A stretch of DNA of 64,000 nt, taken from positions 780 through 64,779 of the forward strand of contig CAIQHB010000002.1 in the NCBI GenBank assembly GCA_903871465.1, written 5' to 3'. Below the pieces are notes generated by a model. The model was not told the origin of the DNA and did not search any database. It saw only the letters and a list, made by a program, of their open reading frames with translations. This document shows positions 1-64,000 of the stretch, in pieces; within the stretch, counting starts at the first letter, position 1, and every line of letters begins with the position of its first letter. This DNA comes from an uncultured Methanosarcinales archaeon. GTDB lineage: Archaea > Halobacteriota > Methanosarcinia > Methanotrichales > Methanotrichaceae. A program made the translations under genes and the position numbers.

Positions 1-710
1 ATGATGGCTTGGTATTCGCTGTGGCATTCAGCCCTGACGGGACAAAAGTTCTCACGGGCAGCCGTGACAACACGGCCCGAATTTGGGATGTTTCGACTGG
101 CCAGGAGCTGCATAAGCTGACTCATGATGGCCGGGTGAATGCCGTGGCATTCAGCCCTGACGGGACAAAAGTTCTGACGGGCAGCCGTGACAAGACGGCA
201 CGAATATGGGACGTATCGAGCGGCAAGGAGCTGCATAAGCTGAATCATGATTACCCGGTGTTCGCTGTGGCCTTCAGCCCAGACGGGACAAACGTTCTGA
301 CGGGCAGCGATGACAAAACAGCCCGAATATGGGATGTAACGACCGGCCAGGAGCTGCATAAGCTGAATCATGATGGCATGGTGAACGCCGTGGCATTCAG
401 CCCCAACGGGACAAAAGTTCTGACGGTCTGCTCCGACAACACGGCCCGCATATGGGAGGTATCGAGCGGCAAGGAGCTGCATAAGCTGACTCATAACGGC
501 CCAGTGAACGCCGTGGCATTCAGCCCAGACGGGACAGAAGTTCTGACGGGCAGCGGTGACAACACGGCCCGCGTATGGGAGGTATCGAGCGGCAAGGAGC
601 TGCATACGCTGACTCATAATGGCCCGGTGAACGCCGTGGCATTCAGCCCCAACGGGACAAAAGTTCTGACGGGCAGCAGTGACAAGACAGCCTGGATTTG
701 GCCGGTATCT
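1..710 (+). repeat. 123-bp intragenic tandem repeat, about 6 units (starts ~0, 123, 246, 369, 492, 615)
   Basis: Units begin cat(g/a)a(t/c) at 123-bp spacing and are highly similar at DNA level. Confidence 0.9.
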
Positions 711-929
711 GACAGGGATTTGATCGAGCAGGCATGTAGCTGCTTGCCCGAAAATCTCTCCATTGAGCAATGGGGGCAGTATTCAATATCTGACGTTAAG
801 ACCTGTCCAAAAGAAGGAAGATTTAATCAAAGCGTACTGAATAGGTTCCTAAACGATCCGAAGGGATTTCTAACCGGCTCAGATGAGTGCCAGCCCTGCA
901 TTGCAGAGGCCTTTCGCAATAGAAAATGA
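1..929 (+). CDS. WD40-repeat protein, C-terminal part (frame is open at the window start)
   Basis: 41-aa repeats H(D/N)GxVxAVAFSPDGTKVLTGSxDxTARIWDV. The frame continues upstream of the TTG at 9 (..H-D-G-L-V-F). Confidence 0.9.
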   Translation, partial: DGLVFAVAFSPDGTKVLTGSRDNTARIWDVSTGQELHKLTHDGRVNAVAFSPDGTKVLTGSRDKTARIWDVSSGKELHKLNHDYPVFAVAFSPDGTNVLTGSDDKTARIWDVTTGQELHKLNHDGMVNAVAFSPNGTKVLTVCSDNTARIWEVSSGKELHKLTHNGPVNAVAFSPDGTEVLTGSGDNTARVWEVSSGKELHTLTHNGPVNAVAFSPNGTKVLTGSSDKTAWIWPVSDRDLIEQACSCLPENLSIEQWGQYSISDVKTCPKEGRFNQSVLNRFLNDPKGFLTGSDECQPCIAEAFRNRK

Positions 930-1068
930 TCGAATATGAAACGGCCCATGAGCTTCAGGATGGCTTATACATGGCAGACGAAAATCGAGATGCTTTGACA
1001 TCGCTAAATCGATTGCATGCGAAAATGTTCTCGAAAAACCAGAAAAATTATTGATAGTTCGACCGACT

Positions 1069-2244
1069 TCACTTCGTCGAGACTATCTTTATCACGTCGC
1101 CGTCCTTCAGCTCGTGCTTCTCGCCCAGACGCATCTTCGTCTTGGCGTCAATGGCAAATAAGAAGCTCTCTCCGATATCGGAATGCACCCGGAAGGCAAG
1201 ATCGCGCGCCGTGCTGCCCCGCTTCATGAGGAAGGCGTCGGGCAGTATCACTCCTTTGCGATCAGTGAACTTGCCCTCATCCTCTACGGGATAGAGAACG
1301 ATGTAATTTAAGAGCTCGAATACGGCGCGGTTGATGCACTGCTGCACTCCAGTTCCGCCATACTGTTTCATCAGCGCCCTGATCTTCTCCAGGCCCGCCG
1401 TCTGGGCAGGACTGAGCTGGCCTTTGACCTCAAAGTCCGGATCGCCCGGCATATACTTGATCAAGCCCGCTTTCTCTGCCATGCGCAGCGCTATTTCCGC
1501 GGCCCCGCTAACAGGTATCACTAACTCTTCCTTGAGGGCTAAGAGCTTCTGAACGTTCTCTGGAGGCGCGACATCCATCTTGTTGGCCGCCAGGATCATG
1601 GGTTTGCTGTACTCGCGCAAAAGCATGGCGAACCTCTTTACATCTTCATCATTCCAGCTTCCCAGATCCTTCTTCATCTCCGTCAGAGCACGCCGGATGT
1701 GGTTATCCGAGACCCCAGCGCCTGCCATCTGATCGATGAGAACCTGCTCGGGCTTGCCTCCTATGCCCTTATAGTTCCTCATCAATTTGTCCCAGTTGCG
1801 CTTGAGGATGCCATTGAGCCACATGCTGATCTCGTACTCCAGGAATTTAACATCAGAGACGGGATCGTGGTTGCCGGTGCCCACCGGATTTCCTTCTGCA
1901 TCCGTGCCGCCCGAGGCGTCCAGCACATGAATGACAGCTTCTGCCACCCGCAATGCATCCAGGAACTCATTGCCCAGGCCCTTGCCTAGATGGGCATCAG
2001 GAACGAGCCCGGCCACGTCGATCAGCTCGATGGAGATGAAGCGCACGCCATCCCGGCACTTGCCACAGCCTTTCTCGATACCGAGCTCCTTGCAGGGGCA
2101 GGGAACGCGCACATATGAAACGCCGTGATTGGCGTCAATAGTTGTAAACGGATAGTTGGCGATATCCACCTCTACCAAAGTCGCTGCCTTGAAAAAGGTG
2201 GATTTGCCAGAGTTCGGCTTTCCAGCCAGCCCAACGGAGAGCAT
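1069..2244 (-). CDS. ychF: YchF/OLA1-family (Obg-like) ATPase with C-terminal TGS domain
   Basis: GKPNSGKST P-loop, NYPFTTI, DVAGLV and NKMD motifs; C-terminal TGS (GSTARDLAFRVHSDI). Confidence 0.9.
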   Translation of the reverse strand: MLSVGLAGKPNSGKSTFFKAATLVEVDIANYPFTTIDANHGVSYVRVPCPCKELGIEKGCGKCRDGVRFISIELIDVAGLVPDAHLGKGLGNEFLDALRVAEAVIHVLDASGGTDAEGNPVGTGNHDPVSDVKFLEYEISMWLNGILKRNWDKLMRNYKGIGGKPEQVLIDQMAGAGVSDNHIRRALTEMKKDLGSWNDEDVKRFAMLLREYSKPMILAANKMDVAPPENVQKLLALKEELVIPVSGAAEIALRMAEKAGLIKYMPGDPDFEVKGQLSPAQTAGLEKIRALMKQYGGTGVQQCINRAVFELLNYIVLYPVEDEGKFTDRKGVILPDAFLMKRGSTARDLAFRVHSDIGESFLFAIDAKTKMRLGEKHELKDGDVIKIVSTK

Positions 2245-2264
2245 GTGAGATCAGTGATCCCGGC

Positions 2265-3356
2265 TCATCTGGAGATGTCGGCGACAGACATCTCTTGAGA
2301 CTTTGTCACAAAGCGCTTCTCCTTGTTCCCGGCCAGCTTCTTGGCGAGAGCCAGACCCTTCTCAGAGACGGCCTTCTCCTGCACGACACCTGCAGCCAAG
2401 GCAGAAGAGTAGAGCTTCTCGCCCGCGTCCGTACGCGTGAGGACAGTGGACCAGCCATCGGGAGAGCCCACGCTTCCCACGGAGACGTCCGCCAGCTCGC
2501 TGGCAAAGTCAAAGCAGGGACCGCATCCCTTGAAGGTGTACTTGTCTGTCTCCTCCAACTTCACCTCATTAACCTGGCCCTTTTTATCGATCACCCGGAA
2601 CATGCCCTTCTTGATCTCGAAGCGAGCCACATCCTTGGGCTCCAGACCGAACTTGCCCTGCACCAGCCCCATCATGAGCGTCTCGTAATAGAAGTTCTCC
2701 ATGCAGAATAGTCCCACCAATAGGGCGATCTTCTCCTGGCCGAACTGATAGGGCTCATCCAGGAGCTGGACCTTTCGCAGAGCCTGAATCTGGCAGGGAG
2801 TCCCCACAAATCCGATCTTCTGGCAGCCTTTCTCCAGAGCTTCCTTCACGGCTATGACGCTGTTATTGATAGTGTACTTGGTGCCGGCAGCCGCCTTGAT
2901 CTCCTCGGCGGTGGTGGCGACGCGAGACACAGTTCTCCACTCTTCGTCCCTATCCGTGATAATGGCGCAGTCGATCATGCCAGACTCCAGCGCCTGGACC
3001 AGCAGGGCGGTAGCCACGCCTCCGTCCTGGGCTTTGCCCTCTCGTGAGAGTGCCTGGGCGGAGACTGCTTTCGTATAGATTCCCAGGGCCTCATCCGCAT
3101 TACGGGTCCGGCCGAAGAGCTTGGACTCCATAGCCCCCATATCCAGGAAAGTTCTGGGACAGTAGGCAAAGCAAAGGCCGCAGAGGGGGTCGTATTCCAT
3201 CAGGGCGGGCCTGTTCTCCTTGTGCTCAATCTTGGGACATAAGGCCTCGCAGGTGCCGCAACGGCAGCATATCATCGATGTTATTACCTTATGTTCCAGC
3301 TCTCCGAATCCACATTCTAAGTAAGTGGGCTCAGCAAACTTCTCCTTGGCAGCCAT
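2265..3356 (-). CDS. FrhB/FdhB-family F420-dependent oxidoreductase subunit (FpoF-like) with N-terminal ferredoxin-type Cys motifs
   Basis: CCRCGTCEALCP and CGLCFAYCP; QDGGVATALL, AGTKY, GTPCQ, GLFCMENF, ADVSVGSVGSPDGW. ATG start at 3356 preferred over the ORF-track start. Confidence 0.8.
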   Translation of the reverse strand: MAAKEKFAEPTYLECGFGELEHKVITSMICCRCGTCEALCPKIEHKENRPALMEYDPLCGLCFAYCPRTFLDMGAMESKLFGRTRNADEALGIYTKAVSAQALSREGKAQDGGVATALLVQALESGMIDCAIITDRDEEWRTVSRVATTAEEIKAAAGTKYTINNSVIAVKEALEKGCQKIGFVGTPCQIQALRKVQLLDEPYQFGQEKIALLVGLFCMENFYYETLMMGLVQGKFGLEPKDVARFEIKKGMFRVIDKKGQVNEVKLEETDKYTFKGCGPCFDFASELADVSVGSVGSPDGWSTVLTRTDAGEKLYSSALAAGVVQEKAVSEKGLALAKKLAGNKEKRFVTKSQEMSVADISR

Positions 3357-3437
3357 GATCCAGATCTCCAAAAGCTGGTGGCTTAAAGTTACGTCCCGAC
3401 CTAAAGCTTTTATGGTTCGAAGGGCTTGGGCCCAGGG

Positions 3438-4412
3438 ATGATTTTGGGCCTGGATATCGGCGGAGCCAACACAAAAGCCGCCAGCTCAGACGGCCTTTAT
3501 GCCGAGAGCATCTATCTGCCGCTCTGGAAGAATGCGTCCCTGGATGAGGTGCTGAGCCGGTTTGCGGCATTGTCTCCACAAGCGGTGGCGGTCGTCATCA
3601 CGGGCGAGCTGGCAGACTGCTTTTCCTGCAAGCGAGAGGGCATAGAGAGCCTCATGGCTGCCGTCAAGAGGACCTTCTCCTGCCCGACCTACTTCTGGGG
3701 CGGGAGCAGCTTTGGCTGGAAGGACCCCCTGGAATTGGCCGCTGCCAACTGGGCGGCGTCGGCCGAGCTTTTGGCGCGCGAAGAGGGAGATTGCCTCTTT
3801 GTGGATATGGGCAGCACCACCACAGATTTGATTCCGATAAAGGGTGGTCCGCTGGCAGCAAAGACGGACTTCCTGCGACTGGCAAGCGGCGAGCTGGTCT
3901 ACATGGGGCTGCTTCGCACCCGCCTGGATGCCTTGCTGCCCCTGGCGAGGATCAGAGGAAATACGGTGCCGCTCGCACCGGAATTCTTCGCCATCATCGC
4001 CGACGCCCATTTGGCCCTGGGCCGGATAAGTGAGGATCGCTATAGCTGCGAGACTGCGGACGGTGCCGGTAAGGACTGTGCCTCTGCCATGCGCCGTCTG
4101 GCGCGCTCGGTCTGTGCCGACCTGGGGGAGATAGGCCTTGCCGGGGCCTTGGCGATAGCAGAGCAGGCGTGCGAACAACAGAAGAGAATTCTGGTTGATG
4201 CCATGGAGAAGCAGGCGAAAAAGCACGATCTTTCCAGGGTGACTGCCGCGGGAATAGGAGAAGGCTTAATTGCCGATGCTGCAGAGTTCCTGGGACTGGA
4301 GTGCGTTCTTCTCTCGGAGAGGTACGGTCCTGGGATATCGAACGTCTTCCCTGCCTATGCTGTGGCGAAAATGCTGGAAGTGGACCCTGTTTTCATGGCA
4401 TCAATCCACTAA
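3438..4412 (+). CDS. mfnF: Hydantoinase A/oxoprolinase-like methanofuran biosynthesis enzyme (MfnF-like)
   Basis: LGLDIGGANTK, TGELADCF, VDMGSTTTDLIP, ELVYMGLLRT, YFAIIADA-like motifs. Confidence 0.75.
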   Translation: MILGLDIGGANTKAASSDGLYAESIYLPLWKNASLDEVLSRFAALSPQAVAVVITGELADCFSCKREGIESLMAAVKRTFSCPTYFWGGSSFGWKDPLELAAANWAASAELLAREEGDCLFVDMGSTTTDLIPIKGGPLAAKTDFLRLASGELVYMGLLRTRLDALLPLARIRGNTVPLAPEFFAIIADAHLALGRISEDRYSCETADGAGKDCASAMRRLARSVCADLGEIGLAGALAIAEQACEQQKRILVDAMEKQAKKHDLSRVTAAGIGEGLIADAAEFLGLECVLLSERYGPGISNVFPAYAVAKMLEVDPVFMASIH

Positions 4413-4424
4413 CTTGATAACGGT

Positions 4425-5633
4425 GTGACGGCATTTGACCACTCAGAGGTGCCGGCCCTGAAGAGGAGCATCATACCTGCCTTTGAGCGAACCGTTGTCT
4501 TGAGGCATATTGCCTATAGAAAGAGAGGAACCTTTCTCTCAGTGGCAGCCATAGCTCTTGCGGTAGCCATTTCTCTGACATCCGTCTCCCTCCAGGATGG
4601 ATTTCATGGTATGCTTTTTGATATTATCGTTGAGGATCTTCCTCACGTCACAATCACACCCAAGGAAGGAGACGATTACATCTACCTCTACAAAAATCTC
4701 ATAGATCGCATTTGGTCAATTCCGGGAGTGGTTGCAGTCTCGCCTGGACTGGGAGCCACAGCGACCTTCACTCACAAGGATAACGTAGAGAACGTGGCGA
4801 TGTCGGGAGCGAATCCGGTCGATGTGGATAAGATATACAACATAGGAAAGTACGTGGTCCATGGAGATCTCAACTCGATACGGGACGGAAAGAAGGTGGT
4901 TATAGGGCAAAAGCTGGCTGACAATTTGAAGGTCAAGCTGGGCCAGACGGTCTTCGCCAGCTTTCCTGATGCCCGAGGAACCAGCCTGGTTGTATCCGGT
5001 ATCTTTAATGCGCCTACCGGATGGCCGGAGGATATTGCCTTTGTATCGCTCGCCACTGCCAGGGATTTTCTCAATAAAGGAGACGTTGCTTCATCTGTGG
5101 ACGTAAAGCTGGAAGATGTCTATCAAGCAGATGCCCTTGGAAGAAGTCTGCAAGCTTACGGATATAAGGCAGATTCCTGGCAGCAGCTTTACCCTGAGAT
5201 CCTGAAAACACTGGCCATTGAACAATTCCAGAACAGGCTGATAATGCTATTGATCCTGATCATCGCCTCCTTTGGAATTGGGAGCGTGATGTACATGCTG
5301 GTCAATGAAAAGACCAGCGAGATTGGCATGTTCATGGCCATGGGTGCGGGCAGACAAAACATAATGAACATCTTTCTGTTGGAGAGCGGGATATTGGGTC
5401 TAATGGGCGGTATGATTGGTGCCGCCCTGGGCCTCATTATGGCCCTTTATCTCCAGAGCCTGAAGATCATGATGGAGGCGCCGGGTGGGCAGCAAATCAG
5501 CCTGCCGGTAGTGATCAAAACCGAGAGCTTTCTGGCTGTTGTACTCTTAGCGGCAGCATTGAGCGTAGTCGCCGGTCTGTATCCTGCCTGGAAGGCGTCC
5601 CGGCTGGATCCGGCTCTGGCCATCAACGGATGA
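4425..5633 (+). CDS. ABC transporter permease, MacB/FtsX/LolE type
   Basis: N-terminal TM, large extracytoplasmic domain, EKTSEIGMFMAMGA motif, C-terminal YPAWKASRLDP. Confidence 0.85.
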   Translation: MTAFDHSEVPALKRSIIPAFERTVVLRHIAYRKRGTFLSVAAIALAVAISLTSVSLQDGFHGMLFDIIVEDLPHVTITPKEGDDYIYLYKNLIDRIWSIPGVVAVSPGLGATATFTHKDNVENVAMSGANPVDVDKIYNIGKYVVHGDLNSIRDGKKVVIGQKLADNLKVKLGQTVFASFPDARGTSLVVSGIFNAPTGWPEDIAFVSLATARDFLNKGDVASSVDVKLEDVYQADALGRSLQAYGYKADSWQQLYPEILKTLAIEQFQNRLIMLLILIIASFGIGSVMYMLVNEKTSEIGMFMAMGAGRQNIMNIFLLESGILGLMGGMIGAALGLIMALYLQSLKIMMEAPGGQQISLPVVIKTESFLAVVLLAAALSVVAGLYPAWKASRLDPALAING

Positions 5634-6799
5634 GGACAGAGATGTACGAATTCACCATAGCCCAGAGGCATATCTTAAGAAACCCCAAGATGGCATTCTT
5701 CACGGTTGCCGCTGTGACCCTGGCGGTGGCCGTCATTGTTGTTCTCATGGGCCTCATGAGCGGCTTCGAGGATGAGGTCATCACAACAACGGTTGAGAAT
5801 AATCCTCACATCTATGTTCAGCCAAAAGATGATGAGAAGTACATCTACCTCTATCGAACCGTCTCTGCCATTTTATGGAAATATCCGGAGGTTAAAGCCG
5901 TCTCGGCGAGGCTCGCCGGAAAGGCGGCTGCGAAGTACAAAGACAAGGTCCGCGGGGTCGATTTCCTTGGTGTCGACCCATCCCAAGAAGACCGGCTGAT
6001 GAACGTTCAGAAAGATATCATCATCGGCAGCTTTATGGATCTGAACTCCCGGAAGTATGCTGCATTTATGGGATCAACTCTGGCAGAGGAGCTTGAGCTG
6101 CATCCGGAAAACGATTTTATCCTGGCGAGGGGAAACAAATCGATCCGTCTCAAGGTCGCCGGCCTTTTTAAGACCGGCTCCGCCAAAGACAAGTCACTGA
6201 TCTACATTCCTCTAACAACGGCTCAGGAATTGGTGGGAAAAGGAGATGTGGTCTCAGAGGTGGACGCCAGAGTCTCGGATATATATCATGCGCCTTACAT
6301 CACCGCAGATCTTCGGAATCAATTCAGATATCAGTCCAAATCCTGGGAGGACATGAACGCCGATATCCTCAAACTGATCCAGACCCAGTCGTCTTTTTCC
6401 TTCATCTTCTACATTCTCATATTCTTGATCGCAGGATTTGGCATTGCCAACACCATGATCATGATAATATCCCGCAAGACGAAAGAGATCGGCATTCTCA
6501 TGGCCATGGGAGCGACGAGGCGGTCGATCCTCAAGATCTTCATGCTCGAGAGCCTCATCCTGGCTCCGCCTTCCGCCTTGCTGGGAAGCGTTCTGGCATA
6601 TCTTGCCGCCAGACTCATAATGTCTTACAACATTGAGCTTCCTTCCGAGATCTACATGGTCTCCAGGATGACGGTTTCCATCAAGCCGGAGTTCTTCTTG
6701 TATGCAGTGATCTTCGCCCTTTTCATCAACTTTGTGGCCGGGCTGTATCCGGCCTGGAAGGCTTCCAGGATGGACCCGGTGGAGGCAATAGGAAGCTGA
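5630..6799 (+). CDS. ABC transporter permease, MacB/FtsX/LolC type (paralog, overlaps previous gene by 4 nt)
   Basis: KTKEIGILMAMGA and YPAWKASRMDPVEAI motifs. Confidence 0.85.
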   Translation: MRTEMYEFTIAQRHILRNPKMAFFTVAAVTLAVAVIVVLMGLMSGFEDEVITTTVENNPHIYVQPKDDEKYIYLYRTVSAILWKYPEVKAVSARLAGKAAAKYKDKVRGVDFLGVDPSQEDRLMNVQKDIIIGSFMDLNSRKYAAFMGSTLAEELELHPENDFILARGNKSIRLKVAGLFKTGSAKDKSLIYIPLTTAQELVGKGDVVSEVDARVSDIYHAPYITADLRNQFRYQSKSWEDMNADILKLIQTQSSFSFIFYILIFLIAGFGIANTMIMIISRKTKEIGILMAMGATRRSILKIFMLESLILAPPSALLGSVLAYLAARLIMSYNIELPSEIYMVSRMTVSIKPEFFLYAVIFALFINFVAGLYPAWKASRMDPVEAIGS

Positions 6800-6809
6800 T
6801 GAAAGGTCG

Positions 6810-7364
6810 ATGGAAAAAATGAGCCTACACAGTGGCGGGATCCTGCTCTTCAGATCCAGGGATGATAAGCAGGAAGTGTTGCTTGTCCATCCAGGCGGGC
6901 CGTTTTGGATCAGGAAAGATGACGGAGCCTGGTCGATACCAAAAGGGCTATTTGAAGAAGACGAAAGTCCGCTGGACACCGCAAAGAGGGAGTTCAAGGA
7001 GGAGACCGGTTTCGATGCGACCGGAGAGTTCATAGAGCTGGGAGAGCTGAAGCAGCCAAGCCGGAAGATCGTCCATGCCTGGGCTCTGAAAATGGATCTG
7101 GATGAGACTAAAGTTGTGAGCAATAAATTCTCACTGGAGTGGCCGAAGAGATCCGGCATCATAAGAGAATATCCGGAAATAGACAGAGCAAACTGGTTTG
7201 ACATAGATCTGGCCAGGGAAAAGATACAAAAAGGCCAAATAGGCTTCATTGACAGGCTCAGGGAGGTCTTAGACCAATGGAGAGAGGTTGACACTGGTCC
7301 CGGCGAGGCCGCTGCTAAAGTCCGGGCCGAAGACTTTCAGGACTACACGACCCGTATCCTGTAG
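6810..7364 (+). CDS. NUDIX hydrolase
   Basis: Nudix box GLFEEDESPLDTAKREFKEETGF. Confidence 0.85.
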   Translation: MEKMSLHSGGILLFRSRDDKQEVLLVHPGGPFWIRKDDGAWSIPKGLFEEDESPLDTAKREFKEETGFDATGEFIELGELKQPSRKIVHAWALKMDLDETKVVSNKFSLEWPKRSGIIREYPEIDRANWFDIDLAREKIQKGQIGFIDRLREVLDQWREVDTGPGEAAAKVRAEDFQDYTTRIL

Positions 7365-7488
7365 CAAAAAAAGTAGCATGCAGGCTTTTAGAAGTGCCTG
7401 ATTCACGCCTTGAATATCCCGGGGATCATTTTCAGGTCGTAAGTGAAAGTTACTGAAAATCATTACGAGAACCGAGCACTTTGCATTT

Positions 7489-8166
7489 TCAATCATCCTC
7501 TGGCTTTATGTTTCTTGCCACGTATAGAAATGGCGTGTCTACAAATGAGACTATAATCTTGAGTATTAACGAGGTTACATAGATTTGGATTATAATATCC
7601 CAGGAAAATATGCCGTAGAAGGCTATTAGTGTGAACATGGTATTGTCTATCAGCTGGCTGAATATCACAGAAACATTGCTTCTTAACCAGAGAAGCCTTC
7701 TACCGTGGTATTTCTTCATGAAAGCGTACATCCAAACATCGTACATCTGTGAGCATATGTAGGCGGCAAGGCTGGCCAGCGCAATTCTCGGCATGAAACC
7801 GAAAATCGCTGCTAAATGAGGGGCCATGGTATCCGATGAATCAGGAATGAACATCAAAGTCACCTGCATGATCACTGTCGTCATGACTAGAACGAAAAAG
7901 CCCACATATACTGCTTTTCTGGCCTCTTTCTTTCCATAAACTTCATTTAGGATGTCTGAAACAAAAAATATGGAGGAATAGACTATGTTCCCTTCTGCAG
8001 TTACGAGGCCGAAAATCTGGATAGTTTTCATCACCTGGATATTTGCCAGTATGATCGACATTGCAACCCATGCGAAAAGACCTTTCCTGCCGAATAGCTT
8101 GTATATTAGCAGGACGGCCAGATAGCAAAGAATCATCAGCCCGAACCAGAGCAGTTCATTGGTCAT
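7489..8166 (-). CDS. Queuosine/archaeosine precursor (preQ0/preQ1) transporter, YhhQ/VUT family
   Basis: Multi-TM; DILNEVYGKKEAR, ASLAAYICSQMYDV, LRSNVS and SQLIDN motifs. Confidence 0.85.
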   Translation of the reverse strand: MTNELLWFGLMILCYLAVLLIYKLFGRKGLFAWVAMSIILANIQVMKTIQIFGLVTAEGNIVYSSIFFVSDILNEVYGKKEARKAVYVGFFVLVMTTVIMQVTLMFIPDSSDTMAPHLAAIFGFMPRIALASLAAYICSQMYDVWMYAFMKKYHGRRLLWLRSNVSVIFSQLIDNTMFTLIAFYGIFSWDIIIQIYVTSLILKIIVSFVDTPFLYVARNIKPEDD

Positions 8167-8288
8167 ATCGATGTGAGATTTATTGAGGTTCTATTTGAGA
8201 GATCGCTAAAAGAACAAGGTTTTGGCTCTTGTCTTAGGAAAGATCGTCCCGGCATTCGTAAGTGAATATCATCTGAGAGGTAATCCGT

Positions 8289-8605
8289 TTGGGTAATTCT
8301 GAGGAAAGTAAAGAGAAAGCTAAACTTCGATGCCAGCCATATATTGCGGGCCAAAGCCCGTCTTCGGGCGAACCCCATGAGATAGTGATCGTGGGAACTG
8401 CCCATATCTCAGAAAAAAGCGTTCAGGAAGTTACCAGGGCCATCGAGGAGACAAAGCCGGATATCGTGGCTGTGGAATTATGTCCGGGAAGATATCGGGC
8501 CCTAACCGCCAGGAAGAAGACCACGACATCAAGATCAGCGAGCTTATAAGCGGCGAGAAGCTTTGCTTCCTATTAGTCCAATTGTTTCTGGCCATGGCTT
8601 GGGCT
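8289..8605 (+). pseudogene. 5' fragment of a TraB/PrgY/GumN-family gene, frameshifted and truncated
   Basis: IVIVGTAHISEKS...PDIVAVELCPGRYRAL continues in another frame (QEEDHDIKISELISG..FLLVQLFLA); similarity then stops. Confidence 0.7.
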
Positions 8606-8773
8606 GATCAACCCATTCGATTTGCTCAAGGGCATACTGCAGCGCAAATAGTTGTCCAAATTGATCCCAATGCGATTCGAAACATTTCGAGGCTGCTAAC
8701 GTTATTGGTTACAGATAACTTAATATGCTTCAATGTATATACGTTGATTTATATAACGGCTGATTTCGCCTTA

Positions 8774-10048
8774 TTACTCAAGGAAATGATGCGTTAGCTG
8801 CGCAACATCGCGGTATCGGACCACTCCCACCATTTTATCATCCTTGTCAGTTACCGGCAGCGCCCTGAAGTCATATCTTGAGAACATCGCCGATGCTTCC
8901 CCCAGTGTGCTCTCTTCCTCCAAGGTGATGACATTCTTGACCATGATGCCCTTTAATAAGGCTTTATCATCGGCTCTGAGCAAATCCTTCACATCGATCA
9001 CGCCTAGCAGTTTATCCCCCTTATCGACAACATAGATATACATCACTTCGTCTTTGTCCTTAGCTATTTTTGGATAACCGTTTTGCACAGCTTCGACAAT
9101 TTCCTCGGGATGGATACGTATATATTTTTCCGTGATGATATTGATGATATTGTCTTGCTGCTTCTCCAAAATGGATTCTATCTTATCGATATTCTCTTCA
9201 TCCATCAAGTCCATTATGGCCTTCCGATCTTCGAAAGCCAGAACAGATAGCACATCTGCTGCCTGGCCCGGTGTCATTTCGTCGAGCAGCTGCGCCACTT
9301 TCTCTTTTTTCAGGGAGGAGATTATCTCTCTTTGCATATTCGGACCGATCTCCTCCAGCGTATCCGAAGCTTGTTCGGTATCGAGCTGATCAATTACCGC
9401 CACTCTTTGCTCGTGGTCCAGATCTTCCAGAATTTCTACTAGATCAACTGGCGGAAGATCATTCAGTTTTTCTTTCAATATCTTGAGCTTTACATTGCCT
9501 GTAAAACTCCCCAGGTCGGCGGGCAATGGTTGAACATACAACCATGGGATCAGCTTCTCCAGGCTTTCATCGTGCCCCTTATGAAATAGATTAACAATCC
9601 AGTTGAGGCCCAGCCTCCTCAAACGCGCATAACTGGCGGGATCGACATCGGTAACGTACAGCTTATTCTTCTTCATCACCATCTTGATGTCATAGACCAA
9701 TTCCACATCGTTATCCTCCATATCGAGGATCTTCTTGTCCATGATGTGGTCTCTCAGGAGAACAAACCCTTGGGGAATTTTGCAGGAGAACTTTTCAATA
9801 TCGTCAATATCTATGGCGATCTCCTTTGAATCAAACTGCCTGACCTTTTCCCACGGGACCATTAGAGAAGCATAGCCAAAAGGTCGAGTTATTATTAAAT
9901 GCGTAACTTCTGCCGCTTTTTCTTTGTCTGTGATGGTAAGATCCGAGAGCTTGCCTATTTTTTTACCTCTTAGAAGGACCTTTTCATTGAGCACATCGCT
10001 CAGGAAAAAGGTATTTTCTGGCAGGTTTTTTCCTTTATCTCTTTCCAT
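8774..10048 (-). CDS. Soluble MgtE-like protein: PRC-barrel-like N-terminus, MgtE-N domain and CBS pair, no TM domain
   Basis: LPPVDLVEILEDL, ASDTLEEI and MTPGQAADVL helical repeats; CBS motifs YIYVVD..KLLGVI and ALPVTD..KMVGVV. Confidence 0.75.
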   Translation of the reverse strand: MERDKGKNLPENTFFLSDVLNEKVLLRGKKIGKLSDLTITDKEKAAEVTHLIITRPFGYASLMVPWEKVRQFDSKEIAIDIDDIEKFSCKIPQGFVLLRDHIMDKKILDMEDNDVELVYDIKMVMKKNKLYVTDVDPASYARLRRLGLNWIVNLFHKGHDESLEKLIPWLYVQPLPADLGSFTGNVKLKILKEKLNDLPPVDLVEILEDLDHEQRVAVIDQLDTEQASDTLEEIGPNMQREIISSLKKEKVAQLLDEMTPGQAADVLSVLAFEDRKAIMDLMDEENIDKIESILEKQQDNIINIITEKYIRIHPEEIVEAVQNGYPKIAKDKDEVMYIYVVDKGDKLLGVIDVKDLLRADDKALLKGIMVKNVITLEEESTLGEASAMFSRYDFRALPVTDKDDKMVGVVRYRDVAQLTHHFLE

Positions 10049-10059
10049 AAATCCTCTGG

Positions 10060-10284
10060 CTATCTAAAATGAACCACAGTGTAAAACTTGTAAACTAATA
10101 TGGCCACGAGCATTATTAAATAGAGTCTAAGGATAAGGAGCATAGCCTTAACAAGAGGCGTCATCTTCAGCCGAGGCTGGCTGTATTTCTTGTTGATCTC
10201 CTTTATCTTGGCAGTCCATCCGTTAGTTATCCGGCTGATCCAGTTCTCATCTTCCTCGTAATAGCACACATTATCCACGCTCAT
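10060..10284 (-). CDS. Small single-TM protein between the Nramp-like and MgtE-like genes
   Basis: 74 aa with a basic segment followed by hydrophobic MLLILRLYLIMLVAILVYKF; 2-nt and 11-nt gaps to neighbours. Confidence 0.7.
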   Translation of the reverse strand: MSVDNVCYYEEDENWISRITNGWTAKIKEINKKYSQPRLKMTPLVKAMLLILRLYLIMLVAILVYKFYTVVHFR

Positions 10285-10286
10285 CT

Positions 10287-11561
10287 TCAGAACATCTCCG
10301 GGAAGAGGACGCTTAAAGCGTACAGAGTCGATAGAGCGACAATCATAGCCACTATCGAGAAGCCAATTATATTCTGTGCCAGAGTGTTCTTGTATTTTCC
10401 CATTAGTTCCTCCTGGTTGAGCAGTAATATCAAGAACACCAGAGCGGCAGGAAGCAAAGTGACAGCGATCACCTGCACGAATAAGGTTATGAGAACTAAA
10501 GGCGCCCCTGGAATTAAGACCACAGTGCCTGCTGCAACCAGGCTCACAAAATAAAACGCATAGAACATGGGTGCTTCAGATACCTTGTTGTTGATGGAGT
10601 GCGTCCAGCCAAAGACTTCGCCCATGGCCCATGAGCTGGCCAAAGATATGCAAATTGCCCCTAAGAGTCCTGCATCAAATAGGCCAATGGCTAGGGCAGA
10701 TCCGACCAGAGGATGGCTGCCCATGATAACCTGCGCTGCCTGAGCGGCATTTTCTATATCCGTGCCATCAGGAGGTTTGTAAAGCAGCATACCCGTAAGA
10801 ATCATGACAAACGCTGCAACAAATATGACGAAGAAGGACCCGATCACTGTGTCGAATCTTGCCCAGGGCATATCCTTCTCGGTGAGTCCTTTATCCACCA
10901 CGGAGCTCTGATGGAAGAATAACATCCAGGGAGCGATCGTCGTTCCTATGTTGGCCATCAGGAAGAAGAAGATATTCGGAGTTATGCCGTTAGGAAAATA
11001 GGGAATTAGACTCCTTTGGATTTGGTTGAAGTCAGGGTGGAGAAGCAAAGTGGCCGGGATATAAATCAGGTTCAATCCGCAGAATAGAAGCACAATCTTT
11101 TCCCATGTCCAGTATCTCCCATTCATGACTATGATGATCATCAGAATCGACACGCATATCACTGTTACTACCGGCGGCACGCCAAAGACCTTCATGGCAG
11201 CAGTCATTCCGACAAATTCCGAGATCAATGTAAGGAAATCCAGAAAGCCTAAGTCAATTAGCGAGAACCATCCCCAAAAAGGCCCAAAGGCATCGAAAAT
11301 GGCTTCCGCATGTCCTCGTTTGGTGACAACTCCCAATCTTACACACATCTCTTGAACCGCAAAAGCTGCTGGGCCAAGCAGTATCACAAACCATATCAGG
11401 CTGTAACCGAATTTGGCTCCAGTGGCCGCATACGTTGTAATTCCGCCAGCATCGTTATCCGCCACCATCACAATTATGCCCGGGCCAGCAAGCGCCAAGT
11501 ATAGGCTCAACCATTTTACAAACCTGCGATACTTATAGAAAAGGCGGGCCCAGAACTCCAT
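10287..11561 (-). CDS. Nramp-family divalent metal transporter with NRMT-type (Mg2+) signature
   Basis: About 11 TMs; DNDAGGITTY replaces the MntH DPGN motif; QEMCVRLG and GTTIAPWMLFF motifs. Confidence 0.85.
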   Translation of the reverse strand: MEFWARLFYKYRRFVKWLSLYLALAGPGIIVMVADNDAGGITTYAATGAKFGYSLIWFVILLGPAAFAVQEMCVRLGVVTKRGHAEAIFDAFGPFWGWFSLIDLGFLDFLTLISEFVGMTAAMKVFGVPPVVTVICVSILMIIIVMNGRYWTWEKIVLLFCGLNLIYIPATLLLHPDFNQIQRSLIPYFPNGITPNIFFFLMANIGTTIAPWMLFFHQSSVVDKGLTEKDMPWARFDTVIGSFFVIFVAAFVMILTGMLLYKPPDGTDIENAAQAAQVIMGSHPLVGSALAIGLFDAGLLGAICISLASSWAMGEVFGWTHSINNKVSEAPMFYAFYFVSLVAAGTVVLIPGAPLVLITLFVQVIAVTLLPAALVFLILLLNQEELMGKYKNTLAQNIIGFSIVAMIVALSTLYALSVLFPEMF

Positions 11562-11909
11562 ATCGTCACCCCTCCGGGATATCTAATGCTGCTCTCTGAA
11601 GACCTTGACCTGCTCGGTCTCTTAGTTGATTTCTGAATGCCTGCATATGCGCAGCTCCCAAATTGTTGACGACCTACAGATGATCGTATTGTAGGGATGC
11701 TCAGTTATCTTAATGATAAGCGTCCCGTTCATTATTTATTAAGTTTATGGCACATATTTGCCATCATATGCATTCCATTGGCAAATTACCAATAAGACGC
11801 ATCAATGCCAAGCAAATACCTGATGCAAACTCAATTGGGTAAGCTTTTATATAGTATCTTGGTCCTACATTAATAAATTCAATGCATTTAAGGAGAAAAT
11901 CAGATAAAC

Positions 11910-12368
11910 ATGGGCAATAGATCGGAGTTGGATGAAATAGATTCCAATATTCTTAGATTTCTCCAGCAAAATTCGAGAATGAGCTATTTAGAAATATCTC
12001 GTCAGATGGGCATCTCAGATGCAACGATACAGCTCAGGATTAGGCGCTTGAAGGAGCGCGGAATCATAAAGAAGTTTACAGTAATAGTAGATCCTGCGTC
12101 CATCGGTTATGCGGTGGCTGCTATCATGCTCGTGCAAATCGATGCCGATAGGCATGATGCAGCCAAAAATGAGCTTTCAAAGATCCCCGAGATCTCGGAG
12201 ATCTATAGTGTGCTGGGGGAGTATGATCTATTTATCAAAGTCTGGGCCAGAAGCCTTGAAGAGCTCAACGAATTCATAAACGATAAAATAAGATCGATAG
12301 AGGGCATTAAGGATCTTCTGGAGATTGTTATCGTTGAGAGGGTGAAAGAAGAGTCTTTCTCTGTATAA
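11910..12368 (+). CDS. Lrp/AsnC-family transcriptional regulator
   Basis: LDEID..IL..LQ.NSR.S..EI, HTH, and GEYDLFIKV RAM domain. Confidence 0.9.
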   Translation: MGNRSELDEIDSNILRFLQQNSRMSYLEISRQMGISDATIQLRIRRLKERGIIKKFTVIVDPASIGYAVAAIMLVQIDADRHDAAKNELSKIPEISEIYSVLGEYDLFIKVWARSLEELNEFINDKIRSIEGIKDLLEIVIVERVKEESFSV

Positions 12369-12412
12369 CGCATCAGTTTTTCAGTTCATGTACTAGAGTC
12401 GAGGCGGGTCCA

Positions 12413-13500
12413 TTGATTACGCGATTGTTATCCTATAAGATGTCGGAAATAGGTCTGGTGCTTTTAACGATTGCGATTATATTAAGCATAGGCACTATTG
12501 CTGCTCAATTTCCAGTTGGTGCCACCAGTCGCATGGCTGACCCAATCGACAGCTCAGGACGCAAGGAGATAACCTGGGATTACGCGGTGGGAAGTGCGGA
12601 GCACGGTTTTAATGGCACTCTCTTTCTCACGGAAAAGTATGGTAGATAAAACCTCACCCCTTCTTTCGACGCTAAAATGGGACCCTCGGATAGTCTAGAG
12701 CCTGCTCTACTCCAGGACTCCCTTTCCAGGTACAAGATCACCCATAACCAGACCAATCTTGCCTATGCCCGATCGGCAGCAGACTCTTTGAAAGAATATA
12801 TGTTGAACGATAAGGGATTAATCAGGAATTGCGGCCGCAAAGCAGGCGCTAGCGATTCCGATCCCCGGACTCAAACTTTTATCTGCTCCCGGCCATATCG
12901 ATCTGGCGATATACGATCCCTCATACAAGCCCCTGGTCGAAAAGGTTGCCTATGGAATAGTGCGCTACGGATTGAGTGAAAAAGACATTCCTTATGGTGC
13001 AATATATCTCGATGGTAGTGTGGCAGATACGAAAACCGGCTTGCCCTCCAACGGCGGCGAGGATGGCACGGTATCCATAACTATCATGGGTCTGCTGCGC
13101 GCTTACCAAGCAACTGAGAACCCGGTTTTCTTGAATAAAAGCAGGGACATACTACTTTCGTTGTGGGACAACATGTGAATGCTACCAGGTTCTACCACTA
13201 TCACCCCTAAGGCAACCATACGGATGTGGACGTTGAGACCTTCCGGCCTGATCCAAAATACTACGGGCTTACCGTAATCTCGGCCTGCGACGAGTTCGCG
13301 TCTCTGGTGACCCTTCTGTTTAAAACGACGCCCAATGTCAGAATGGCCTGGGAGATCTTTCCGCGGGGAGATTGCACATTGGGGCCCTTTTCAACGTCTC
13401 ACAGCGATGATGTTGCTCTGGAGATGCCGATCCTGGCCTTTGTGGACACCAGAGCCAGAAGCACCTCCAATCCCTTGCCTCAGCAGCAGCTAATATTCTC
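12413..13500 (+). pseudogene. Fragmented gene for a secreted or membrane-anchored protein, possibly an (alpha/alpha)-barrel
   Basis: Consecutive short protein-like ORFs in shifting frames: a signal-like N-terminus, then AYARSAADSLKEYM and LLRAYQATENPVFLNKSRDIL. Confidence 0.45.
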
Positions 13501-13543
13501 AGATAGCATGGGTTCGTTAGAGCAGTCTCATAACACCCATTTT

Positions 13544-14248
13544 TCAACCCAGAGCCAGGCTTCTTACCTTCTCCACCAGCTCCGCCCGGATGGCGCTCTT
13601 GCGGTCTCCCCCGCAAACGATGCCCCGCACGCCGATGATGTCCGGCTGCAAGCGACGGAGAAGCTCCAGATGCCGGAAGTCGATGCTGCCGGCCAGAGCC
13701 ACTTCCAGACCGTAGTCGTGGCCGAGATTAATAAAATTCAGCAAATCCTGCTCGCCCATGAAGTCGAAGGTCGGCTTTCCGTCTTTGATTGCCGTGTCCA
13801 CCATGACCAGGTCAGCGCCGGCTTTTGCTGCAGCGGCCGGCAAGAGCAGGGGCGAGATGGAGCCGACTCGGGCATAGTCGGAGTAGCCTGATGCCACCAC
13901 CTTTTTCTGTGGATCCAAGTCCTTGACCGCACGCACAATACCCTCCAGCATCTCTTCCGCTTGGAGAGGAGTCTTCACGCCCAGAAGACCCGCCTTGATA
14001 TATTCTGCGCCAGAAGCCGCCGCGCCCAAGGCCGCCAGGCTTGCTGTGCCTGGTTTAAACTCCAGATCGCCGATAGTAGCACTCACAGGCACTCGACCTC
14101 TGGCCAGATCCGCCACGGCCCTGATGGCCCAGGGAAAGTTCGCGCCTAAAGAACCTTCACGGGGATTCTTCACGTCCAGGATGTCTGCGCCGCCAGCCAG
14201 TGCTGCGCGCGCCTCTTCGATATTCATGGGGCTAACCAACAATCTCAT
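13544..14248 (-). CDS. mfnB: 4-HFC-P synthase (methanofuran biosynthesis, DUF556)
   Basis: MRLLVSP..EEA..A..GGADILDVKNP.EGSLGANFPW, VSATIGD, YIKAGL, MVDTAIKDG, VALAGS and IIGVRG. Real start is ATG 14248. Confidence 0.9.
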   Translation of the reverse strand: MRLLVSPMNIEEARAALAGGADILDVKNPREGSLGANFPWAIRAVADLARGRVPVSATIGDLEFKPGTASLAALGAAASGAEYIKAGLLGVKTPLQAEEMLEGIVRAVKDLDPQKKVVASGYSDYARVGSISPLLLPAAAAKAGADLVMVDTAIKDGKPTFDFMGEQDLLNFINLGHDYGLEVALAGSIDFRHLELLRRLQPDIIGVRGIVCGGDRKSAIRAELVEKVRSLALG

Positions 14249-14276
14249 ATTCACCCAATCCCGACAGGAGCAAATT

Positions 14277-14966
14277 GTGCGATGCATCTTCGTCCTCGAT
14301 ATACTTAATGGTGCTGTTGTCCATGCCGTGCGAGGAGAGCGGAACCTGTATGAGCCCATAGCCGGTTACAGCAAGATCGTCTCATCTTCCGGGCCGCTGG
14401 ATATTCTTCATGAGCTCCGTCCTCAGGAGGTCTACATCGCAGACCTGAATCTGCTGACGGGCAACGGCGAAAATCTGGCGATAATTAAAGAAATATCAGG
14501 TATGGCAAAGACCATGGCGGATACCGGCATCTCGAAGGCAACCGATCTGGATCGCCTGCCGGCATCCGTCTGCCCAATCCTGGGAACGGAGACCGCCCCG
14601 TTTAAGCTGATGGAAGAGTTGGCCCCACTGCGAAAAATCTTAGTAAGCCTTGATATGAAGAACCGGAAGATACTGGCCCGCGATGCATTGCTGGCAGCCG
14701 AAACGCCATTGCAGGTTCTTAATAAGTTGAACCGCCTGCCGCTGGAAGGCGTCATCCTCCTGGAGCTTAACCGGGTAGGCACTTCTTCAGGTCCGGATAT
14801 GGCATTCCTGGAAAAGGCCATGGACATCTCCAAGCACCCCCTGATCCTCGGCGGTGGCGTGAAGGATGAGGATGACCTGCGGGCTCTGGATGAAATCGGT
14901 TTTTCAGGAGCGATGGTGGCCACGGCAGTGCATAATGGCTGTGTGCCCGTTGAGTGGATACAGTGA
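14277..14966 (+). CDS. HisA/HisF-related TIM-barrel protein (H4MPT/methanofuran-linked family)
   Basis: GTG start MRCIFVLDILNGAVVHAVRGER..Y.P; YIADLN, ILGTET, VSLDMK and LILGGGV motifs. Confidence 0.8.
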   Translation: MRCIFVLDILNGAVVHAVRGERNLYEPIAGYSKIVSSSGPLDILHELRPQEVYIADLNLLTGNGENLAIIKEISGMAKTMADTGISKATDLDRLPASVCPILGTETAPFKLMEELAPLRKILVSLDMKNRKILARDALLAAETPLQVLNKLNRLPLEGVILLELNRVGTSSGPDMAFLEKAMDISKHPLILGGGVKDEDDLRALDEIGFSGAMVATAVHNGCVPVEWIQ

Positions 14967-15312
14967 CAAGAATTGACATTTACGTAACATCTGAAATGTA
15001 TAGGGTTTTTGGTTTTCAGAGAAAGATCGCGTCACTTGGAGATTGAGAGATTTCAGGGGATATCTCCTTTCCGATATCTGGCAAATCAAAGGGCTGGAGG
15101 AGCAGGAATATGGCCCAAAGCCTCCGAGCACCTCTCGGCCCGAGAGGCATCTGCTGCCATCTGATCGCCATGATCTAAGCCCCTCAAAAAGAGGTTGGAA
15201 TTAGCCTTCATACCCTAGCTCCTTATAATAGCCTTGGCAAAGGCAGCATTGGCTTCTGCTGTCTTGCCAAAATGCTTCACGAGCATTGCATTTGTTGGAG
15301 CTAGGTTGGGAT

Positions 15313-15771
15313 CTAGCGTCCAGCAGTAGTAGCTCCAACAGCAGTGTTTCCAGCAGTAGTAGCTCCAACAGCAGTGTTTCCAGCAGTAGTAGCTCCAACA
15401 GCAGTGTTTCCAGCAGTAGTAGCTCCAGCAGTAGTGGCTCCAACAGCGGTGTTTCCAGCAGTAGTGGCTCCAACAGCAGTGTTTTCAGCAGTAGCGGCTT
15501 CAACAGCAGCACTTGCAACAGCAACCCTAACAGCGGCGTCATCCTCACGGGCCTTGAAATGTGAATTGTAGGCCACCGAAACGATCGCGATAATAGCTCC
15601 CACGAGCGTGGTCAACAAGCCCATTAGTCCTTCTGGGACTGCGGGTCTATCTGGATATGCTACGATCAAAAGTATAATAGCAAGTCCAAAAAACGCTAGA
15701 AGACCTAACGCTAGTACAGTCAATATGAAACGAGTATTTTTAAGATCTTCCTTAAATATATCCCACATCAT
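15313..15771 (-). CDS. Hypothetical two-TM protein with a Thr/Ala/Gly repeat tail
   Basis: Two hydrophobic helices followed by (TAVGATTAGN)n. Confidence 0.55.
   Translation of the reverse strand: MMWDIFKEDLKNTRFILTVLALGLLAFFGLAIILLIVAYPDRPAVPEGLMGLLTTLVGAIIAIVSVAYNSHFKAREDDAAVRVAVASAAVEAATAENTAVGATTAGNTAVGATTAGATTAGNTAVGATTAGNTAVGATTAGNTAVGATTAGR
15321..15500. repeat. 30-bp tandem repeat (cagcagtagtagctccaacagcagtgtttc): three perfect units plus degenerate ones
   Basis: Directly visible; perfect units start at 15321, 15351 and 15381. Confidence 0.95.
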
Positions 15772-16284
15772 TCACCATCTCCATTGCTTGGTTCTCAGCC
15801 AATTTCTGCTTAAGATGGAACATGTTTTTAAGATTGAACTTAATATTAGTGTCTCTAATACTTTAAGTTATTGCTTTTTGTAGAGTAAGGATTTATCGAT
15901 GGAAATTCAAAATAACTAGTTTAATCAAACTGCGTGCGGCCACGCCGCCTTAAAGGACGGGGTATGCTCCGGGCCGCACGCCGCCGTTTTCCGGAATCCA
16001 GAAATCGTCGAGTCCTCTTTGCTTAGATTCCTTTATCTCCGCGATTAAGACTTTGCATTCGGATTTCTTTGAGTTATCACATCATAGCCATAGGCGGTGG
16101 CACCATATGAGGATAAGGTGCGAAAGAACCTCAGTTCTAGCGGAAGCAATGAGACTGAAAACTGCGCGAGAGTTCACTTCATCTCCCCACCTAAAGGTCA
16201 GGTGGGGCATGTGAAATTAAATATTGCGGCACCTAGCAGTGATGTAATTTCCAACCTTCACCATCTGCCTGAAGCTATTTGGAT

Positions 16285-16749
16285 TTAGCCCAGATTTCTT
16301 ATCGCTTCGACTACTTCATCTATTGGAGGCAGTTGCGGCAGATCGTAAACCTTAACCCAGGCTACTCTTCCGTCTTCATTCACAAGCACATTGGCCCTCT
16401 GGGAAAACCCCTCTGCTTCCCGGAATAGCCCGTAGAGAGATGCAACTCCTCCGTGTGGCCAGAAGTCCGCCAGTATTCCGGTATCAACTATCCCCAGGCT
16501 CTTTGCCCAGGCTTTTTTAGTGGGAACTGAATCAACGCTCAAGCCCACTGCAATGGTATTCAGAGAGTCAAAGCTCTTTTTATTCGCTTCCAGGGACTTC
16601 ATCTGTTCTGCACAGACCGATGTCCACGCAAGGGGGTGAAAAGATAGCAGCACTCTTTTCCTCGATTGCTCGGATAGCTTGAAATCCTTTCCATTCTGAT
16701 CTTTCAAAGAGAAATCCCTGAATCCGTCTCCGACCATTATGGTCTCCAT
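16285..16749 (-). CDS. Peroxiredoxin (AhpC/TSA, AhpE-like)
   Basis: FHPLAWTSVC peroxidatic motif and DFWPHG; ATG 16749 is the likely start. Confidence 0.85.
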   Translation of the reverse strand: METIMVGDGFRDFSLKDQNGKDFKLSEQSRKRVLLSFHPLAWTSVCAEQMKSLEANKKSFDSLNTIAVGLSVDSVPTKKAWAKSLGIVDTGILADFWPHGGVASLYGLFREAEGFSQRANVLVNEDGRVAWVKVYDLPQLPPIDEVVEAIRNLG

Positions 16750-16938
16750 TTGCTTCGTGTCAATTCTTATGAGCATCTTCTTCTCCAGAATAGGATTGAC
16801 GTTCAAATTATAAAGACGTTATTGGAATCGGGACGGTTTGCGTTCAGTTCGGGCGGAATGAGGTCCAGTCGTTCCAGTTCCGGATTTAGGAGAATCTTCT
16901 AACACCGAACTTTTTTCGGCAAATACGGATGCACTCTC

Positions 16939-17319
16939 TCAAAGAGTGTCCGGCGGGCATACAATCATATTTATATATCCCTGCAAAGTCTCGACCTTTT
17001 TCGCCTCTGTCGGCGTCCAGTTCTCATCAACCATAGGCTCCCACGGTCCGCCTTTCTTGCACCACTTCATGAGATCTTCCACGCTATAAAATCCAGAAGA
17101 CATTCCGTTGGATCTATCCTCGAAAAACCCAAAGAATCTCTTGCCGATCGGCCCGTACTCCGCGAGATACCAGTGCATATTCTTTCCGTTAAAGAGATGC
17201 AGGTAAATCCATTCGGCCCCAGTGCAAAAGTGGAATTGCGATAAGTTGGGCAGACGGGTTAGATCGCTAGGTGTTAAATCGGTAAATTTCTTGGTCAAAT
17301 AATGGCCTCCATAGTCCAT
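16939..17319 (-). CDS. Hypothetical protein, DUF2958-like
   Basis: YLHLFNG..HWYLAEY...FFGF...SGFYSVEDL...W.P pattern resembles DUF2958 (judged by eye). Confidence 0.5.
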   Translation of the reverse strand: MDYGGHYLTKKFTDLTPSDLTRLPNLSQFHFCTGAEWIYLHLFNGKNMHWYLAEYGPIGKRFFGFFEDRSNGMSSGFYSVEDLMKWCKKGGPWEPMVDENWTPTEAKKVETLQGYINMIVCPPDTL

Positions 17320-17483
17320 GCATTATTTCTGATTGGTTCTTCATTAAGTATCCGCTCCAAGCCCCAGGCAACAGATCCTTCTTGTACGGTATCCTTACGG
17401 AAACGCTCTACTCTATATATGTAGGTATCCTAAATATACGTTTAAATGATGAAAATTTGATCTGATATCCCAGGAATATAGAC

Positions 17484-18335
17484 ATGACAGAGCCATTTGT
17501 AGATACTGAAACGGATAGAACCAAGTCCAGGTGGTTGGCAAATGCATATCATGACTTTGTGGCGGAGATCGGCAGATCGAGGACCACGCTCAGAGGATTA
17601 TTCTACTATGCACTGCAGCGGAAAGTATCAGATTATCCCATCTGTGGATGGTTCGTCGGCGAGATCAGGATTACAAGGCCATATCACGAGAGCGACGGGG
17701 AGAAGCTGCCTAAATGGATGGGCAAAGCAAGGAAGCTGGGATTCGTTCCCGCGGATGCCATACTGGACGAGATTCCTGGAGAGCATGTCTTCTTGCCAGA
17801 GCTTTGTCAGAAGAGACCCTATTCCATCGAAGTTTGGCTGAATAAGTCCGCTCTCAATCCACTATTATTTCCTATTTGTGAGAAACACGGCGTGACTCTC
17901 GTTTCAGTCAATGGCAAGGCTTCGGTTGATGCCATCAAGGCTTTTTACCAGCGCTGCAATGGTCCGACCGTCATCCTCTGCCTCTCCGACTTAAGCTCTG
18001 ACAGCGCATTCTTTTGCCGGGATCTGGCGACCAGGATAGCAGAATCGAAGATATCAGGAAGCGATACGAAGATAAAATTGAAACACATTGGTCTCAAGCC
18101 TGATCAGGTACTGGAGCTGAAGATTCCCATGGTCCAGGGAAGAGCGGATTCCAAAGAGAACCTGGAAAAGTTCAAGATGTATCTCAAACCTCGCTCCCTT
18201 GATTACAGAAAGATGGCGGAACTTGATGCCATGGAGGTCTATTATCCAGGGGGCATAGCAGGTTTCCTGGATAAATCGCTTTCCCAATACGGTTGCGACT
18301 TTAATCTCGATGATGAATCCTGGTTATGTATTTGA
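17484..18335 (+). CDS. Top6A/Spo11-like (winged helix plus Toprim) protein with degenerate acidic motifs
   Basis: TLRGLFYY, KARKLGFVP...ILD, IEVWLNKSAL, ILCLSDLSSDS, HIGL..DQV..L.IP and ELDAM motifs. Confidence 0.6.
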   Translation: MTEPFVDTETDRTKSRWLANAYHDFVAEIGRSRTTLRGLFYYALQRKVSDYPICGWFVGEIRITRPYHESDGEKLPKWMGKARKLGFVPADAILDEIPGEHVFLPELCQKRPYSIEVWLNKSALNPLLFPICEKHGVTLVSVNGKASVDAIKAFYQRCNGPTVILCLSDLSSDSAFFCRDLATRIAESKISGSDTKIKLKHIGLKPDQVLELKIPMVQGRADSKENLEKFKMYLKPRSLDYRKMAELDAMEVYYPGGIAGFLDKSLSQYGCDFNLDDESWLCI

Positions 18336-18472
18336 TTATCTCTTAATATGAGTGGTGGATAGAGAGGAGAGGGATCCAGACAATTTCGGGGTTTTCTGAA
18401 ACCCAAAGCCCTCTCCCAGAGTTCCCTATCCGCCGATGATTACGGATCAAGCATCCGTACTTATGCTGCGGC

Positions 18473-18631
18473 CTATGCAGGCTTTTTGCTTCCCAAAGCA
18501 ACCATGGCTATACCAGCGCCAGCAACTAATATATCTCCCACAACCATATTCATTATAGCGCCGCCTGAAGAGAATATCGCAGCTATTCCTATAAGGAACA
18601 ATGCTCCACCAACCATTGCACTCGTTTGCAT
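18473..18631 (-). CDS. Unannotated 52-aa two-TM microprotein
   Basis: MQTSAMVGGALFLIGIAAIFSSGGAIMNMVVGDILVAGAGIAMVALGSKKPA; SD GGAGGTGA upstream. Confidence 0.65.
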   Translation of the reverse strand: MQTSAMVGGALFLIGIAAIFSSGGAIMNMVVGDILVAGAGIAMVALGSKKPA

Positions 18632-18754
18632 TTCTTTCCTCACCTCCTATTTTGCAAAATTGTAACCTTATGACATTGGATTTGGTTCACAATTGCATGC
18701 GGAGTATAAATGCTTTATCGTCGACTGCAACGTTTGTAGAGTCCTAAGAGCTTG

Positions 18755-18885
18755 GCATTTTATACTTCTAAGAGTACGTAAACTTGGCCTAACTTGAAAG
18801 TTTACGCGAGCGTTGTGGCGGGGTTCAGCCATCATCCGCCGTGCAATTGAGGGCCAGAAAGAGATCATCAATCTCTCGACCCTCA
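18755..18885 (+). ncRNA. Copy 1 of a repeated TATA + palindrome + hairpin element (candidate ncRNA or leader)
   Basis: TTTATA 18759-64; CGTAAACTT-N12-AAGTTTACG; 45 nt identical to copy 2; terminal stem TGAGGG/CCCTCA with inner AGAGAT/ATCTCT. Confidence 0.55.
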
Positions 18886-18906
18886 TATCGTCACTCTCAA
18901 GTTCTG

Positions 18907-20916
18907 TCAGATCTCATCGTACCTAAAGGTGTACTTTCCGTCTATTTTCAAGGGAGGCAAGCTTCTGGTCAGCGCCATGGCGATGATATTGGCAAAAGAC
19001 TCCAGAAGTCTGCGCTGTTCTGGGACAAGTAGGCGATCATGGCCTCCCTGCCTCACCCCTAGTACTCCGACAATATCATCCTTAGCTTTGAGTGGAAGAT
19101 AGAACAAGGTAGCAGAGGAAAGCGTTTCCGTTCCGCGTCCAGCGGGCTGCCCTCTTCGAAAAACCCAGCTAGCTACGCCCAGCTTGCGTTCATCCAGCTC
19201 CATATTCTCGCCCAAATGAGCCAGTACCTGCAGCCTTCCCATCTCATCCGGCAGCAAAATCATGACATCGCATAGAAAGGCCTCCGAAATTTCTTTAGTT
19301 GCATAGTTCAGCAACTCTTCTAGATTCTTAGCCGCCATAAGGTCGCGACTGAATGAGTATAGAGCGGAGACAAAACGCTCTCTCTGACGGATATTCTCCC
19401 TCTGCCATCTGATCTGGTCAGTGAGGATGCTGGTTAAATTTCCGACTATTATGAAGACCAAGAACAATGGCATGTAATGAAGGTCCGTAGGGGAGATAGA
19501 TAGCTGAGGGGGAACAAAGAAAAAGTCAAAAGCTAACACTGCCATAAGAGACGCCATCAAACCCGCACTTTTGCCCCAGGTCATCCCGCTGTAGACGACT
19601 GGCAATAGAAGCATTACTTCGGTGTTGACAAGCCCCAGCCATGCGTAGATTATCCAGCAAAAAAGTGTCATCACAGCCACGCTGGCAAAGCTGCCGTAGA
19701 ACTGCATCAAGTCTATAGGACTTGAGGATGCTGGCATCTCAGAAACCTTCTGTTCAGTCTCAACGCTACCTATGACCAGAACATGAATTGATCCGCTGTT
19801 ATTGACGATCTCATTGACAACTGAGCCCCTGAGCAATCTATTCCAGAGACTCCGACGCGGGAGACCTACAATTATTGCTGTTACGTTGTTCTGTCTGGCA
19901 AAGGAAAGGATGATCTCGGAGATCTTATATCCGTTGAGGAGTTGGATCCGTGCCCCCAGGTTTTCTGCCAGCATTATATTATGTTCCAGCTGGTCCTTTT
20001 CCGCCTCAGTGGGCGACCTTTCTTGAGGAGATTCCACATGGACGGCAAACCATTCGGCATCTTGATCGGCGGCCATGCGCTGACCTATGCGCACCAGCCG
20101 TTCCGAGAGCGGGCTGGTGCTAACGCAGACCAGCAGCCTTGAGCCGGCCTGCCACGGCCCCATGATGCCATGCTCCACCATGTAGGTGCGCATATCCTCG
20201 TCCACCTTTCGAGCAGCATACCTGAGCGCCAGCTCGCGGAGTCCAAGCAGGTTCCCTTTTCGAAAAAAGCGGCTCAGGGCCAGCTTTGCCTGGGGCGCTA
20301 CGTATACCTTGCCATCTTTGAACCGTTGCAGCAGCGCCTCAGGTGGAAGATCAACTACTTCGATATCATCTGCCAGCTCCATTATCTTGTCCGGAAGGGT
20401 TTCGGTGATTCGCACTCCCGTGATCTCATATACGATATCTTTGAGGCTTTCGATATGCTGAATATTCAGGGTGGTGTATACACTGATACCCGCATCCAGC
20501 AGCTCTTCTACGTCCTGATATCGTTTGGAATAGCGTGAATCCGAGGCATTATTGTGGGCCAGCTCGTCCACCAGGGCGACGGCTGGATGACGTGCCAGGA
20601 CGCCGTCCAGATCCATCTCTTCCAAGGTGACCCCCCCATGTACCAGATGGCGACGAGGAAGGACCTCCAGTCCATCCAGAAGAGCCTCGGTATCCTGCCG
20701 TCCATGTGTCTCTACCACAGCAATAACGACATTGACGCCATTATTTTTTAGGGCTCGAGCCTCTTCCAGCATTTGGTAGGTCTTGCCCACGCCTGCGGCA
20801 GCACCGAGAAAGATCTTAAGCCGTCCCCTGTTGCGAGCGGCATCCTCTGCCTCCTGCTCTTCATGCTGGAGACGCTGCAGAATTTCGTCCGGATCGGGAC
20901 AGTCCTCTCCGCTCAT
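18907..20916 (-). CDS. kdpD: KdpD sensor lacking the histidine-kinase domains
   Basis: GAAAGVGKT, ETHGR and ALVDELAH KdpD-N domain; Usp domain; 4 TM; GAF; ends before any H-box. Confidence 0.9.
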   Translation of the reverse strand: MSGEDCPDPDEILQRLQHEEQEAEDAARNRGRLKIFLGAAAGVGKTYQMLEEARALKNNGVNVVIAVVETHGRQDTEALLDGLEVLPRRHLVHGGVTLEEMDLDGVLARHPAVALVDELAHNNASDSRYSKRYQDVEELLDAGISVYTTLNIQHIESLKDIVYEITGVRITETLPDKIMELADDIEVVDLPPEALLQRFKDGKVYVAPQAKLALSRFFRKGNLLGLRELALRYAARKVDEDMRTYMVEHGIMGPWQAGSRLLVCVSTSPLSERLVRIGQRMAADQDAEWFAVHVESPQERSPTEAEKDQLEHNIMLAENLGARIQLLNGYKISEIILSFARQNNVTAIIVGLPRRSLWNRLLRGSVVNEIVNNSGSIHVLVIGSVETEQKVSEMPASSSPIDLMQFYGSFASVAVMTLFCWIIYAWLGLVNTEVMLLLPVVYSGMTWGKSAGLMASLMAVLAFDFFFVPPQLSISPTDLHYMPLFLVFIIVGNLTSILTDQIRWQRENIRQRERFVSALYSFSRDLMAAKNLEELLNYATKEISEAFLCDVMILLPDEMGRLQVLAHLGENMELDERKLGVASWVFRRGQPAGRGTETLSSATLFYLPLKAKDDIVGVLGVRQGGHDRLLVPEQRRLLESFANIIAMALTRSLPPLKIDGKYTFRYDEI

Positions 20917-21509
20917 CGCATGCGGCTCCCGGCCAGTTCATCCAGGGCAATGTTCAGCTTGAGAACGTTCACCCTCTCCTGTCCGAAGATGCCGAACTGG
21001 AGGGGCTCGATATGCCGATCAACCAGCACTCTGACATCAAACTCCGGTAGTCCCCTCGCTTTGGCCACTCGTGGAACCTGCAGGAAGGCACTTGCCGCGC
21101 TGATATGGGGATCAAGGCCGCTCCCCGAGGCCAGCACCAGATCCGCGGGCACCGTGGCATTGGCCGGCAGACCGTTCTCGCTTCTCACCTGCTTGACTCT
21201 CTCGCGCACTTGATCCATAAGTTTGGCGCTTGTCGGCCCCAGGTTGCTGCCCCCAGAGTTGCTGGCGTTATAGTCTACGGCAGACGGGCGACCATGGAAG
21301 TAGGCAGGGCTGGTGAATTTCTGTCCGATCAGCTCTGAGCCTACCAGAGTACCGTTCACGTATAGAAGGCTTCCATGGGCCTGATTGGGCATGGTCGTCT
21401 CGGCCACAAAGGTAACGAAGAACGGGTAAGCCAGACTGAGCAAACACACCAGCCCGAAGAGAAGGACGCAGGTCTTCGCCTCTCTGAGGATCTCATTCTT
21501 GTCCATCAA
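20913..21509 (-). CDS. kdpC: K+-transporting ATPase subunit C (copy 2)
   Basis: GSELIGQ.FT...YFHGRPSA, SGGSNLGP, SGSGLDPHIS and VNVLKLN motifs. Confidence 0.95.
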   Translation of the reverse strand: MMDKNEILREAKTCVLLFGLVCLLSLAYPFFVTFVAETTMPNQAHGSLLYVNGTLVGSELIGQKFTSPAYFHGRPSAVDYNASNSGGSNLGPTSAKLMDQVRERVKQVRSENGLPANATVPADLVLASGSGLDPHISAASAFLQVPRVAKARGLPEFDVRVLVDRHIEPLQFGIFGQERVNVLKLNIALDELAGSRMR

Positions 21510-21510
21510 C

Positions 21511-23547
21511 TCACTCCAAGTGCAAAAGCACTACTAATATGTCCACCAGCTTGATCCCGATGAATGGTATAATCAATCCGCCCAGGCCATAGACTACCAG
21601 GTTGTACCGAAGCAGCGATTCGGTTGTGGCCGCACGGTAGCTGACTCCTTTTATTGCTAGAGGTATCAGCGCTGGAATTATCAGTGCATTGAAGATGACT
21701 GCCGACAACACAGCACTGGCGGGTGTGGCCAGTCCCATTATGTTCAAAACCTCCAACTGCGGATAGGAGGTGGCAAATATGGCAGGCAGGATGGCGAAGT
21801 ACTTGGAAACGTCGTTGGCCACAGAAAAGGTGGTCAAGGCTCCTCTGGTCATCAGGAGCTGCTTTCCAATCTCGACTATGTCCAGCAGTTTTGCCGGATT
21901 GGAGTCAAGGTCAATCATGTTGGCCGCCTCCCTGGCGGCCTGAGTTCCGGCGTTCATGGCCACAGCCAGATCAGCCTGAGCCAGGGCCGGAGCATCGTTT
22001 GTTCCGTCTCCAATCATTGCCACCATGTGGCCATCCTTCTGGTATCTTCTGATGGCATCAAGCTTGAATGCCGGGCGTGCCTGGGCCATGAAGTCGTCAA
22101 TGCCCGCCTCTGCAGCAATGGCTGCGGCAGTTACCGGATTGTCTCCGGTTATCATGACGAACCTTATGCCTAACTTGCGCATGTTATTTAGCCTCTCTCT
22201 GATTCCCTCCTTTATAACATCCTTCAGCCTGATAGCTCCCAGAACTTTGATGCCTTCGACCACAACAAGAGGAGTCCCACCTTCTCTCGCGATCCTATCA
22301 ACGGCAGCATTTACCTCATCAGGGGTGGATAGGCCTACGCTTTTTATAAGATTGTCCATGGATTCCGCAGACCCTTTTCTGATCTGAACGCCATCAATGT
22401 TTATTCCGCTCATGCTGGATATCGGACTGAATGGCACGAAAGTCGAACCTTCTTTCGGTCTGATATCCCGTCCTCTGATTCCTAGGACCTGTTTGCACAG
22501 CTCCACAATGCTGCGGCCTTCGGGGGTATCGTCCGCCAGAGAGGAGAGCATTGCCGCCCTGGCGATCTCTTCGATGGACACTCCTGGCGCAGGGATGAAC
22601 TCGGTGGCCATTCTGTTGCCTAGAGTAATTGTGCCGGTCTTATCCATCAGCACCAGATCAACGTTTCCTGAGGCTTCCACGCCCCTGCCGGAGAGAGCTA
22701 TGACATTGTTCTGCAGCAATCGCTCCATGCCTGCTATGCCGATGGCTGGCAGGAGGCCGCCGATTGTTGTTGGTATTAGGCAGACTAGCAGCGACACCAG
22801 CACGACAAGACTTATGCTTACTCCCACATAGTTTGCAAACGGCACAAGGGTGACTACAACGATGATGAATATGGCAGTCATCCCTATGAGCAGAATCTCC
22901 AGAGCACGCTCATTAGGGGTCTTCTGACGCTTGGCGTTTTCGACCATTGAGATCATCTGGTCCAGGAAGGTCTCACCTGGATCCACTGTTACCTTGACGG
23001 TGATCTTTCCGGATATGACCTTTGTCCCGCCAGTAACGCCGCGAAGAGTGCTGCCTGGCTCACGGACGACTGGAGCCGACTCTCCCGTTACTGCTGATTC
23101 ATCCACGAGGGCAGTACCTTCTATTACCTCACCATCGCCTGGTATGATCTCGCCATTGTTCACCACATACAGATCGCCCTTGCGAAGATCCAATGCAGGG
23201 ATCTGCTCAATGCTTCCGTCATGCAGCTGTCTATTGGCCATAGCCTCGCTTCGGGCCAATCGCAAGCTCTCAGCCTGGGCCTTGCCCCTACCTTCTGCCA
23301 GAGCCTCGGAGAAGTTTGCGAATAGAACTGTGAACCAGAGCCAGATGCCGATCTGTATATCGAACTTGAAGTTTCCGCCAGTGAGTACGTCGCCCAAGGC
23401 ATTCAATGTAGTCAAGAACGCTCCGATCTCCACTACAAACATCACCAAATTGCGCCACTGGACGCGTGGATCGAGCTTGAGGAATGCATCCTTGACTGCC
23501 TGGCCAACTATATCAGATTCCAGGAGTTTTGTAGTCTTACCGCGCAT
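21511..23547 (-). CDS. kdpB: K+-transporting P-type ATPase subunit B (copy 2)
   Basis: [25 protein letters not shown] and ANDVSKYF motifs. Confidence 0.97.
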
Positions 23548-23560
23548 GCTATTGTCCCTC

Positions 23561-25261
23561 CTAGAAGGTCCTCCCCGACGTCATGAGCAGATGCTCCAGA
23601 ATCGGACCAATCGTCGCCACAGGGAAGAAACACAGGGCGCTAATTACGAAGACCACGAAGACCACCGCTATGATAAAGAGCGGGCTTGCAACAGGCAGAG
23701 TCGCAGCGCTTATGGGTATCTGTCCCTTCCTGGCCATAGAACCGGCAATGGCAATGCCCACCAGCAAGGTGGAGTACCTTCCCAGGATCATGCAGGGCGG
23801 GGTCATCAAATTGATGATATAGCTGTTCACGTTCAACCCACCCATAAATGAGCCGTTGTTGATGGACGCCGAAGTAAAGGCGAATAGCATTTCCGTCAAT
23901 CCATGAGGACCGGCATTGCCGAGTACCGCCATACCTGCCGCTGAAACGATGACAATAGCAGTCGTCATCAGCGATGAGAATGATGAGAACAGGAAGGAGG
24001 CCCCGGCAAGTATGATCTCACGGAGTTCAACCTTCTTGCCGATGAGCTCGGGTGTTCTGCCGGTCATGAGCCCAGCTATGAACATGGTCACTATGAAGTA
24101 GTGAATCAATGCCATAGGGCCCTCACCGATACACCCAAAGATGGGCGCTCCGATGACTACCATGAAGATGATCGTCAATATAGTGAGGGGCATCACGCTA
24201 TCGTGCTGAGATACGGTAGAGCCGTTCGCAGGAGCCATTCCGACTATTATGTACATGATATGTTCGAACATGGAAAACCGCATCTCTTTGCCCTCCATGT
24301 TCACGCCACCCTGGACGCCTAATTTTTCAAGCAGCGGATTTCCCTGATTCTCCGCGTAGAAGGGAAGGGGCATGACCAGTATGAACAGCACCAGCATGAC
24401 AGAGAACAGCGCTTTGGTCGTGTCACGGCTGATGGCCAGCTTTCCTATCATTACAACAATTGAGGCCGGAACGAACAGTATGTATGCCATTGTAAACCAA
24501 TTGGTAAACGGCGTCGGATTTTCGAAGGGATGAGCCATGCTGTTGGCAAAGTAGTTGGCTCCGTCCTCGCATATCAACTGGTATATTATGATTGTTGCCG
24601 CAGGGCCTCCCGGTATAAGCTGCACTCCACCTTCCAGTGTGTGAGCAACGGCATAAGGATCGAAGTTCTGCACCACGCCCTGAGAGATGAGAGGAAATAC
24701 CAGGATCAAGCCAAGGGGTATCCACACATAGAGTATGGCCCTTGTGAAATCGACCCAGAAGTTGCCTACCGTGGGACAATGCTTACGGCTGAAGGATCGC
24801 GCCAGAACAACTATGGCCACGAATCCGACTGAGGGGCTGATATAGTCCTCGACAAGAACCCCAAGCATCTGTGACATATAGCTTAGATCGCGCTCGCCAC
24901 TGTAAGCTATCCAATTGGTATTTGTTACCCAAGAGATGGCAGAGTTCACGGCCCAATCCCACCTGAAGGAGCTAACCCCATGAGGATTTAAGGGAAGCAC
25001 ACCCTGCAGCGACAGGATCATGAACGCAAATACAACCCCGAGGGTCTCGAAGCCCACAAGGGTTGCAACATATTTCTTCCAGGTCATCTCGCTGAACTCA
25101 TTGATGCCGCATACCCTGTAGATTCCTCGCTCTATTGGTCGTAATAGAGGAGTAAGCAGATTTGGCTCTCCTTTGAAGACCTTTGCGAGGTGCCACCCAT
25201 AGGGAAATGCCAGTATCAGAGTCACGACTATAACGGCAAAATATGCCAATTCCTGCAGCAT
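23561..25261 (-). CDS. kdpA: K+-transporting ATPase subunit A (copy 2), atypical filter
   Basis: TNTNW, HPFENP, EGKEMRF, GRTPE..GKKVE, HGLTE and NNGS motifs. Confidence 0.93.
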
Positions 25262-25386
25262 TTTATATCGTCCTCATAGATGATGAAAATTTCATTATCT
25301 CGTTCCGAATGAAATATAGGCGAAACATCTTTGTTCATTGATTTCCGAGCTGCAGCCGTTTAGGTCTGAATCCATTTTTTTTGGCT

Positions 25387-25551
25387 TCAAGATGCCCAGC
25401 CCCCGCCAAAGAAAAACATCACCACAATCCACCACAAAAGGATTAATGCTACAACTATCGCAATGCCTTTGATTATCTCCTTGCCTTCTCTTTCTGAGAT
25501 CTCTCTCAGATCGGCGATCATCTTGGCATCTTCACTGCTCGATGTTGACAT
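25387..25551 (-). CDS. Unannotated 54-aa single-TM microprotein upstream of kdpA copy 2
   Basis: MSTSSSEDAKMIADLREISEREGKEIIKGIAIVVALILLWWIVVMFFFGGGWAS; SD GGAGTGA upstream. Confidence 0.65.
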   Translation of the reverse strand: MSTSSSEDAKMIADLREISEREGKEIIKGIAIVVALILLWWIVVMFFFGGGWAS

Positions 25552-25860
25552 TTTAATCACTCCATTCAGCCGGACATATTCTCATTTATCGCCTAGGAAT
25601 TATATCTCATGAAATATTATTTTTATCCTAAAAATTTCTGAGATAATAGGATAATATCTCAAAATTGTGCTTCAGTAACCTTGATATATAAGCCGCAATG
25701 CGACGCAGTGTTTACTGCACGTCCTACTACTGTGGGATCTATGATATCATAGGACGATGTCATAGAGGCCTTTCATAAAAGTTCTTAATACTTAAGAATA
25801 CCCCTCGATAAGAACAGTGCGACGAAAAATGTGCGAGAGATTCGCTTTGCGATGATGAAG

Positions 25861-25947
25861 TACTGCGAGCAGCATCCTCAGCCTCCTGCTCTCCATGCTG
25901 GAGAAGCTGCCGAAATGTGTCAGGATCGAACTTTCCTTGCCATTCAT
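25861..25947 (-). pseudogene. kdpD: 5' remnant of kdpD after kdpC copy 1
   Basis: About 29 codons align with the start of the intact kdpD (…CTCCAGCATGGAGAGCAGGAGGCTGAGGATGCTGCTCGC), with a 1-nt deletion at codon 7 and the same ATGA overlap with kdpC. Confidence 0.85.
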
Positions 25948-26540
25948 CGCTTGCGGCTCATGGCCAATTCATCCAGGGCCATGTTCAGCTTGAGAACGTT
26001 TACCCTCTCCTGTCCGAAGATGCCGAACTGGAGGGGCTCGATATGCCGATCGACCAGCGCCCTTACATCGGTCTCAGGCAGTCCCCTCGCTTTGGCCACT
26101 CTTGGAACCTGCAGGAAGGCACTTGCCACGCTGATATGCGGGTCCAGGCCGCTTCCCGAGGCCAGCACCAGATCCGCGGGCACTGTGGCATTGGCCGGCA
26201 GACCGTTATCGATTCTCACCTTTTCGATCCTCTGGCGCACCTGCTCCATCAGCGCGGCACTTGTCGGCCCGTAATTGCTGCCGCCCGAGTTGTTGCCGGC
26301 ATAGTTCACGGCCGAGGGGCGGCCATGGAAATAGCCCTGGCTGGTGAAGTTCTGTCCTATGAGCTCAGAGCCCACGACTGTGCCATTCATGTACAGCAGG
26401 CTTCCATTGGCCTGGTAGGGCATAATAGTCTGGGTACTCCAGTTAATGAATAGAGTATAAACGATGCTGAGGACACAGACGACTATAAACAGCAACACGC
26501 ATGCCCTCAAATCTCTAGCCAACTCATTCTTGTCCATCAT
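25944..26540 (-). CDS. kdpC: K+-transporting ATPase subunit C (copy 1)
   Basis: Same KdpC motifs as copy 2. Confidence 0.95.
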   Translation of the reverse strand: MMDKNELARDLRACVLLFIVVCVLSIVYTLFINWSTQTIMPYQANGSLLYMNGTVVGSELIGQNFTSQGYFHGRPSAVNYAGNNSGGSNYGPTSAALMEQVRQRIEKVRIDNGLPANATVPADLVLASGSGLDPHISVASAFLQVPRVAKARGLPETDVRALVDRHIEPLQFGIFGQERVNVLKLNMALDELAMSRKR

Positions 26541-26541
26541 C

Positions 26542-28578
26542 TCACACCAGGTGCAACAACACTACGAGTATGTCCATCAGTTTGATGCCGACGAAGGGCA
26601 CAATCAGCCCCCCCACGCCATATATCAACATATTTCTTCGCAGCAGATCCTCTGCTGAGCTCGGTGTGTATCGAACGCCCCTCAATGCCAGAGGAATGAG
26701 CAGTGGTATGATAAGCGCATTGAATATCACCGTTGCCAGCACCGCGCTTGTAGGCGTGGAAAGCTGCATGACATTCAGCACATTCAGCATTGGATAGCTA
26801 TATGCAAACATAGCAGGCAGTATGGTAAAGTACTTGGAGACGTCATTGGCCACTGAGAAGGTGGTCAGAGCTCCGCGAGTGATCAGGATCTGCTTGCCTA
26901 TCTCCACGATATCCAGCAGCTTGGCTGGGTTGGAATCCAGATCGACCATGTTAGCGGCCTCCCTCGCTGCCTGCGTTCCTGCGTTCATGGCCACGGCCAC
27001 ATCCGCCTGGGCAAGAGCCGGTGCATCGTTTGTGCCATCTCCAATCATTGCCACCATGTGACCTTCATTTTGATACCTGCGAATGGCCTCCAACTTTGCC
27101 TCCGGGCGGGCCTGGCCGATGAAGTCATCAATGCCCGCTTCTGCAGCAATGGCTGCGGCAGTGGTGGAGTTATCTCCCGTGATCATGACCGAACGTATGC
27201 CAACCTTGCGCAAGTTTGATAGGCGCTCTTTTATGCCCTCTTTTAGCACATCCTTCAGGCGAATGGCTCCCAAAACCCTGGACCCTTCAGCAACGAGAAG
27301 AGGAGTGCCGCCTTCTCTGGCTATACCCTCCGCTGCGGCTCTGATATCTTCCGGGACATTGCAGGCATAGGATTTCATTAACTCCTCTATAGCATCGCTT
27401 GCTCCTTTTCGAATCTCTCGGCCCTCCAGGTTTATTCCGCTCATGCGAGTCTCGGCACTGAAGGGCAGGAAGGCAGAACCCTCCTCGGGCCGAATATCTC
27501 TTCCCCGAATGCCCAGGACAGACTTGGAGAGCTCCACTATGCTGCGACCTTCCGGGGTAGTATCTGCCAGGGAGGAGAGCATGGCTGCCTCTGCGAGATC
27601 ATCGATGCGGACTCCTTCGGCCGGGATGAACTCAGTCGCCATTCTATTCCCAAGAGTGATGGTGCCGGTCTTGTCCATCAGGACCACATCCACATTTCCA
27701 GCTGCTTCCACCGCCTTGCCGCTCAATGAGATCACATTGCTCCGCAGCAGCCTTTCCATGCCTGCAATTCCGATGGCAGGCAAGAGGCCCCCGATGGTGG
27801 TAGGCATGAGGCAGACCAGCAAGGCCATAAGAATAGGTATGGATAGCGACACGTTCATGTAGCCTGCAACAGGCACCAGCATGATCACTACTACTCCAAA
27901 CATCAGAGTCATGCCCACAAGCAGCATCTCCAAGGCTCGCTCATTGGGCGTCTTCTGTCGCTTGGCGCTCTCAACCATGGCAATCATCTGGTCCAGGAAG
28001 GTCTCACCCGGATTCGCGGTTATGCGGGCTTTGATCAGACCGGAGATCACCCTCGTTCCGCCGGTTACGCCGACCATGCTGCCCCCCGGCTCACGCACCA
28101 CGGGCGCCGACTCGCCGGTTATGGCAGATTCGTCCACCAAAGCCACACCATCCACGATCTCTCCGTCACTGGGTATGGTCTCGCCATCCCCTATCTGCAC
28201 GAGATCGCCCTTGCGCAGATCTAATGCATAGACTGGCTCCAAGCTGCCATCCCCCAGCAGCCTGTTGGCCATGGCCTCGCTTCGAGCCTGGCGCAGGCTC
28301 TCTGCCTGGGCACGGCCACGACCTTCGGCCAGAGCTTCGGAGAATGTTGAGAACAGCACCGTGAACCAGAGCCAGATGCTGATCTGAATATTGAGTCTAA
28401 AGTCTCCCCCCGTGAACAGATCGTAGACAGCTATCACGGTGCTAAAGGCTGAAACCATTTCTACTATAAGCATCACTGGGTTTCGCCAAAGGGCGCGAGG
28501 GTTCAGCTTCAGAATGGAGTCCTTTGCCGCAGCTCTTATCAGGTCCGATTGCCACAGATCGTATGTCTTAGTGTGCAT
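26542..28578 (-). CDS. kdpB: K+-transporting P-type ATPase subunit B (copy 1)
   Basis: TGES, PTTIGG, DKTGT, KGA, GDGTND and ANDVSKYF motifs. Confidence 0.97.
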   Translation of the reverse strand: MHTKTYDLWQSDLIRAAAKDSILKLNPRALWRNPVMLIVEMVSAFSTVIAVYDLFTGGDFRLNIQISIWLWFTVLFSTFSEALAEGRGRAQAESLRQARSEAMANRLLGDGSLEPVYALDLRKGDLVQIGDGETIPSDGEIVDGVALVDESAITGESAPVVREPGGSMVGVTGGTRVISGLIKARITANPGETFLDQMIAMVESAKRQKTPNERALEMLLVGMTLMFGVVVIMLVPVAGYMNVSLSIPILMALLVCLMPTTIGGLLPAIGIAGMERLLRSNVISLSGKAVEAAGNVDVVLMDKTGTITLGNRMATEFIPAEGVRIDDLAEAAMLSSLADTTPEGRSIVELSKSVLGIRGRDIRPEEGSAFLPFSAETRMSGINLEGREIRKGASDAIEELMKSYACNVPEDIRAAAEGIAREGGTPLLVAEGSRVLGAIRLKDVLKEGIKERLSNLRKVGIRSVMITGDNSTTAAAIAAEAGIDDFIGQARPEAKLEAIRRYQNEGHMVAMIGDGTNDAPALAQADVAVAMNAGTQAAREAANMVDLDSNPAKLLDIVEIGKQILITRGALTTFSVANDVSKYFTILPAMFAYSYPMLNVLNVMQLSTPTSAVLATVIFNALIIPLLIPLALRGVRYTPSSAEDLLRRNMLIYGVGGLIVPFVGIKLMDILVVLLHLV

Positions 28579-28587
28579 GCGGTCCTC

Positions 28588-30288
28588 CTAGAACGTTCTC
28601 CCCAATTGCATGAACAGATGCTCCAGAATCGGGCCGAGCATCATAATCGGGAAGAACTGCAGGGCGTTCACTATTATGACCGTGCCTACCACCAGGATGA
28701 TGAAGAAGGGGCTGGTCACGGGCAGGGTTGCTGCGGTCATTGGAATGATCTTCTTCTTGGCCAGCGACCCGGCAATGGCCAGAGCCGTGAACATAGTGGA
28801 GTACCTCCCGATAGCCATTCCCACCACGATGGTCAGATTGTAGAATGGCGTGTTAGTAGTCAGGCCCGCGGCAGGCGAGCCGTTGTTGACGCATATGGAT
28901 GCATAGTTGTAAAAGATCTCCATCAGCCCATGCGGTCCGTAATTATTCAGGCCCGCGAGGGCAAGGGGCAAAGATATGGCGATCCCTGTGAAGACCAGTG
29001 TGGGCAACGATGATGACAGGAGTGATACCGCTGCCAGGATGATCTCCCGGGGTTCGATCTTCTTGCCCGCCATCTCCGGTGAACGGCCGGTCATGAGCCC
29101 TCCCAGGAACATTGCCAGAATGAAGTAATAGAGCATGGTTATTATGCCCTCGCCCCAGCACCCGAATATTGGCGCTCCCACCACTATGTTCCAGAGTATT
29201 CCCATGAAGCTGAGAGGCAGCACGCTGTCATGCTGGACGAGGGTCGAGCCGTTGGCGGGACACATGGAGGTCAATGTCCAGATCATGTCCTCGAATAATG
29301 TGAAGCGCATCTCCTTGCCTTCCAGGTTCATGCCGCCTGCGACGCCCAGCTTTTCCAGTATCGGATTTCCCTGAAACTCCGGGTAGAGGTAGAAGGGCGA
29401 TGATAGCAGATAAAGCGCCAGCATGGCTCCGAAAAGCGCCCATCCAATCTTGCGGTTCCTGATCATCTCTCCGAAGGCAAAGCACATCGAGGCCGGGACG
29501 AGCAACATGATGCACATCTCAAATGCATAGGATAGGGGCGTGGGAGTTTCGAAGGGATGGACCGCATTCACGTTGAAGAAGCCGCCTCCGTCCTCGCACA
29601 CTATCTGCATAGCGATCAGGCCTGCCGCCGGCCCGCCTGGTATGAGCTGCTCTGCCCCCTCCAACGTCTTTGCTGTGACATAAGGGTTCATATTCTGTAT
29701 AACACCCTGAGAGGCGATGGCAAAGGCCAAGATTAAGGCCAAGGGCAAGATGATGTAGAATACAATCCGGGTCACATCGACCCAAAAGTTGCCAATGGTA
29801 TCGAAGTTCTTGCGGACAAAGCCCCGGATCAAGGCGACGCTGCAGGCCAATCCCACGGCCGGGCTGAGAAAGTCCTGAACAATGACTCCCAGAATCTGGG
29901 AGAGATAGCTCATGTCCCGCTCACCGGAGTAGACCTGCCATTCGGTATTGGTGACGAAAGAGAATGCCGTGTTCAGAGCAGTATCCCAGCGAAAAGAGCC
30001 GAGCCCCTGAGGATTGAGGGGAAGAACGCCCTGCAACATGAGGAGCATGAAGAAGAAAGCAATCCCCAGCACTTCGAAGCAAATAAGCATCAAAAGGTAG
30101 TTCTTCCAGGACATCTCTCTCTGCTCGTCAATTCCACACAGGCGGTAAATTATCTTCTCCACGGGCCGGATAATCGGCGTGAGCAGATTTGAATCTCCGT
30201 TGAAGACCCTCGCCATGTACCTGCCATAGAATACTGCCACTGCAAGACAGGCGGCTATAATGGCCACATGCGCCAATTCGACCAGCAT
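28588..30288 (-). CDS. kdpA: K+-transporting ATPase subunit A (copy 1), atypical filter
   Basis: TNTEWQ, GGGFFNVN, HPFETP, EGKEMRF and NNGS motifs. Confidence 0.93.
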   Translation of the reverse strand: MLVELAHVAIIAACLAVAVFYGRYMARVFNGDSNLLTPIIRPVEKIIYRLCGIDEQREMSWKNYLLMLICFEVLGIAFFFMLLMLQGVLPLNPQGLGSFRWDTALNTAFSFVTNTEWQVYSGERDMSYLSQILGVIVQDFLSPAVGLACSVALIRGFVRKNFDTIGNFWVDVTRIVFYIILPLALILAFAIASQGVIQNMNPYVTAKTLEGAEQLIPGGPAAGLIAMQIVCEDGGGFFNVNAVHPFETPTPLSYAFEMCIMLLVPASMCFAFGEMIRNRKIGWALFGAMLALYLLSSPFYLYPEFQGNPILEKLGVAGGMNLEGKEMRFTLFEDMIWTLTSMCPANGSTLVQHDSVLPLSFMGILWNIVVGAPIFGCWGEGIITMLYYFILAMFLGGLMTGRSPEMAGKKIEPREIILAAVSLLSSSLPTLVFTGIAISLPLALAGLNNYGPHGLMEIFYNYASICVNNGSPAAGLTTNTPFYNLTIVVGMAIGRYSTMFTALAIAGSLAKKKIIPMTAATLPVTSPFFIILVVGTVIIVNALQFFPIMMLGPILEHLFMQLGRTF

Positions 30289-31103
30289 TTAGTCCTCCGT
30301 GCATCAAATTTTAGTATGTAATAAATAGCAATTTGAGTTATAATTAATAAATTGATTGATATAAATAATTACGAAATTATCGGGTACGCTGGCCCGACAC
30401 AAAAGTGCTCGGGATAGGAAGAGTGTTGAAAACTTGTGCCAGGACATATGTTAAACTGAACACGACAATAGTTTTGGTTTTCATGGCAGGCATGATTAAG
30501 TTTGGAATCATATCGGAGTCACCTGTAATTCGGGCTTGGGTTTGCACTCGACCTCAGAACTTGCCTTCGTGTGCTAGGACTGATTCTCATAGTGCCATTC
30601 TCCATGGGAACTAGCATACGGTCAAATCTGATATATAAAAACTTTTGAGAATTTTTATGAGAAATTATGAGAAATTATGATCGCTCTTAAGATCATTACG
30701 TGAAGTAAATAATACATCCAGAGAGGACACCGATTGCTTCGCGTTTGTGGGTAGTGCATTTCCCATACAAATCAAAGTCCAAGATGTCAAGCATTTGATT
30801 TTTCATTTGCCACATGCTAGCCCGCTTCCCCAGGATCATAGGAGTTTCAACTATGATCTTACGAATTGGCACCTCCAATAGATCAAAGTTCAATATCTTT
30901 GCCAATTTGGACGTGCCTTGCTTCTCCCTGGGCCCTCGAACCATCCCGGAAGTAGAAGGCTCCACGACGCCAATACATAAATTTTTTATTGAATAAAAAG
31001 CAATGTGATTAAAATACTGACAATTATCTACCACATATTGAAAAGTTAGTCCGCCTCCCAAAGGCAATAAATCCAAAATACGATCTTTAAAACGCAGGAT
31101 AAA

Positions 31104-31228
31104 GCATTTATACTTCTAGGAGTACGTAAACTTGGCCCAACGCTAGAAGTTTACGCGAGCGTTGTGGCGGGGTTCAGCCATCATCCGCCGTACAATCGAG
31201 GCCAGCCTAGAGATTGCTGGTCCTCGAT
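31104..31228 (+). ncRNA. Copy 2 of the repeated TATA + palindrome + hairpin element
   Basis: TTTATA 31107-12; CGTAAACTT-N13-AAGTTTACG; CAACGCT/AGCGTTG; GGCGG/CCGCC; terminal stem ATCGAGG-CCAGC/GCTGG-T-CCTCGAT. Confidence 0.55.
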
Positions 31229-31273
31229 CCTCTCATCACCGCTAATCATCCAAAGCTTAATTCCAAGGCGAAT

Positions 31274-31864
31274 ATGAATAAGAGCATCCCGAAACCAAGT
31301 TTATATATAGTTACGCCGGCTGCGACCCAACATACTGACAGGACTATTCTTGATCTCGAAATCTATCTAACAAATAGCAACAATTTTAGATCCTGCATTT
31401 ATGATCATCGAGAGGTCAAGTCCATGGCAGAACGTTTTGGCTTATCCCCGGATCGAATTCGTTCTGAGCTAAGACGTCTCGGCTATCAATTGACTAATAA
31501 CGGTCATGGCCGGATGGTCTGGAAGAGTAAGGAAGGCGAACATATGAATTATGCCAAAAAGATCGCCTCCCTGGAAGAATATATTTCGAAATGCGAAGCC
31601 AGACAGCTGCAGTTCTACGATAGATCTGAAATTGGCAGGATCGCGAAGAAAAGCGGAGTAGACCGTGACTCCGTCAGAGCTGTACTGAGGCGCAGAGGCT
31701 ATAAATTGAGCCTGAATGCACACGATATAGCTGTTTGGGTTAAGAGACAGAGCACTGACACCGGATCGCTGGTTTCCGGCGCTTTCGCCGGTTCGGTTCT
31801 AGTTATGGGGACCGCGTATTGCAGCAGTCTTTATACTTGCCATCAATTTTTGTACCAGCTCTAG
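31274..31864 (+). CDS. Hypothetical protein with two tandem HTH/winged-helix-like domains
   Basis: IYDHREVKSMAERFGLSPDRIRSELRRLGYQL..W versus FYDRSEIGRIAKKSGVDRDSVRAVLRRRGYKL..W; ATG 31274 is the likely start. Confidence 0.6.
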   Translation: MNKSIPKPSLYIVTPAATQHTDRTILDLEIYLTNSNNFRSCIYDHREVKSMAERFGLSPDRIRSELRRLGYQLTNNGHGRMVWKSKEGEHMNYAKKIASLEEYISKCEARQLQFYDRSEIGRIAKKSGVDRDSVRAVLRRRGYKLSLNAHDIAVWVKRQSTDTGSLVSGAFAGSVLVMGTAYCSSLYTCHQFLYQL

Positions 31865-31918
31865 CTTTTCATCTATCCAAGACAAGAGGCAGCCCGGTAG
31901 AAATTTTCGTGTTTTATA

Positions 31919-33274
31919 TTATATTACGTTTTGGCATTCTTGCTCCGTATACAGTCTCTCCAACCAGCTTACCCCAAATAGAAATGCTGCAGAGACCGCT
32001 ATGCCAAGCAGAGGATACTTCTGGCCCAGGAAGATTGCTGTTAGTCCGCCTCCAACCAATGCTGCCAACGCGCCGGAAGGCGTAAGGCCCAGCCTATCTC
32101 TATAGAATCCGGCAATAACCGGCAAGAGCAGGCCACTGGTGAAGACGGTATAAGCAATAAGCAGGGTCTTAATGATGCCGGGCATTGAGACCGCCAATGC
32201 AAGGGCTGAAATCCCTATGCCTAACACGGAAAGCCTTGAGACTGCCATCAGTTTCCGTTCACTCGAATCCGGGCTTATTTTTCTGTAAATATCCAGAGTC
32301 AAAATGGATGTGGCGGTCATCAGGCTCGTGTCTGCTGATGACATGAACGCCGCCAGTAGGGCGGCTGCCACCAAGCCTTCTGTGCCGGAGGATAGCAGTC
32401 CTGTCAGGAGCAGCGGGATCGCCTGCTCAGGGGAAGCCGCAGGATAGAGCGACCGGGCGAAAATACCAAGCGAAGTAATCAGGAAGGCCGTCGGGATAAG
32501 GATGACAGCTGCGATCGCCGCCGATACCTTTGCTTCCCTGGGGCTATGGGCAGAGAACAGACGGGAATACATATCAGGACCGACCAGGTACGCCGAGCCG
32601 ACAACCAATAGCATGGTCAGTACATCGCTTGACCCCATCTCAGGAGATGCAGGAAAGCTTTGGCCCTGGAGCAAGCCGGGTCCGCCGGCCTCTAAGGCTT
32701 TGAAAAAAAGGACGGTCATTCCTGTTAATATTATGACTAACTGCACCAGGTCGGTCCTTATCACAGAGCTCTGACCTCCGTGAACTGTGTAGAGCACAAA
32801 GACTGCCGTGCAGGCAATCATGAATAGGGTCTCATTTCCCCCGAATACCGCTCCCAGCACCTTGCCTGAAGCCACGATCTGCACCGCAATGACTCCCACC
32901 CAGGAGATTACAATGAGGGTGGAAGCGACAAACCTTGCCCTTTCCCCATAGAAAGAGCCCACCAGTTCGGGCAGAGTGTAGCATCCTGTAGCCCTAACTT
33001 TCTCAGCAAAAAAGGTCGCCAGCACCAGCAGGCCCGCCGTGCCGGAGAGCATCCACCATGCACCTGGCAGGCCCTTGCTGAAGCCCAAACCTGCCATGCC
33101 CAGAGTTGCCGAAGCGCCGATGATGGTGGCACAGAATGTGCCTGTAAGAAGAACCAGCTTTATGCTCCGCCCCGCCAGGTGGAAATCCTCCAGTCCTTTC
33201 ATGCGAAGCCCCCAAGCGCCTATGGCAAGCATCGCCAACAAGTATACGACTATTACGACGGCAGCCAGGTCCAT
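31919..33274 (-). CDS. Sodium:solute symporter family protein
   Basis: DFHLAGRS, TLPELVG..YG, GGQSSVIRTDLVQ and AAFMSSADT motifs; about 13 TM. Confidence 0.9.
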   Translation of the reverse strand: MDLAAVVIVVYLLAMLAIGAWGLRMKGLEDFHLAGRSIKLVLLTGTFCATIIGASATLGMAGLGFSKGLPGAWWMLSGTAGLLVLATFFAEKVRATGCYTLPELVGSFYGERARFVASTLIVISWVGVIAVQIVASGKVLGAVFGGNETLFMIACTAVFVLYTVHGGQSSVIRTDLVQLVIILTGMTVLFFKALEAGGPGLLQGQSFPASPEMGSSDVLTMLLVVGSAYLVGPDMYSRLFSAHSPREAKVSAAIAAVILIPTAFLITSLGIFARSLYPAASPEQAIPLLLTGLLSSGTEGLVAAALLAAFMSSADTSLMTATSILTLDIYRKISPDSSERKLMAVSRLSVLGIGISALALAVSMPGIIKTLLIAYTVFTSGLLLPVIAGFYRDRLGLTPSGALAALVGGGLTAIFLGQKYPLLGIAVSAAFLFGVSWLERLYTEQECQNVI

Positions 33275-33558
33275 AGAACTATTCCTCTCGGTTTGTAAAC
33301 TCCTTCTTCGCGAGGAAGGTTGACAATACTATAAAGCCTTTGCTGTAACTGCAATGTTGGTTTAATGAGAAGATTGAGAGCCAATATTTTTTTACTGGCT
33401 CTCTATTGTCGGGCAAGATAGTGGATAAACCCCACGACAATTTTGCTGTAAACCCATGGCATTGGGCAAGGTTTACATGATCAGGAGGTATAAGTATTTT
33501 TGCATGGGCCTATCTTTCACGTCAAGACCCCAAGAATACATAGAATGACTCGAACCTC

Positions 33559-33726
33559 TCACGCCCTTATCTTGATTTGTCTCGCGATAAGACTTGATTC
33601 AAGCTTGCCGCAAACAGGACAACTTATAGTGTTAGGGATTTTGCCTTCAAGCCAGGATATCAATATTTCCTCGGTGGAGAACTCAGCCCCACAGCCTATA
33701 CAACGAATCATTCTTCCTTTTATCAT
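33559..33726 (-). CDS. Unannotated 55-aa zinc-ribbon microprotein
   Basis: MIKGRMIRCIGCGAEFSTEEILISWLEGKIPNTISCPVCGKLESSLIARQIKIRA (CxxC...CPxCG). Confidence 0.65.
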   Translation of the reverse strand: MIKGRMIRCIGCGAEFSTEEILISWLEGKIPNTISCPVCGKLESSLIARQIKIRA

Positions 33727-33911
33727 TCAGGAAATCGCTATTGGACTAAGGACCTTATCAATGCTATCCTCGGATTTCAATCATCCATGCGAAGGCAGTT
33801 GGAGGTATCTTCATTCGCGAGCCTATCAAAGGAGGCCTAATTATCATTCCAGGTTGCCGGCCTTCAGGCATTACGACAATATGAAATACAAAATAGGATA
33901 ATAGTAATAAG

Positions 33912-33933
33912 GATCCTGGCATTGGCCAGGATC
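33912..33933 (-). terminator. Perfect 9-bp hairpin just downstream of the 36-aa ORF
   Basis: GATCCTGGC-attg-GCCAGGATC. Confidence 0.45.
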
Positions 33934-33946
33934 GGGCAGAACAAGT

Positions 33947-34057
33947 TTATCTGACTTGTGCTCTGCTATCGGACCACTTGTTGAATACTGCGGGCAGTAC
34001 GACTGTAAGCACGCCGAATAGTACCACAGCGATTAGCTGATCCATAAGGTTAGGCAT
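33947..34057 (-). CDS. Unannotated 36-aa single-TM microprotein
   Basis: MPNLMDQLIAVVLFGVLTVVLPAVFNKWSDSRAQVR; SD GGAGGTGA upstream; downstream hairpin. Confidence 0.6.
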   Translation of the reverse strand: MPNLMDQLIAVVLFGVLTVVLPAVFNKWSDSRAQVR

Positions 34058-34239
34058 CTATTTTCACCTCCTTTTCAGGCAATGAGTAACATAGATTTGG
34101 CTCTTATTTTCCTACTTCACACATAAACTTTGTGCTACCGCTTTCTGCAAAAAAACCATCGCTCAAGAGCGTTGACCGATCTGGTTTTATTGCGATCTAA
34201 AGCTGTATTGAAGGCCGGACAGTCGCCGGCCTCCCTGAA

Positions 34240-34413
34240 CTAATGCATCATTGAAGCTGCCGCAATAACTACCACTGCAAGAATAGCCACCACGACAATT
34301 ACATTCCGCATCTCTATGTGCATTACTTCTCTTCTGTGTTTTGGCCTATGAGCTACAACCTCTGCGATCCACTTCTCGTGCTGCAGCATTGCATCGCTCT
34401 TTACAACTGTCAT
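34240..34413 (-). CDS. Unannotated 57-aa tail-anchored microprotein
   Basis: MTVVKSDAMLQHEKWIAEVVAHRPKHRREVMHIEMRNVIVVVAILAVVVIAAASMMH; SD GGAGGT; hairpin AGGCCGG/CCGGCCT right after the stop. Confidence 0.6.
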   Translation of the reverse strand: MTVVKSDAMLQHEKWIAEVVAHRPKHRREVMHIEMRNVIVVVAILAVVVIAAASMMH

Positions 34414-34509
34414 GAATCTTACCTCCCGTAATCAGGCGCTGGATTAGTCCATGCCTGTCTTCTGTTATACTCTTCAGTAGAAAAACCTTACCGGCCTGAT
34501 ATGCGTCAC

Positions 34510-35175
34510 TCATTTGGTCAAGTCTCCAGGGTCCGGCTCGGAATTCCTCGGCCCGCGACTGGGATTGGTCCTGTATATCTGCGCGTCTTTGCAGATTTTG
34601 CCCGTCGCCACGAGCATTCCCAGCTCAGACGCGATTTGTTCGCTCCTCTGCCTGAACTGGTCAATTACAAGCTTCTCCAGATCTTTTTTTGCCGCTCTAT
34701 TGCCTTTGCCTATCCCCGGACACAGGGGATTGTAGCCTATGCTCAAGATGATATCACCTTCAGGCGTTGACTTCTCCTCCACCCGGAAGGGAAAGAGCCT
34801 GCAGGCCCTGGGTCGATCCTGGTAGATGGTGCAACCATCCTTGTAGAATACGCATGTTGTGTCCTCCTTGCTCTGCATGACTGGAAAATCCAGTATGATC
34901 TTTGATCCTTGATCATCAACATGCACGCATCGGCCATCATACTCATGAAGCGTATCCACAAATTCACGGGGTTCCAGACCAGTCTTGCGGCCGATGTTCT
35001 CGATATCCGTTTCCGTCAGATAAATGAGGTTCGACTTTTCCCAGAACTCCGGCAGCCGATCCAGAGGGACCAGGTCCCCGAACTCCTGCGGCCTCTTATG
35101 ATGGCAGCAGGCGCCGCATCTCTGGCAACTAAATCTGATATCATCAAAAGCAGTCAGCACTAAGACCTGAGGCAA
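34510..35175 (-). CDS. YkgJ-family cysteine-cluster (putative Fe-S) protein
   Basis: FSCQRCGACC...CVFY..GCTIY..RP.ACRLFPF...CPG. Confidence 0.85.
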   Translation of the reverse strand: MPQVLVLTAFDDIRFSCQRCGACCHHKRPQEFGDLVPLDRLPEFWEKSNLIYLTETDIENIGRKTGLEPREFVDTLHEYDGRCVHVDDQGSKIILDFPVMQSKEDTTCVFYKDGCTIYQDRPRACRLFPFRVEEKSTPEGDIILSIGYNPLCPGIGKGNRAAKKDLEKLVIDQFRQRSEQIASELGMLVATGKICKDAQIYRTNPSRGPRNSEPDPGDLTK

Positions 35176-35206
35176 AAGATCCTCAAAAAAGGAAAAGGAG
35201 ACGCGC

Positions 35207-36142
35207 TTAGAGCGTCTTCTTAAAGGGATGATCCTCGGTCAGAACCTTCAGCCCCAGTTCCTCGGCAGATTCCGCCTTCATGATGTCCACCATTGCGGCA
35301 GCGGGGAAGATCATGGGTGCGTTCTCGATGGGACCGTACAGGTAGAAGTCAGCTCCCAGGATGCCGGCTACCAGGTTGGAGCCGATATCCACGGGTGCGA
35401 AAGCTTCCTTATGCTGTTTCTTCCACTGCTTCATCCAGTCCCAGGCGGAGGCTGCGTTGTGGAAGCCAGCGCCCACGGGCAAGCCCAGCTGAGCCTTGAC
35501 TGCAATGCAGGCCCTGTAGGTGGCACCGGAGCCGTTGCCTAAGGGCATCGCCGCAACATCCAGCAGAATCCTGGTGATGCCGCATTCCTTGGCGTAATCC
35601 AGCATTCCCATCTTGGCGCCGCCGGCAGCCTTGGTCAGGATGTTCATCTTGCCCACGGTTCCCTTCTCCATGGCGTTGAATGCCAGGACGATGGCGGCAT
35701 CGAGGTCGCTCTCCTTTACTGCCTTCAGCTCTTCCGGTGTGATGGAGGCGTTGATGGAGTTATGGACGGCCCTGTTGGCCACGCCGATCTCAGAGGCGTA
35801 CTTGACGCCAAAGGCGCGCACCTCTGGTGCAGAGGAGTCGATGAGGAACGGATAGTCCGAAAGACCTACAAACCAGTCGATCTCCTTCTTCATGGCCTCA
35901 TTGCTCTCAGCGACGATCTGGTTCATACAGGAGTTGCCGGTTATGTCGCTCATCTCAACCTGTGCATTCCAGAGCCTCTCGGCCGCAGCCGTATCAAAGA
36001 CTCCGTGCTCCGCATCGGAGACAATCTTGTGCCTGGCATAGAACATGGTGCCTATGCAGCACGTGGGGTACTCTCCAGGCTGGCCCCCAACCTTGAACTT
36101 GCCGAATTCGAAGACTTCTTGCTTCCTATCAAACTTAAACAT
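35207..36142 (-). CDS. mtrH: H4MPT S-methyltransferase subunit H
   Basis: MFKFDRKQEV, GGQPGEYPT, GTMFYARHKIV and LYGPIENA; last gene of the operon. Confidence 0.97.
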   Translation of the reverse strand: MFKFDRKQEVFEFGKFKVGGQPGEYPTCCIGTMFYARHKIVSDAEHGVFDTAAAERLWNAQVEMSDITGNSCMNQIVAESNEAMKKEIDWFVGLSDYPFLIDSSAPEVRAFGVKYASEIGVANRAVHNSINASITPEELKAVKESDLDAAIVLAFNAMEKGTVGKMNILTKAAGGAKMGMLDYAKECGITRILLDVAAMPLGNGSGATYRACIAVKAQLGLPVGAGFHNAASAWDWMKQWKKQHKEAFAPVDIGSNLVAGILGADFYLYGPIENAPMIFPAAAMVDIMKAESAEELGLKVLTEDHPFKKTL

Positions 36143-36388
36143 TCAAATCACCCTCGTCCAGTGGCCGGCATATACGAACAATATATACCCCAATATCATG
36201 ATTAATCCAGCGCAGAGCCCGTAGGCTAAGCCGAGATCCCTGCCGACGGACTTGCCGGCACGGAGGAACTTCTCACCTGAGTAGAACTCGATCTTCTCAT
36301 CGATCTTATCCAGTCTGGTCATCAGCAGGTTGAACTGTTCCTGATCGACGACCGCTATGGGCACTGTCTGCTTTCCTTCATTTGTCAT
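36143..36388 (-). CDS. mtrG: Mtr subunit G
   Basis: RLDKIDEKIEF..GE...R.GK.VGRDLG..YG. Confidence 0.95.
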   Translation of the reverse strand: MTNEGKQTVPIAVVDQEQFNLLMTRLDKIDEKIEFYSGEKFLRAGKSVGRDLGLAYGLCAGLIMILGYILFVYAGHWTRVI

Positions 36389-36391
36389 TGC

Positions 36392-36628
36392 TCACAGCCC
36401 CCCTTTGAATATGAAGAACGGCCCGATCATCATCAAGAGTGCGATGATGAACCCGGTGAAGAATCCCATCGAAACTGTAGAGATAACGGCTGAACTCAGT
36501 TTCGTCTCTCTGGCCAGGAGCTGGCCTTTATACTTGATATCCTCTACCAGGTCATCGAAATAGCCCTCTTGGACCAGGACGACCGTAGGAAATCCCTGGC
36601 CGTAGACAACTTCTTTCTCTTCTGCCAT
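36392..36628 (-). CDS. mtrF: Mtr subunit F
   Basis: LVEDIKYKGQLLARETKL.S plus C-terminal TM; operon position. Confidence 0.9.
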   Translation of the reverse strand: MAEEKEVVYGQGFPTVVLVQEGYFDDLVEDIKYKGQLLARETKLSSAVISTVSMGFFTGFIIALLMMIGPFFIFKGGL

Positions 36629-36630
36629 TT

Positions 36631-37368
36631 TTAGGTCCCTCCGTTAGGGGCTACCCTCAGGATTAAGCCGAAGAATATCAGGACGATGGTAACTCCCAGA
36701 GCTATGCCCTCCATCTTTCCTGCGTAGATGCCTGCCTGGAGCTTGTTGAGAAGACCATTGACGGTCACTGCATAATCCTGCATTCTGATCCGATCTCTGA
36801 TCTCCACAACCTCGGCTGCCAGCGGCCTCGGCCCATGGGCCTCCTCTTCTTCTCCTGCGGCCTTGATTTCGATTCTCATGGGCTCGACATCCAAGGCGCC
36901 CGGATCTTTGGAGACGAGCTCCTGGATCTTGGCCTTGATGGCGCCCATGTCCTCGACGTTCATCATATTGATGGGCTGGACCTGTTGCATGACTCTCTCG
37001 ATGGACTCCTCCGTCAGGTTCTGGATGAAGGGGATGGCACCTGTCGAGCCTACAATCTTTCCTTCTTTGTCCACCCCACCTGTGAGGAACGCTTCCGTGC
37101 ACTGGCCGGTGATATGTCCCTTGACCTCCATTCCACAGAGAAGTAAGTATCTGATGTTGGGGTTGGAGACCATGTTGGCGGTCATCTTCTCGATGCCGAT
37201 GTTCTCGGTCTTGCAGGGACCGACGAGGCTTGCTCCTACCGCCAGCAGCTCATCCGCCTTTAGATGCGATCCGCAGGTGCATACTGCTACCGGATTCTCC
37301 GGGTTTCCTGCATGATACTCTCCAGTAATCAGCGGCCATGGATCGGTAGGCTTCTTCTTCAGTACCAT
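36631..37368 (-). CDS. mtrA: Mtr subunit A (corrinoid protein)
   Basis: WPLITGEY, TCGSHL, CKTENIGIEK and EVKGHITGQ motifs. Confidence 0.97.
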   Translation of the reverse strand: MVLKKKPTDPWPLITGEYHAGNPENPVAVCTCGSHLKADELLAVGASLVGPCKTENIGIEKMTANMVSNPNIRYLLLCGMEVKGHITGQCTEAFLTGGVDKEGKIVGSTGAIPFIQNLTEESIERVMQQVQPINMMNVEDMGAIKAKIQELVSKDPGALDVEPMRIEIKAAGEEEEAHGPRPLAAEVVEIRDRIRMQDYAVTVNGLLNKLQAGIYAGKMEGIALGVTIVLIFFGLILRVAPNGGT

Positions 37369-37369
37369 T

Positions 37370-37729
37370 TTACATACCTCCCGGATGCGTCACAGCAGCT
37401 CTTACTAGCGCTACACCCGCTGGGGTAGCGAACAGAGAGCTGATCAGGATGACAAAGGCCACCACTAGGCCGATGATTAAGCCCATCCAAACGTTGGTGT
37501 AGAGACCGCCGATGTAGGAACATTTAGCCCTGTTGGCGTAAGACTCCATGAGCTCATTGTCGGGCACCAGTTGGTTCATCATATCCTGCGCTATCCTGTC
37601 CAGTCTATCAATCTTGGGGTAGAGGGGATCAAGTGCATACTGAATGAGATCCTCCCTTTCCGTCGAGATTGTTCCCTTGATCGGATCAAATAATAGACCC
37701 AATTCGGGTGATACTCTAACAACTCCCAT
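37370..37729 (-). CDS. mtrB: Mtr subunit B
   Basis: VRVSPELGL..DP..G; C-terminal TM; operon position. Confidence 0.9.
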   Translation of the reverse strand: MGVVRVSPELGLLFDPIKGTISTEREDLIQYALDPLYPKIDRLDRIAQDMMNQLVPDNELMESYANRAKCSYIGGLYTNVWMGLIIGLVVAFVILISSLFATPAGVALVRAAVTHPGGM

Positions 37730-37741
37730 TTTCTAGACCTC

Positions 37742-38554
37742 CTATAGCGCGCTTGGTGGCAAAAGCCCTGTTCCTACCACTGCGGCAGCATCTCTCGTTG
37801 TCAGTCTGAAGTACCAGATGTAGAAGTAGTACCAGATTGCAAAGCCCACTACTATCGTCAGCATTGCCGGGGCCAGTCCCAACGTCACTAAGGAGCATAT
37901 GCCTACTCCGATCATTGCCAGTCCACCTACCATCATACCATCTATGAGGGTACGGTCCTGCTTCTCATCCGGGCCCAGATTGGCGTTGAATGGATGGAAT
38001 AAGGCCATGCCGCCCAGGATGAAGATGAGTGCCAGGAAGCCGGTGTTGTATACGTCAGCAATAATGGCATTATACGATAGTGATCCGGAGATGGTAACGC
38101 TCCAGGCCAATATGGCCATGGTGCATGCAGCGGCACCGTCCGTCAATCCTTCTTCCATGATAGGGATGTTGAACTTCATTACCTTGTTACAGAGCACGCC
38201 TACGACGTATCCGAAGATAGCGGCGTAAATCAGGGTAATGATGACACCTGCCCATTCAATTCCGAATCGCCCAGCGAGGTTCAGACCGAATACGGCAGCT
38301 ACACATCCCATTCCCGTGCACAGCATTCCCATGGCGGGAACTCCTGTACCGAGACCGTAGGAACAGATTCTACGGATGGCGTTTGCGCCCCAAAGCACTG
38401 CAAATAGGGCCGCAATTGATCCAATAAAGGAGAACAGTTTTGTCCCAGTCAGAACATTTAGGCCTACAGTCAGGTATATTCCTACAACTGACCCAATTAT
38501 GCCGTACATCCTCAGTTGCTGGGGGGTGAAGGTGAATCCTTTAAGCTGATCCAT
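37742..38554 (-). CDS. mtrC: Mtr subunit C
   Basis: SYGLGTGVP, HPFNANLGPDEKQDRTL and RDAAAVVGTG motifs. Confidence 0.95.
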   Translation of the reverse strand: MDQLKGFTFTPQQLRMYGIIGSVVGIYLTVGLNVLTGTKLFSFIGSIAALFAVLWGANAIRRICSYGLGTGVPAMGMLCTGMGCVAAVFGLNLAGRFGIEWAGVIITLIYAAIFGYVVGVLCNKVMKFNIPIMEEGLTDGAAACTMAILAWSVTISGSLSYNAIIADVYNTGFLALIFILGGMALFHPFNANLGPDEKQDRTLIDGMMVGGLAMIGVGICSLVTLGLAPAMLTIVVGFAIWYYFYIWYFRLTTRDAAAVVGTGLLPPSAL

Positions 38555-38556
38555 AT

Positions 38557-39258
38557 CTATGCGCCTCCCAATGGCTGAATCAATACGGTCATAATGGCCA
38601 AGAGTATTCCTGCAATCAGGCTTGCCTTAAAGGCCAATGGCCACTTCTTGAACTTGGGGTCGTGGAATCCTTCGATAGTTCCCTGGATGTTCCAGGAAGG
38701 AATCACAGACTGCACGAAGAATATGCCCAACGCGAAGATAGCGCTCTGTGCCGGGTTGCCGCTGATCTGCATACACGGATAATAAATCATAGCTCCACCG
38801 ACTCCACCGAGCAAGGCTCCAATGGTGCCGCTCACGAAGCAGACCGTGGGGATGCCCTGACCGACTGTACCCGGGGCCACATAGGGTGGCTGGGGGAACA
38901 TGGTGATGGGGTCGTAGTTAACCTTGGCCGAGGCATAAGGACAGCCGACGGCATAGGAGTAGATGAAGTCACCAGTCAGCATCGTGGCGTCCATCATGAT
39001 CATGGAGCCTACCGCGCCGGTAGCCAGAATCGGCCAGATGTTATCTGTGACGGACATCATGAGGCCGGCAGATAGCAATCCTGTCAATCCCGAGCCTGCT
39101 GCCAGGGTAACTGTGCCAGTACCGATACCTGTAGCCTGCGCCATTGCTGCTGGTGCGCCGCCGACAGGTACAAAGTGTACACCCACGCTCACCAGGAGAC
39201 TTCCAACTACGATCTCCAGCATATAAACGAGCGTATTAATATCAAAGGTCATGCTCAT
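38557..39258 (-). CDS. mtrD: Mtr subunit D
   Basis: VHFVPVGGAPAAMA.ATGIGTGT, DPIT..PQ.PY..PGT.GQG.PT and GFHDPKF motifs. Confidence 0.95.
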   Translation of the reverse strand: MSMTFDINTLVYMLEIVVGSLLVSVGVHFVPVGGAPAAMAQATGIGTGTVTLAAGSGLTGLLSAGLMMSVTDNIWPILATGAVGSMIMMDATMLTGDFIYSYAVGCPYASAKVNYDPITMFPQPPYVAPGTVGQGIPTVCFVSGTIGALLGGVGGAMIYYPCMQISGNPAQSAIFALGIFFVQSVIPSWNIQGTIEGFHDPKFKKWPLAFKASLIAGILLAIMTVLIQPLGGA

Positions 39259-40160
39259 GCTGCAATGTCCCCCTTATAGCCTGGATACGGCCCGTACTTC
39301 TTCCTCGCGGAGATCTCCATATAGAGGTTATAAACGTTCATAAGAATGACAAATATGACTCCCATCGCGATTGCATACGGTGCCTGGGTAACGGGGTCGA
39401 ATACGGTTGTTCTCCAGTTATCGCAGAACACAGTCAGGCCGAAGCCAAGGCCAGTGCATGGACCGCCGAACTTGGCGCAGAACCAGGCATTATCAATAGA
39501 GTTTCTCAAGCCGGCTTCTGCTTTCCTGACAATCTGTCCGGAGAGCATGGTGTTGAGGCCCTGTCCGAAAAGCCTCCACTGGAACTCACGTTCACCACCG
39601 TAGTGAATATCACCCACAGACGACCCGATAGCTCCGATGGTTATGCCCCAAATGAGGCCAATGACGGGAATCGGGAAGGGATGATGAGGCGTAAGTACGT
39701 AAACCTGAATAACTGCGATCAGGGTTACACAGAACGATGTTATCCATACATGCGCCATAATAGACGGCGTAGTGTATCTTACGATATCCAGGTAGATCCA
39801 CTGATTGAACCTGGACTGGCTGGCGGACCTTCCGAAGTAGGCACTGGTTGCCATTACTCCGTCGAATAAAGCAGCTAATGAAGCACCAGCGACTGTTGCA
39901 AAGAGCAAAGGCATATGAAAGCCTTCGATAAGCACGTAAGCCATGATGCATGCGGTTGCGCACCACAAAGCGTTCGATGGCGGCTCGCCTGCAATGGCCT
40001 TATTATAAATCCGGTGGGGATTTCCTACCTGGGCAGCCAGTTGAACTTGCGAATTGGGGTTGCTTTGAGAACCAATATCCGAGTCGATATCCTCAGATGC
40101 ACCCGCAACTGTCGCAAGGGCACCCATAGCAGCTACGAGCCCCATGCCAAATGCGTCCAT
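39255..40160 (-). CDS. mtrE: Mtr subunit E
   Basis: SDIGSQSNPNSQVQLA, GEPP, GSSVGDIHYGGERE and KFGGP motifs. Confidence 0.97.
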   Translation of the reverse strand: MDAFGMGLVAAMGALATVAGASEDIDSDIGSQSNPNSQVQLAAQVGNPHRIYNKAIAGEPPSNALWCATACIMAYVLIEGFHMPLLFATVAGASLAALFDGVMATSAYFGRSASQSRFNQWIYLDIVRYTTPSIMAHVWITSFCVTLIAVIQVYVLTPHHPFPIPVIGLIWGITIGAIGSSVGDIHYGGEREFQWRLFGQGLNTMLSGQIVRKAEAGLRNSIDNAWFCAKFGGPCTGLGFGLTVFCDNWRTTVFDPVTQAPYAIAMGVIFVILMNVYNLYMEISARKKYGPYPGYKGDIAA

Positions 40161-40308
40161 TTATTCCTCCTCCTTTTCATTTCACCAATTTCATAGTTTT
40201 ACACTATTAAATTGGCTATGACGCTCTTGGTATCAATTACCTGAACTTATAAAGCTTTCGCGATGCCGGCATGTCCAAAATTTCTATGGCGGCAAGCCCT
40301 ATAGGCTT

Positions 40309-40845
40309 TTACCAGGGCTCTCTCTTCGCACCCATCTTGTAGCCGATGATATTGGTTGCGCGGTGCAGGATAGGAGTCATTATCAACACGATCAGGATTA
40401 TGGAAGGCGTAAAGTTCTGCCAGAACCAGTGCGGTGCGACTATAATGGTGAAGAGCCAGGCGCCCATGACGAAGTCGATCTGGTCAATCACAAAAAGAGG
40501 TGCGCCGCGCTTCAGACCCAGGCGGCGCTTGAAGAAGGCAGCCACAATATCTCCCAGCATCGCACCCAGGGCAAGGGACAGAAGAATAGGAAGTTGCTCC
40601 CATCCAATGCCAAAGGACGGCAGGCCAAATGTCGGAGCGATCTGGTTTTGCAGGAGCCCCATCAGAATACCGCATACGGTCCCTGCGATAGTTCCTCGAA
40701 AAGTTTTGCCGTCGCCAAGGGTTCTCTGCCCATCCTGAAAGGTCTGGCCCATGTCCAAAGGCATGCCTCCGCCGAAGAGCGCTGCGCAGTTGTTGGGGAT
40801 ATAGGCAGGCAGCATTAGCCAGAAGGCGACAATCAGGAAATTCAT
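40309..40845 (-). CDS. carS: CDP-archaeol synthase
   Basis: [37 protein letters not shown] and LHRATN motifs. Confidence 0.93.
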
Positions 40846-40994
40846 TATTCTTGCTCAGATTGCTCTTCGCGGTCTCACCCATATATCAAATTTTCTAATG
40901 AATATCAAATTAGCAGTCTATCAGCCGGATATCAGATAATTCAGAGATTTTGGATCGAAACAGTTAAGTTCAACCTGTGAGACTTAGAGGCCGG

Positions 40995-41092
40995 GCGTCG
41001 ATGGTCTAGTGGTTATGACTTGGGCCTTCCAGGCAGATGAATCGATTCTGCGAAGCAAGCCTACAACCCGGGTTCGAATCCCGGTCGACGCA
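40995..41092 (+). tRNA. tRNA-Gly(TCC) with a 26-nt intron (41032-41057) at position 37/38
   Basis: Acceptor GCGTCGA/TCGACGC; T-arm CCGGG-TTCGAAT-CCCGG; bulge-helix-bulge CTTC/GAAG with CAG and CAA bulges. Confidence 0.95.
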
Positions 41093-41173
41093 CTATTTTT
41101 ATCTAGCATCATTACGTTAAATGCCGAATTATTTTCGCTACATTTATATCCTAGTTTGACCAGTTGTTGTTTT

Positions 41174-41893
41174 ATGAAATCAGGTGGGGAGATCTCCAAC
41201 GCACGAGGACTATTGGCTGAGAAGATTGCAGGAGAGATCACCCTGTCCCAGAGTCCAGGCGACACCTTGCGGAAGTGGCGGCGCAACTTCGGCATAACCC
41301 AGACCGACCTCTCCAATCACCTGGGCATATCTCCTTCCGTGATCTCCGATTATGAGAGCGGCAGGAGGAAGTCACCAGGCATAATGATCGTAAGCAAGAT
41401 CATAGATGCGCTGCTTAGAGTGGATGAGAGTCGCGGCTGCAATGTCTTACGCGCTTACGAGAACATGTGGAGCGACATCTTAGGTCTTGATTCTATATGC
41501 AGCGTCTGCGAGTATCAGGATCCACTCCCCCTCATCGATATCGCCCGGAAACTGGAAGCTGAAGTCATCTTTGGCCGGACGGATATCACCATCTGGGGGT
41601 ATACGGTAATAGATAGCATGAAGGCCATTGTGGAAATGCTTCCCGACCAGTTCCAGAAGATCTACGGGCGAAGCACAGCTCGAGCCCTGATATTTACAGG
41701 CGTCCGGTCAGGCAAATCGCCCATGGTGGCAGTGAGAGTCAGCAACCTCAAGCCCGGTGCTGTGGTCTTGCAGGGACTTATGCCGGCCGACGTGGATCCG
41801 GTAGCTAAAAGGATCGCAGAGGTCGAAAACATTCCTCTTTTAACGACACATTTTTCAGTTGACGAAATAACCAGTGCGTTGAGCAAAGGGTGA
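41174..41893 (+). CDS. Xre-type HTH transcriptional regulator (archaeal COG1709-like)
   Basis: KIAGEITLS..PG.TLRKWR..F, SPSVISDYESGRRKSPG and RALIFT.V..GKSPMVA. Real start is ATG 41174; the ORF-track start lies inside the tRNA. Confidence 0.85.
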   Translation: MKSGGEISNARGLLAEKIAGEITLSQSPGDTLRKWRRNFGITQTDLSNHLGISPSVISDYESGRRKSPGIMIVSKIIDALLRVDESRGCNVLRAYENMWSDILGLDSICSVCEYQDPLPLIDIARKLEAEVIFGRTDITIWGYTVIDSMKAIVEMLPDQFQKIYGRSTARALIFTGVRSGKSPMVAVRVSNLKPGAVVLQGLMPADVDPVAKRIAEVENIPLLTTHFSVDEITSALSKG

Positions 41894-41899
41894 ATCCTC

Positions 41900-42937
41900 T
41901 TGGTCTCAGGTATTGTCAGTTATGGGGTCTATATCCCGCGATTCAGGATACGTGTGGACGAGATCGCCAGGGTTTGGGGAGATGGAGACGATATCTCAGA
42001 GGGCCTTCGCGTCTTCGAGAAATCCGTGCCGGATCTTGACGAGGATGCAGTAACCATTGCCGTGGAGGCAGCACGCAATGCGATCCACCGGGGAGGAGTG
42101 GATCCGAAACGGATCGGCGCCATTTATGCTGGCTCGGAGAGCCATCCCTATGCCGTGAAGCCCACGGGCACGATCGTCGGCCAGGCAGTATGCACGTCAT
42201 CCTCTTACACCGCAGCCGACTTCGAGTTTGCCTGCAAGGCAGGTACCGCAGCCATCCAGGCATGTCTGGGCCTCGTGACCTCCAATTTGATCGACCTTGG
42301 TCTGGCCATTGGATCGGATGTGAGCCAGGGAGCGCCCGGAGATATGCTGGAATACACTGCCGCGGCAGGCGGGGCTGCGTATCTAATAGGCAGCAGGGAT
42401 CTTGCCGCAGAGATTGAGGGCTTTTATTCTTTTACTACTGACACACCTGATTTCTGGAGGCGTGAGGGCATGCCTTATCCGGAGCACGGCGGAAGATTCA
42501 CAGGCGAACCGGCCTATTTCAAGCATGTGACGAATGCCGCGCGCGGGCTGATGGAGCGAATGGGAACTGAGCCCAAAGATTACGATTATGCCGTCTTCCA
42601 CCAGCCCAATGGCAAGTTCCCTGTGCGCGTAGCCAAGATACTGGGCTTCAGCAAGAAGCAGATCGAGCCGGGATTGATAGTGCCCATGATTGGAAACACC
42701 TACTCGGCATCCTGCCTTATCGGACTTGCTGCCACTCTGGACATCGCCCGCCCCGGGGAGAGAATCTTTGTGACAAGCTTTGGTTCAGGCGCCGGAAGCG
42801 ATGCCTTCAGCATCAGAGTGCTGGACAGGATAGATGACATTCGCTGCAATGCACCAAGCGTTCGCGACTTTATCGGCAATGCGAAGTATCTTGATTATGC
42901 CATGTACGCCAAACACAAGGGCAAGCTGAGAATATGA
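41900..42937 (+). CDS. Hydroxymethylglutaryl-CoA synthase
   Basis: [30 protein letters not shown] and FHQPNGKFP motifs. Confidence 0.95.
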
Positions 42938-44097
42938 GGTCTGTATCCATTATTGGTGTCGGTTGCACCAAGTTCGGAGAGCGATGGGATGTCTCTTTGC
43001 GCGACATGATCGCGGAAGCTGGAGTCCTGGCCATTGAGGATGCCGAGATCGTAGGTGAGCAGATCGACGCTCTCTATGTGGGCAATATGAGCGGCGGCAG
43101 ATTCATAGAGCAGGAACATATCGGGGCGCTTATCGCAGACTGCGCCGGCCTGTCGCGCCTGCACGTGCCTTCCACTCGTGTGGAGGCTGCCTGCGCCTCT
43201 GGAGGGCTTGCACTCCGTCAAGGTATCCTGTCTGTTGCCAGCGGCTATAGCGATATCGTAATCGCTGCCGGCGTCGAGAAGATGACCGATGTCTCCTCCG
43301 GCACTGCCGCGGACGCGCTTGCGGCGGCAGCCGACCGCGAGTGGGAATGCTTCTTTGGCGCGACTTTCCCTGCGCTTTACGCCATGATGGCCAAGCTGCA
43401 TATGCGTCGCTACGGGACCACGCACGATCAGATGGCCCAGGTAGCGGTGAAAAATCACCATCATGCCTGCATGAATCCGATAGCACAGTATCATATGGAG
43501 ATATCTATCGAAGACGTGAATAAGTCGCCGATGGTTGCGGATCCACTGCACGTACTGGACTGCTCGCCCATATCCGATGGCGCGGCGGCGGTCGTGCTTG
43601 CGCCAACAGATATAGCCAGGCGGTTTTCGGATACTCCCATCAAAATAGTGGGCAGCGGTCAGGCAAGCGATACGCTGGCTCTGCATGATCGCCGCGATCT
43701 GACCACACTCGACGCCACCGTCCATGCCGGTCGAGCCGCCTTCCGCCAGGCAGGAATAGAACCGCGTCAGGTGGATGTGGCTGAGGTGCATGACTGCTTC
43801 ACCATCGCAGAGATCCTGGCCATTGAAGACCTGGGATTTGTCGAGAAAGGCCAGGGCGGAAAGGCCACCGAAGAAGGGCTGACGGCTTTGGGAGGCACCT
43901 TGCCCATCAACACCTCAGGAGGCCTGAAGGCCTGCGGTCATCCCGTCGGGGCCACGGGAATAAAACAGGCCTACGAGATCGCTCTGCAACTGAGGGGTGA
44001 AGCCGGAAAGCGTCAGGTCGATGAGGTGGAAGTAGGACTTGCTCACAATGTGGGCGGTTCGGGCGGAACGGCCCTGGTTCACATATTTACGAGGTGA
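42934..44097 (+). CDS. Archaeal acetoacetyl-CoA thiolase
   Basis: [30 protein letters not shown] and GHPVGATG motifs. Confidence 0.95.
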
Positions 44098-44555
44098 AGA
44101 TGACAACGCAAGCGCCTAGATTCTGGAGAAGCATACCTCAGAGGTACAACCTCCTGGGAACGCACTGCAACCGCTGCAATGAATACTTCTTTCCTCCTCG
44201 CAATCTCTGCCCCAATTGCCGCCGCGGAGCGCATCTAGAGGAATATACCTTCAAGGGGACGGGAACCATCGTCACATATACTACCATTTATAATGCTACA
44301 GAAGAGTTCGAGCGGCTTACGCCTTACAATCTCGCCATCATCCAGCTGGATGAAGGACCCAAGATCACAGGCCAGATCATCTCCTGTTCAGAGGAGGTAA
44401 AGATAGGTATGCGCGTTCGTCCTGTCTTTCGCATACTGGGAAAAGAGGGCGATAGAGGTATTATCTACTATGGCACGAAGTTCGCGCCTTTGATCGAGCC
44501 GTCTTGCCTGGAGAGTGCAGAAGGTCTATTGAATTCAGCCAAAGAGAGCGACTGA
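44094..44555 (+). CDS. DUF35 Zn-ribbon/OB-fold scaffold of the thiolase/HMGCS complex
   Basis: CNRC..YFFPPR..CPNC and IIYYGTKF motifs; operon context. Confidence 0.92.
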
Positions 44556-44840
44556 ATTCGCCTCGGAGATTTTCTCGAAATCACTATCTACTACGGTGAA
44601 AAGTACCGGGCCGGTCTTGATAATGTTCTCTCCTTCTTTGATCTGGCTCAGCATTTGACCTAACCTTTTTTCACCATCTGCCTGCATAACCAGGAAGAAG
44701 TCATATTCACCAAAGAGACGATAAACGTCTCTAACTTCCGGCCTTTTCTTTAGATCGGCATAAACCAATCTTTCCTTGTCAGACCTTACCTTGATCATCG
44801 TCAATCCTATTACTATGCAAATTCCCCCACTGGAAGCCAA
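44535..44840 (-). CDS. Stand-alone Lrp/AsnC ligand-binding (RAM) domain protein
   Basis: VIGLTMIKV...E..VY..L and VYRLFGEYDFFLVM; start uncertain. Confidence 0.7.
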   Translation of the reverse strand: MASSGGICIVIGLTMIKVRSDKERLVYADLKKRPEVRDVYRLFGEYDFFLVMQADGEKRLGQMLSQIKEGENIIKTGPVLFTVVDSDFEKISEANSVALFG

Positions 44841-45072
44841 TGATTTGGGTCATAGTGCTATTTATAGTTTCTGCTATTACGATGAAAAGAGAATTAAATA
44901 TTAAATTGATAGATATATTTAAGTCCGGCTAGAAAAGTCAAAAAATTATAGATTGTTCTGCCTTTCGCTCCGAAATTATGCAGCCCTTTTTCAGAGCCGG
45001 GCAAATCACGAGCAGATATCTGACGGGATCAAATGCGAAGGATGTAAATATTTTGTAGCCGGATAATAAGAC

Positions 45073-46548
45073 ATGACCTTTGTTTCCCTCTGCTTCGAGG
45101 TCCACCAGCCCATCAGGCTGAACAAAAACTTCTTCTGGGATAGATCGCTGCATAGGCAGGTCGTTCCCGATTTGAGGAAGTTCTATTTCGATGATTCCGA
45201 GAATAGAAGGATCTTCGAGCGCATTTCCGATAAATGCTATCTTCCGGCCAATAAGGTGATCCGAGAGAGCATCCAGATGCATGTGGAATCGGATAGGCCC
45301 TTCAAGGTTGCATACAGCTTTTCCGGCGTATTCCTGGAACAGTGCCGAAAATACCGGCCGGAGGTTTTGGACTCGTTTGTCGAGCTGGTGGAGACGGGCC
45401 AGGTTGAGGTAATGGAGCAGACCTACTATCACTCGCTTGCCAGCCTCTACGAGGATCCCAGGGAGTTCTACGAGCAGGTTAAGATGCATAAGGAGCAGGT
45501 CTGGGATATTTTTGGAGTGAAGCCGACCACTTTCGAGAATACCGAGCTGATCTACAGCGACGAGATTGCGCGAATGGTCGAATCCATGGGATACAGGGCC
45601 ATATTCGCGGAGGGAGTGATCGAGAATCCAAACTTCGTTTACAGGCCCCCGGAAACCAGCCTCTCCTTGCTGCTGCGAAATTATCAGCTCACGGACGATG
45701 TCGGCTTTCGCTTCTCATCTCACTGCTGGGAAGAGTACCCCCTCACCGCAGACAAATATGCTGGCTGGCTGGCGTCAACTCCAGGCAAATGCATAAACAT
45801 CTTCTGTGACTATGAGACCTTTGGAGAGCACCAGTGGAAGGAGACAGGCATCTTTGAGTTTCTCCGCAGTCTACCGGATCAGGTGCTCAAATATCATAAT
45901 CTCGAATTCGCCAAACCATGCGAGATTGCCAGGGACGTCAGTCCCGAAAGAGAGCTTTCCGTGCCGAGATATGTCTCCTGGGCGGACGTGGAGAGGGATA
46001 CGAGCTGCTGGCTGGGCAATGCCCTGCAACAGGCCTGTTTCATATACCAGAAGGGGCTGGAAGCTCCGGCCAAGGAGAGTCACGATAATGATCTTCTGGA
46101 GATCTGGAGGATTCTCGGCCTCTCCGATCATCTTTATTACATTTTCACTCATGGGGGGGGACCGGGCGAGGTGCACAGCTACTTCAGCCCGTACGGCAAC
46201 CCTTATGACGCCTCGGTCACCTTCTTCAGCGTTTTATGTGATCTGCATTATCGGCTCAAGCAGAAAACCCATCTGGCCGATTCGCCCTTCCGCTTTGCTA
46301 CCGGGATTGATGAGTTCACTGGGGAGGAAGCCTGGACCCTGGCCGGGATGCAGGAGATTTTGGGCACCCTACCACTGGCCTCACTGGAATATCATAATTG
46401 TGAAGGTGATTATGCGTCCTGGGCCAGGACGAGCCTGGGAGACGAATTCCTGGCGGAAAAGATGAACAAGCTGCAATCTCTCCGGGGCGAGAGACTGCGA
46501 AAGAGTCTACTAAAGGCCATGGACGCCAGGCTCTCGGAGAGAAGATGA
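45073..46548 (+). CDS. GH57 alpha-amylase-like glycoside hydrolase with C-terminal extension
   Basis: FEVHQP, QTYYHSL, FENTEL, DYETFGEHQW and YVSWAD motifs. Confidence 0.9.
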   Translation: MTFVSLCFEVHQPIRLNKNFFWDRSLHRQVVPDLRKFYFDDSENRRIFERISDKCYLPANKVIRESIQMHVESDRPFKVAYSFSGVFLEQCRKYRPEVLDSFVELVETGQVEVMEQTYYHSLASLYEDPREFYEQVKMHKEQVWDIFGVKPTTFENTELIYSDEIARMVESMGYRAIFAEGVIENPNFVYRPPETSLSLLLRNYQLTDDVGFRFSSHCWEEYPLTADKYAGWLASTPGKCINIFCDYETFGEHQWKETGIFEFLRSLPDQVLKYHNLEFAKPCEIARDVSPERELSVPRYVSWADVERDTSCWLGNALQQACFIYQKGLEAPAKESHDNDLLEIWRILGLSDHLYYIFTHGGGPGEVHSYFSPYGNPYDASVTFFSVLCDLHYRLKQKTHLADSPFRFATGIDEFTGEEAWTLAGMQEILGTLPLASLEYHNCEGDYASWARTSLGDEFLAEKMNKLQSLRGERLRKSLLKAMDARLSERR

Positions 46549-48386
46549 TACTCAGGCCGGAGAGCTATGAAGAGGGAACTAGCCGCGAGTGGCTGGTGAC
46601 TAACGGTCTGGGAGGCTACGCCGGAGCTACTGCCATTGGCTGCAACACCCGTGCCTATCACGGCCTTCTTGTGGCGGCCCTGACCCCGCCTGGGAACCGC
46701 AGGCTTTTGCTCTCATCTCTGGATGAGGAGGTCAATGGCCAGAAGCTCGCCAACCACAAATATCCCGGCGTGGTCCATCCCCAAGGATTTCGATATCTAC
46801 AGGAGTTTTGGATCGATCCGATTCCCAGATTCTGCTATCAGGTCGGAAAAACCAGCATCGAGAAGACCATTTCCATGGTTAATGGAGAGAATACCACCAT
46901 CATCAGCTACAAAATACATAACGGCCAGGGAAAGATGAGGGTCTTCCCTCTCGTTCACAGCCGCAACTTTCATGCCGCCTCCGAGCTGCCCGAGATTCGT
47001 CAAGAGCCAGGAATCGATGGAACAGTTCTCCAATCGAGCACCAGGTTGACCCTTTTCTCGGACAGGGCCGGTTATGTGCCAGAGGAAACGATTTATTATA
47101 ACTTTGAGTACGAGGAAGAGCAGCGCCGTGGTTTGGCCGGCCGGGAGAACCTCTTTTCACCAGGCTACTTCTGCCTGGAGCTTTCCGGGGATACAAACTT
47201 TGCCATTGTTGCCTCCAACTGGAGGACTTCCATGGCGGACTGGAAGGCAGAGAAGAAGAAAGAAGAGACGCGTTTAAGGACCCTTGTGGCACCAGTTCCG
47301 GAATTGGCTAGAGCCGCGGACGCCTTTCTGGTCAAGAGAGGTAATTCATCGAGCCTCATCGCCGGATATCATTGGTTTGACGACTGGGGACGGGATGCCA
47401 TGATTGCGCTGCCGGGTCTTCTTCTGACCACAGGCCGCTTTAAAGATGCCAAGTCGGTCCTGAAATCCTTTGCATCGGAAATGATCAATGGAGTATTGCC
47501 CAATGACCTTGGCGCCCGATCTTACAACACCGTGGACGCTTCCCTCTGGTTCATCCGGGCCGTATGGAGTTATTACCATTATTCCAGTGATCTGGAGTTC
47601 GTGGGACAGCTCTGGCCTAGGTTGCTGGAAGTTGTGAACCGCTACTCTCAGCCTGGAAAGGACTTTGGAGGGGACGAGGATGGACTCATTGTGTCGGGCC
47701 CGGCTTTTACCTGGATGGATGCAAGGGTGGACGGGCGGCCGGTTACACCACGGGCCGGGAAGTGTTGCGAGATAAATGCCCTCTGGTACTTTGCATTGGA
47801 CAGGATGGAGACTCTGGCAGAAGCCCTGGAAGCCCCCGGAGGTCCAGGTTTTTCAGAACGTAAAGAGATGGTTCTGCAAAGCTACAACAGGTTTTGGAAC
47901 AGCGAGACGGGATGCCTCTATGATGTTATAGACCCGGAGGATGCGTCGATCAGGCCCAATCAGATCTTTGCCGCCACAGTTCCCGATCTGCTATCATTGA
48001 CCAGGAGAAAGAGCATTCTTGAGGTGGTAACAAGAGATCTCCTTACACCCTACGGCCTGAGAACCCTTTCACCACGCGATCCGCGTTATGTGGGTAGATA
48101 TGAGGGAGATCCTCGCCAGAGGGATGGTGCTTATCACCAGGGCTCGGTCTGGCCCTGGCTCCTGGGGCCATACATCGATGCCTATCTCTCGGCGAACGGC
48201 AGGTCTGATGAGACTCGCCTGAAGGCAGAGGTGATTTTAGGGCCTCTGCTGGATTTGAACGCCAGCGGTATCAACACCATTCCCGAGATTTTTGACGGCG
48301 ACCAGCCGCAACGGCCAGGCGGCTGCATTGCCCAGGCCTGGTCGGTGGCGGAAGTGCTGAGAGCCTGGGCAGAGGCGCAAAAATAG
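46545..48386 (+). CDS. Amylo-alpha-1,6-glucosidase (glycogen debranching enzyme)
   Basis: EWLVTNGLGGYA, IAGYHWF.DWGRD, TWMDA, RPNQIFA, YHQGSVWPW and QAWSVAE motifs. Confidence 0.92.
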   Translation: MILRPESYEEGTSREWLVTNGLGGYAGATAIGCNTRAYHGLLVAALTPPGNRRLLLSSLDEEVNGQKLANHKYPGVVHPQGFRYLQEFWIDPIPRFCYQVGKTSIEKTISMVNGENTTIISYKIHNGQGKMRVFPLVHSRNFHAASELPEIRQEPGIDGTVLQSSTRLTLFSDRAGYVPEETIYYNFEYEEEQRRGLAGRENLFSPGYFCLELSGDTNFAIVASNWRTSMADWKAEKKKEETRLRTLVAPVPELARAADAFLVKRGNSSSLIAGYHWFDDWGRDAMIALPGLLLTTGRFKDAKSVLKSFASEMINGVLPNDLGARSYNTVDASLWFIRAVWSYYHYSSDLEFVGQLWPRLLEVVNRYSQPGKDFGGDEDGLIVSGPAFTWMDARVDGRPVTPRAGKCCEINALWYFALDRMETLAEALEAPGGPGFSERKEMVLQSYNRFWNSETGCLYDVIDPEDASIRPNQIFAATVPDLLSLTRRKSILEVVTRDLLTPYGLRTLSPRDPRYVGRYEGDPRQRDGAYHQGSVWPWLLGPYIDAYLSANGRSDETRLKAEVILGPLLDLNASGINTIPEIFDGDQPQRPGGCIAQAWSVAEVLRAWAEAQK

Positions 48387-48475
48387 CTAATAGAATTTAT
48401 CCGCAATCACACGACAATGCTTGATTATTATGCATTCGACAGAGACCAATTCTCGGCGAAAAACATTAGAAATTA

Positions 48476-48549
48476 AGCCTCGGACGGGATTCGAACCCGC
48501 GACCTCGTCCTTACCAAGGACGCGCTATACCGGGCTAAGCTATCGAGGC
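48476..48549 (-). tRNA. tRNA-Thr(GGT)
   Basis: GCCTCGA...CGTCC-TTGGTAA-GGACG...GCGGG-TTCGAAT-CCCGT-CCGAGGC-T cloverleaf. Confidence 0.95.
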
Positions 48550-48652
48550 GCCAAGAGCCCCTTGTGTTAACCCTTCAAGAACCTTTCGGTTGGAACCGGA
48601 AATATAGGACTTTTGTCTTGAGTTATAGACACGAAAAGAGGAAAAGATGATG

Positions 48653-49816
48653 TTATAAGCTCTGCTCCAAGGCCTGCTCATAAACATCTTCCGTCTTCTT
48701 GGCTATGATATCCCAGCTGAACTCGCTATCAATCCTACTGCATCCAGCCCGGGCCAGCTCTTTCATCTCTCCGGGGTTGCAGAGCAGCCGGTTTATGCAC
48801 CAGGCGATGGACTCCGGTTGCACATAGGCCAGGAGCCCGTCCTCGAAGTTCTTGATGATGCTCACGGCCTCCGTCGCCACAACAGGTTTGCAGGCGTCCC
48901 ATGCCTCCAGGACGACAACTCCAAAAGGTTCGTTGCGGCTTGGAACGCACATGAGGTCGCATGCATTCACAAGCTCCTGTTTTTCTGCGCTGGAGGTGTA
49001 CCCAAGGAATCTGCAGGATTTCTCGACGCCAAGCTCGCGAGCTCTGCGCTCGCAATCAGCTCTCATCCCGCCCTCTCCCATGAAGATGAAACAGACATCG
49101 GATCTGTTCAGCAAAACACGAGGTATAGCTTCCACCAGGAGGTCAGGCCCCTTCTGAATGCTCATCCTACCGCAGAAGAGCACCATGGGCGCGAGTGGAT
49201 GAATGCCATACCTCTCCTTGACACGGCCTGCATCGACGCCCCGCTTCATCTTCCCGAGCATAATGCCGTTGGGTATGATTGAGGTTTTGTCTGGAGGCAG
49301 ATTGTATATCCATAGAAGCTCATCTTGCATCCTTCTTGTAGTCACAATCACTTTCGAGGCCTCAAAGCAACCCAGCCACTCCCGGTGGGAGATCTCCTGG
49401 GATATGCCGTATCCAAAGTTGTTTCCATTTCGCCCCCATTCCGTGCTGTGCATAGTTAAGAGAAAAGGCAGCCGGTAGTCCTGTTTTATCCGGGTTAGAG
49501 CCAACACGGGATGCCAATCGTGCCCATGCACTACATCGAAGTTGCCGAAGATTTTTTGCACTGCATTGAAACGATCGTATAGAGCATCGCACATTCGATC
49601 CATCTGAGCTAGGACATCCCCAGAGCTATCCACATCAGATCTCTGGTAGTGTACCCCGTTGATCTTGTCGTAGGACTCATAGTCACCCCTGCGAGTGAAA
49701 ATGTGAACTTCGTGACCCCTTCGGGCCAGAGCTTCGGAGATCTCTGAGACGTGGGGAGCCACGCCACCTACTTTTATTGAGTATAAGCTCTCCCAGGAGA
49801 GCATTGCAATTCGCAT
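48653..49816 (-). CDS. GT4 glycosyltransferase (glycogen-synthase-like)
   Basis: KVGGVA, HGHDWH, HSTEWGR, GR...QKG and EPFGVVVLEA motifs. Confidence 0.9.
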   Translation of the reverse strand: MRIAMLSWESLYSIKVGGVAPHVSEISEALARRGHEVHIFTRRGDYESYDKINGVHYQRSDVDSSGDVLAQMDRMCDALYDRFNAVQKIFGNFDVVHGHDWHPVLALTRIKQDYRLPFLLTMHSTEWGRNGNNFGYGISQEISHREWLGCFEASKVIVTTRRMQDELLWIYNLPPDKTSIIPNGIMLGKMKRGVDAGRVKERYGIHPLAPMVLFCGRMSIQKGPDLLVEAIPRVLLNRSDVCFIFMGEGGMRADCERRARELGVEKSCRFLGYTSSAEKQELVNACDLMCVPSRNEPFGVVVLEAWDACKPVVATEAVSIIKNFEDGLLAYVQPESIAWCINRLLCNPGEMKELARAGCSRIDSEFSWDIIAKKTEDVYEQALEQSL

Positions 49817-49984
49817 TTATTCACCGTACTTATTATGCCTTCAGCAGTAGTTGTTGATCATTTGCCGCTGCAATTATAGCCTGTATAAGGATTTTGCGCT
49901 TTTTTTTATCCGTCTCGCCCACGCTTTATGAAAGTCGTTTGGCTTGAAATAACAATTTGTGATACTATGAGAGCGGATAATTGA

Positions 49985-50977
49985 TTAACCTTTCGGCGAT
50001 ATGGTGCTCTTGCACAGTTCCGAAAGCTCCGCTGCCGCTTGCTCTGGCGGAACGGAGTTGATGTATATACCTGTGTTTTTCTCAAATCCCGCAATCTTCG
50101 AGACGGCTGTCTGAATTCTGATGTTAAGGTGGTAGCCAAAGGGTTGCTGGAATATCATGAAATTATAAGGCGGATCGTCCAATAGGGACCGCAAGCTGCC
50201 CAGGACCTTTTTTATGAGAACGGCCAGACTCTTGCGTTCAAGCTCCTTGATCTCAGCCAGGTTGCAGAGATGCCGCTTGGGGAGAATCCAGGTCTCATAA
50301 GGTGCAAGAGAGTAGAAGGGTGCGATGAGGAGCCAATGTTCATCCTCGGCGATGAGACGGCATGACGTTCTCTCTCGCTCCACGATATTGCAGAACGGGC
50401 AGAATGAAGATTGCAAGATGGCTTCCTGCTCCCTTTTCATCAGAGGCGGCAATATGGGAAGGGTGATAATCTGAGAATGACTATGTGATAAGGATGCACC
50501 GGCTTCCTTGCCCCAATTCTTGAAGATGGATATGTATTTCACCTCGTCAAGGTTGCTGTAGTGGACATAGCGATCCCTGTAAACCAGGAGGAGGTGCTCC
50601 AGATGGCCCAAACTGAAATCAGCCGGGTTTTCCCTGTGCAAAGGTGAATCCACAATCACTTCATGGTGGCCGTGCCCCGGCAGAGCTATCCATTCGGGCG
50701 TGGCTGGCATTGGGCTGGATACCATGGCAGCGAAAACATTGGGAAAGACTCTCAGTTGCCAGCCCGGAACTCTTTCCGGACCCAGAGAAAGGACGCCTTT
50801 ATCCGTATAGACTGCAACGCTCGCTGGAGTCATCTCCTCGTTTCCTGGACAGAAAGGACATGTTTTTTCGTCTCCAGGGACAGCTCTTGCCACAGGAAAA
50901 TCTGACGGTCTCTTACTCCTCTCGGAGGCAATTATGCAGTACTCTTCCAGGAAATAATGGCGTCTCAGCTCCGGCAT
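49985..50977 (-). CDS. GalT-like HIT-family nucleotidyltransferase
   Basis: ELRR, RSKRP, CPFCPGNE, HEVIVDSP, GASLSHSHSQ and CPFC motifs. Confidence 0.88.
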   Translation of the reverse strand: MPELRRHYFLEEYCIIASERSKRPSDFPVARAVPGDEKTCPFCPGNEEMTPASVAVYTDKGVLSLGPERVPGWQLRVFPNVFAAMVSSPMPATPEWIALPGHGHHEVIVDSPLHRENPADFSLGHLEHLLLVYRDRYVHYSNLDEVKYISIFKNWGKEAGASLSHSHSQIITLPILPPLMKREQEAILQSSFCPFCNIVERERTSCRLIAEDEHWLLIAPFYSLAPYETWILPKRHLCNLAEIKELERKSLAVLIKKVLGSLRSLLDDPPYNFMIFQQPFGYHLNIRIQTAVSKIAGFEKNTGIYINSVPPEQAAAELSELCKSTISPKG

Positions 50978-50998
50978 TTCGTCGACTCCTCGGACAGT

Positions 50999-52213
50999 TC
51001 AGGCCAATTCTTCATAAATCTCCAGGGTCCTCGCGGCCGCCTTCTGCCAGCTGAATTCCGTTATCGCCCGATCCCTGGCATTCCCTCCCCAGGTCTTCAG
51101 CCTCTCAGTATCTGCCAGGGCGAGGTTGATGCCCCAAGCCAAATCCTTGGGGTCGCGAGCGTTGACATGAACGCCCGTAGGTTTTTCTGTTGCCGGATTT
51201 TGCACAATCTCAGCCAGGCCACTGGTTCCGGCAGCGCCCACCACACAGGGTTTGCCCATGGCTGCAGCCTCCAGAGCCACAATACCAAAAGGCTCATAGA
51301 GGCTGGGAAATACGCACAAATCCGAGAAAGCGTAGTGGAGCCTTTTCTCCTCATCATCCAGAAAGTTTGTCACCAGTCTTATGTTACTCTGTTCAGGCAA
51401 TTCTCCTCGGGCCCAGGTCTCCAGGCTGCCTTTACCTACTACCAGCAGCTTCACCCGCGCGTGCTCTGCCAGAACATGAGGCATCGCAGAAAACAGCTCC
51501 CTGACGCCTTTAACCGGCTCCAAACGTCCTACGAATAGAACGATGATGTCATCCTTTGCATAGCCGTACTTCTTTCGTAGTGTTTCCATTGCCCCGGGGT
51601 CGACACGCTTGGGATCAAAGAATTCGGTATCTACACCATGGTAGCAGACCCTGACTTTTTCCGCAGGGACACCCAGCGAGACAACCTCTCTTTTCATGGC
51701 TTCAGATACGGTTATGACAAGATCCGCAACATCGGCGCCTTTGCGCTCCAGGGCTACCAGCTCTGGATTGGGCCTCTCCGAACGGCCCAGTTCCAAGCCA
51801 TGCACATGATAGATCATTGGAATGCCTTTGCTCCTGGCGGCCATTCCCCCAGGCAGACCGAGCCAGTCGTGGGCGACGACTAAATTGAATGGTTCCTCCC
51901 GCATGAGATCGGAGAGAGAAAGCTGGTTGTAGCTGAAGAGATCAAGCAAGTATTTGAGACCCTCTCCCCAGGCCAGAGTCTCGGGTGAAAGGAATATCTC
52001 CATACCGTCTTTCATTGCTTCGGGAGATTCCCGGAATACCTCCACACCACCGAAATTCTCATGCCTGGGCAGAGCCTCAACCCCCCAGGAAAAGACGGAG
52101 ATCTTCTGGCCAAGGCTTGCTAGATTGCGGGAGATGTTATCCACATAGACGCCCAGGCCTCCGTAGATAAGGGGAGGATACTCCGTGCTGAAATAGGCGA
52201 TTCGCATTGACAA
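50999..52213 (-). CDS. GT4 glycosyltransferase
   Basis: EYPP..YGGLG, HDWL, VGRLE.VKG and PSLYEPFGIVALEA motifs. Confidence 0.9.
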   Translation of the reverse strand: MSMRIAYFSTEYPPLIYGGLGVYVDNISRNLASLGQKISVFSWGVEALPRHENFGGVEVFRESPEAMKDGMEIFLSPETLAWGEGLKYLLDLFSYNQLSLSDLMREEPFNLVVAHDWLGLPGGMAARSKGIPMIYHVHGLELGRSERPNPELVALERKGADVADLVITVSEAMKREVVSLGVPAEKVRVCYHGVDTEFFDPKRVDPGAMETLRKKYGYAKDDIIVLFVGRLEPVKGVRELFSAMPHVLAEHARVKLLVVGKGSLETWARGELPEQSNIRLVTNFLDDEEKRLHYAFSDLCVFPSLYEPFGIVALEAAAMGKPCVVGAAGTSGLAEIVQNPATEKPTGVHVNARDPKDLAWGINLALADTERLKTWGGNARDRAITEFSWQKAAARTLEIYEELA

Positions 52214-52231
52214 ATTGCTCCTGAATCCGAT

Positions 52232-54016
52232 TCAGACTACCAGATTTTTATAATATTCCATAACGGGTTCTTTCCAGCTGAACTTCCTAGCCAGGGCGAA
52301 GGACTCCTCGCAGAGCAGCCGGTATTTGACCTCGTCCTCCAGGTAGGTCCAGGTGAAGTAGTCCAGTGCCAGTGCATAATCCAGAACTGTCTCCTGAGGT
52401 TGTGCCTCAATGTTGTCCACAATTACGACGCCGCCCATGCCCGGCACGCGGCGTTCGACCTTCTTCAGGGCATCACTGTAGCCTGCAGCCCGGCTGACGA
52501 TATTGGGTGTGCCCTCCCGTCCCGCTTCCAGTGCAGTGAGAAGAAAGGGCTCATACTGTGACGGAAATATGCCGGCAACACATCCGGCCATGATCTCATC
52601 GGCCGCCATGCCGAGGCCCCCGTCGTTCGGACCCAACCACTGAGGATAAAGCACCGCCACGACCATTCTCTTGCCAGATAGCAGCTCCTTCGTCTCCAGG
52701 CCTCGCTCCTTGATCATGTTCTCCAGACGGATCTCGTCGCCCACCAGAACCTCTGCAGGCAGATTCACGGGAAATCCCTCGGGAAGCTTCTCTTTATCTT
52801 TTGGCCCATGCGAAGCGATCAGGAAGCATACCACCTTTGTCTCCCCGGCATGGCGCTGACCTGTTAACCTGTTCTTGAGCAGGTGATCCTGAAGCACCAG
52901 GGCATCAAGGAGCTCTGGATATCCCTTATTCTCTATCTCTATGCGAGAGATGGTGAAAATCGGAACTATATTTTCCCCGCTCACACAATTGCCGTCGCAA
53001 TGCTTGTAGAGATTCTCGGAGAGGAAATCCTGAATTTTAGCCCGACAGCGTTCTTTCTTATCCCAATCGATCTTATCGGATTCAACATCGATCCCATTTC
53101 TGACGACAAAGCCTTTCAAGTGGTGGAAGAGCATGGCCTCTTTCATGGCCGAATTGCCCACGAATGTGACGGCGTCGCTATAGCGGGCCAATCCCTCCAG
53201 CGTGGCAAAGCCGGAAGGCGTGCCGGGCTCCATGCGGGAGTCGTTTTGGGCAATCTTTTCCAGTGACTTGTAACCCACGGTCCGACCAGGAACTGTGGCA
53301 TGAAGGGTGCAGACCGTTTTCACCGGGATGCCAAGCTTCTCCAGCCTGGCTGCGGCGTAGAAGACTCCGAACTCATGGCAGTGCAAAGAGACCCTGACTT
53401 TGGGCATCACGGACTTGGCAAACTCCGAGACGGCCTTATCGGTGTACTTCTGCGTCTGCTCTTCAGAGGCCAGGGCAAGGTTACGAACCAGCTCGGATAC
53501 GGCATAGGAGAGGTTCAGGTAGTGATTGTACTCCCATCCGTAGTGCTCCGCTTCAAATCTCATGGAGTCGAGGCCCACCAGATCAAAAGCCTCCGTCTTG
53601 ATGGCATTGTTCAGGGTCATCTCCTGATTATTCCAGTGAACCATGCGGGACTGATAGTAGTTGGTATTGAAGAGCACATAGCCGATGGAAACGCCCTGTT
53701 CGGTCCGCTGGCCGGTGACGGTCTCAATGCCTTGGTTGTTCAATGCGGCGAGTGTGGCCGGAAGCATCGGTCCCATATCCAGCTTATCGAATCCCGAGAG
53801 ATCCGTGACCCGGTTCTTGCCCGTATTCCAGTCCGAGCCCAAGGTGGGATAGTTCGGCCCCAGCACCAGTATGTGAAGGCCGCTTTCGATATCTCCTTTT
53901 GCCACGAGCCTGGCCAGAGTTACGGCCTCGGCATCTACCACATTCCAGATGCCGCCCATTTTATTAGAAGCAGGACCTGCTTCCTCTGCGGCCAGTACGA
54001 TCCATCTTTCGATCAT
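52232..54016 (-). CDS. GT3-like (eukaryote-type) glycogen synthase homolog
   Basis: NKMGGIW; HCHEF; TLHAT..GR; FTISRIEIENKGY; GCVAGIFPSQYEPF (compare GT3 GRYE..NKG and GVFPSYYEPWG). Confidence 0.65.
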   Translation of the reverse strand: MIERWIVLAAEEAGPASNKMGGIWNVVDAEAVTLARLVAKGDIESGLHILVLGPNYPTLGSDWNTGKNRVTDLSGFDKLDMGPMLPATLAALNNQGIETVTGQRTEQGVSIGYVLFNTNYYQSRMVHWNNQEMTLNNAIKTEAFDLVGLDSMRFEAEHYGWEYNHYLNLSYAVSELVRNLALASEEQTQKYTDKAVSEFAKSVMPKVRVSLHCHEFGVFYAAARLEKLGIPVKTVCTLHATVPGRTVGYKSLEKIAQNDSRMEPGTPSGFATLEGLARYSDAVTFVGNSAMKEAMLFHHLKGFVVRNGIDVESDKIDWDKKERCRAKIQDFLSENLYKHCDGNCVSGENIVPIFTISRIEIENKGYPELLDALVLQDHLLKNRLTGQRHAGETKVVCFLIASHGPKDKEKLPEGFPVNLPAEVLVGDEIRLENMIKERGLETKELLSGKRMVVAVLYPQWLGPNDGGLGMAADEIMAGCVAGIFPSQYEPFLLTALEAGREGTPNIVSRAAGYSDALKKVERRVPGMGGVVIVDNIEAQPQETVLDYALALDYFTWTYLEDEVKYRLLCEESFALARKFSWKEPVMEYYKNLVV

Positions 54017-54023
54017 GTGAACC

Positions 54024-54752
54024 TCAGGGATAGGGCGAGAGTGCAGACACCGTCAGTCCATCGTCTGAGATATCCAGAACCCTTATGCTGTTAGCGATCT
54101 TCGAGCCGCGCATCTTCATAATATATATCGATCTGATGAGCGTGTTGCCTATGCGCTCCCGATTTAGCATGGTAGCGGAGTCGGCGCCATACTCCAGTAA
54201 CTGGTTGATACCGAAAGCGGTGCCTATGGTAATTACGGATGTAACCCCGCTGGCGCGAATGGTGCCAAAGAGGTCGTCCGTCAGCGACCGGACTTTGAAG
54301 GGTGCATCCACAGCCATAAAGAAGGCAGTAAGGTCATCTATAAAGAGTCGGTCTGGCCTCGTCTCCTCCAACTTCCTCTCTACGAGCTTTCTGAAGTTTA
54401 TGAGAAAATCAACCGGATCTATCTCGATGCTCTTTTGCAGGCGGAGCACGGGGTCGGTAACATCGATGATGCTCAATTTTCCTTCTTTTTCAAGGGTCGA
54501 AAAGTCCCAGCCAAAGGAGGACATCATCTCACGCTTCAGATATTCTGCGCTCTCTGAGGGAGTGATGATCATTCCCTTCTCACCTGTCTTGATGCCAGAA
54601 TGAATGAACTGGCTGGCAAACACGGTCTTGCCCGCACCCGATGACCCGGTTATGGTATTGACCGTCCCCTTATGAAAACCACCGTCGACCAATTCGTCGT
54701 ATCCCGGTATCCCAGACTTCGTTCTGGGAAATTCGCTGCCTTGTAATGCCAC
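54024..54752 (-). CDS. Single-domain KaiC/RAD55-like ATPase
   Basis: SGIPGYDELVDGG, GSSGAGKT, RLFIDD and RSIYIMKMRGS motifs. Confidence 0.88.
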   Translation of the reverse strand: MALQGSEFPRTKSGIPGYDELVDGGFHKGTVNTITGSSGAGKTVFASQFIHSGIKTGEKGMIITPSESAEYLKREMMSSFGWDFSTLEKEGKLSIIDVTDPVLRLQKSIEIDPVDFLINFRKLVERKLEETRPDRLFIDDLTAFFMAVDAPFKVRSLTDDLFGTIRASGVTSVITIGTAFGINQLLEYGADSATMLNRERIGNTLIRSIYIMKMRGSKIANSIRVLDISDDGLTVSALSPYP

Positions 54753-54869
54753 TAATCTACCCCTCCCTCGCCACGTTTGCGCCTCGATATTGATGCGCTG
54801 GATTTATATTATTTCAATACGAAGCTAATTAGTTCTTTCGGTTATAGACGGAAAAGTGCAGTCCCGATC

Positions 54870-55874
54870 TTATTGAGACTTTTGGACCATGAAGTCTATG
54901 ACCACGTTGTGCCTGTGGGGCGCATAGCTTCTCACAATGCTCCGATAGAGCACATCGACAGAATAACCCATCTGCTGAGCCGCATCTCTTATCAGAGCCT
55001 CGTCTTTATAGAGATCAACTTCAGGCGCTATACAGTAGTAATGGACTGTGCCTCCCGTCTTTGCCGCTTTCAATGCGGCAATAAGGAAGAGAGAAGCGCT
55101 ATGGGGAAGGTTCATGATGACATGATCCGCCATGTTTTCGTAGGGTAGAGCCAGCACATTCGCATCTCCCTCCAGGATCTCGATGTTCTCGATCTTATTC
55201 AGGAGGGAATTCTCGCGCAGGTACTTCACAGCGACGGGATTTTTGTCCATGGCAACGACTCTATCAACTCTTTTGGCCAAAAGCAGCGCGAACGGACCGA
55301 CTCCTGCAAACATGTCCAGCACGACATCCGCAGGGTGAACGAGGCCGGCGATCCTGAGCCGCTCCGTGCCCAGACGAGGTGTGAAATAGGCTCCCTCCAG
55401 GTCTACCCGGTAGCGCAGGCCGTGTTCCTTATGGGTAGTGATTGTGCTCACCTCTCCCGCCACATGCCTGAAGCGGCGGGTTCGAAACTCCCCTTCCACG
55501 TCGGAGATGGGAGCAATGACGGTTTTTATGCTTTTGCTGGTGGACATGAGAGCGGAGGCCACTTTTTCTGCATCGTTATCCTCCACCATGGCAATGTTGC
55601 CTACTACCTCAAAACTGGGGCGAAAGCTGAGCATCTCCTCAACGGTTTGAATGTGCTCTTCCGACTCAAAATTGAACGGCACGAGTTCGAACTCTGCAAT
55701 AAAGCGAAGCTTTGCCGCCGATTGATCATCCATTTCCAGAACGGGCAGATAAACATAGGATTCGTCAGAGCGTATCTTGCGAGATCGGTCGAAGGATTTC
55801 ATCTCTACCAGAGCCCGGCGAAATCGCTCGCCATAAAATCTTTTGACCTTCAAACCTAACGAATCGTCCGGCAT
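54870..55874 (-). CDS. trm5: Trm5/Met-10+ tRNA methyltransferase
   Basis: FEVVGNIA, HKEHG..Y.VD, YFTPRLGTER, VLDMFAGVGPF and IMNLP motifs. Confidence 0.85.
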   Translation of the reverse strand: MPDDSLGLKVKRFYGERFRRALVEMKSFDRSRKIRSDESYVYLPVLEMDDQSAAKLRFIAEFELVPFNFESEEHIQTVEEMLSFRPSFEVVGNIAMVEDNDAEKVASALMSTSKSIKTVIAPISDVEGEFRTRRFRHVAGEVSTITTHKEHGLRYRVDLEGAYFTPRLGTERLRIAGLVHPADVVLDMFAGVGPFALLLAKRVDRVVAMDKNPVAVKYLRENSLLNKIENIEILEGDANVLALPYENMADHVIMNLPHSASLFLIAALKAAKTGGTVHYYCIAPEVDLYKDEALIRDAAQQMGYSVDVLYRSIVRSYAPHRHNVVIDFMVQKSQ

Positions 55875-56026
55875 CTCAATCTCAGGAGACCAGTGGAAGC
55901 CAATCGTTAATATGTCTATCCCGAAATTGTCTCATTGGAATTTGGTCAAATCCGGGGGTTCAAGGACCCCAAGAGCACAAATTCGGAAATAGCTTTATCT
56001 GGAATCGAGTCTGCATAAAAATCATT

Positions 56027-56299
56027 ATGATAGGGCGCCCTAACAGGAGCGAGGTAATTGCAGCATCTGAGATATCGCAATACGTGTACTGCCCGGTTTC
56101 CTGGTACCTAAAGCGAGCAGGAGTGCCCCCGAGATCTCCAAACCTCGCGAGAGGAATTCGTGAGCACATTGGTGCCGGCAAGAGGCTATCCCTTCTTCAG
56201 AAAAGAGAGAATTCCTCACGCATATTTCGTGTCCTGGAGTACTTTTCGGTGCTGGTCGCCATTTTGCTCATAGGGTGGTTATTACGACAGAGCTTCTGA
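56027..56299 (+). CDS. Cas4 N-terminal-like peptide with C-terminal TM helix
   Basis: IAASEISQYVYCPVSWYL...G.REH; ends with FSVLVAILLIGWLL. Confidence 0.65.
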   Translation: MIGRPNRSEVIAASEISQYVYCPVSWYLKRAGVPPRSPNLARGIREHIGAGKRLSLLQKRENSSRIFRVLEYFSVLVAILLIGWLLRQSF

Positions 56300-56823
56300 T
56301 TTTGTCGCTCCTGCTCCTGGCAATATTCTCACATTTTCTCTCCAATCGAGAATTAGGTGCCGCAAAATCGATTCGAGAGAAGTACGGGATTCCATACGGA
56401 AGAGTGATCTACTCTGATCTGGACCACCCGGCAAAAGCTCTATTTTCCAAGAAATTAGGCATCATCGGCAAGCCTGACTATGTAATTAGCGACAGAAGAT
56501 ATGGCGGCCTGGTTCCCGTTGAGATAAAGAGCGGACGAGCCGCCAATCCTTATCGAAACCACGTCCTGCAGCTGGCGGCATACTGTCTTCTGGTGGAGGA
56601 GACCTACCACAAGTCGGTTCCCTACGGCATAATCGTCTATTCGGACGGAAAGCAGCATAAAATAATTTTCGATGAATCACTTCGCTCCGATTTGATTGGA
56701 GTCATCAAAGAGATGAAGCGATCCATGAGATCAGGATGCCCAACGAGAGGGCACAACCAGTTGAGGAAATGCAGTTCCTGTTCATTTCAGGCAAGCTGTA
56801 GGGATTGTTTAGCGGATACCTGA
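56275..56823 (+). CDS. cas4: Solo Cas4-like PD-(D/E)XK nuclease with N-terminal TM helix
   Basis: IIGKPDYV, VPVEIKSG, QLAAYC and KCSSCSFQASC; no CRISPR array or cas1 in the window. Confidence 0.8.
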   Translation: MVITTELLILSLLLLAIFSHFLSNRELGAAKSIREKYGIPYGRVIYSDLDHPAKALFSKKLGIIGKPDYVISDRRYGGLVPVEIKSGRAANPYRNHVLQLAAYCLLVEETYHKSVPYGIIVYSDGKQHKIIFDESLRSDLIGVIKEMKRSMRSGCPTRGHNQLRKCSSCSFQASCRDCLADT

Positions 56824-56970
56824 GTGATCATATCCGGTTTTCCCAATCTCGGGCGTAATACTGTTTTCAGGCGGAATTGTCTTTAAGACCAAATCCTGAT
56901 TAAGCATTAGAATGTCATTCAGTTGAGGATGGCTTCAATAAGCGTAAAATTGATTTCGAGGCGAGGATGT

Positions 56971-58326
56971 ATGAAGTGGTCGATTGCATTATTATTAATG
57001 GCGTTATTATCAGCATTTCTATCTATTCAAGCGGCGGTCATTCCCGTGGCGTCTGGCGTGCCTGAGGAAGCAGTCGGACGCGTGGTGAGCGTCATCAGCG
57101 GCAACTCGCTGGGAGTCCAAATGCTGATCTCAGACCCGAGGACGAACAACGTCGACAGCATAAAGCTGGCAGACATCGCCTCACCCTCGACGGTAACGCC
57201 GGAAGGGAAAGCCGCCCAAAAATATGCCCGATCATTGCTATGGAATAAGACGGTGTATCTCGACATCGATAACAGCACCTCCAGCGGCCGGAACGAATGG
57301 AGCCAATTGATCTGTGTCGTCTATCTGGTGGATTCCGAATACCGACCGATCTGGCCGCCCGTCAACAGAATCATTGTCGACGCCGGCTATGCCAAGGTCG
57401 ATGATGATAAAAAAAATGAATTCGATCCAGGAGCATGGTGGAAAGAGCCAACCATCCCGGAAGGGGAGAAGGAAAACCTGACGAGAGATATAGCTGAAAA
57501 GAAGGCCGAAACCAACGCAACTAATGCGTCATCGATTAATAGCACGAGAAATTTTAACTCTCTGAGAGATATGCCGGATAAGAAGGCTGCAACCAACGCA
57601 ACTAATGCGTCATCGATCAATAACACCAGAATTTTTAGCTCTCAGAAAGATATAGCTGAAAAGAAGGCCGCGACCAACGCAACTAATGCGTCATCGATCA
57701 ATAACACCAGAATTTTTAACTCTCTGAAAGATGTAGCTGAAAAGAAGGCTACAACCAACGCAACCAATGCGTCATCGATTAATAAAACGAGAATTTTTAG
57801 CTCTCGGAAAGATATAGCTGAAAAGAAGGCCGCGACCAACGCAACTAATGCGTCATCGATCAATAACACCAGAATTTTTAACTCTCTGAAAGATGTAGCT
57901 GAAAAGAAGGCCGAAACCAACGCAACCAATGCGTCATCGATTAATAAAACGAGAATTTTTAGCTCTCGGAAAGATATAGCTGAAAAGAAGGCTACAACCA
58001 ACGCGTCCTCGATTAACGACACCAGAGATTTTACCTCTCTAAAAGATGTAGCTGAAAAGAAGGCCGAAACCAACGCAACCAATGCGTCCTTGATTAACGA
58101 CACGAGAAATTTTACATATCAGAAAAGTGTAGCTGAAAAGAAGGCCGCAACCAACGCAACTAATGCGCCATCGATTAATAAAACGAGAATTTCTAACTCT
58201 CTGAAAGATATAGCTGAAAAGAAGGCTGTAACGGGGGGCAGAGTCACTGTTGTGGATACAGCGAAGAGCAGTATCTTGCAGAGGGACAGCAAAACCGGGC
58301 GAGTCAGCATCGGATACCGTGCTTAG
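56971..58326 (+). CDS. Secreted thermonuclease (SNase)-fold protein with degenerate active site and a repeat stalk
   Basis: Signal peptide MKWSIALLLMALLSAFLSIQA; GRVVSVISGNSL, IKLADIASP, KTVYLDID and VNRIIVDAGYAKV. Confidence 0.7.
   Translation: MKWSIALLLMALLSAFLSIQAAVIPVASGVPEEAVGRVVSVISGNSLGVQMLISDPRTNNVDSIKLADIASPSTVTPEGKAAQKYARSLLWNKTVYLDIDNSTSSGRNEWSQLICVVYLVDSEYRPIWPPVNRIIVDAGYAKVDDDKKNEFDPGAWWKEPTIPEGEKENLTRDIAEKKAETNATNASSINSTRNFNSLRDMPDKKAATNATNASSINNTRIFSSQKDIAEKKAATNATNASSINNTRIFNSLKDVAEKKATTNATNASSINKTRIFSSRKDIAEKKAATNATNASSINNTRIFNSLKDVAEKKAETNATNASSINKTRIFSSRKDIAEKKATTNASSINDTRDFTSLKDVAEKKAETNATNASLINDTRNFTYQKSVAEKKAATNATNAPSINKTRISNSLKDIAEKKAVTGGRVTVVDTAKSSILQRDSKTGRVSIGYRA
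57487..58228 (+). repeat. 81-bp intragenic tandem repeat (27 aa, D(I/V)AEKKA.TNATNASSIN.TRIF.S.K), 9 units plus a partial tenth
   Basis: Units at 57487, 57568, 57649, 57730, 57811, 57892, 57973 (72 bp), 58045, 58126 and 58207. Confidence 0.95.
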
Positions 58327-58439
58327 ATTCGGCAAAAAGAAATTGATAGGAAAGGAGGACTTGGACAGACTATGAAAGTCGAAGAATCGCCGCAAATGTA
58401 AACGGTTCCTCGCAGCATCGAGTGGGTAATAGAATAATA

Positions 58440-58484
58440 GAACCTCTGTGAGTCCTCCGTGTGCTTTGTTCCTCTGTGGTGAAC
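58440..58484. repeat. Short CTCTGTG-type reiterated intergenic element
   Basis: aacctctgtgagtcctccgtgtgctttgttcctctgtggtgaa. Confidence 0.35.
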
Positions 58485-58650
58485 GTCCGTAACCAGAGGT
58501 TGGCCACAGGAAATGGCGGAGCGCCACATAAATGATAAATAGAAAGATTTTTTGCCGCCCATTTTATCACGTAAACTAATGCGATTACGTCATCCTGAAT
58601 CCTAAACCTTATATACGTAACACGTGTTAGTCCCTATTTCACAATCGTGA

Positions 58651-58715
58651 ATTGGCCCGGACGCGAGTCCCGGTTATGCGGATCAATGCATTCCTCATCC
58701 ACTCAAGAGGCCAAT
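58651..58715 (+). promoter_or_regulatory. Multibranch structured 5' leader of the pscS-metY-metX operon
   Basis: ATTGGCC/GGCCAAT closing stem, GCGA-capped hairpin and ATGC/GCAT hairpin, lying between TATA (CTTATATA ~58609) and SD GGAGG 58721. Confidence 0.45.
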
Positions 58716-58734
58716 CGTTTGGAGGCGGCGATAA

Positions 58735-62899
<4,165 letters not shown>

Positions 62900-63021
62900 A
62901 AGCTGGGTGTGCAAGGGCTTGATGCGAGCTGGATGCAGTAGATTTGGTGTATTTCCCAGCTGTATCCTCTTTTCGGGCTTCTAATCGGAAGCATTAAGAT
63001 TGCGTCAATTGAATGCGAATG

Positions 63022-63072
63022 TTTCGATTAGTCTTCAGCTTAACCGCCGTCGTCGCTCGGCCGGCCGCGGCC
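63022..63072 (+). repeat. 51-bp direct repeat, copy A (42/51 identical to copy B)
   Basis: tttcgattagtcttcagcttaaccgccgtcgtcgctcggccggccgcggcc. Confidence 0.8.
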
Positions 63073-63481
63073 ATAAGCCGCGCCCCCAACCATAGCGCGG
63101 GAGGCCCGCAGGGCCGACTCGCGGAACCCCGGAAGAATGTGCGAACGTTGTCCCTGCAAGCATTGGATAGATCCCCTATTCAATCAAATGAATCCTATTC
63201 CGTCGCAAAAATTATCCAAGCTCTTCTTCCGGATTCCGTGCGGGTGTTAAGCGCTGGGGTGACGGGGCCAGACTTATGGCCGTGCGGGCCCCCCTAACCC
63301 CGCGCTCTGCGGGGAACAATCTATGAAGCCCTGCCCTTTATCCTTGGACGTGTTTGAGAAAGGCCTCAGACACATTTTTTCCCCGCTTTTACTGTCTTTA
63401 TCCATATCTGAAGGACGCGGCCAAATTAGAGACATGTGGTAAGGCTTGAGCGGCGTTGACAGCATTGGCAGAATCGAAGAT

Positions 63482-63602
63482 TCATAACAGCTTCAAGGAC
63501 TCTTTTGAGCTCACCCCCGCCTGTCTGATGATTGCCCTCAGAGTGCCTCGATCACAGAGCCTTAACGCATTCACGTCCGGATATCACAGGCAATTTGCTC
63601 AT
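63482..63602 (-). pseudogene. hicA: HicA toxin with internal deletion and frameshift
   Basis: MSKLPVISGRECVKAL* joined out of frame to DRGTLRAIIRQAGVSSKESLKLL*; ATGA overlap with the hicB stop. Confidence 0.8.
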
Positions 63603-63805
63603 ACAACCGCCAGAAGAGCCTCAAAACGTTCTTCTGGAATGGTGAGGCCATCCTCCGCCAGTGCATTGATATATGCTTGGATCGCCTCTTTTATGTTGGT
63701 GATGGCCTCTTCTCGGGTCTTCCCCTGGCTGATGCAACCAGGGAGACTTGGAACTTCTGCCACCCAATAGTCGTCCTCGCCAGGGTAGATCATCACTTGC
63801 CGCAT
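63599..63805 (-). CDS. hicB: Short HicB-family antitoxin
   Basis: YWVAEVPSLPGCISQGKTREEAITNIKEAI motif. Confidence 0.9.
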   Translation of the reverse strand: MRQVMIYPGEDDYWVAEVPSLPGCISQGKTREEAITNIKEAIQAYINALAEDGLTIPEERFEALLAVV

Positions 63806-63926
63806 AGGCTTCTAGTTCTCTTTTCGACCATATAATACCTATGCCAAGCAATTCACAGATTTGCTTTTGGTTTTTATGATAGCCGATTTATGTCCAAAAA
63901 GTCGTGGCTCCATCGAAGACATTTGC

Positions 63927-63977
63927 TTTCAATCAGTCTACAGCCTAACCGCCGCCGTCTCTCGGCCAGCTTCGGCC
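63927..63977 (+). repeat. 51-bp direct repeat, copy B
   Basis: tttcaatcagtctacagcctaaccgccgccgtctctcggccagcttcggcc. Confidence 0.8.
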
Positions 63978-64000
63978 TGGAGAGGCGCCCCGTGCCCACC

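Follow-up and report, generated by a model that had tools for sequence, protein, structure and literature searches.

A putative operator-controlled structured RNA family beside potassium and solute transporter genes of Methanothrix

The window analysed here, a 64,000-nucleotide stretch of Methanothrix DNA, carries two closely matching copies of an element in which a promoter, an inverted repeat and several potential hairpins follow one another, and the question raised by this locus is whether the element specifies a regulatory RNA. Methanothrix species are among Earth's main acetate-consuming methane producers and their gene regulation is almost unstudied; an unannotated structured RNA beside trk, kdp and symporter genes would offer a testable entry into their ion and osmolyte homeostasis.

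The first-pass annotation had proposed an sRNA or switch under an operator from a comparison of the two copies, and the observation itself was confirmed by our reading and alignment of both stretches. TTTATAC lies at 18759 in copy 1 and at 31107 in copy 2, the inverted repeat CGTAAACTT-N12-AAGTTTACG occupies 18777-18806 (with an N13 version at 31125-31155), and a 45-nt core is identical between 18798-18842 and 31147-31191. Both the GGCGG/CCGCC pairing and the alternative GTGGC/GCCAT pairing were found, as were the terminal hairpins of copy 1 (TGAGGG/CCCTCA plus AGAGAT/ATCTCT) and copy 2 (ATCGAGG/CCTCGAT plus CCAGC/GCTGG). As described, copy 1 has no downstream gene and copy 2 leads a gene for a helix-turn-helix protein. 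Copy 1 meets the 3' terminus of kdpD, which is encoded on the opposite strand (stop 18907-18909), and the gene behind copy 2 is of the tandem winged-helix type, with its TATA box 167 nt upstream of the ATG at 31274. What did not hold was the argument from a last hairpin that differs between the copies but remains paired: the two copies form the border repeats of a kdp island and copy 1 is eroded, which makes the comparison unsound as evidence. The proposal of an RNA under an operator therefore stands at the level of the family and not as argued from copy 1 versus copy 2; copy 1 is probably a relic, and the original argument is weaker than it first appeared. Taken together, a Methanothrix family of such units, direct repeats of the unit at the borders of the kdp island and a proposed two-layer regulation make up the best explanation of the locus, to which we assign a probability of roughly 0.65.

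Promoters and operators of the locus

In each unit, BRE/TATA elements are followed by a palindrome, GTAAAC-N16-18-GTTTAC, which spans the predicted start site, its left arm lying between the TATA box and the start and its right arm just 3' of the start. Across 27 to 30 copies the half-sites show little or no variation and the spacer is variable; conserved inverted half-sites at a fixed place relative to TATA and start mark the palindrome as a predicted transcription-factor operator. BRE/TATA and initiator are kept across the units, with about 38 nt from BRE to the conserved CCCAA initiator (in the two tRNA genes of the window, the BRE lies 36-40 nt upstream of the mature 5' end), and we infer that transcription starts there.

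BLAST of the whole ~3.13-Mb genome matched copy 1 with copy 2 (E = 4.6e-32) and returned no other strong match. Five operator-bearing promoters were found in this genome, all at a single locus (three full units and two operator-only promoters), and the operator occurs solely behind the TATA boxes of this locus; three of these sites, copy 3 and the T and P2 promoters, had been overlooked in the first-pass annotation. Their targets are the tandem winged-helix gene (copy 2), the symporter gene (copy 3 and P2) and a 52-aa ORF (T), copy 1 having none.

Copy 2 (class H; 31091-31273, plus strand) consists of BRE/TATA (31099-31113), operator (31125-31155), a predicted start at about 31138-31139, hairpins H1 (31138-31164), H2 (31161-31184) and H3 (31192-31228), and the remaining 5' UTR to the ATG at 31274. 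Copy 1 (class O; 18743-18895, plus strand) is an orphan promoter-operator-leader duplicate that marks the left edge of the kdp island, convergent with kdpD, with TATA at 18759-18765, operator at 18777-18806, H2 at ~18812-18835 and a variant H3 at 18848-18885; its similarity to copy 2 begins at 18743, ~16 nt further upstream than had been noted. Copy 3 (class S, promoter P1; 33338-33498, minus strand) is a more diverged full copy before the symporter gene (nhmmer E = 1.3e-17), with TATA at ~33493-33487, operator at 33476-33448, H2 at ~33438-33417 and H3 at 33409-33373. P2 (33295-33336, minus strand) comprises TTTATAG at ~33336-33329 and the operator GTCAAC-N18-GTTTAC at 33324-33295, and adjoins the symporter gene, with a Shine-Dalgarno sequence followed by the ATG at 33274; this gene (31919-33274, minus strand), downstream of both promoters, encodes a 451-aa protein of the sodium:solute symporter family. 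The class T promoter (18662-18723, minus strand), divergent from copy 1, has BRE/TATA GATAAAGCATTTATAC at 18723-18708 and the operator GTGAAC-N17-GGTTAC at 18690-18662; a GGAGG Shine-Dalgarno sequence stands in the short leader that follows. The 52-aa ORF behind it (18482-18640, minus strand) encodes a predicted two-helix membrane protein which had no family match and which is conserved in relatives, there directly 3' of the symporter gene.

The tandem winged-helix gene (31274-31864, plus strand) encodes a ~160-aa core with a lineage-specific hydrophobic tail, and its product matched no Pfam family above threshold. In this genome, the protein is the likeliest candidate for binding the operator, or possibly the RNA. 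Class Y units (described below) retain the operator in genomes without a tandem winged-helix ortholog; its binder in those genomes would therefore be a paralog or some other protein, unless the adjacent protein does not bind the operator in the first place. A co-occurrence of operator and winged-helix gene (8/8 versus 0/51) was withdrawn as biased because the search pattern fixed one TATA variant, and it had missed class Y.

Distribution of the unit and conservation of its hairpins

BLAST of the element against 60 relatives recovered a single close relative, and divergent copies were recovered by gene-anchored search, pattern scan, HMM and covariance model; a contig scan with a loosened pattern retrieved 119 loci, of which 118 were chance matches and one was real. 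Class H homologues lie upstream of orthologous winged-helix genes in seven genomes of the genus and on 13 metagenome contigs, and class S units precede symporter genes in relatives as well. Class X units are orphans located after the winged-helix gene, and class Y units are orphans convergent with trkA-trkH (genomes G066, G074, G002, G021, G071, G011 and G016), in genomes that do not carry the tandem winged-helix gene. Six or seven other species of Methanothrix have the unit standing alone with a T-run, the arrangement expected of an independent sRNA gene. The covariance model matched 18 of the 59 Methanothrix genomes and gave one marginal match, none convincing, among 77 genomes from other genera of the class. 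The alignments support, at the family level, a putative operator-controlled structured RNA family restricted to Methanothrix, whose small units adjoin potassium and solute transporter genes.

The element matched no known RNA family, as the first-pass annotation had surmised: Rfam release 15 at gathering thresholds returned two tRNAs only in the whole window, and permissive scans of copies 1 and 2 gave chance-level matches only (sR20 18.7 bits against a cut-off of 44, FourU 15.3 against 60). An archaeal C/D box sRNA was rejected, since the sR20 match lies on the minus strand over a junction specific to copy 1 (18860-18898), the antisense AUGAUGG-CUGA string of copy 2 lacks a spacer and the other classes do not conserve CUGA. 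A leader peptide was likewise rejected, as indels keep orthologs from sharing one frame. In the literature searched, this element was not found described.

Full units carry a predicted ~100-nt leader starting at CCCAA, with a 5' hairpin H1 whose loop includes the right operator arm, then a G.U-rich H2 and a long H3; the joining region between H2 and H3 is conserved, the helices covary, and many copies have no downstream gene. The leader also has a pyrimidine tail, AUCCUC, similar to the anti-Shine-Dalgarno terminus of 16S rRNA, which in this genome reads GGAUCACCUCCU. When plain MAFFT alignments were given to RNAalifold, only the palindrome and 4 bp of H3 emerged, since the classes are shifted against one another by 1-3 nt, and hairpin-wise alignments with anchored counts were used in its place. 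With these, covariation, which the first-pass annotation had proposed as a check, was observed: the hairpins are retained with compensatory changes in more than 30 orthologous and paralogous copies, the sequences behind these counts being related and independent events few. In H3, 80% of cells are paired, against 31-51% when slid, and only 1 of 500 shuffles reached the observed covariation. H1 of class H is 89% paired (21-51% slid), with compensatory changes such as CAAT/ATTG to CAAC/GTTG, and H2 and H3 of classes Y and S together are 88.8% paired (36-53% slid), with 0 of 500 shuffles reaching the observed covariation.

An excess of G.U over A.C pairs in H2 (29 versus 4), with the sense strand the stabler in 15 of 16 sequences, points to a sense RNA; H3 has no such asymmetry (25 G.U versus 24 A.C), and therefore H3 alone is not assignable to a sense RNA. 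Folding z-scores range from -4.2 to -6.3 in class Y and reach -4.0 in copy 3, whereas copies 1 and 2 and class X fold no better than shuffles (-0.3 to -1.65; copy 1 -1.27, copy 2 -1.65). T-runs follow H3 in classes X and Y and in most class S units. All reading frames are shifted by indels, and the convergent trkH stop follows after only ~30 nt. A duplex search for mRNA base-pairing targets gave nothing convincing.

The strain-variable kdp island and the fate of copy 1

A strain-variable kdp island of 12.2 kb (18866-31090, minus strand) has copies 1 and 2 as direct repeats at its two borders and contains a kinase-less kdpD (18907-20916), kdpC/B/A (20913-25261), a second kdpC/B/A (25944-30288), all on the minus strand, and two small ORFs without a family match; no integrase or transposase was found in it. 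L080, L063 and L054 carry the island; L047, L060 and G030 have empty sites instead. In L047, positions 3691-5110 correspond to 17446-18865 of the window and positions 4988-5929 to 31091-32032; these matches overlap, and therefore the empty site holds a single copy, a pattern repeated in G030. To place the breakpoint precisely within the H3 loop would be too strong: alignments to the empty sites end at 18865, and the similarity of copy 1 to copy 2, interrupted within H3 by an unrelated 12-nt patch, then resumes weakly to ~18885. The locus offers a clean natural case of the gain of a 12-kb transporter island, which lies between two copies of a regulatory element and is missing from sister strains that keep the empty site. 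The proposed donor arrangement was not found among 59 species genomes, in which kdpD homologs match inside the coding region only.

Comparison of the window with L080 suggests that copy 1 is probably a relic, an eroding orphan duplicate. Its BRE is eroded, differently in the two strains, the 5' arm of H1 is broken and the H1 stem with it lost, and L080 carries substitutions at positions invariant in every other copy. Identity between the strains is 69% in the BRE region, 90% from TATA to operator and 91.5% in the leader, against 98.8% for the T promoter and 92.6-95.7% at silent sites; copy 1 is conserved no better than silent sites between these two island-bearing strains.

These losses also weigh against the view, which we consider unlikely, that copy 1 is a working gene for an operator-controlled sRNA or antisense RNA at the kdpD 3' terminus, equivalent for kdp to the orphans convergent with trkA-trkH, in which case the variant H3 would be the donor unit's own functional hairpin and its structure conservation real. 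Orphan units convergent with K+ uptake operons do recur (at least five species have a class Y unit after trkA-trkH, with a kdpD homolog ~5 kb from that unit on the same contigs), and the 3' part of copy 1 (TTGAGGGCC...AAGAGA) is nearer to the H leaders of another lineage than to the resident copy 2, as expected if it was imported with the island. The inner AGAGAT/ATCTCT stem, moreover, lies within the novel 12-nt patch (chance estimate ~0.002), which is identical in strains G000 and L080; however, a templated fold-back mutation could yield such a stem without selection, no T-run of four or more follows H3 within 50 nt, and the folding z-score of copy 1 is only -1.27.

For the family as a whole, it is distinctly improbable that the RNA has no function and that the 100 nt after the start are DNA-level regulatory sequence, or a passenger of a copied promoter cassette, with hairpins that are palindromic protein sites or neutral. 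The strand symmetry of H3, conservation of its arms in sequence beyond pairing, the lack of significant folding in class H leaders and the confinement of the units to one small rearranging locus, where copies may be young, would agree with such a view, but an H3 loop varying in sequence and in length (6 to 13 nt) would be intolerable for a dimeric DNA binder, the G.U pairs on which H2 depends are mismatches in DNA, the arms of H1 change compensatorily around an invariant loop, which is the operator arm, and orphan units with their T-runs are retained at a syntenic site in several species. A riboswitch, with a leader sensing K+, c-di-AMP, Na+ or an osmolyte through mutually exclusive pairings, is very unlikely. 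It would fit the association with trk, kdp and sodium:solute symporter genes, the sequence conservation between H2 and H3, T-runs compatible with attenuation and a candidate RUUGU/ACAAU pairing that may compete with H1 (the UUG of its 3' arm pairing with the conserved ACAAU before H3), yet Rfam riboswitches, the c-di-AMP class included, were unmatched, the unit already has a protein operator, a downstream gene is often absent, and only part of one genus has the unit. Mobile-element ends (MITE or IS terminal repeats) or integrase attL/attR sites are largely refuted. Direct repeats of ~125-150 nt do flank a strain-variable island, and the locus is prone to insertion (an IS110 transposase follows a unit in L062), but the copies are confined to this locus and not dispersed in number as for the MITE or IS end that the first-pass annotation had named as the alternative, they are much longer than a target-site duplication, and the repeat is a promoter and leader, not a tRNA, conserved before orthologous genes in genomes without the island.

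Proposed regulation and known systems

Under the preferred reading of a Methanothrix unit family, a dimeric or tandem winged-helix repressor would sit on the operator and block initiation; here the neighbouring tandem winged-helix protein would most likely take this role, also at the promoter of its own gene. The transcribed RNA would provide a second regulatory layer linked to K+ and osmolyte transport, as a cis leader ahead of genes and as a stand-alone sRNA in the orphan units. Most economically, the island would have arisen by a single crossover of the resident leader with a homologous unit beside kdpD on incoming DNA; because the repeat would work as promoter and leader and the island has no site-specific recombinase, the likelier mechanism is homologous recombination of one unit with its paralog. 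A bolder and less likely reading is an undescribed archaeal regulatory RNA class, acting as sRNA and 5' leader, with the winged-helix protein relaying K+ or osmotic status to Trk, Kdp and the symporter; as variants, the RNA itself may sense an ion or nucleotide signal, or the protein may bind the RNA hairpins by analogy with SelB on the SECIS element. The element enlarges the small set of candidate archaeal cis and trans regulatory RNAs.

The island shares with Campbell-type single-crossover islands a direct repeat at each border and one copy in the empty site, and differs from them in the absence of a site-specific recombinase and in a repeat that would function as promoter and leader. Some archaeal repressor operators overlap the region from TATA to start, as at NrpR-controlled nif and glnA promoters of methanogens and at autoregulated promoters of the TrmB and Lrs14 types. 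The Methanothrix units share with these a palindrome between and just after TATA and start site, several operators per small regulon and a regulator gene bearing its own operator, whereas the candidate binder here is a tandem winged-helix protein outside any Pfam family at threshold; the GTAAAC/GTTTAC half-sites, 22-24 bp from start to start, match no operator known to us.

The bacterial c-di-AMP (ydaO/kimA) riboswitch, RF00379, is likewise a structured RNA near K+ uptake (trk, kdp) and osmolyte transport genes, but it lies upstream of K+ transporters and has a pseudo-symmetric fold, whereas the Methanothrix RNA, without an Rfam match, would form three simple hairpins and is often convergent with the transporter genes. 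In Methanosarcina mazei, sRNA41 and sRNA162 are regulatory sRNAs that mask ribosome-binding sites; they resemble the present element in coming from a methanogen, in a length of ~100 nt and in stable hairpins, and its AUCCUC motif is anti-Shine-Dalgarno-like, whereas the element has no sequence relation to them, is restricted to Methanothrix and gave an empty target search. Listeria SreA and SreB are riboswitch-derived RNAs that exist both as cis leader and as trans RNA, and the Methanothrix element similarly occurs in two settings, in the 5' leaders of genes and in free-standing units that close with a terminator-like T-run; unlike SreA and SreB, this element, known from sequence alone, is archaeal and is combined with a predicted protein operator.

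The repeated unit and its gene neighbourhood

The two stretches described in the first-pass annotation (18755-18885 and 31104-31228), here delimited as copy 1 (18743-18895, +) and copy 2 (31091-31273, +), align at ~91% over ~100 nt and share an identical core of 45 nt, copy 2 being the sole strong BLAST match to copy 1 in the 3.13-Mb assembly (E = 4.6e-32). The archaeal character of the window was evident from an intron-bearing tRNA and promoters of the BRE/TATA type. The unit matched no Rfam family, either in a scan of the whole window at gathering thresholds or in a permissive scan of each copy. An HMM built from the orthologous leaders matched four sites in the genome, every one inside the window: copies 1 and 2, a third full copy before a symporter gene (copy 3; 33498-33338, -; E = 1.3e-17) and a site with promoter and operator only, the T promoter (18717-18662, -), which leads a 52-aa membrane-protein ORF. 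A half-site pair behind a TATA-like box occurs at five sites genome-wide: the three full copies, the T promoter and a second TATA and operator of the symporter gene, immediately ahead of its Shine-Dalgarno sequence. The architecture had been read correctly and the unit is real and unannotated, but the count of two was too low, missing copy 3 and both promoter-operator sites. An operator-like palindrome at 39699-39728 (GTAAAC-N18-GGTTAC), with no TATA box upstream, is probably due to chance.

Copy 1 leads no gene, as first stated, and meets head-on the 3' end of a kinase-less kdpD (18907-20916, -), whose kinase half is missing. Two kdpC, kdpB, kdpA sets follow (20913-25261 and 25944-30288, both -); in the kdp block (18907-30288) the sets are tandem duplicates, with a period of 5031 nt and 72–89% identity, and a fragment left from the 5' end of kdpD lies at 25864-25928, after the second kdpC. 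Downstream of copy 2 is a 196-aa gene (ATG at 31274) encoding two winged-helix modules, the tandem-HTH gene of the first-pass annotation, and the next gene, on the opposite strand, encodes the sodium:solute symporter. Elsewhere in the source genome lie a trkH-trkA pair and another gene resembling kdpD (G000:C21:17269-18828, G000:C37:36198-36508), with the unit near neither.

Relatives, operator and candidate binder

Seven further genomes of the genus (Methanothrix, according to one locus title) have orthologs of the tandem-domain gene, each with a unit directly upstream that comprises the conserved AAAGCATTTATAC, the palindrome and three hairpins (H1–H3), followed by ~50 nt to the ATG. Metagenomes, searched by pattern scan and then by HMM, yielded 13 further loci, several holding two to four units. 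By position, units precede the regulator gene (class H), the symporter (class S) or, in a short form, the 52-aa ORF (class T); orphans lie 3' of the regulator gene, convergent with the 52-aa ORF and with T-runs after H3 (class X), or comprise copy 1 and its counterpart in metagenome contig L080 (class O). A covariance model added a sixth class, Y, in G066, G074, G002, G021, G071, G011 and, degenerate, G016; here the unit is complete, has a T-run and leads no gene. Except in G066, a convergent trkA-trkH operon has its stop codon ~30 nt from the unit, and two of these genomes carry a kdpD homolog at a distance of ~5 kb on the contig that holds the unit. In these K+ loci (L206, G074:C69; L210, G011:C25) the order is kdpD homolog, ~5 kb, trkA, trkH, convergent orphan unit. 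The model matched 18 of 59 Methanothrix genomes, and the 77 genomes from other genera in the class gave a single marginal match. One class X copy (L019:1909-2093, G082) is truncated to its 3' half (part of H2, and H3), promoter and operator being gone, an indication that orphan units are able to decay; in another contig (L062:3664-4482, Ga0007800_10001668) an IS110-family transposase ORF directly follows an S-like unit at the symporter's usual place; the locus seems prone to insertions.

Across the aligned copies the GTAAAC and GTTTAC half-sites are invariant or nearly so and the spacer between them is variable. A conserved CCCAA lies ~30 nt past the TATA start, the distance expected from an archaeal TATA box to the initiator, and the left arm falls between the two; the BRE of two tRNA genes in the window stands 36–40 nt before the mature 5' end, against ~38 nt in the unit. 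The left arm should therefore be untranscribed, and a protein operator is the best reading of the palindrome. The AlphaFold model of the tandem winged-helix protein has pLDDT 80–89 within the domains; the Foldseek matches, all weak, were to tandem winged-helix proteins, among them ESCRT-II, the part of SelB that binds SECIS and a protein of a Pyrobaculum virus. The protein is the obvious candidate binder, but the assignment is uncertain because class Y units retain the operator in genomes that lack this ortholog. In this lineage the protein carries a hydrophobic C-terminal extension of ~35 aa (31744-31864; low model confidence there), absent from the orthologs of 161–168 aa.

Conserved pairing in the leader

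Selection on RNA structure had been proposed from two copies; in the collected copies, pairing was kept with covariation above that of shuffles for H1 (class H), for H3 and for H2+H3 (classes Y and S). H1 (arms CAAYGYNN/NNRCRTTG, with the right operator arm inside the loop) forms a stem of 6–9 bp with compensatory changes in 14/14 class H copies and one class S copy (89% paired versus 21–51% in slid controls; covariation reached by 1/1000 shuffles), and is weak in most class X and class S copies. H3, with a loop of 6–13 nt, occurs in every copy; in a 30-sequence alignment 80% of cells were paired versus 31–51% in slid controls, with double changes at 6/13 pairs and 1/500 shuffles reaching the observed covariation. 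For H2+H3 in classes Y and S the corresponding values were 88.8% versus 36–53%, and 0/500 shuffles. H2 of G071 shows two double changes from G-C to A-U. The count of H2 pairs, 29 G.U versus 4 A.C, and the greater stability of sense-strand H2 in 15/16 sequences speak for a sense-strand RNA. H3 taken alone is symmetric between the strands. Class Y sequences folded far better than their shuffles (z from -4.2 to -6.3), and z for copy 3 was -4.0; folding was no better than shuffles for copy 2 (z = -1.65), copy 1 (z = -1.27) and class X (z = -0.3). An AUCCUC tail 3' of H3 resembles the 16S 3' end of the source genome, and no base-pairing target could be assigned to an RNA so tailed.

The kdp island and the standing of copy 1

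Flanks without the kdp block, holding a single unit, occur in metagenome contigs L047 and L060 and genome G030; L047 3691-5110 corresponds to window 17446-18865 and L047 4988-5929 to window 31091-32032, the overlap of ~123 nt being the unit itself. Copies 1 and 2 thus form direct repeats around a strain-variable island of ~12.2 kb, whose borders are also present in contigs L080, L063 and L054 and which contains no recombinase gene. The T promoter, resident upstream of copy 1, is still next to it. The 3' part of copy 1 is similar to the H leaders of another lineage (TTGAGGGCC) and, beyond an unrelated patch of 12 nt, bears weak likeness to copy 2. The simplest model would be that the resident leader recombined with a homologous unit on incoming DNA, by a single crossover within the identical core; this DNA would have been circular, with the unit behind kdpD, mirroring the trkH-class Y arrangement. 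Since no island donor was found among 59 Methanothrix genomes, this is a crossover that we infer.

The BRE of copy 1 is destroyed, in different ways in the source genome and L080, pairing of the H1 5' arm is lost, and the L080 copy bears substitutions at otherwise invariant positions. Between these two sequences identity was 69% in the BRE region, 90% from TATA to operator and 91.5% in the leader, compared with 98.8% in the neighbouring T promoter and, at silent sites, 95.7% in kdpD and 92.6% in the upstream 283-aa gene (17484-18335). Thus, on sequence comparison, constraint on copy 1 is not detectable. The variant H3 of copy 1, which is well paired, may have come in as the hairpin of the donor unit or have arisen by templated fold-back mutation; on either origin, the contrast with the H3 of copy 2, first taken as a sign of structural selection, is insufficient alone.

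The strongest support for the unit lies outside the copy 1/copy 2 pair, in its further copies and in other genomes. Its range is limited to some Methanothrix genomes, and its position ties it to K+ and solute transport. By its sequence it is a promoter under a putative operator, followed by a candidate structured leader or sRNA.

Follow-up and report, generated by a model that had tools for sequence, protein, structure and literature searches.

Two tandem Kdp operons of a Methanotrichaceae methanogen encode a rare type of KdpA and possibly retuned K+ pumps

KdpFABC is the model for a channel-type selectivity filter coupled to a P-type pump, and its very high affinity and selectivity for K+ have been ascribed to the S3 site, the charge of the mouth and the vestibule residue Glu370, one of only two residues with a charge within the membrane core of E. 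coli KdpA. A 64-kb stretch of DNA from a Methanotrichaceae methanogen, analysed here as a whole (hereafter, the window), encodes two KdpA paralogs with multiple substitutions in the pore loops, which raises the question of whether the respective pumps still import K+. On the basis of sequence comparison, we conclude that the window contains two complete P1A-type (Kdp) ATPase operons with KdpA subunits of a distinct type, denoted ED-type, and we consider it somewhat better than an even bet (probability of about 0.55) that these pumps are still K+ importers in which the pore charge has been relocated and affinity or selectivity has been retuned.

Translation of the open reading frames reveals two tandem kdpABC operons, each headed by a kdpA gene directly followed by kdpB and kdpC, with intact frames in all six genes (Table 1). 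The upstream operon, which contains copy 1 of the first-pass annotation, is denoted alpha and the other one beta. The 3' half of beta kdpC shows 89% DNA identity to alpha kdpC (repeat family D1). Eight freshwater DNA runs, which come from 3 studies, contain the complete tandem block, and fragments 92-100% identical to both kdpA genes are present in peat and wetland RNA libraries, contigs from such libraries being no proof of transcription. Broken frames do occur in two relatives (at locus L017, kdpA is fragmented into five or more pieces, and a split close to the start disrupts the alpha kdpA of L020) and might suggest that the window copies, too, are decaying, non-functional duplicates, or else an assembly artefact. 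This is highly improbable and already contradicted by the intact frames, by the dN/dS values of 0.06-0.16, by the confident structural model (see below) and by the recovery of the block from the DNA runs.

Table 1. Features of the double-Kdp block (positions in the window)
Feature	Positions	Strand	Remarks
Direct repeat of ~105 nt bracketing the block, left copy	18759..18865	.	repeat families D5, D9
Kinase-less kdpD	18907..20916	-	KdpD-N, Usp, DUF4118 and GAF domains; domain search
kdpC, beta operon, 198 aa	20913..21509	-	domain search and DNA repeat comparison
kdpB, beta operon, 678 aa (P0003)	21511..23547	-	TIGR01497
kdpA, ED-type beta, 566 aa (P0001)	23561..25261	-	TNTNWI / CEDGAN / APANGST / INNGSF
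Gene for a 54-aa single-pass membrane protein, upstream of beta kdpA	25390..25551	-	
kdpD 5'-end remnant behind alpha kdpC	25864..25928	-	86% identity to 20832-20896 (repeat family D6)
kdpC, alpha operon, 198 aa	25944..26540	-	PF02669, E 4e-70
kdpB, alpha operon, 678 aa (P0004)	26542..28578	-	catalytic and ion-site residues all canonical; TIGR01497
kdpA, ED-type alpha, 566 aa (P0002)	28588..30288	-	TNTEWQ / CEDGGG / CPANGST / VNNGSP
Alpha-operon promoter (TATA near 30636) and ~330-nt leader	30289..30643	-	
Bracketing direct repeat, right copy	31107..31214	.	88-94% identity

The E. coli numbering was set by phmmer alignment to E. coli KdpA (6hra_A, 5mrw_A; E 1e-135, 1e-120), in which the loop strings align to residues 110-116, 228-237, 341-347 and 465-469. 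In the alpha protein, these strings are VTNTEWQ, VCEDGGGFFN, CPANGST and VNNGS; the fourth loop of beta reads INNGS. Both copies share G229C, T230E and N231D as well as S343A, C344N, A346S and V347T; N114E is found in alpha only and Q116I in beta only, along with G233A and G234N. Alpha keeps Q116, N239 and GGG and gains E114; beta is devoid of the S1 ligands Q116 and N239. All the KdpA motifs quoted in the first-pass annotation are present in these two intact genes, and an additional change had been overlooked, namely the loss of vestibule Glu370, with GAPIFGC in place of GEVVFGG in alpha. Three to four new acidic residues (E114 in alpha, D137, E230 and D231) appear at the filter base and in the vestibule, where they cluster with the new cysteines C229, C341 and C375.

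With TIGR00680, alpha scores 601 bits and beta 506 bits, compared with 701 for the canonical copy and a cut-off of 388, and the pair matches PF03814 with E-values of 6e-192 and 8e-167. Both copies thus exceed the NCBIfam equivalog cut-off, so that current pipelines call ED-type proteins ordinary KdpA. The AF2 model of alpha KdpA (pLDDT 88.6, pTM 0.89) displays the four-fold MPM fold, in which the D3M2 helix beneath the filter is interrupted (at 370-379), and superimposes on 7nnp_A, 5mrw_A and 6hra_A with TM of 0.94-0.96 and rmsd of 1.7 A. The four-repeat MPM fold, in which each P-loop contains one conserved glycine, is shared with the SKT relatives KtrB, TrkH and HKT (Foldseek TM ~0.5); in contrast to these, the ED type retains each of the three filter glycines of KdpA and is coupled to a P-type ATPase. 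HKT changes its specificity from K+ to Na+ when the glycine of the first loop is replaced by serine.

The KdpB partners have changed much less, being 72-75% identical to the canonical KdpB of the same genome compared with 46-53% for KdpA. Both carry DKTGT, TGES and ANDVSK, in agreement with the first-pass description of these motifs as canonical, and T75, S162 (in TGES), F232, P264 and T265 (in M4), D307 (in DKTGT), D583 and K586 (in M5) and N624 are kept in both as well as in ten other KdpB from ED-type operons. The pair scores 981 and 966 bits with TIGR01497 (966 for the alpha-operon KdpB; cut-off 528).

The same genome encodes yet another KdpA, the third one (P0126, contig C37), in which the filter is canonical throughout (TNTNWQ / LGTNGGG / TSDGAV / GNNGS) and which was also missed initially. 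This protein is 53% identical to alpha and 46% to beta and, unlike the ED type, contains E370; P0126 and other Methanotrichaceae KdpA share with the window copies the host and an operon layout with a kinase-less kdpD. The components of E. coli KdpFABC (5MRW, 6HRA, 7NNP) resemble those of the window pumps in fold, kdpA-kdpB-kdpC order, filter glycines, R493 and the KdpB ion site, with ~40% full-length identity between the KdpA proteins. The window KdpA differ from the E. coli protein by T230E, N231D, S343A, C344N, E370A, V371P, G375C and N137D, and the window systems by the absence of a recognisable KdpF and of KdpE, by a kinase-less KdpD and by the presence of three pumps in this genome.

The two window KdpA belong to one monophyletic branch (SH-aLRT 100), the stem of which is the longest inner branch of the KdpA tree, followed by purifying selection, the dN/dS of the two window kdpA genes being 0.08-0.16. 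The signature of this ED-type branch comprises T230E, N231D, S343A/C344N (PANGST), E370A-V371P, G375C and N137D; in archaeal and bacterial members alike, 16 signature columns have become fixed, the signature residues being present in 89-100% of the 53 full-length ED proteins in the alignment (from ~60 members found) and in at most 5% of the 179 canonical KdpA used as the reference. The substitutions seen in the window copies recur in all 53 ED proteins but in no more than 1% of the canonical ones and, accordingly, are not due to chance. In particular, E230 is present in 96%, D231 in 98% and A370 in 100% of the ED proteins, whereas T/S230, N231 and E370 account for 87%, 93% and 73% of the canonical sequences, respectively; these canonical side chains, which the ED type lacks, are family-typical rather than family-defining. 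By contrast, no variation is observed among the 53 ED sequences at G232, G345, G468, N112 and N467, T113 is either T or S, N466 is replaced by T in two sequences, and R493 is kept. The CED motif is absent from E. coli KdpA, the only characterised KdpA with solved structures, and from ~125 cluster representatives of KdpA diversity, and this well-supported clade bears out the first-pass proposal of a sub-family in which the filter has gained acidic residues.

The representatives of the ED branch that were found, ~60 clusters among billions of proteins and 16 true loci across the 185,579 species genomes, all come from Methanotrichaceae and Chloroflexota; three of the 19 matches in the genome-wide DNA pattern scan (L009, L014, L021) contain no Kdp genes and were dismissed as chance. 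The branch splits into the alpha type and the beta/gamma/delta type, the latter without Q116 and N239, and each of the six family genomes with alpha also contains beta. An ED-type pump provides the only KdpA and KdpB found in four genomes, one 99%-complete Methanotrichaceae and three Chloroflexota. Replacement of the canonical pump in genus g4 was also considered and dropped for G019 and G029, where a canonical-type kdpB, immediately upstream of alpha, is already truncated by the contig start and a canonical kdpA may therefore lie beyond the contig end. Judging from these comparisons of sequences, the ED branch is an old, conserved and rare subfamily of KdpA.

These substitutions could also represent a mutually compensating redesign without net functional change, such that the paralogs, kept for regulation or dosage, are wild-type-like K+ pumps. 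Among the 179 canonical sequences, 48 lack E370 (alignment gaps account for 21 of these), and the residue was reported to be neutralised in ~50% (PMC12629597); D114 is found in 13% of canonical KdpA, and the leaders of alpha and beta differ. An acid at 230/231 is present in only five canonical sequences, of which two with D230 keep E370 and two with E230 lack it, the latter hinting at compensation. Drift of this kind is nonetheless unlikely, considering that sixteen columns became fixed in archaea and bacteria after a burst of change, that beta, gamma and delta lost both side-chain ligands of S1 (Q116 and N239; PMC6255902), and that single changes at 116 and 370 shift the Km of the E. coli pump 10- to 1000-fold (PMC12629597).

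In E. coli KdpFABC, for which a 2.1 A E1~P.ADP structure has been described, eight carbonyls make up the S3 site, and S4 has two side-chain oxygens as its lower ligands (PMC12629597). The E. coli mutants Q116R, Q116E, G232D and E370Q/H/K map to the mouth, mid-filter and vestibule, the same regions that are altered in the ED type, where Km and selectivity are set while coupling is kept (PMC12629597; PMC8385062). Apparent affinity is set by the mouth charge, neutralisation of E370 increases the Km ~30-fold, and selectivity is set by KdpA, KdpB being promiscuous (PMC12629597). The statement in the first-pass annotation that single substitutions at Q116 and G232-G234 change affinity and admit Rb+/NH4+ is accurate in part: Q116R lowers the affinity but leaves selectivity unchanged, and only G232D admits these ions (PMC12629597). 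The natural ED variants differ from the E. coli mutants in that G232 is never changed and that the loss of E370 is joined with the gain of E230/D231. For positions 230, 231, 343, 344, 371, 375 and 137, no mutant data were found.

A more radical possibility is that the ED filter lets through, or favours, some cation distinct from K+, such as NH4+, an Rb+/Cs+-like ion, Na+, a divalent ion or a soft metal ion, which would be drawn by the new carboxylates and cysteines and pumped inward by the promiscuous KdpB. The clustering of the new acids with C229, C341 and C375, the length of the ED stem, the coexistence of alpha, beta and the canonical pump and the ability of G232D alone to admit foreign ions with coupling kept (PMC12629597) are all compatible with such a switch, which we still regard as doubtful. 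Indeed, G232, G345, G468 and the carbonyl-donating positions are invariant, the K+ site of KdpB and its built-in counter-ion K586 are unaltered, Na+ is admitted by no known filter mutant (PMC8385062), and no nitrogen or metal genes are linked to ED-type loci in the neighbourhoods of the window and its relatives. The conservation of the filter glycines and the KdpB ion site, the proximity of KdpD/KdpE-type regulators and the genomes with an ED pump as the sole Kdp found favour retained K+ transport, so that the altered ion specificity initially proposed is not the most economical reading. A slightly longer shot is that ED-type Kdp are the first natural P1A ATPases with a channel subunit selecting a non-K+ cation; the Glu230/Asp231/Cys229/Cys375 cluster beneath the filter would then trap, for instance, NH4+ or another cation, and one methanogen would possess three pumps with different substrates.

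Under the preferred reading of a retuned K+ importer, ED pumps probably take up K+ with altered properties. The carbonyl-cage filter positions (N112/T113, G232, G345, N466/N467/G468) are kept, and the filter base and vestibule floor are rebuilt throughout the subfamily, including N137D as a new acid on D1M2. The negative charge that draws K+ from S3/S4 into the intersubunit tunnel would have been transferred from position 370 in the D3M2 loop to positions 230/231 in P-loop 2, as suggested by analogy with K+-channel filters, with T230 at the Thr position of TVGYG. The apparent affinity for K+ and the response to pH would be altered by this relocation, and perhaps also the discrimination against NH4+/Rb+, with the substrate staying the same. 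Alpha, with Q116, N239 and GGG kept and E114 added, is predicted to have a more negative mouth and to be a higher-affinity pump, and beta, with Q116, N239, G233 and G234 lost and its own 54-aa membrane partner, is predicted to differ in affinity or selectivity; given these differing predictions, the two would be non-redundant partners of the canonical pump.

The division of labour between alpha and beta suggested by the first-pass annotation is plausible, with indirect support from their co-occurrence, purifying selection, and the differing leaders and accessory genes. The alpha leader is homologous to the ~330-nt leader of the canonical kdp operons of Methanotrichaceae; RNAalifold yields -2.3 kcal/mol and two short hairpins only for this shared leader, and hence we make no claim of a structured RNA. 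An Rfam search of 17000-33000 (E up to 1) detected no riboswitch, only two sub-threshold chance matches. All the beta kdpA genes of Methanotrichaceae that were examined have the conserved gene for the 54-aa protein (60-79% identity) upstream, and the product of this gene, which matches no Pfam or NCBIfam family, may be an accessory subunit of the pump. A tblastn search with E. coli KdpF, a ~29-aa hydrophobic peptide encoded just upstream of kdpA, found no KdpF near either kdpA; beta has the gene for the 54-aa protein instead, any homology between the two being putative. ED-type operons adjoin kdpD (window; L010) or kdpD-C/kdpE (L035); domain search detected neither HisKA/HATPase in the window KdpD nor a KdpE, whereas HisKA/HATPase and a response regulator are present in the bacterial locus L035.

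The ED branch represents a natural, selected redesign of the very elements to which the affinity and selectivity of KdpFABC are ascribed: the vestibule glutamate is deleted, an acid pair has been added at the base of the filter, and one sub-branch is devoid of the S1 ligands. The ED pumps are ready-made constructs for relating charge position to affinity, selectivity and tunnel hand-over. A point against mere retuning is that the maintenance of three pumps by a single genome makes more sense if these differ in more than Km. Alpha and beta may serve beside the canonical pump in an organism of dilute freshwater and peat habitats. More generally, ED-type pumps may account for K+ retention by the methanogens and Chloroflexota that inhabit peat and dilute freshwater.

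The minus strand of the window carries two full Kdp operons in tandem, each in the order kdpA-kdpB-kdpC, with a 680-nt spacer between them and a kinase-less kdpD gene last in the row; no HisKA or HATPase domain was found in the product of this kdpD. The genome (3.13 Mb assembly, 99.6% complete) is placed in Methanotrichaceae on the basis of the MtrH gene and the names on related proteins. It also encodes one TrkH and, as the first gene of a separate kdpABC-kdpD operon on contig C37, a third KdpA with a fully canonical filter (TNTNWQ, LGTNGGG, TSDGAV, GNNGS); Kup was not found in this genome.

Features of the double Kdp block and its surroundings in the window
Feature	Coordinates	Strand	Remarks
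kdpA, upstream operon (alpha)	28588-30288	-	
kdpB, upstream operon	26542-28578	-	
kdpC, upstream operon	25944-26540	-	
kdpA, downstream operon (beta)	23561-25261	-	
kdpB, downstream operon	21511-23547	-	
kdpC, downstream operon	20913-21509	-	
kdpD, kinase-less, last in row	18907-20916	-	KdpD-N, Usp, DUF4118, GAF domains
Alpha leader, TATA box to kdpA	30289-30643	-	sequence relatives: L036 9464-9825 (-), L043-L054 (other loci compared)
Gene for 54-aa single-pass membrane protein	25390-25551	-	conserved upstream of beta kdpA
Left direct repeat	18759-18865		
Right direct repeat	31107-31214		
283-aa ORF	17484-18335	+	left of the Kdp block; no Pfam match
Sodium:solute symporter family gene	31919-33274	-	immediately beyond the right repeat
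MtrH gene	35207-36142		

The first-pass annotation had described rewired selectivity filters in both KdpA copies next to canonical KdpB motifs. All the filter strings that it quoted are present in the translated kdpA genes, and DKTGT, TGES and ANDVSK are borne out in both KdpB proteins. Aligned to E. coli KdpA, the upstream copy differs in P-loop 1 by N114E and the downstream copy by Q116I. Both copies share G229C, T230E and N231D in P-loop 2, where the downstream copy alone has additional G233A and G234N replacements, and S343A, C344N, A346S and V347T in P-loop 3; P-loop 4 (N466-N467-G468-S469) is the same as in E. coli in both.

The observation can be widened from two proteins to a subfamily of KdpA that is coherent and rare and appears to be undescribed, here denoted the ED type after E230-D231; no description of it was found in the open-access literature or among bioRxiv preprints. 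Among the 120 best relatives of the upstream copy in 5.8 billion protein clusters, 58 contain E230 (rarely L) and D231 (rarely N). The search with the downstream copy added just three further ED-type clusters, so that the branch comprises about 60 clusters at 90% identity, and among approximately 125 KdpA representatives (50% clustering), the E-D pair is seen only in the query's cluster. In trees that include the 53 full-length ED-type proteins, these form one side of a single branch, both with FastTree (126 rows; support 100, stem 0.38) and with IQ-TREE under LG+C20 (SH-aLRT 100, stem 0.50, the longest inner branch), among canonical KdpA from Methanothrix and syntrophic bacteria. The ED branch divides into the alpha type, characterized by NTEWQ and xEDGGGFFN, to which the upstream copy belongs, and the beta/gamma/delta type, which has lost G233/G234 and shows either a replacement of Q116 or Y in place of W115; the downstream copy is beta. 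The signature columns, fixed in 89-100% of the 53 ED proteins and seen in no more than 5% of the 179 canonical sequences, are N137D, M216G, T230E, N231D, G296P, T340M, A342P, M350Q, E370A, V371P, G375C, V387F, I398T, A420S and G495S; S343A and C344N are likewise fixed. N112, G232, G345, N467 and G468 are invariant across the 53 proteins, position 113 is T or S, N466 is replaced by T in two of the 53 and R493 by K in three. A separate KdpA lineage (proteins P0171 and P0253) has GENGG in loop 2, with E230 alone, and a Q/H-rich loop 1 (LVNADLQHY and TNTDQQHL, respectively), and also lacks Glu370.

Run against 185,579 genomes, one per species, the pattern GGP-x11-EDG-x9-HPF yielded 19 loci, 16 of them true; the other three are chance matches without kdp genes. 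The true archaeal loci come from six Methanotrichaceae MAGs, mostly with two or three ED copies apiece, and the others from MAGs of Dehalococcoidaceae, Chloroflexota and Chloroflexia. Any KdpA is found in 32 of the 101 sampled Methanotrichaceae genomes; alpha is present in six (the window's own and five of the genera g3 and g4), beta accompanies it in all six, and beta without alpha occurs in one genome, which is 99% complete. Within the window's own genus (54 genomes), the ED type is limited to the window's genome and one fragment. In the beta-only genome and three Chloroflexota genomes, the ED-type pump is the sole KdpA and KdpB found. A different tandem pair, beta-like and delta, is present on another metagenome contig, and on a bacterial contig a deep-branching alpha-type operon adjoins genes for a kinase of the kdpD type and a regulator of the KdpE type. 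The kdpA of a Chloroflexia MAG (L017, 2998-4702) is split into at least five frames, with two frames each for kdpB and kdpC, and the alpha kdpA of locus L020 (3326-5042) is broken near its start; either assembly indels or real decay could account for these breaks. The entire block of the window is present in DNA runs from freshwater and lake metagenomes of three studies, and parts of it in peat, permafrost and wetland samples.

At the DNA level, the beta operon shares 87-91% identity with those of genus g3 (93-97% protein identity for KdpA, dS 0.23-0.35). For MtrH, protein identity is only 88% to g3 and 90% to a same-genus genome, and alpha shares 74% identity with its nearest genomic relatives; beta has therefore probably undergone recent lateral exchange. 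A 65-nt piece of a kdpD 5' end (25864-25928, matching 20832-20896) remains behind the alpha kdpC, and the two kdpC genes are 89% identical in their 3' halves (25934-26233 and 20903-21202), compared to 71-73% elsewhere; together, these similarities indicate that the tandem originated by fusion of two kdpABC-kdpD units, with gene conversion afterwards. Two direct repeats, about 105 nt long and 88-94% identical, flank the 12.3-kb double-Kdp block, each with a TTTATA box and a CGTAAACTT/AAGTTTACG palindrome, and an HTH gene comes after the right one. One wetland RNA-library contig links 18747 to 31094, skipping the block, but its shorter side is only 27 nt, which makes it weak evidence of a putative 'empty site'.

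A leader some 330 nt long is common to the alpha operons of four genomes and the canonical kdp operons of Methanotrichaceae. Its conserved blocks are the TATA box, CATGGAGAA, and ATTTTGTnTCnGGnCAnCGT followed by GATAA, and it contains local hairpins (GAGATC..GATCTC, ATCnGG..CCnGAT, TATAGTC..GACTATA); RNAalifold gave a weak consensus and no convincing common fold, and there was no Rfam match. The region upstream of beta operons is unlike this leader. The 54-aa protein, with a charged N-terminal half followed by IAIVVALILLWWIVVMFFFGGGW, is encoded upstream of every Methanotrichaceae beta-type kdpA examined and is missing at alpha, gamma and delta loci; no Pfam or NCBIfam family matched it, and a search for KdpF homologues found none. 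Three copies of TCTCATAATT directly upstream of the alpha TATA box (30660-30700, minus strand) and a TGAGA-N14-TCTCA palindrome upstream of the beta promoter (25640-25700, minus strand) may be operator sites.

It is very unlikely that the ED-type copies are non-functional: comparison of the window genes with their orthologues gives dN/dS values of 0.08-0.16 (kdpA) and 0.06-0.10 (kdpB), and when the confident AlphaFold model of alpha KdpA (pLDDT 88.6, pTM 0.89) is superimposed on E. coli KdpA, TM is 0.94-0.96 and the rmsd 1.7 A. In RNA libraries from peat and wetland, there are contigs that match stretches of both kdpA genes at 92-100%, and one 435-nt piece is identical to the alpha kdpA 5' end; because DNA can contaminate RNA libraries, these matches are only suggestive of expression.

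In E. coli, eight backbone carbonyls form the cage of ion site S3, and S4 has two side-chain oxygens as its lower ligands (PMC12629597). Q116, N239 and G468 make contact with S1, and the ion path bends sideways directly above the D3M2 intramembrane loop (PMC6255902). Compared to E. coli KdpA, the ED type is changed at the filter base (230, 231, 343, 344), in the D3M2 loop (370, 371, 375, 376) and at D1M2 137, and beta, gamma and delta additionally lose Q116 and N239. The G232D variant lets in Rb+ and NH4+ with coupling retained, which implies that KdpA sets selectivity and KdpB is promiscuous (PMC12629597). A changed substrate of the ED-type pumps, for which this variant is a precedent, appears unlikely to us; the ED type retains every filter glycine and the carbonyl-donating positions, and KdpB, far better conserved than KdpA, is unaltered at T75, S162, F232, P264, T265, D307, D583, K586 and N624.

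Neutralization of Glu370 in E. coli raises Km about 30-fold, E370K nearly abolishes activity, and mouth charge governs apparent affinity, as seen with Q116R, Q116E and Q116H (PMC12629597). In alignment, T230 corresponds to the Thr in the TVGYG motif of K+ channels, the hydroxyl of which forms S4; on this basis, E230 would bring a carboxylate to S4 and stand in for the deleted E370, and D231, N344, Q350 and D137 would re-knit the scaffold behind the filter. Two other E230 lineages also lack E370 and two D230 lineages retain it, so far a thin independent indication of such compensation. That the changes amount to compensated drift without functional effect appears about as unlikely as a changed substrate. 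The best-supported reading, to which we assign a probability of roughly 0.55, is that the ED-type pumps retain K+ transport with retuned properties: K+ pumping would be kept, and Km, pH response or discrimination would be altered.
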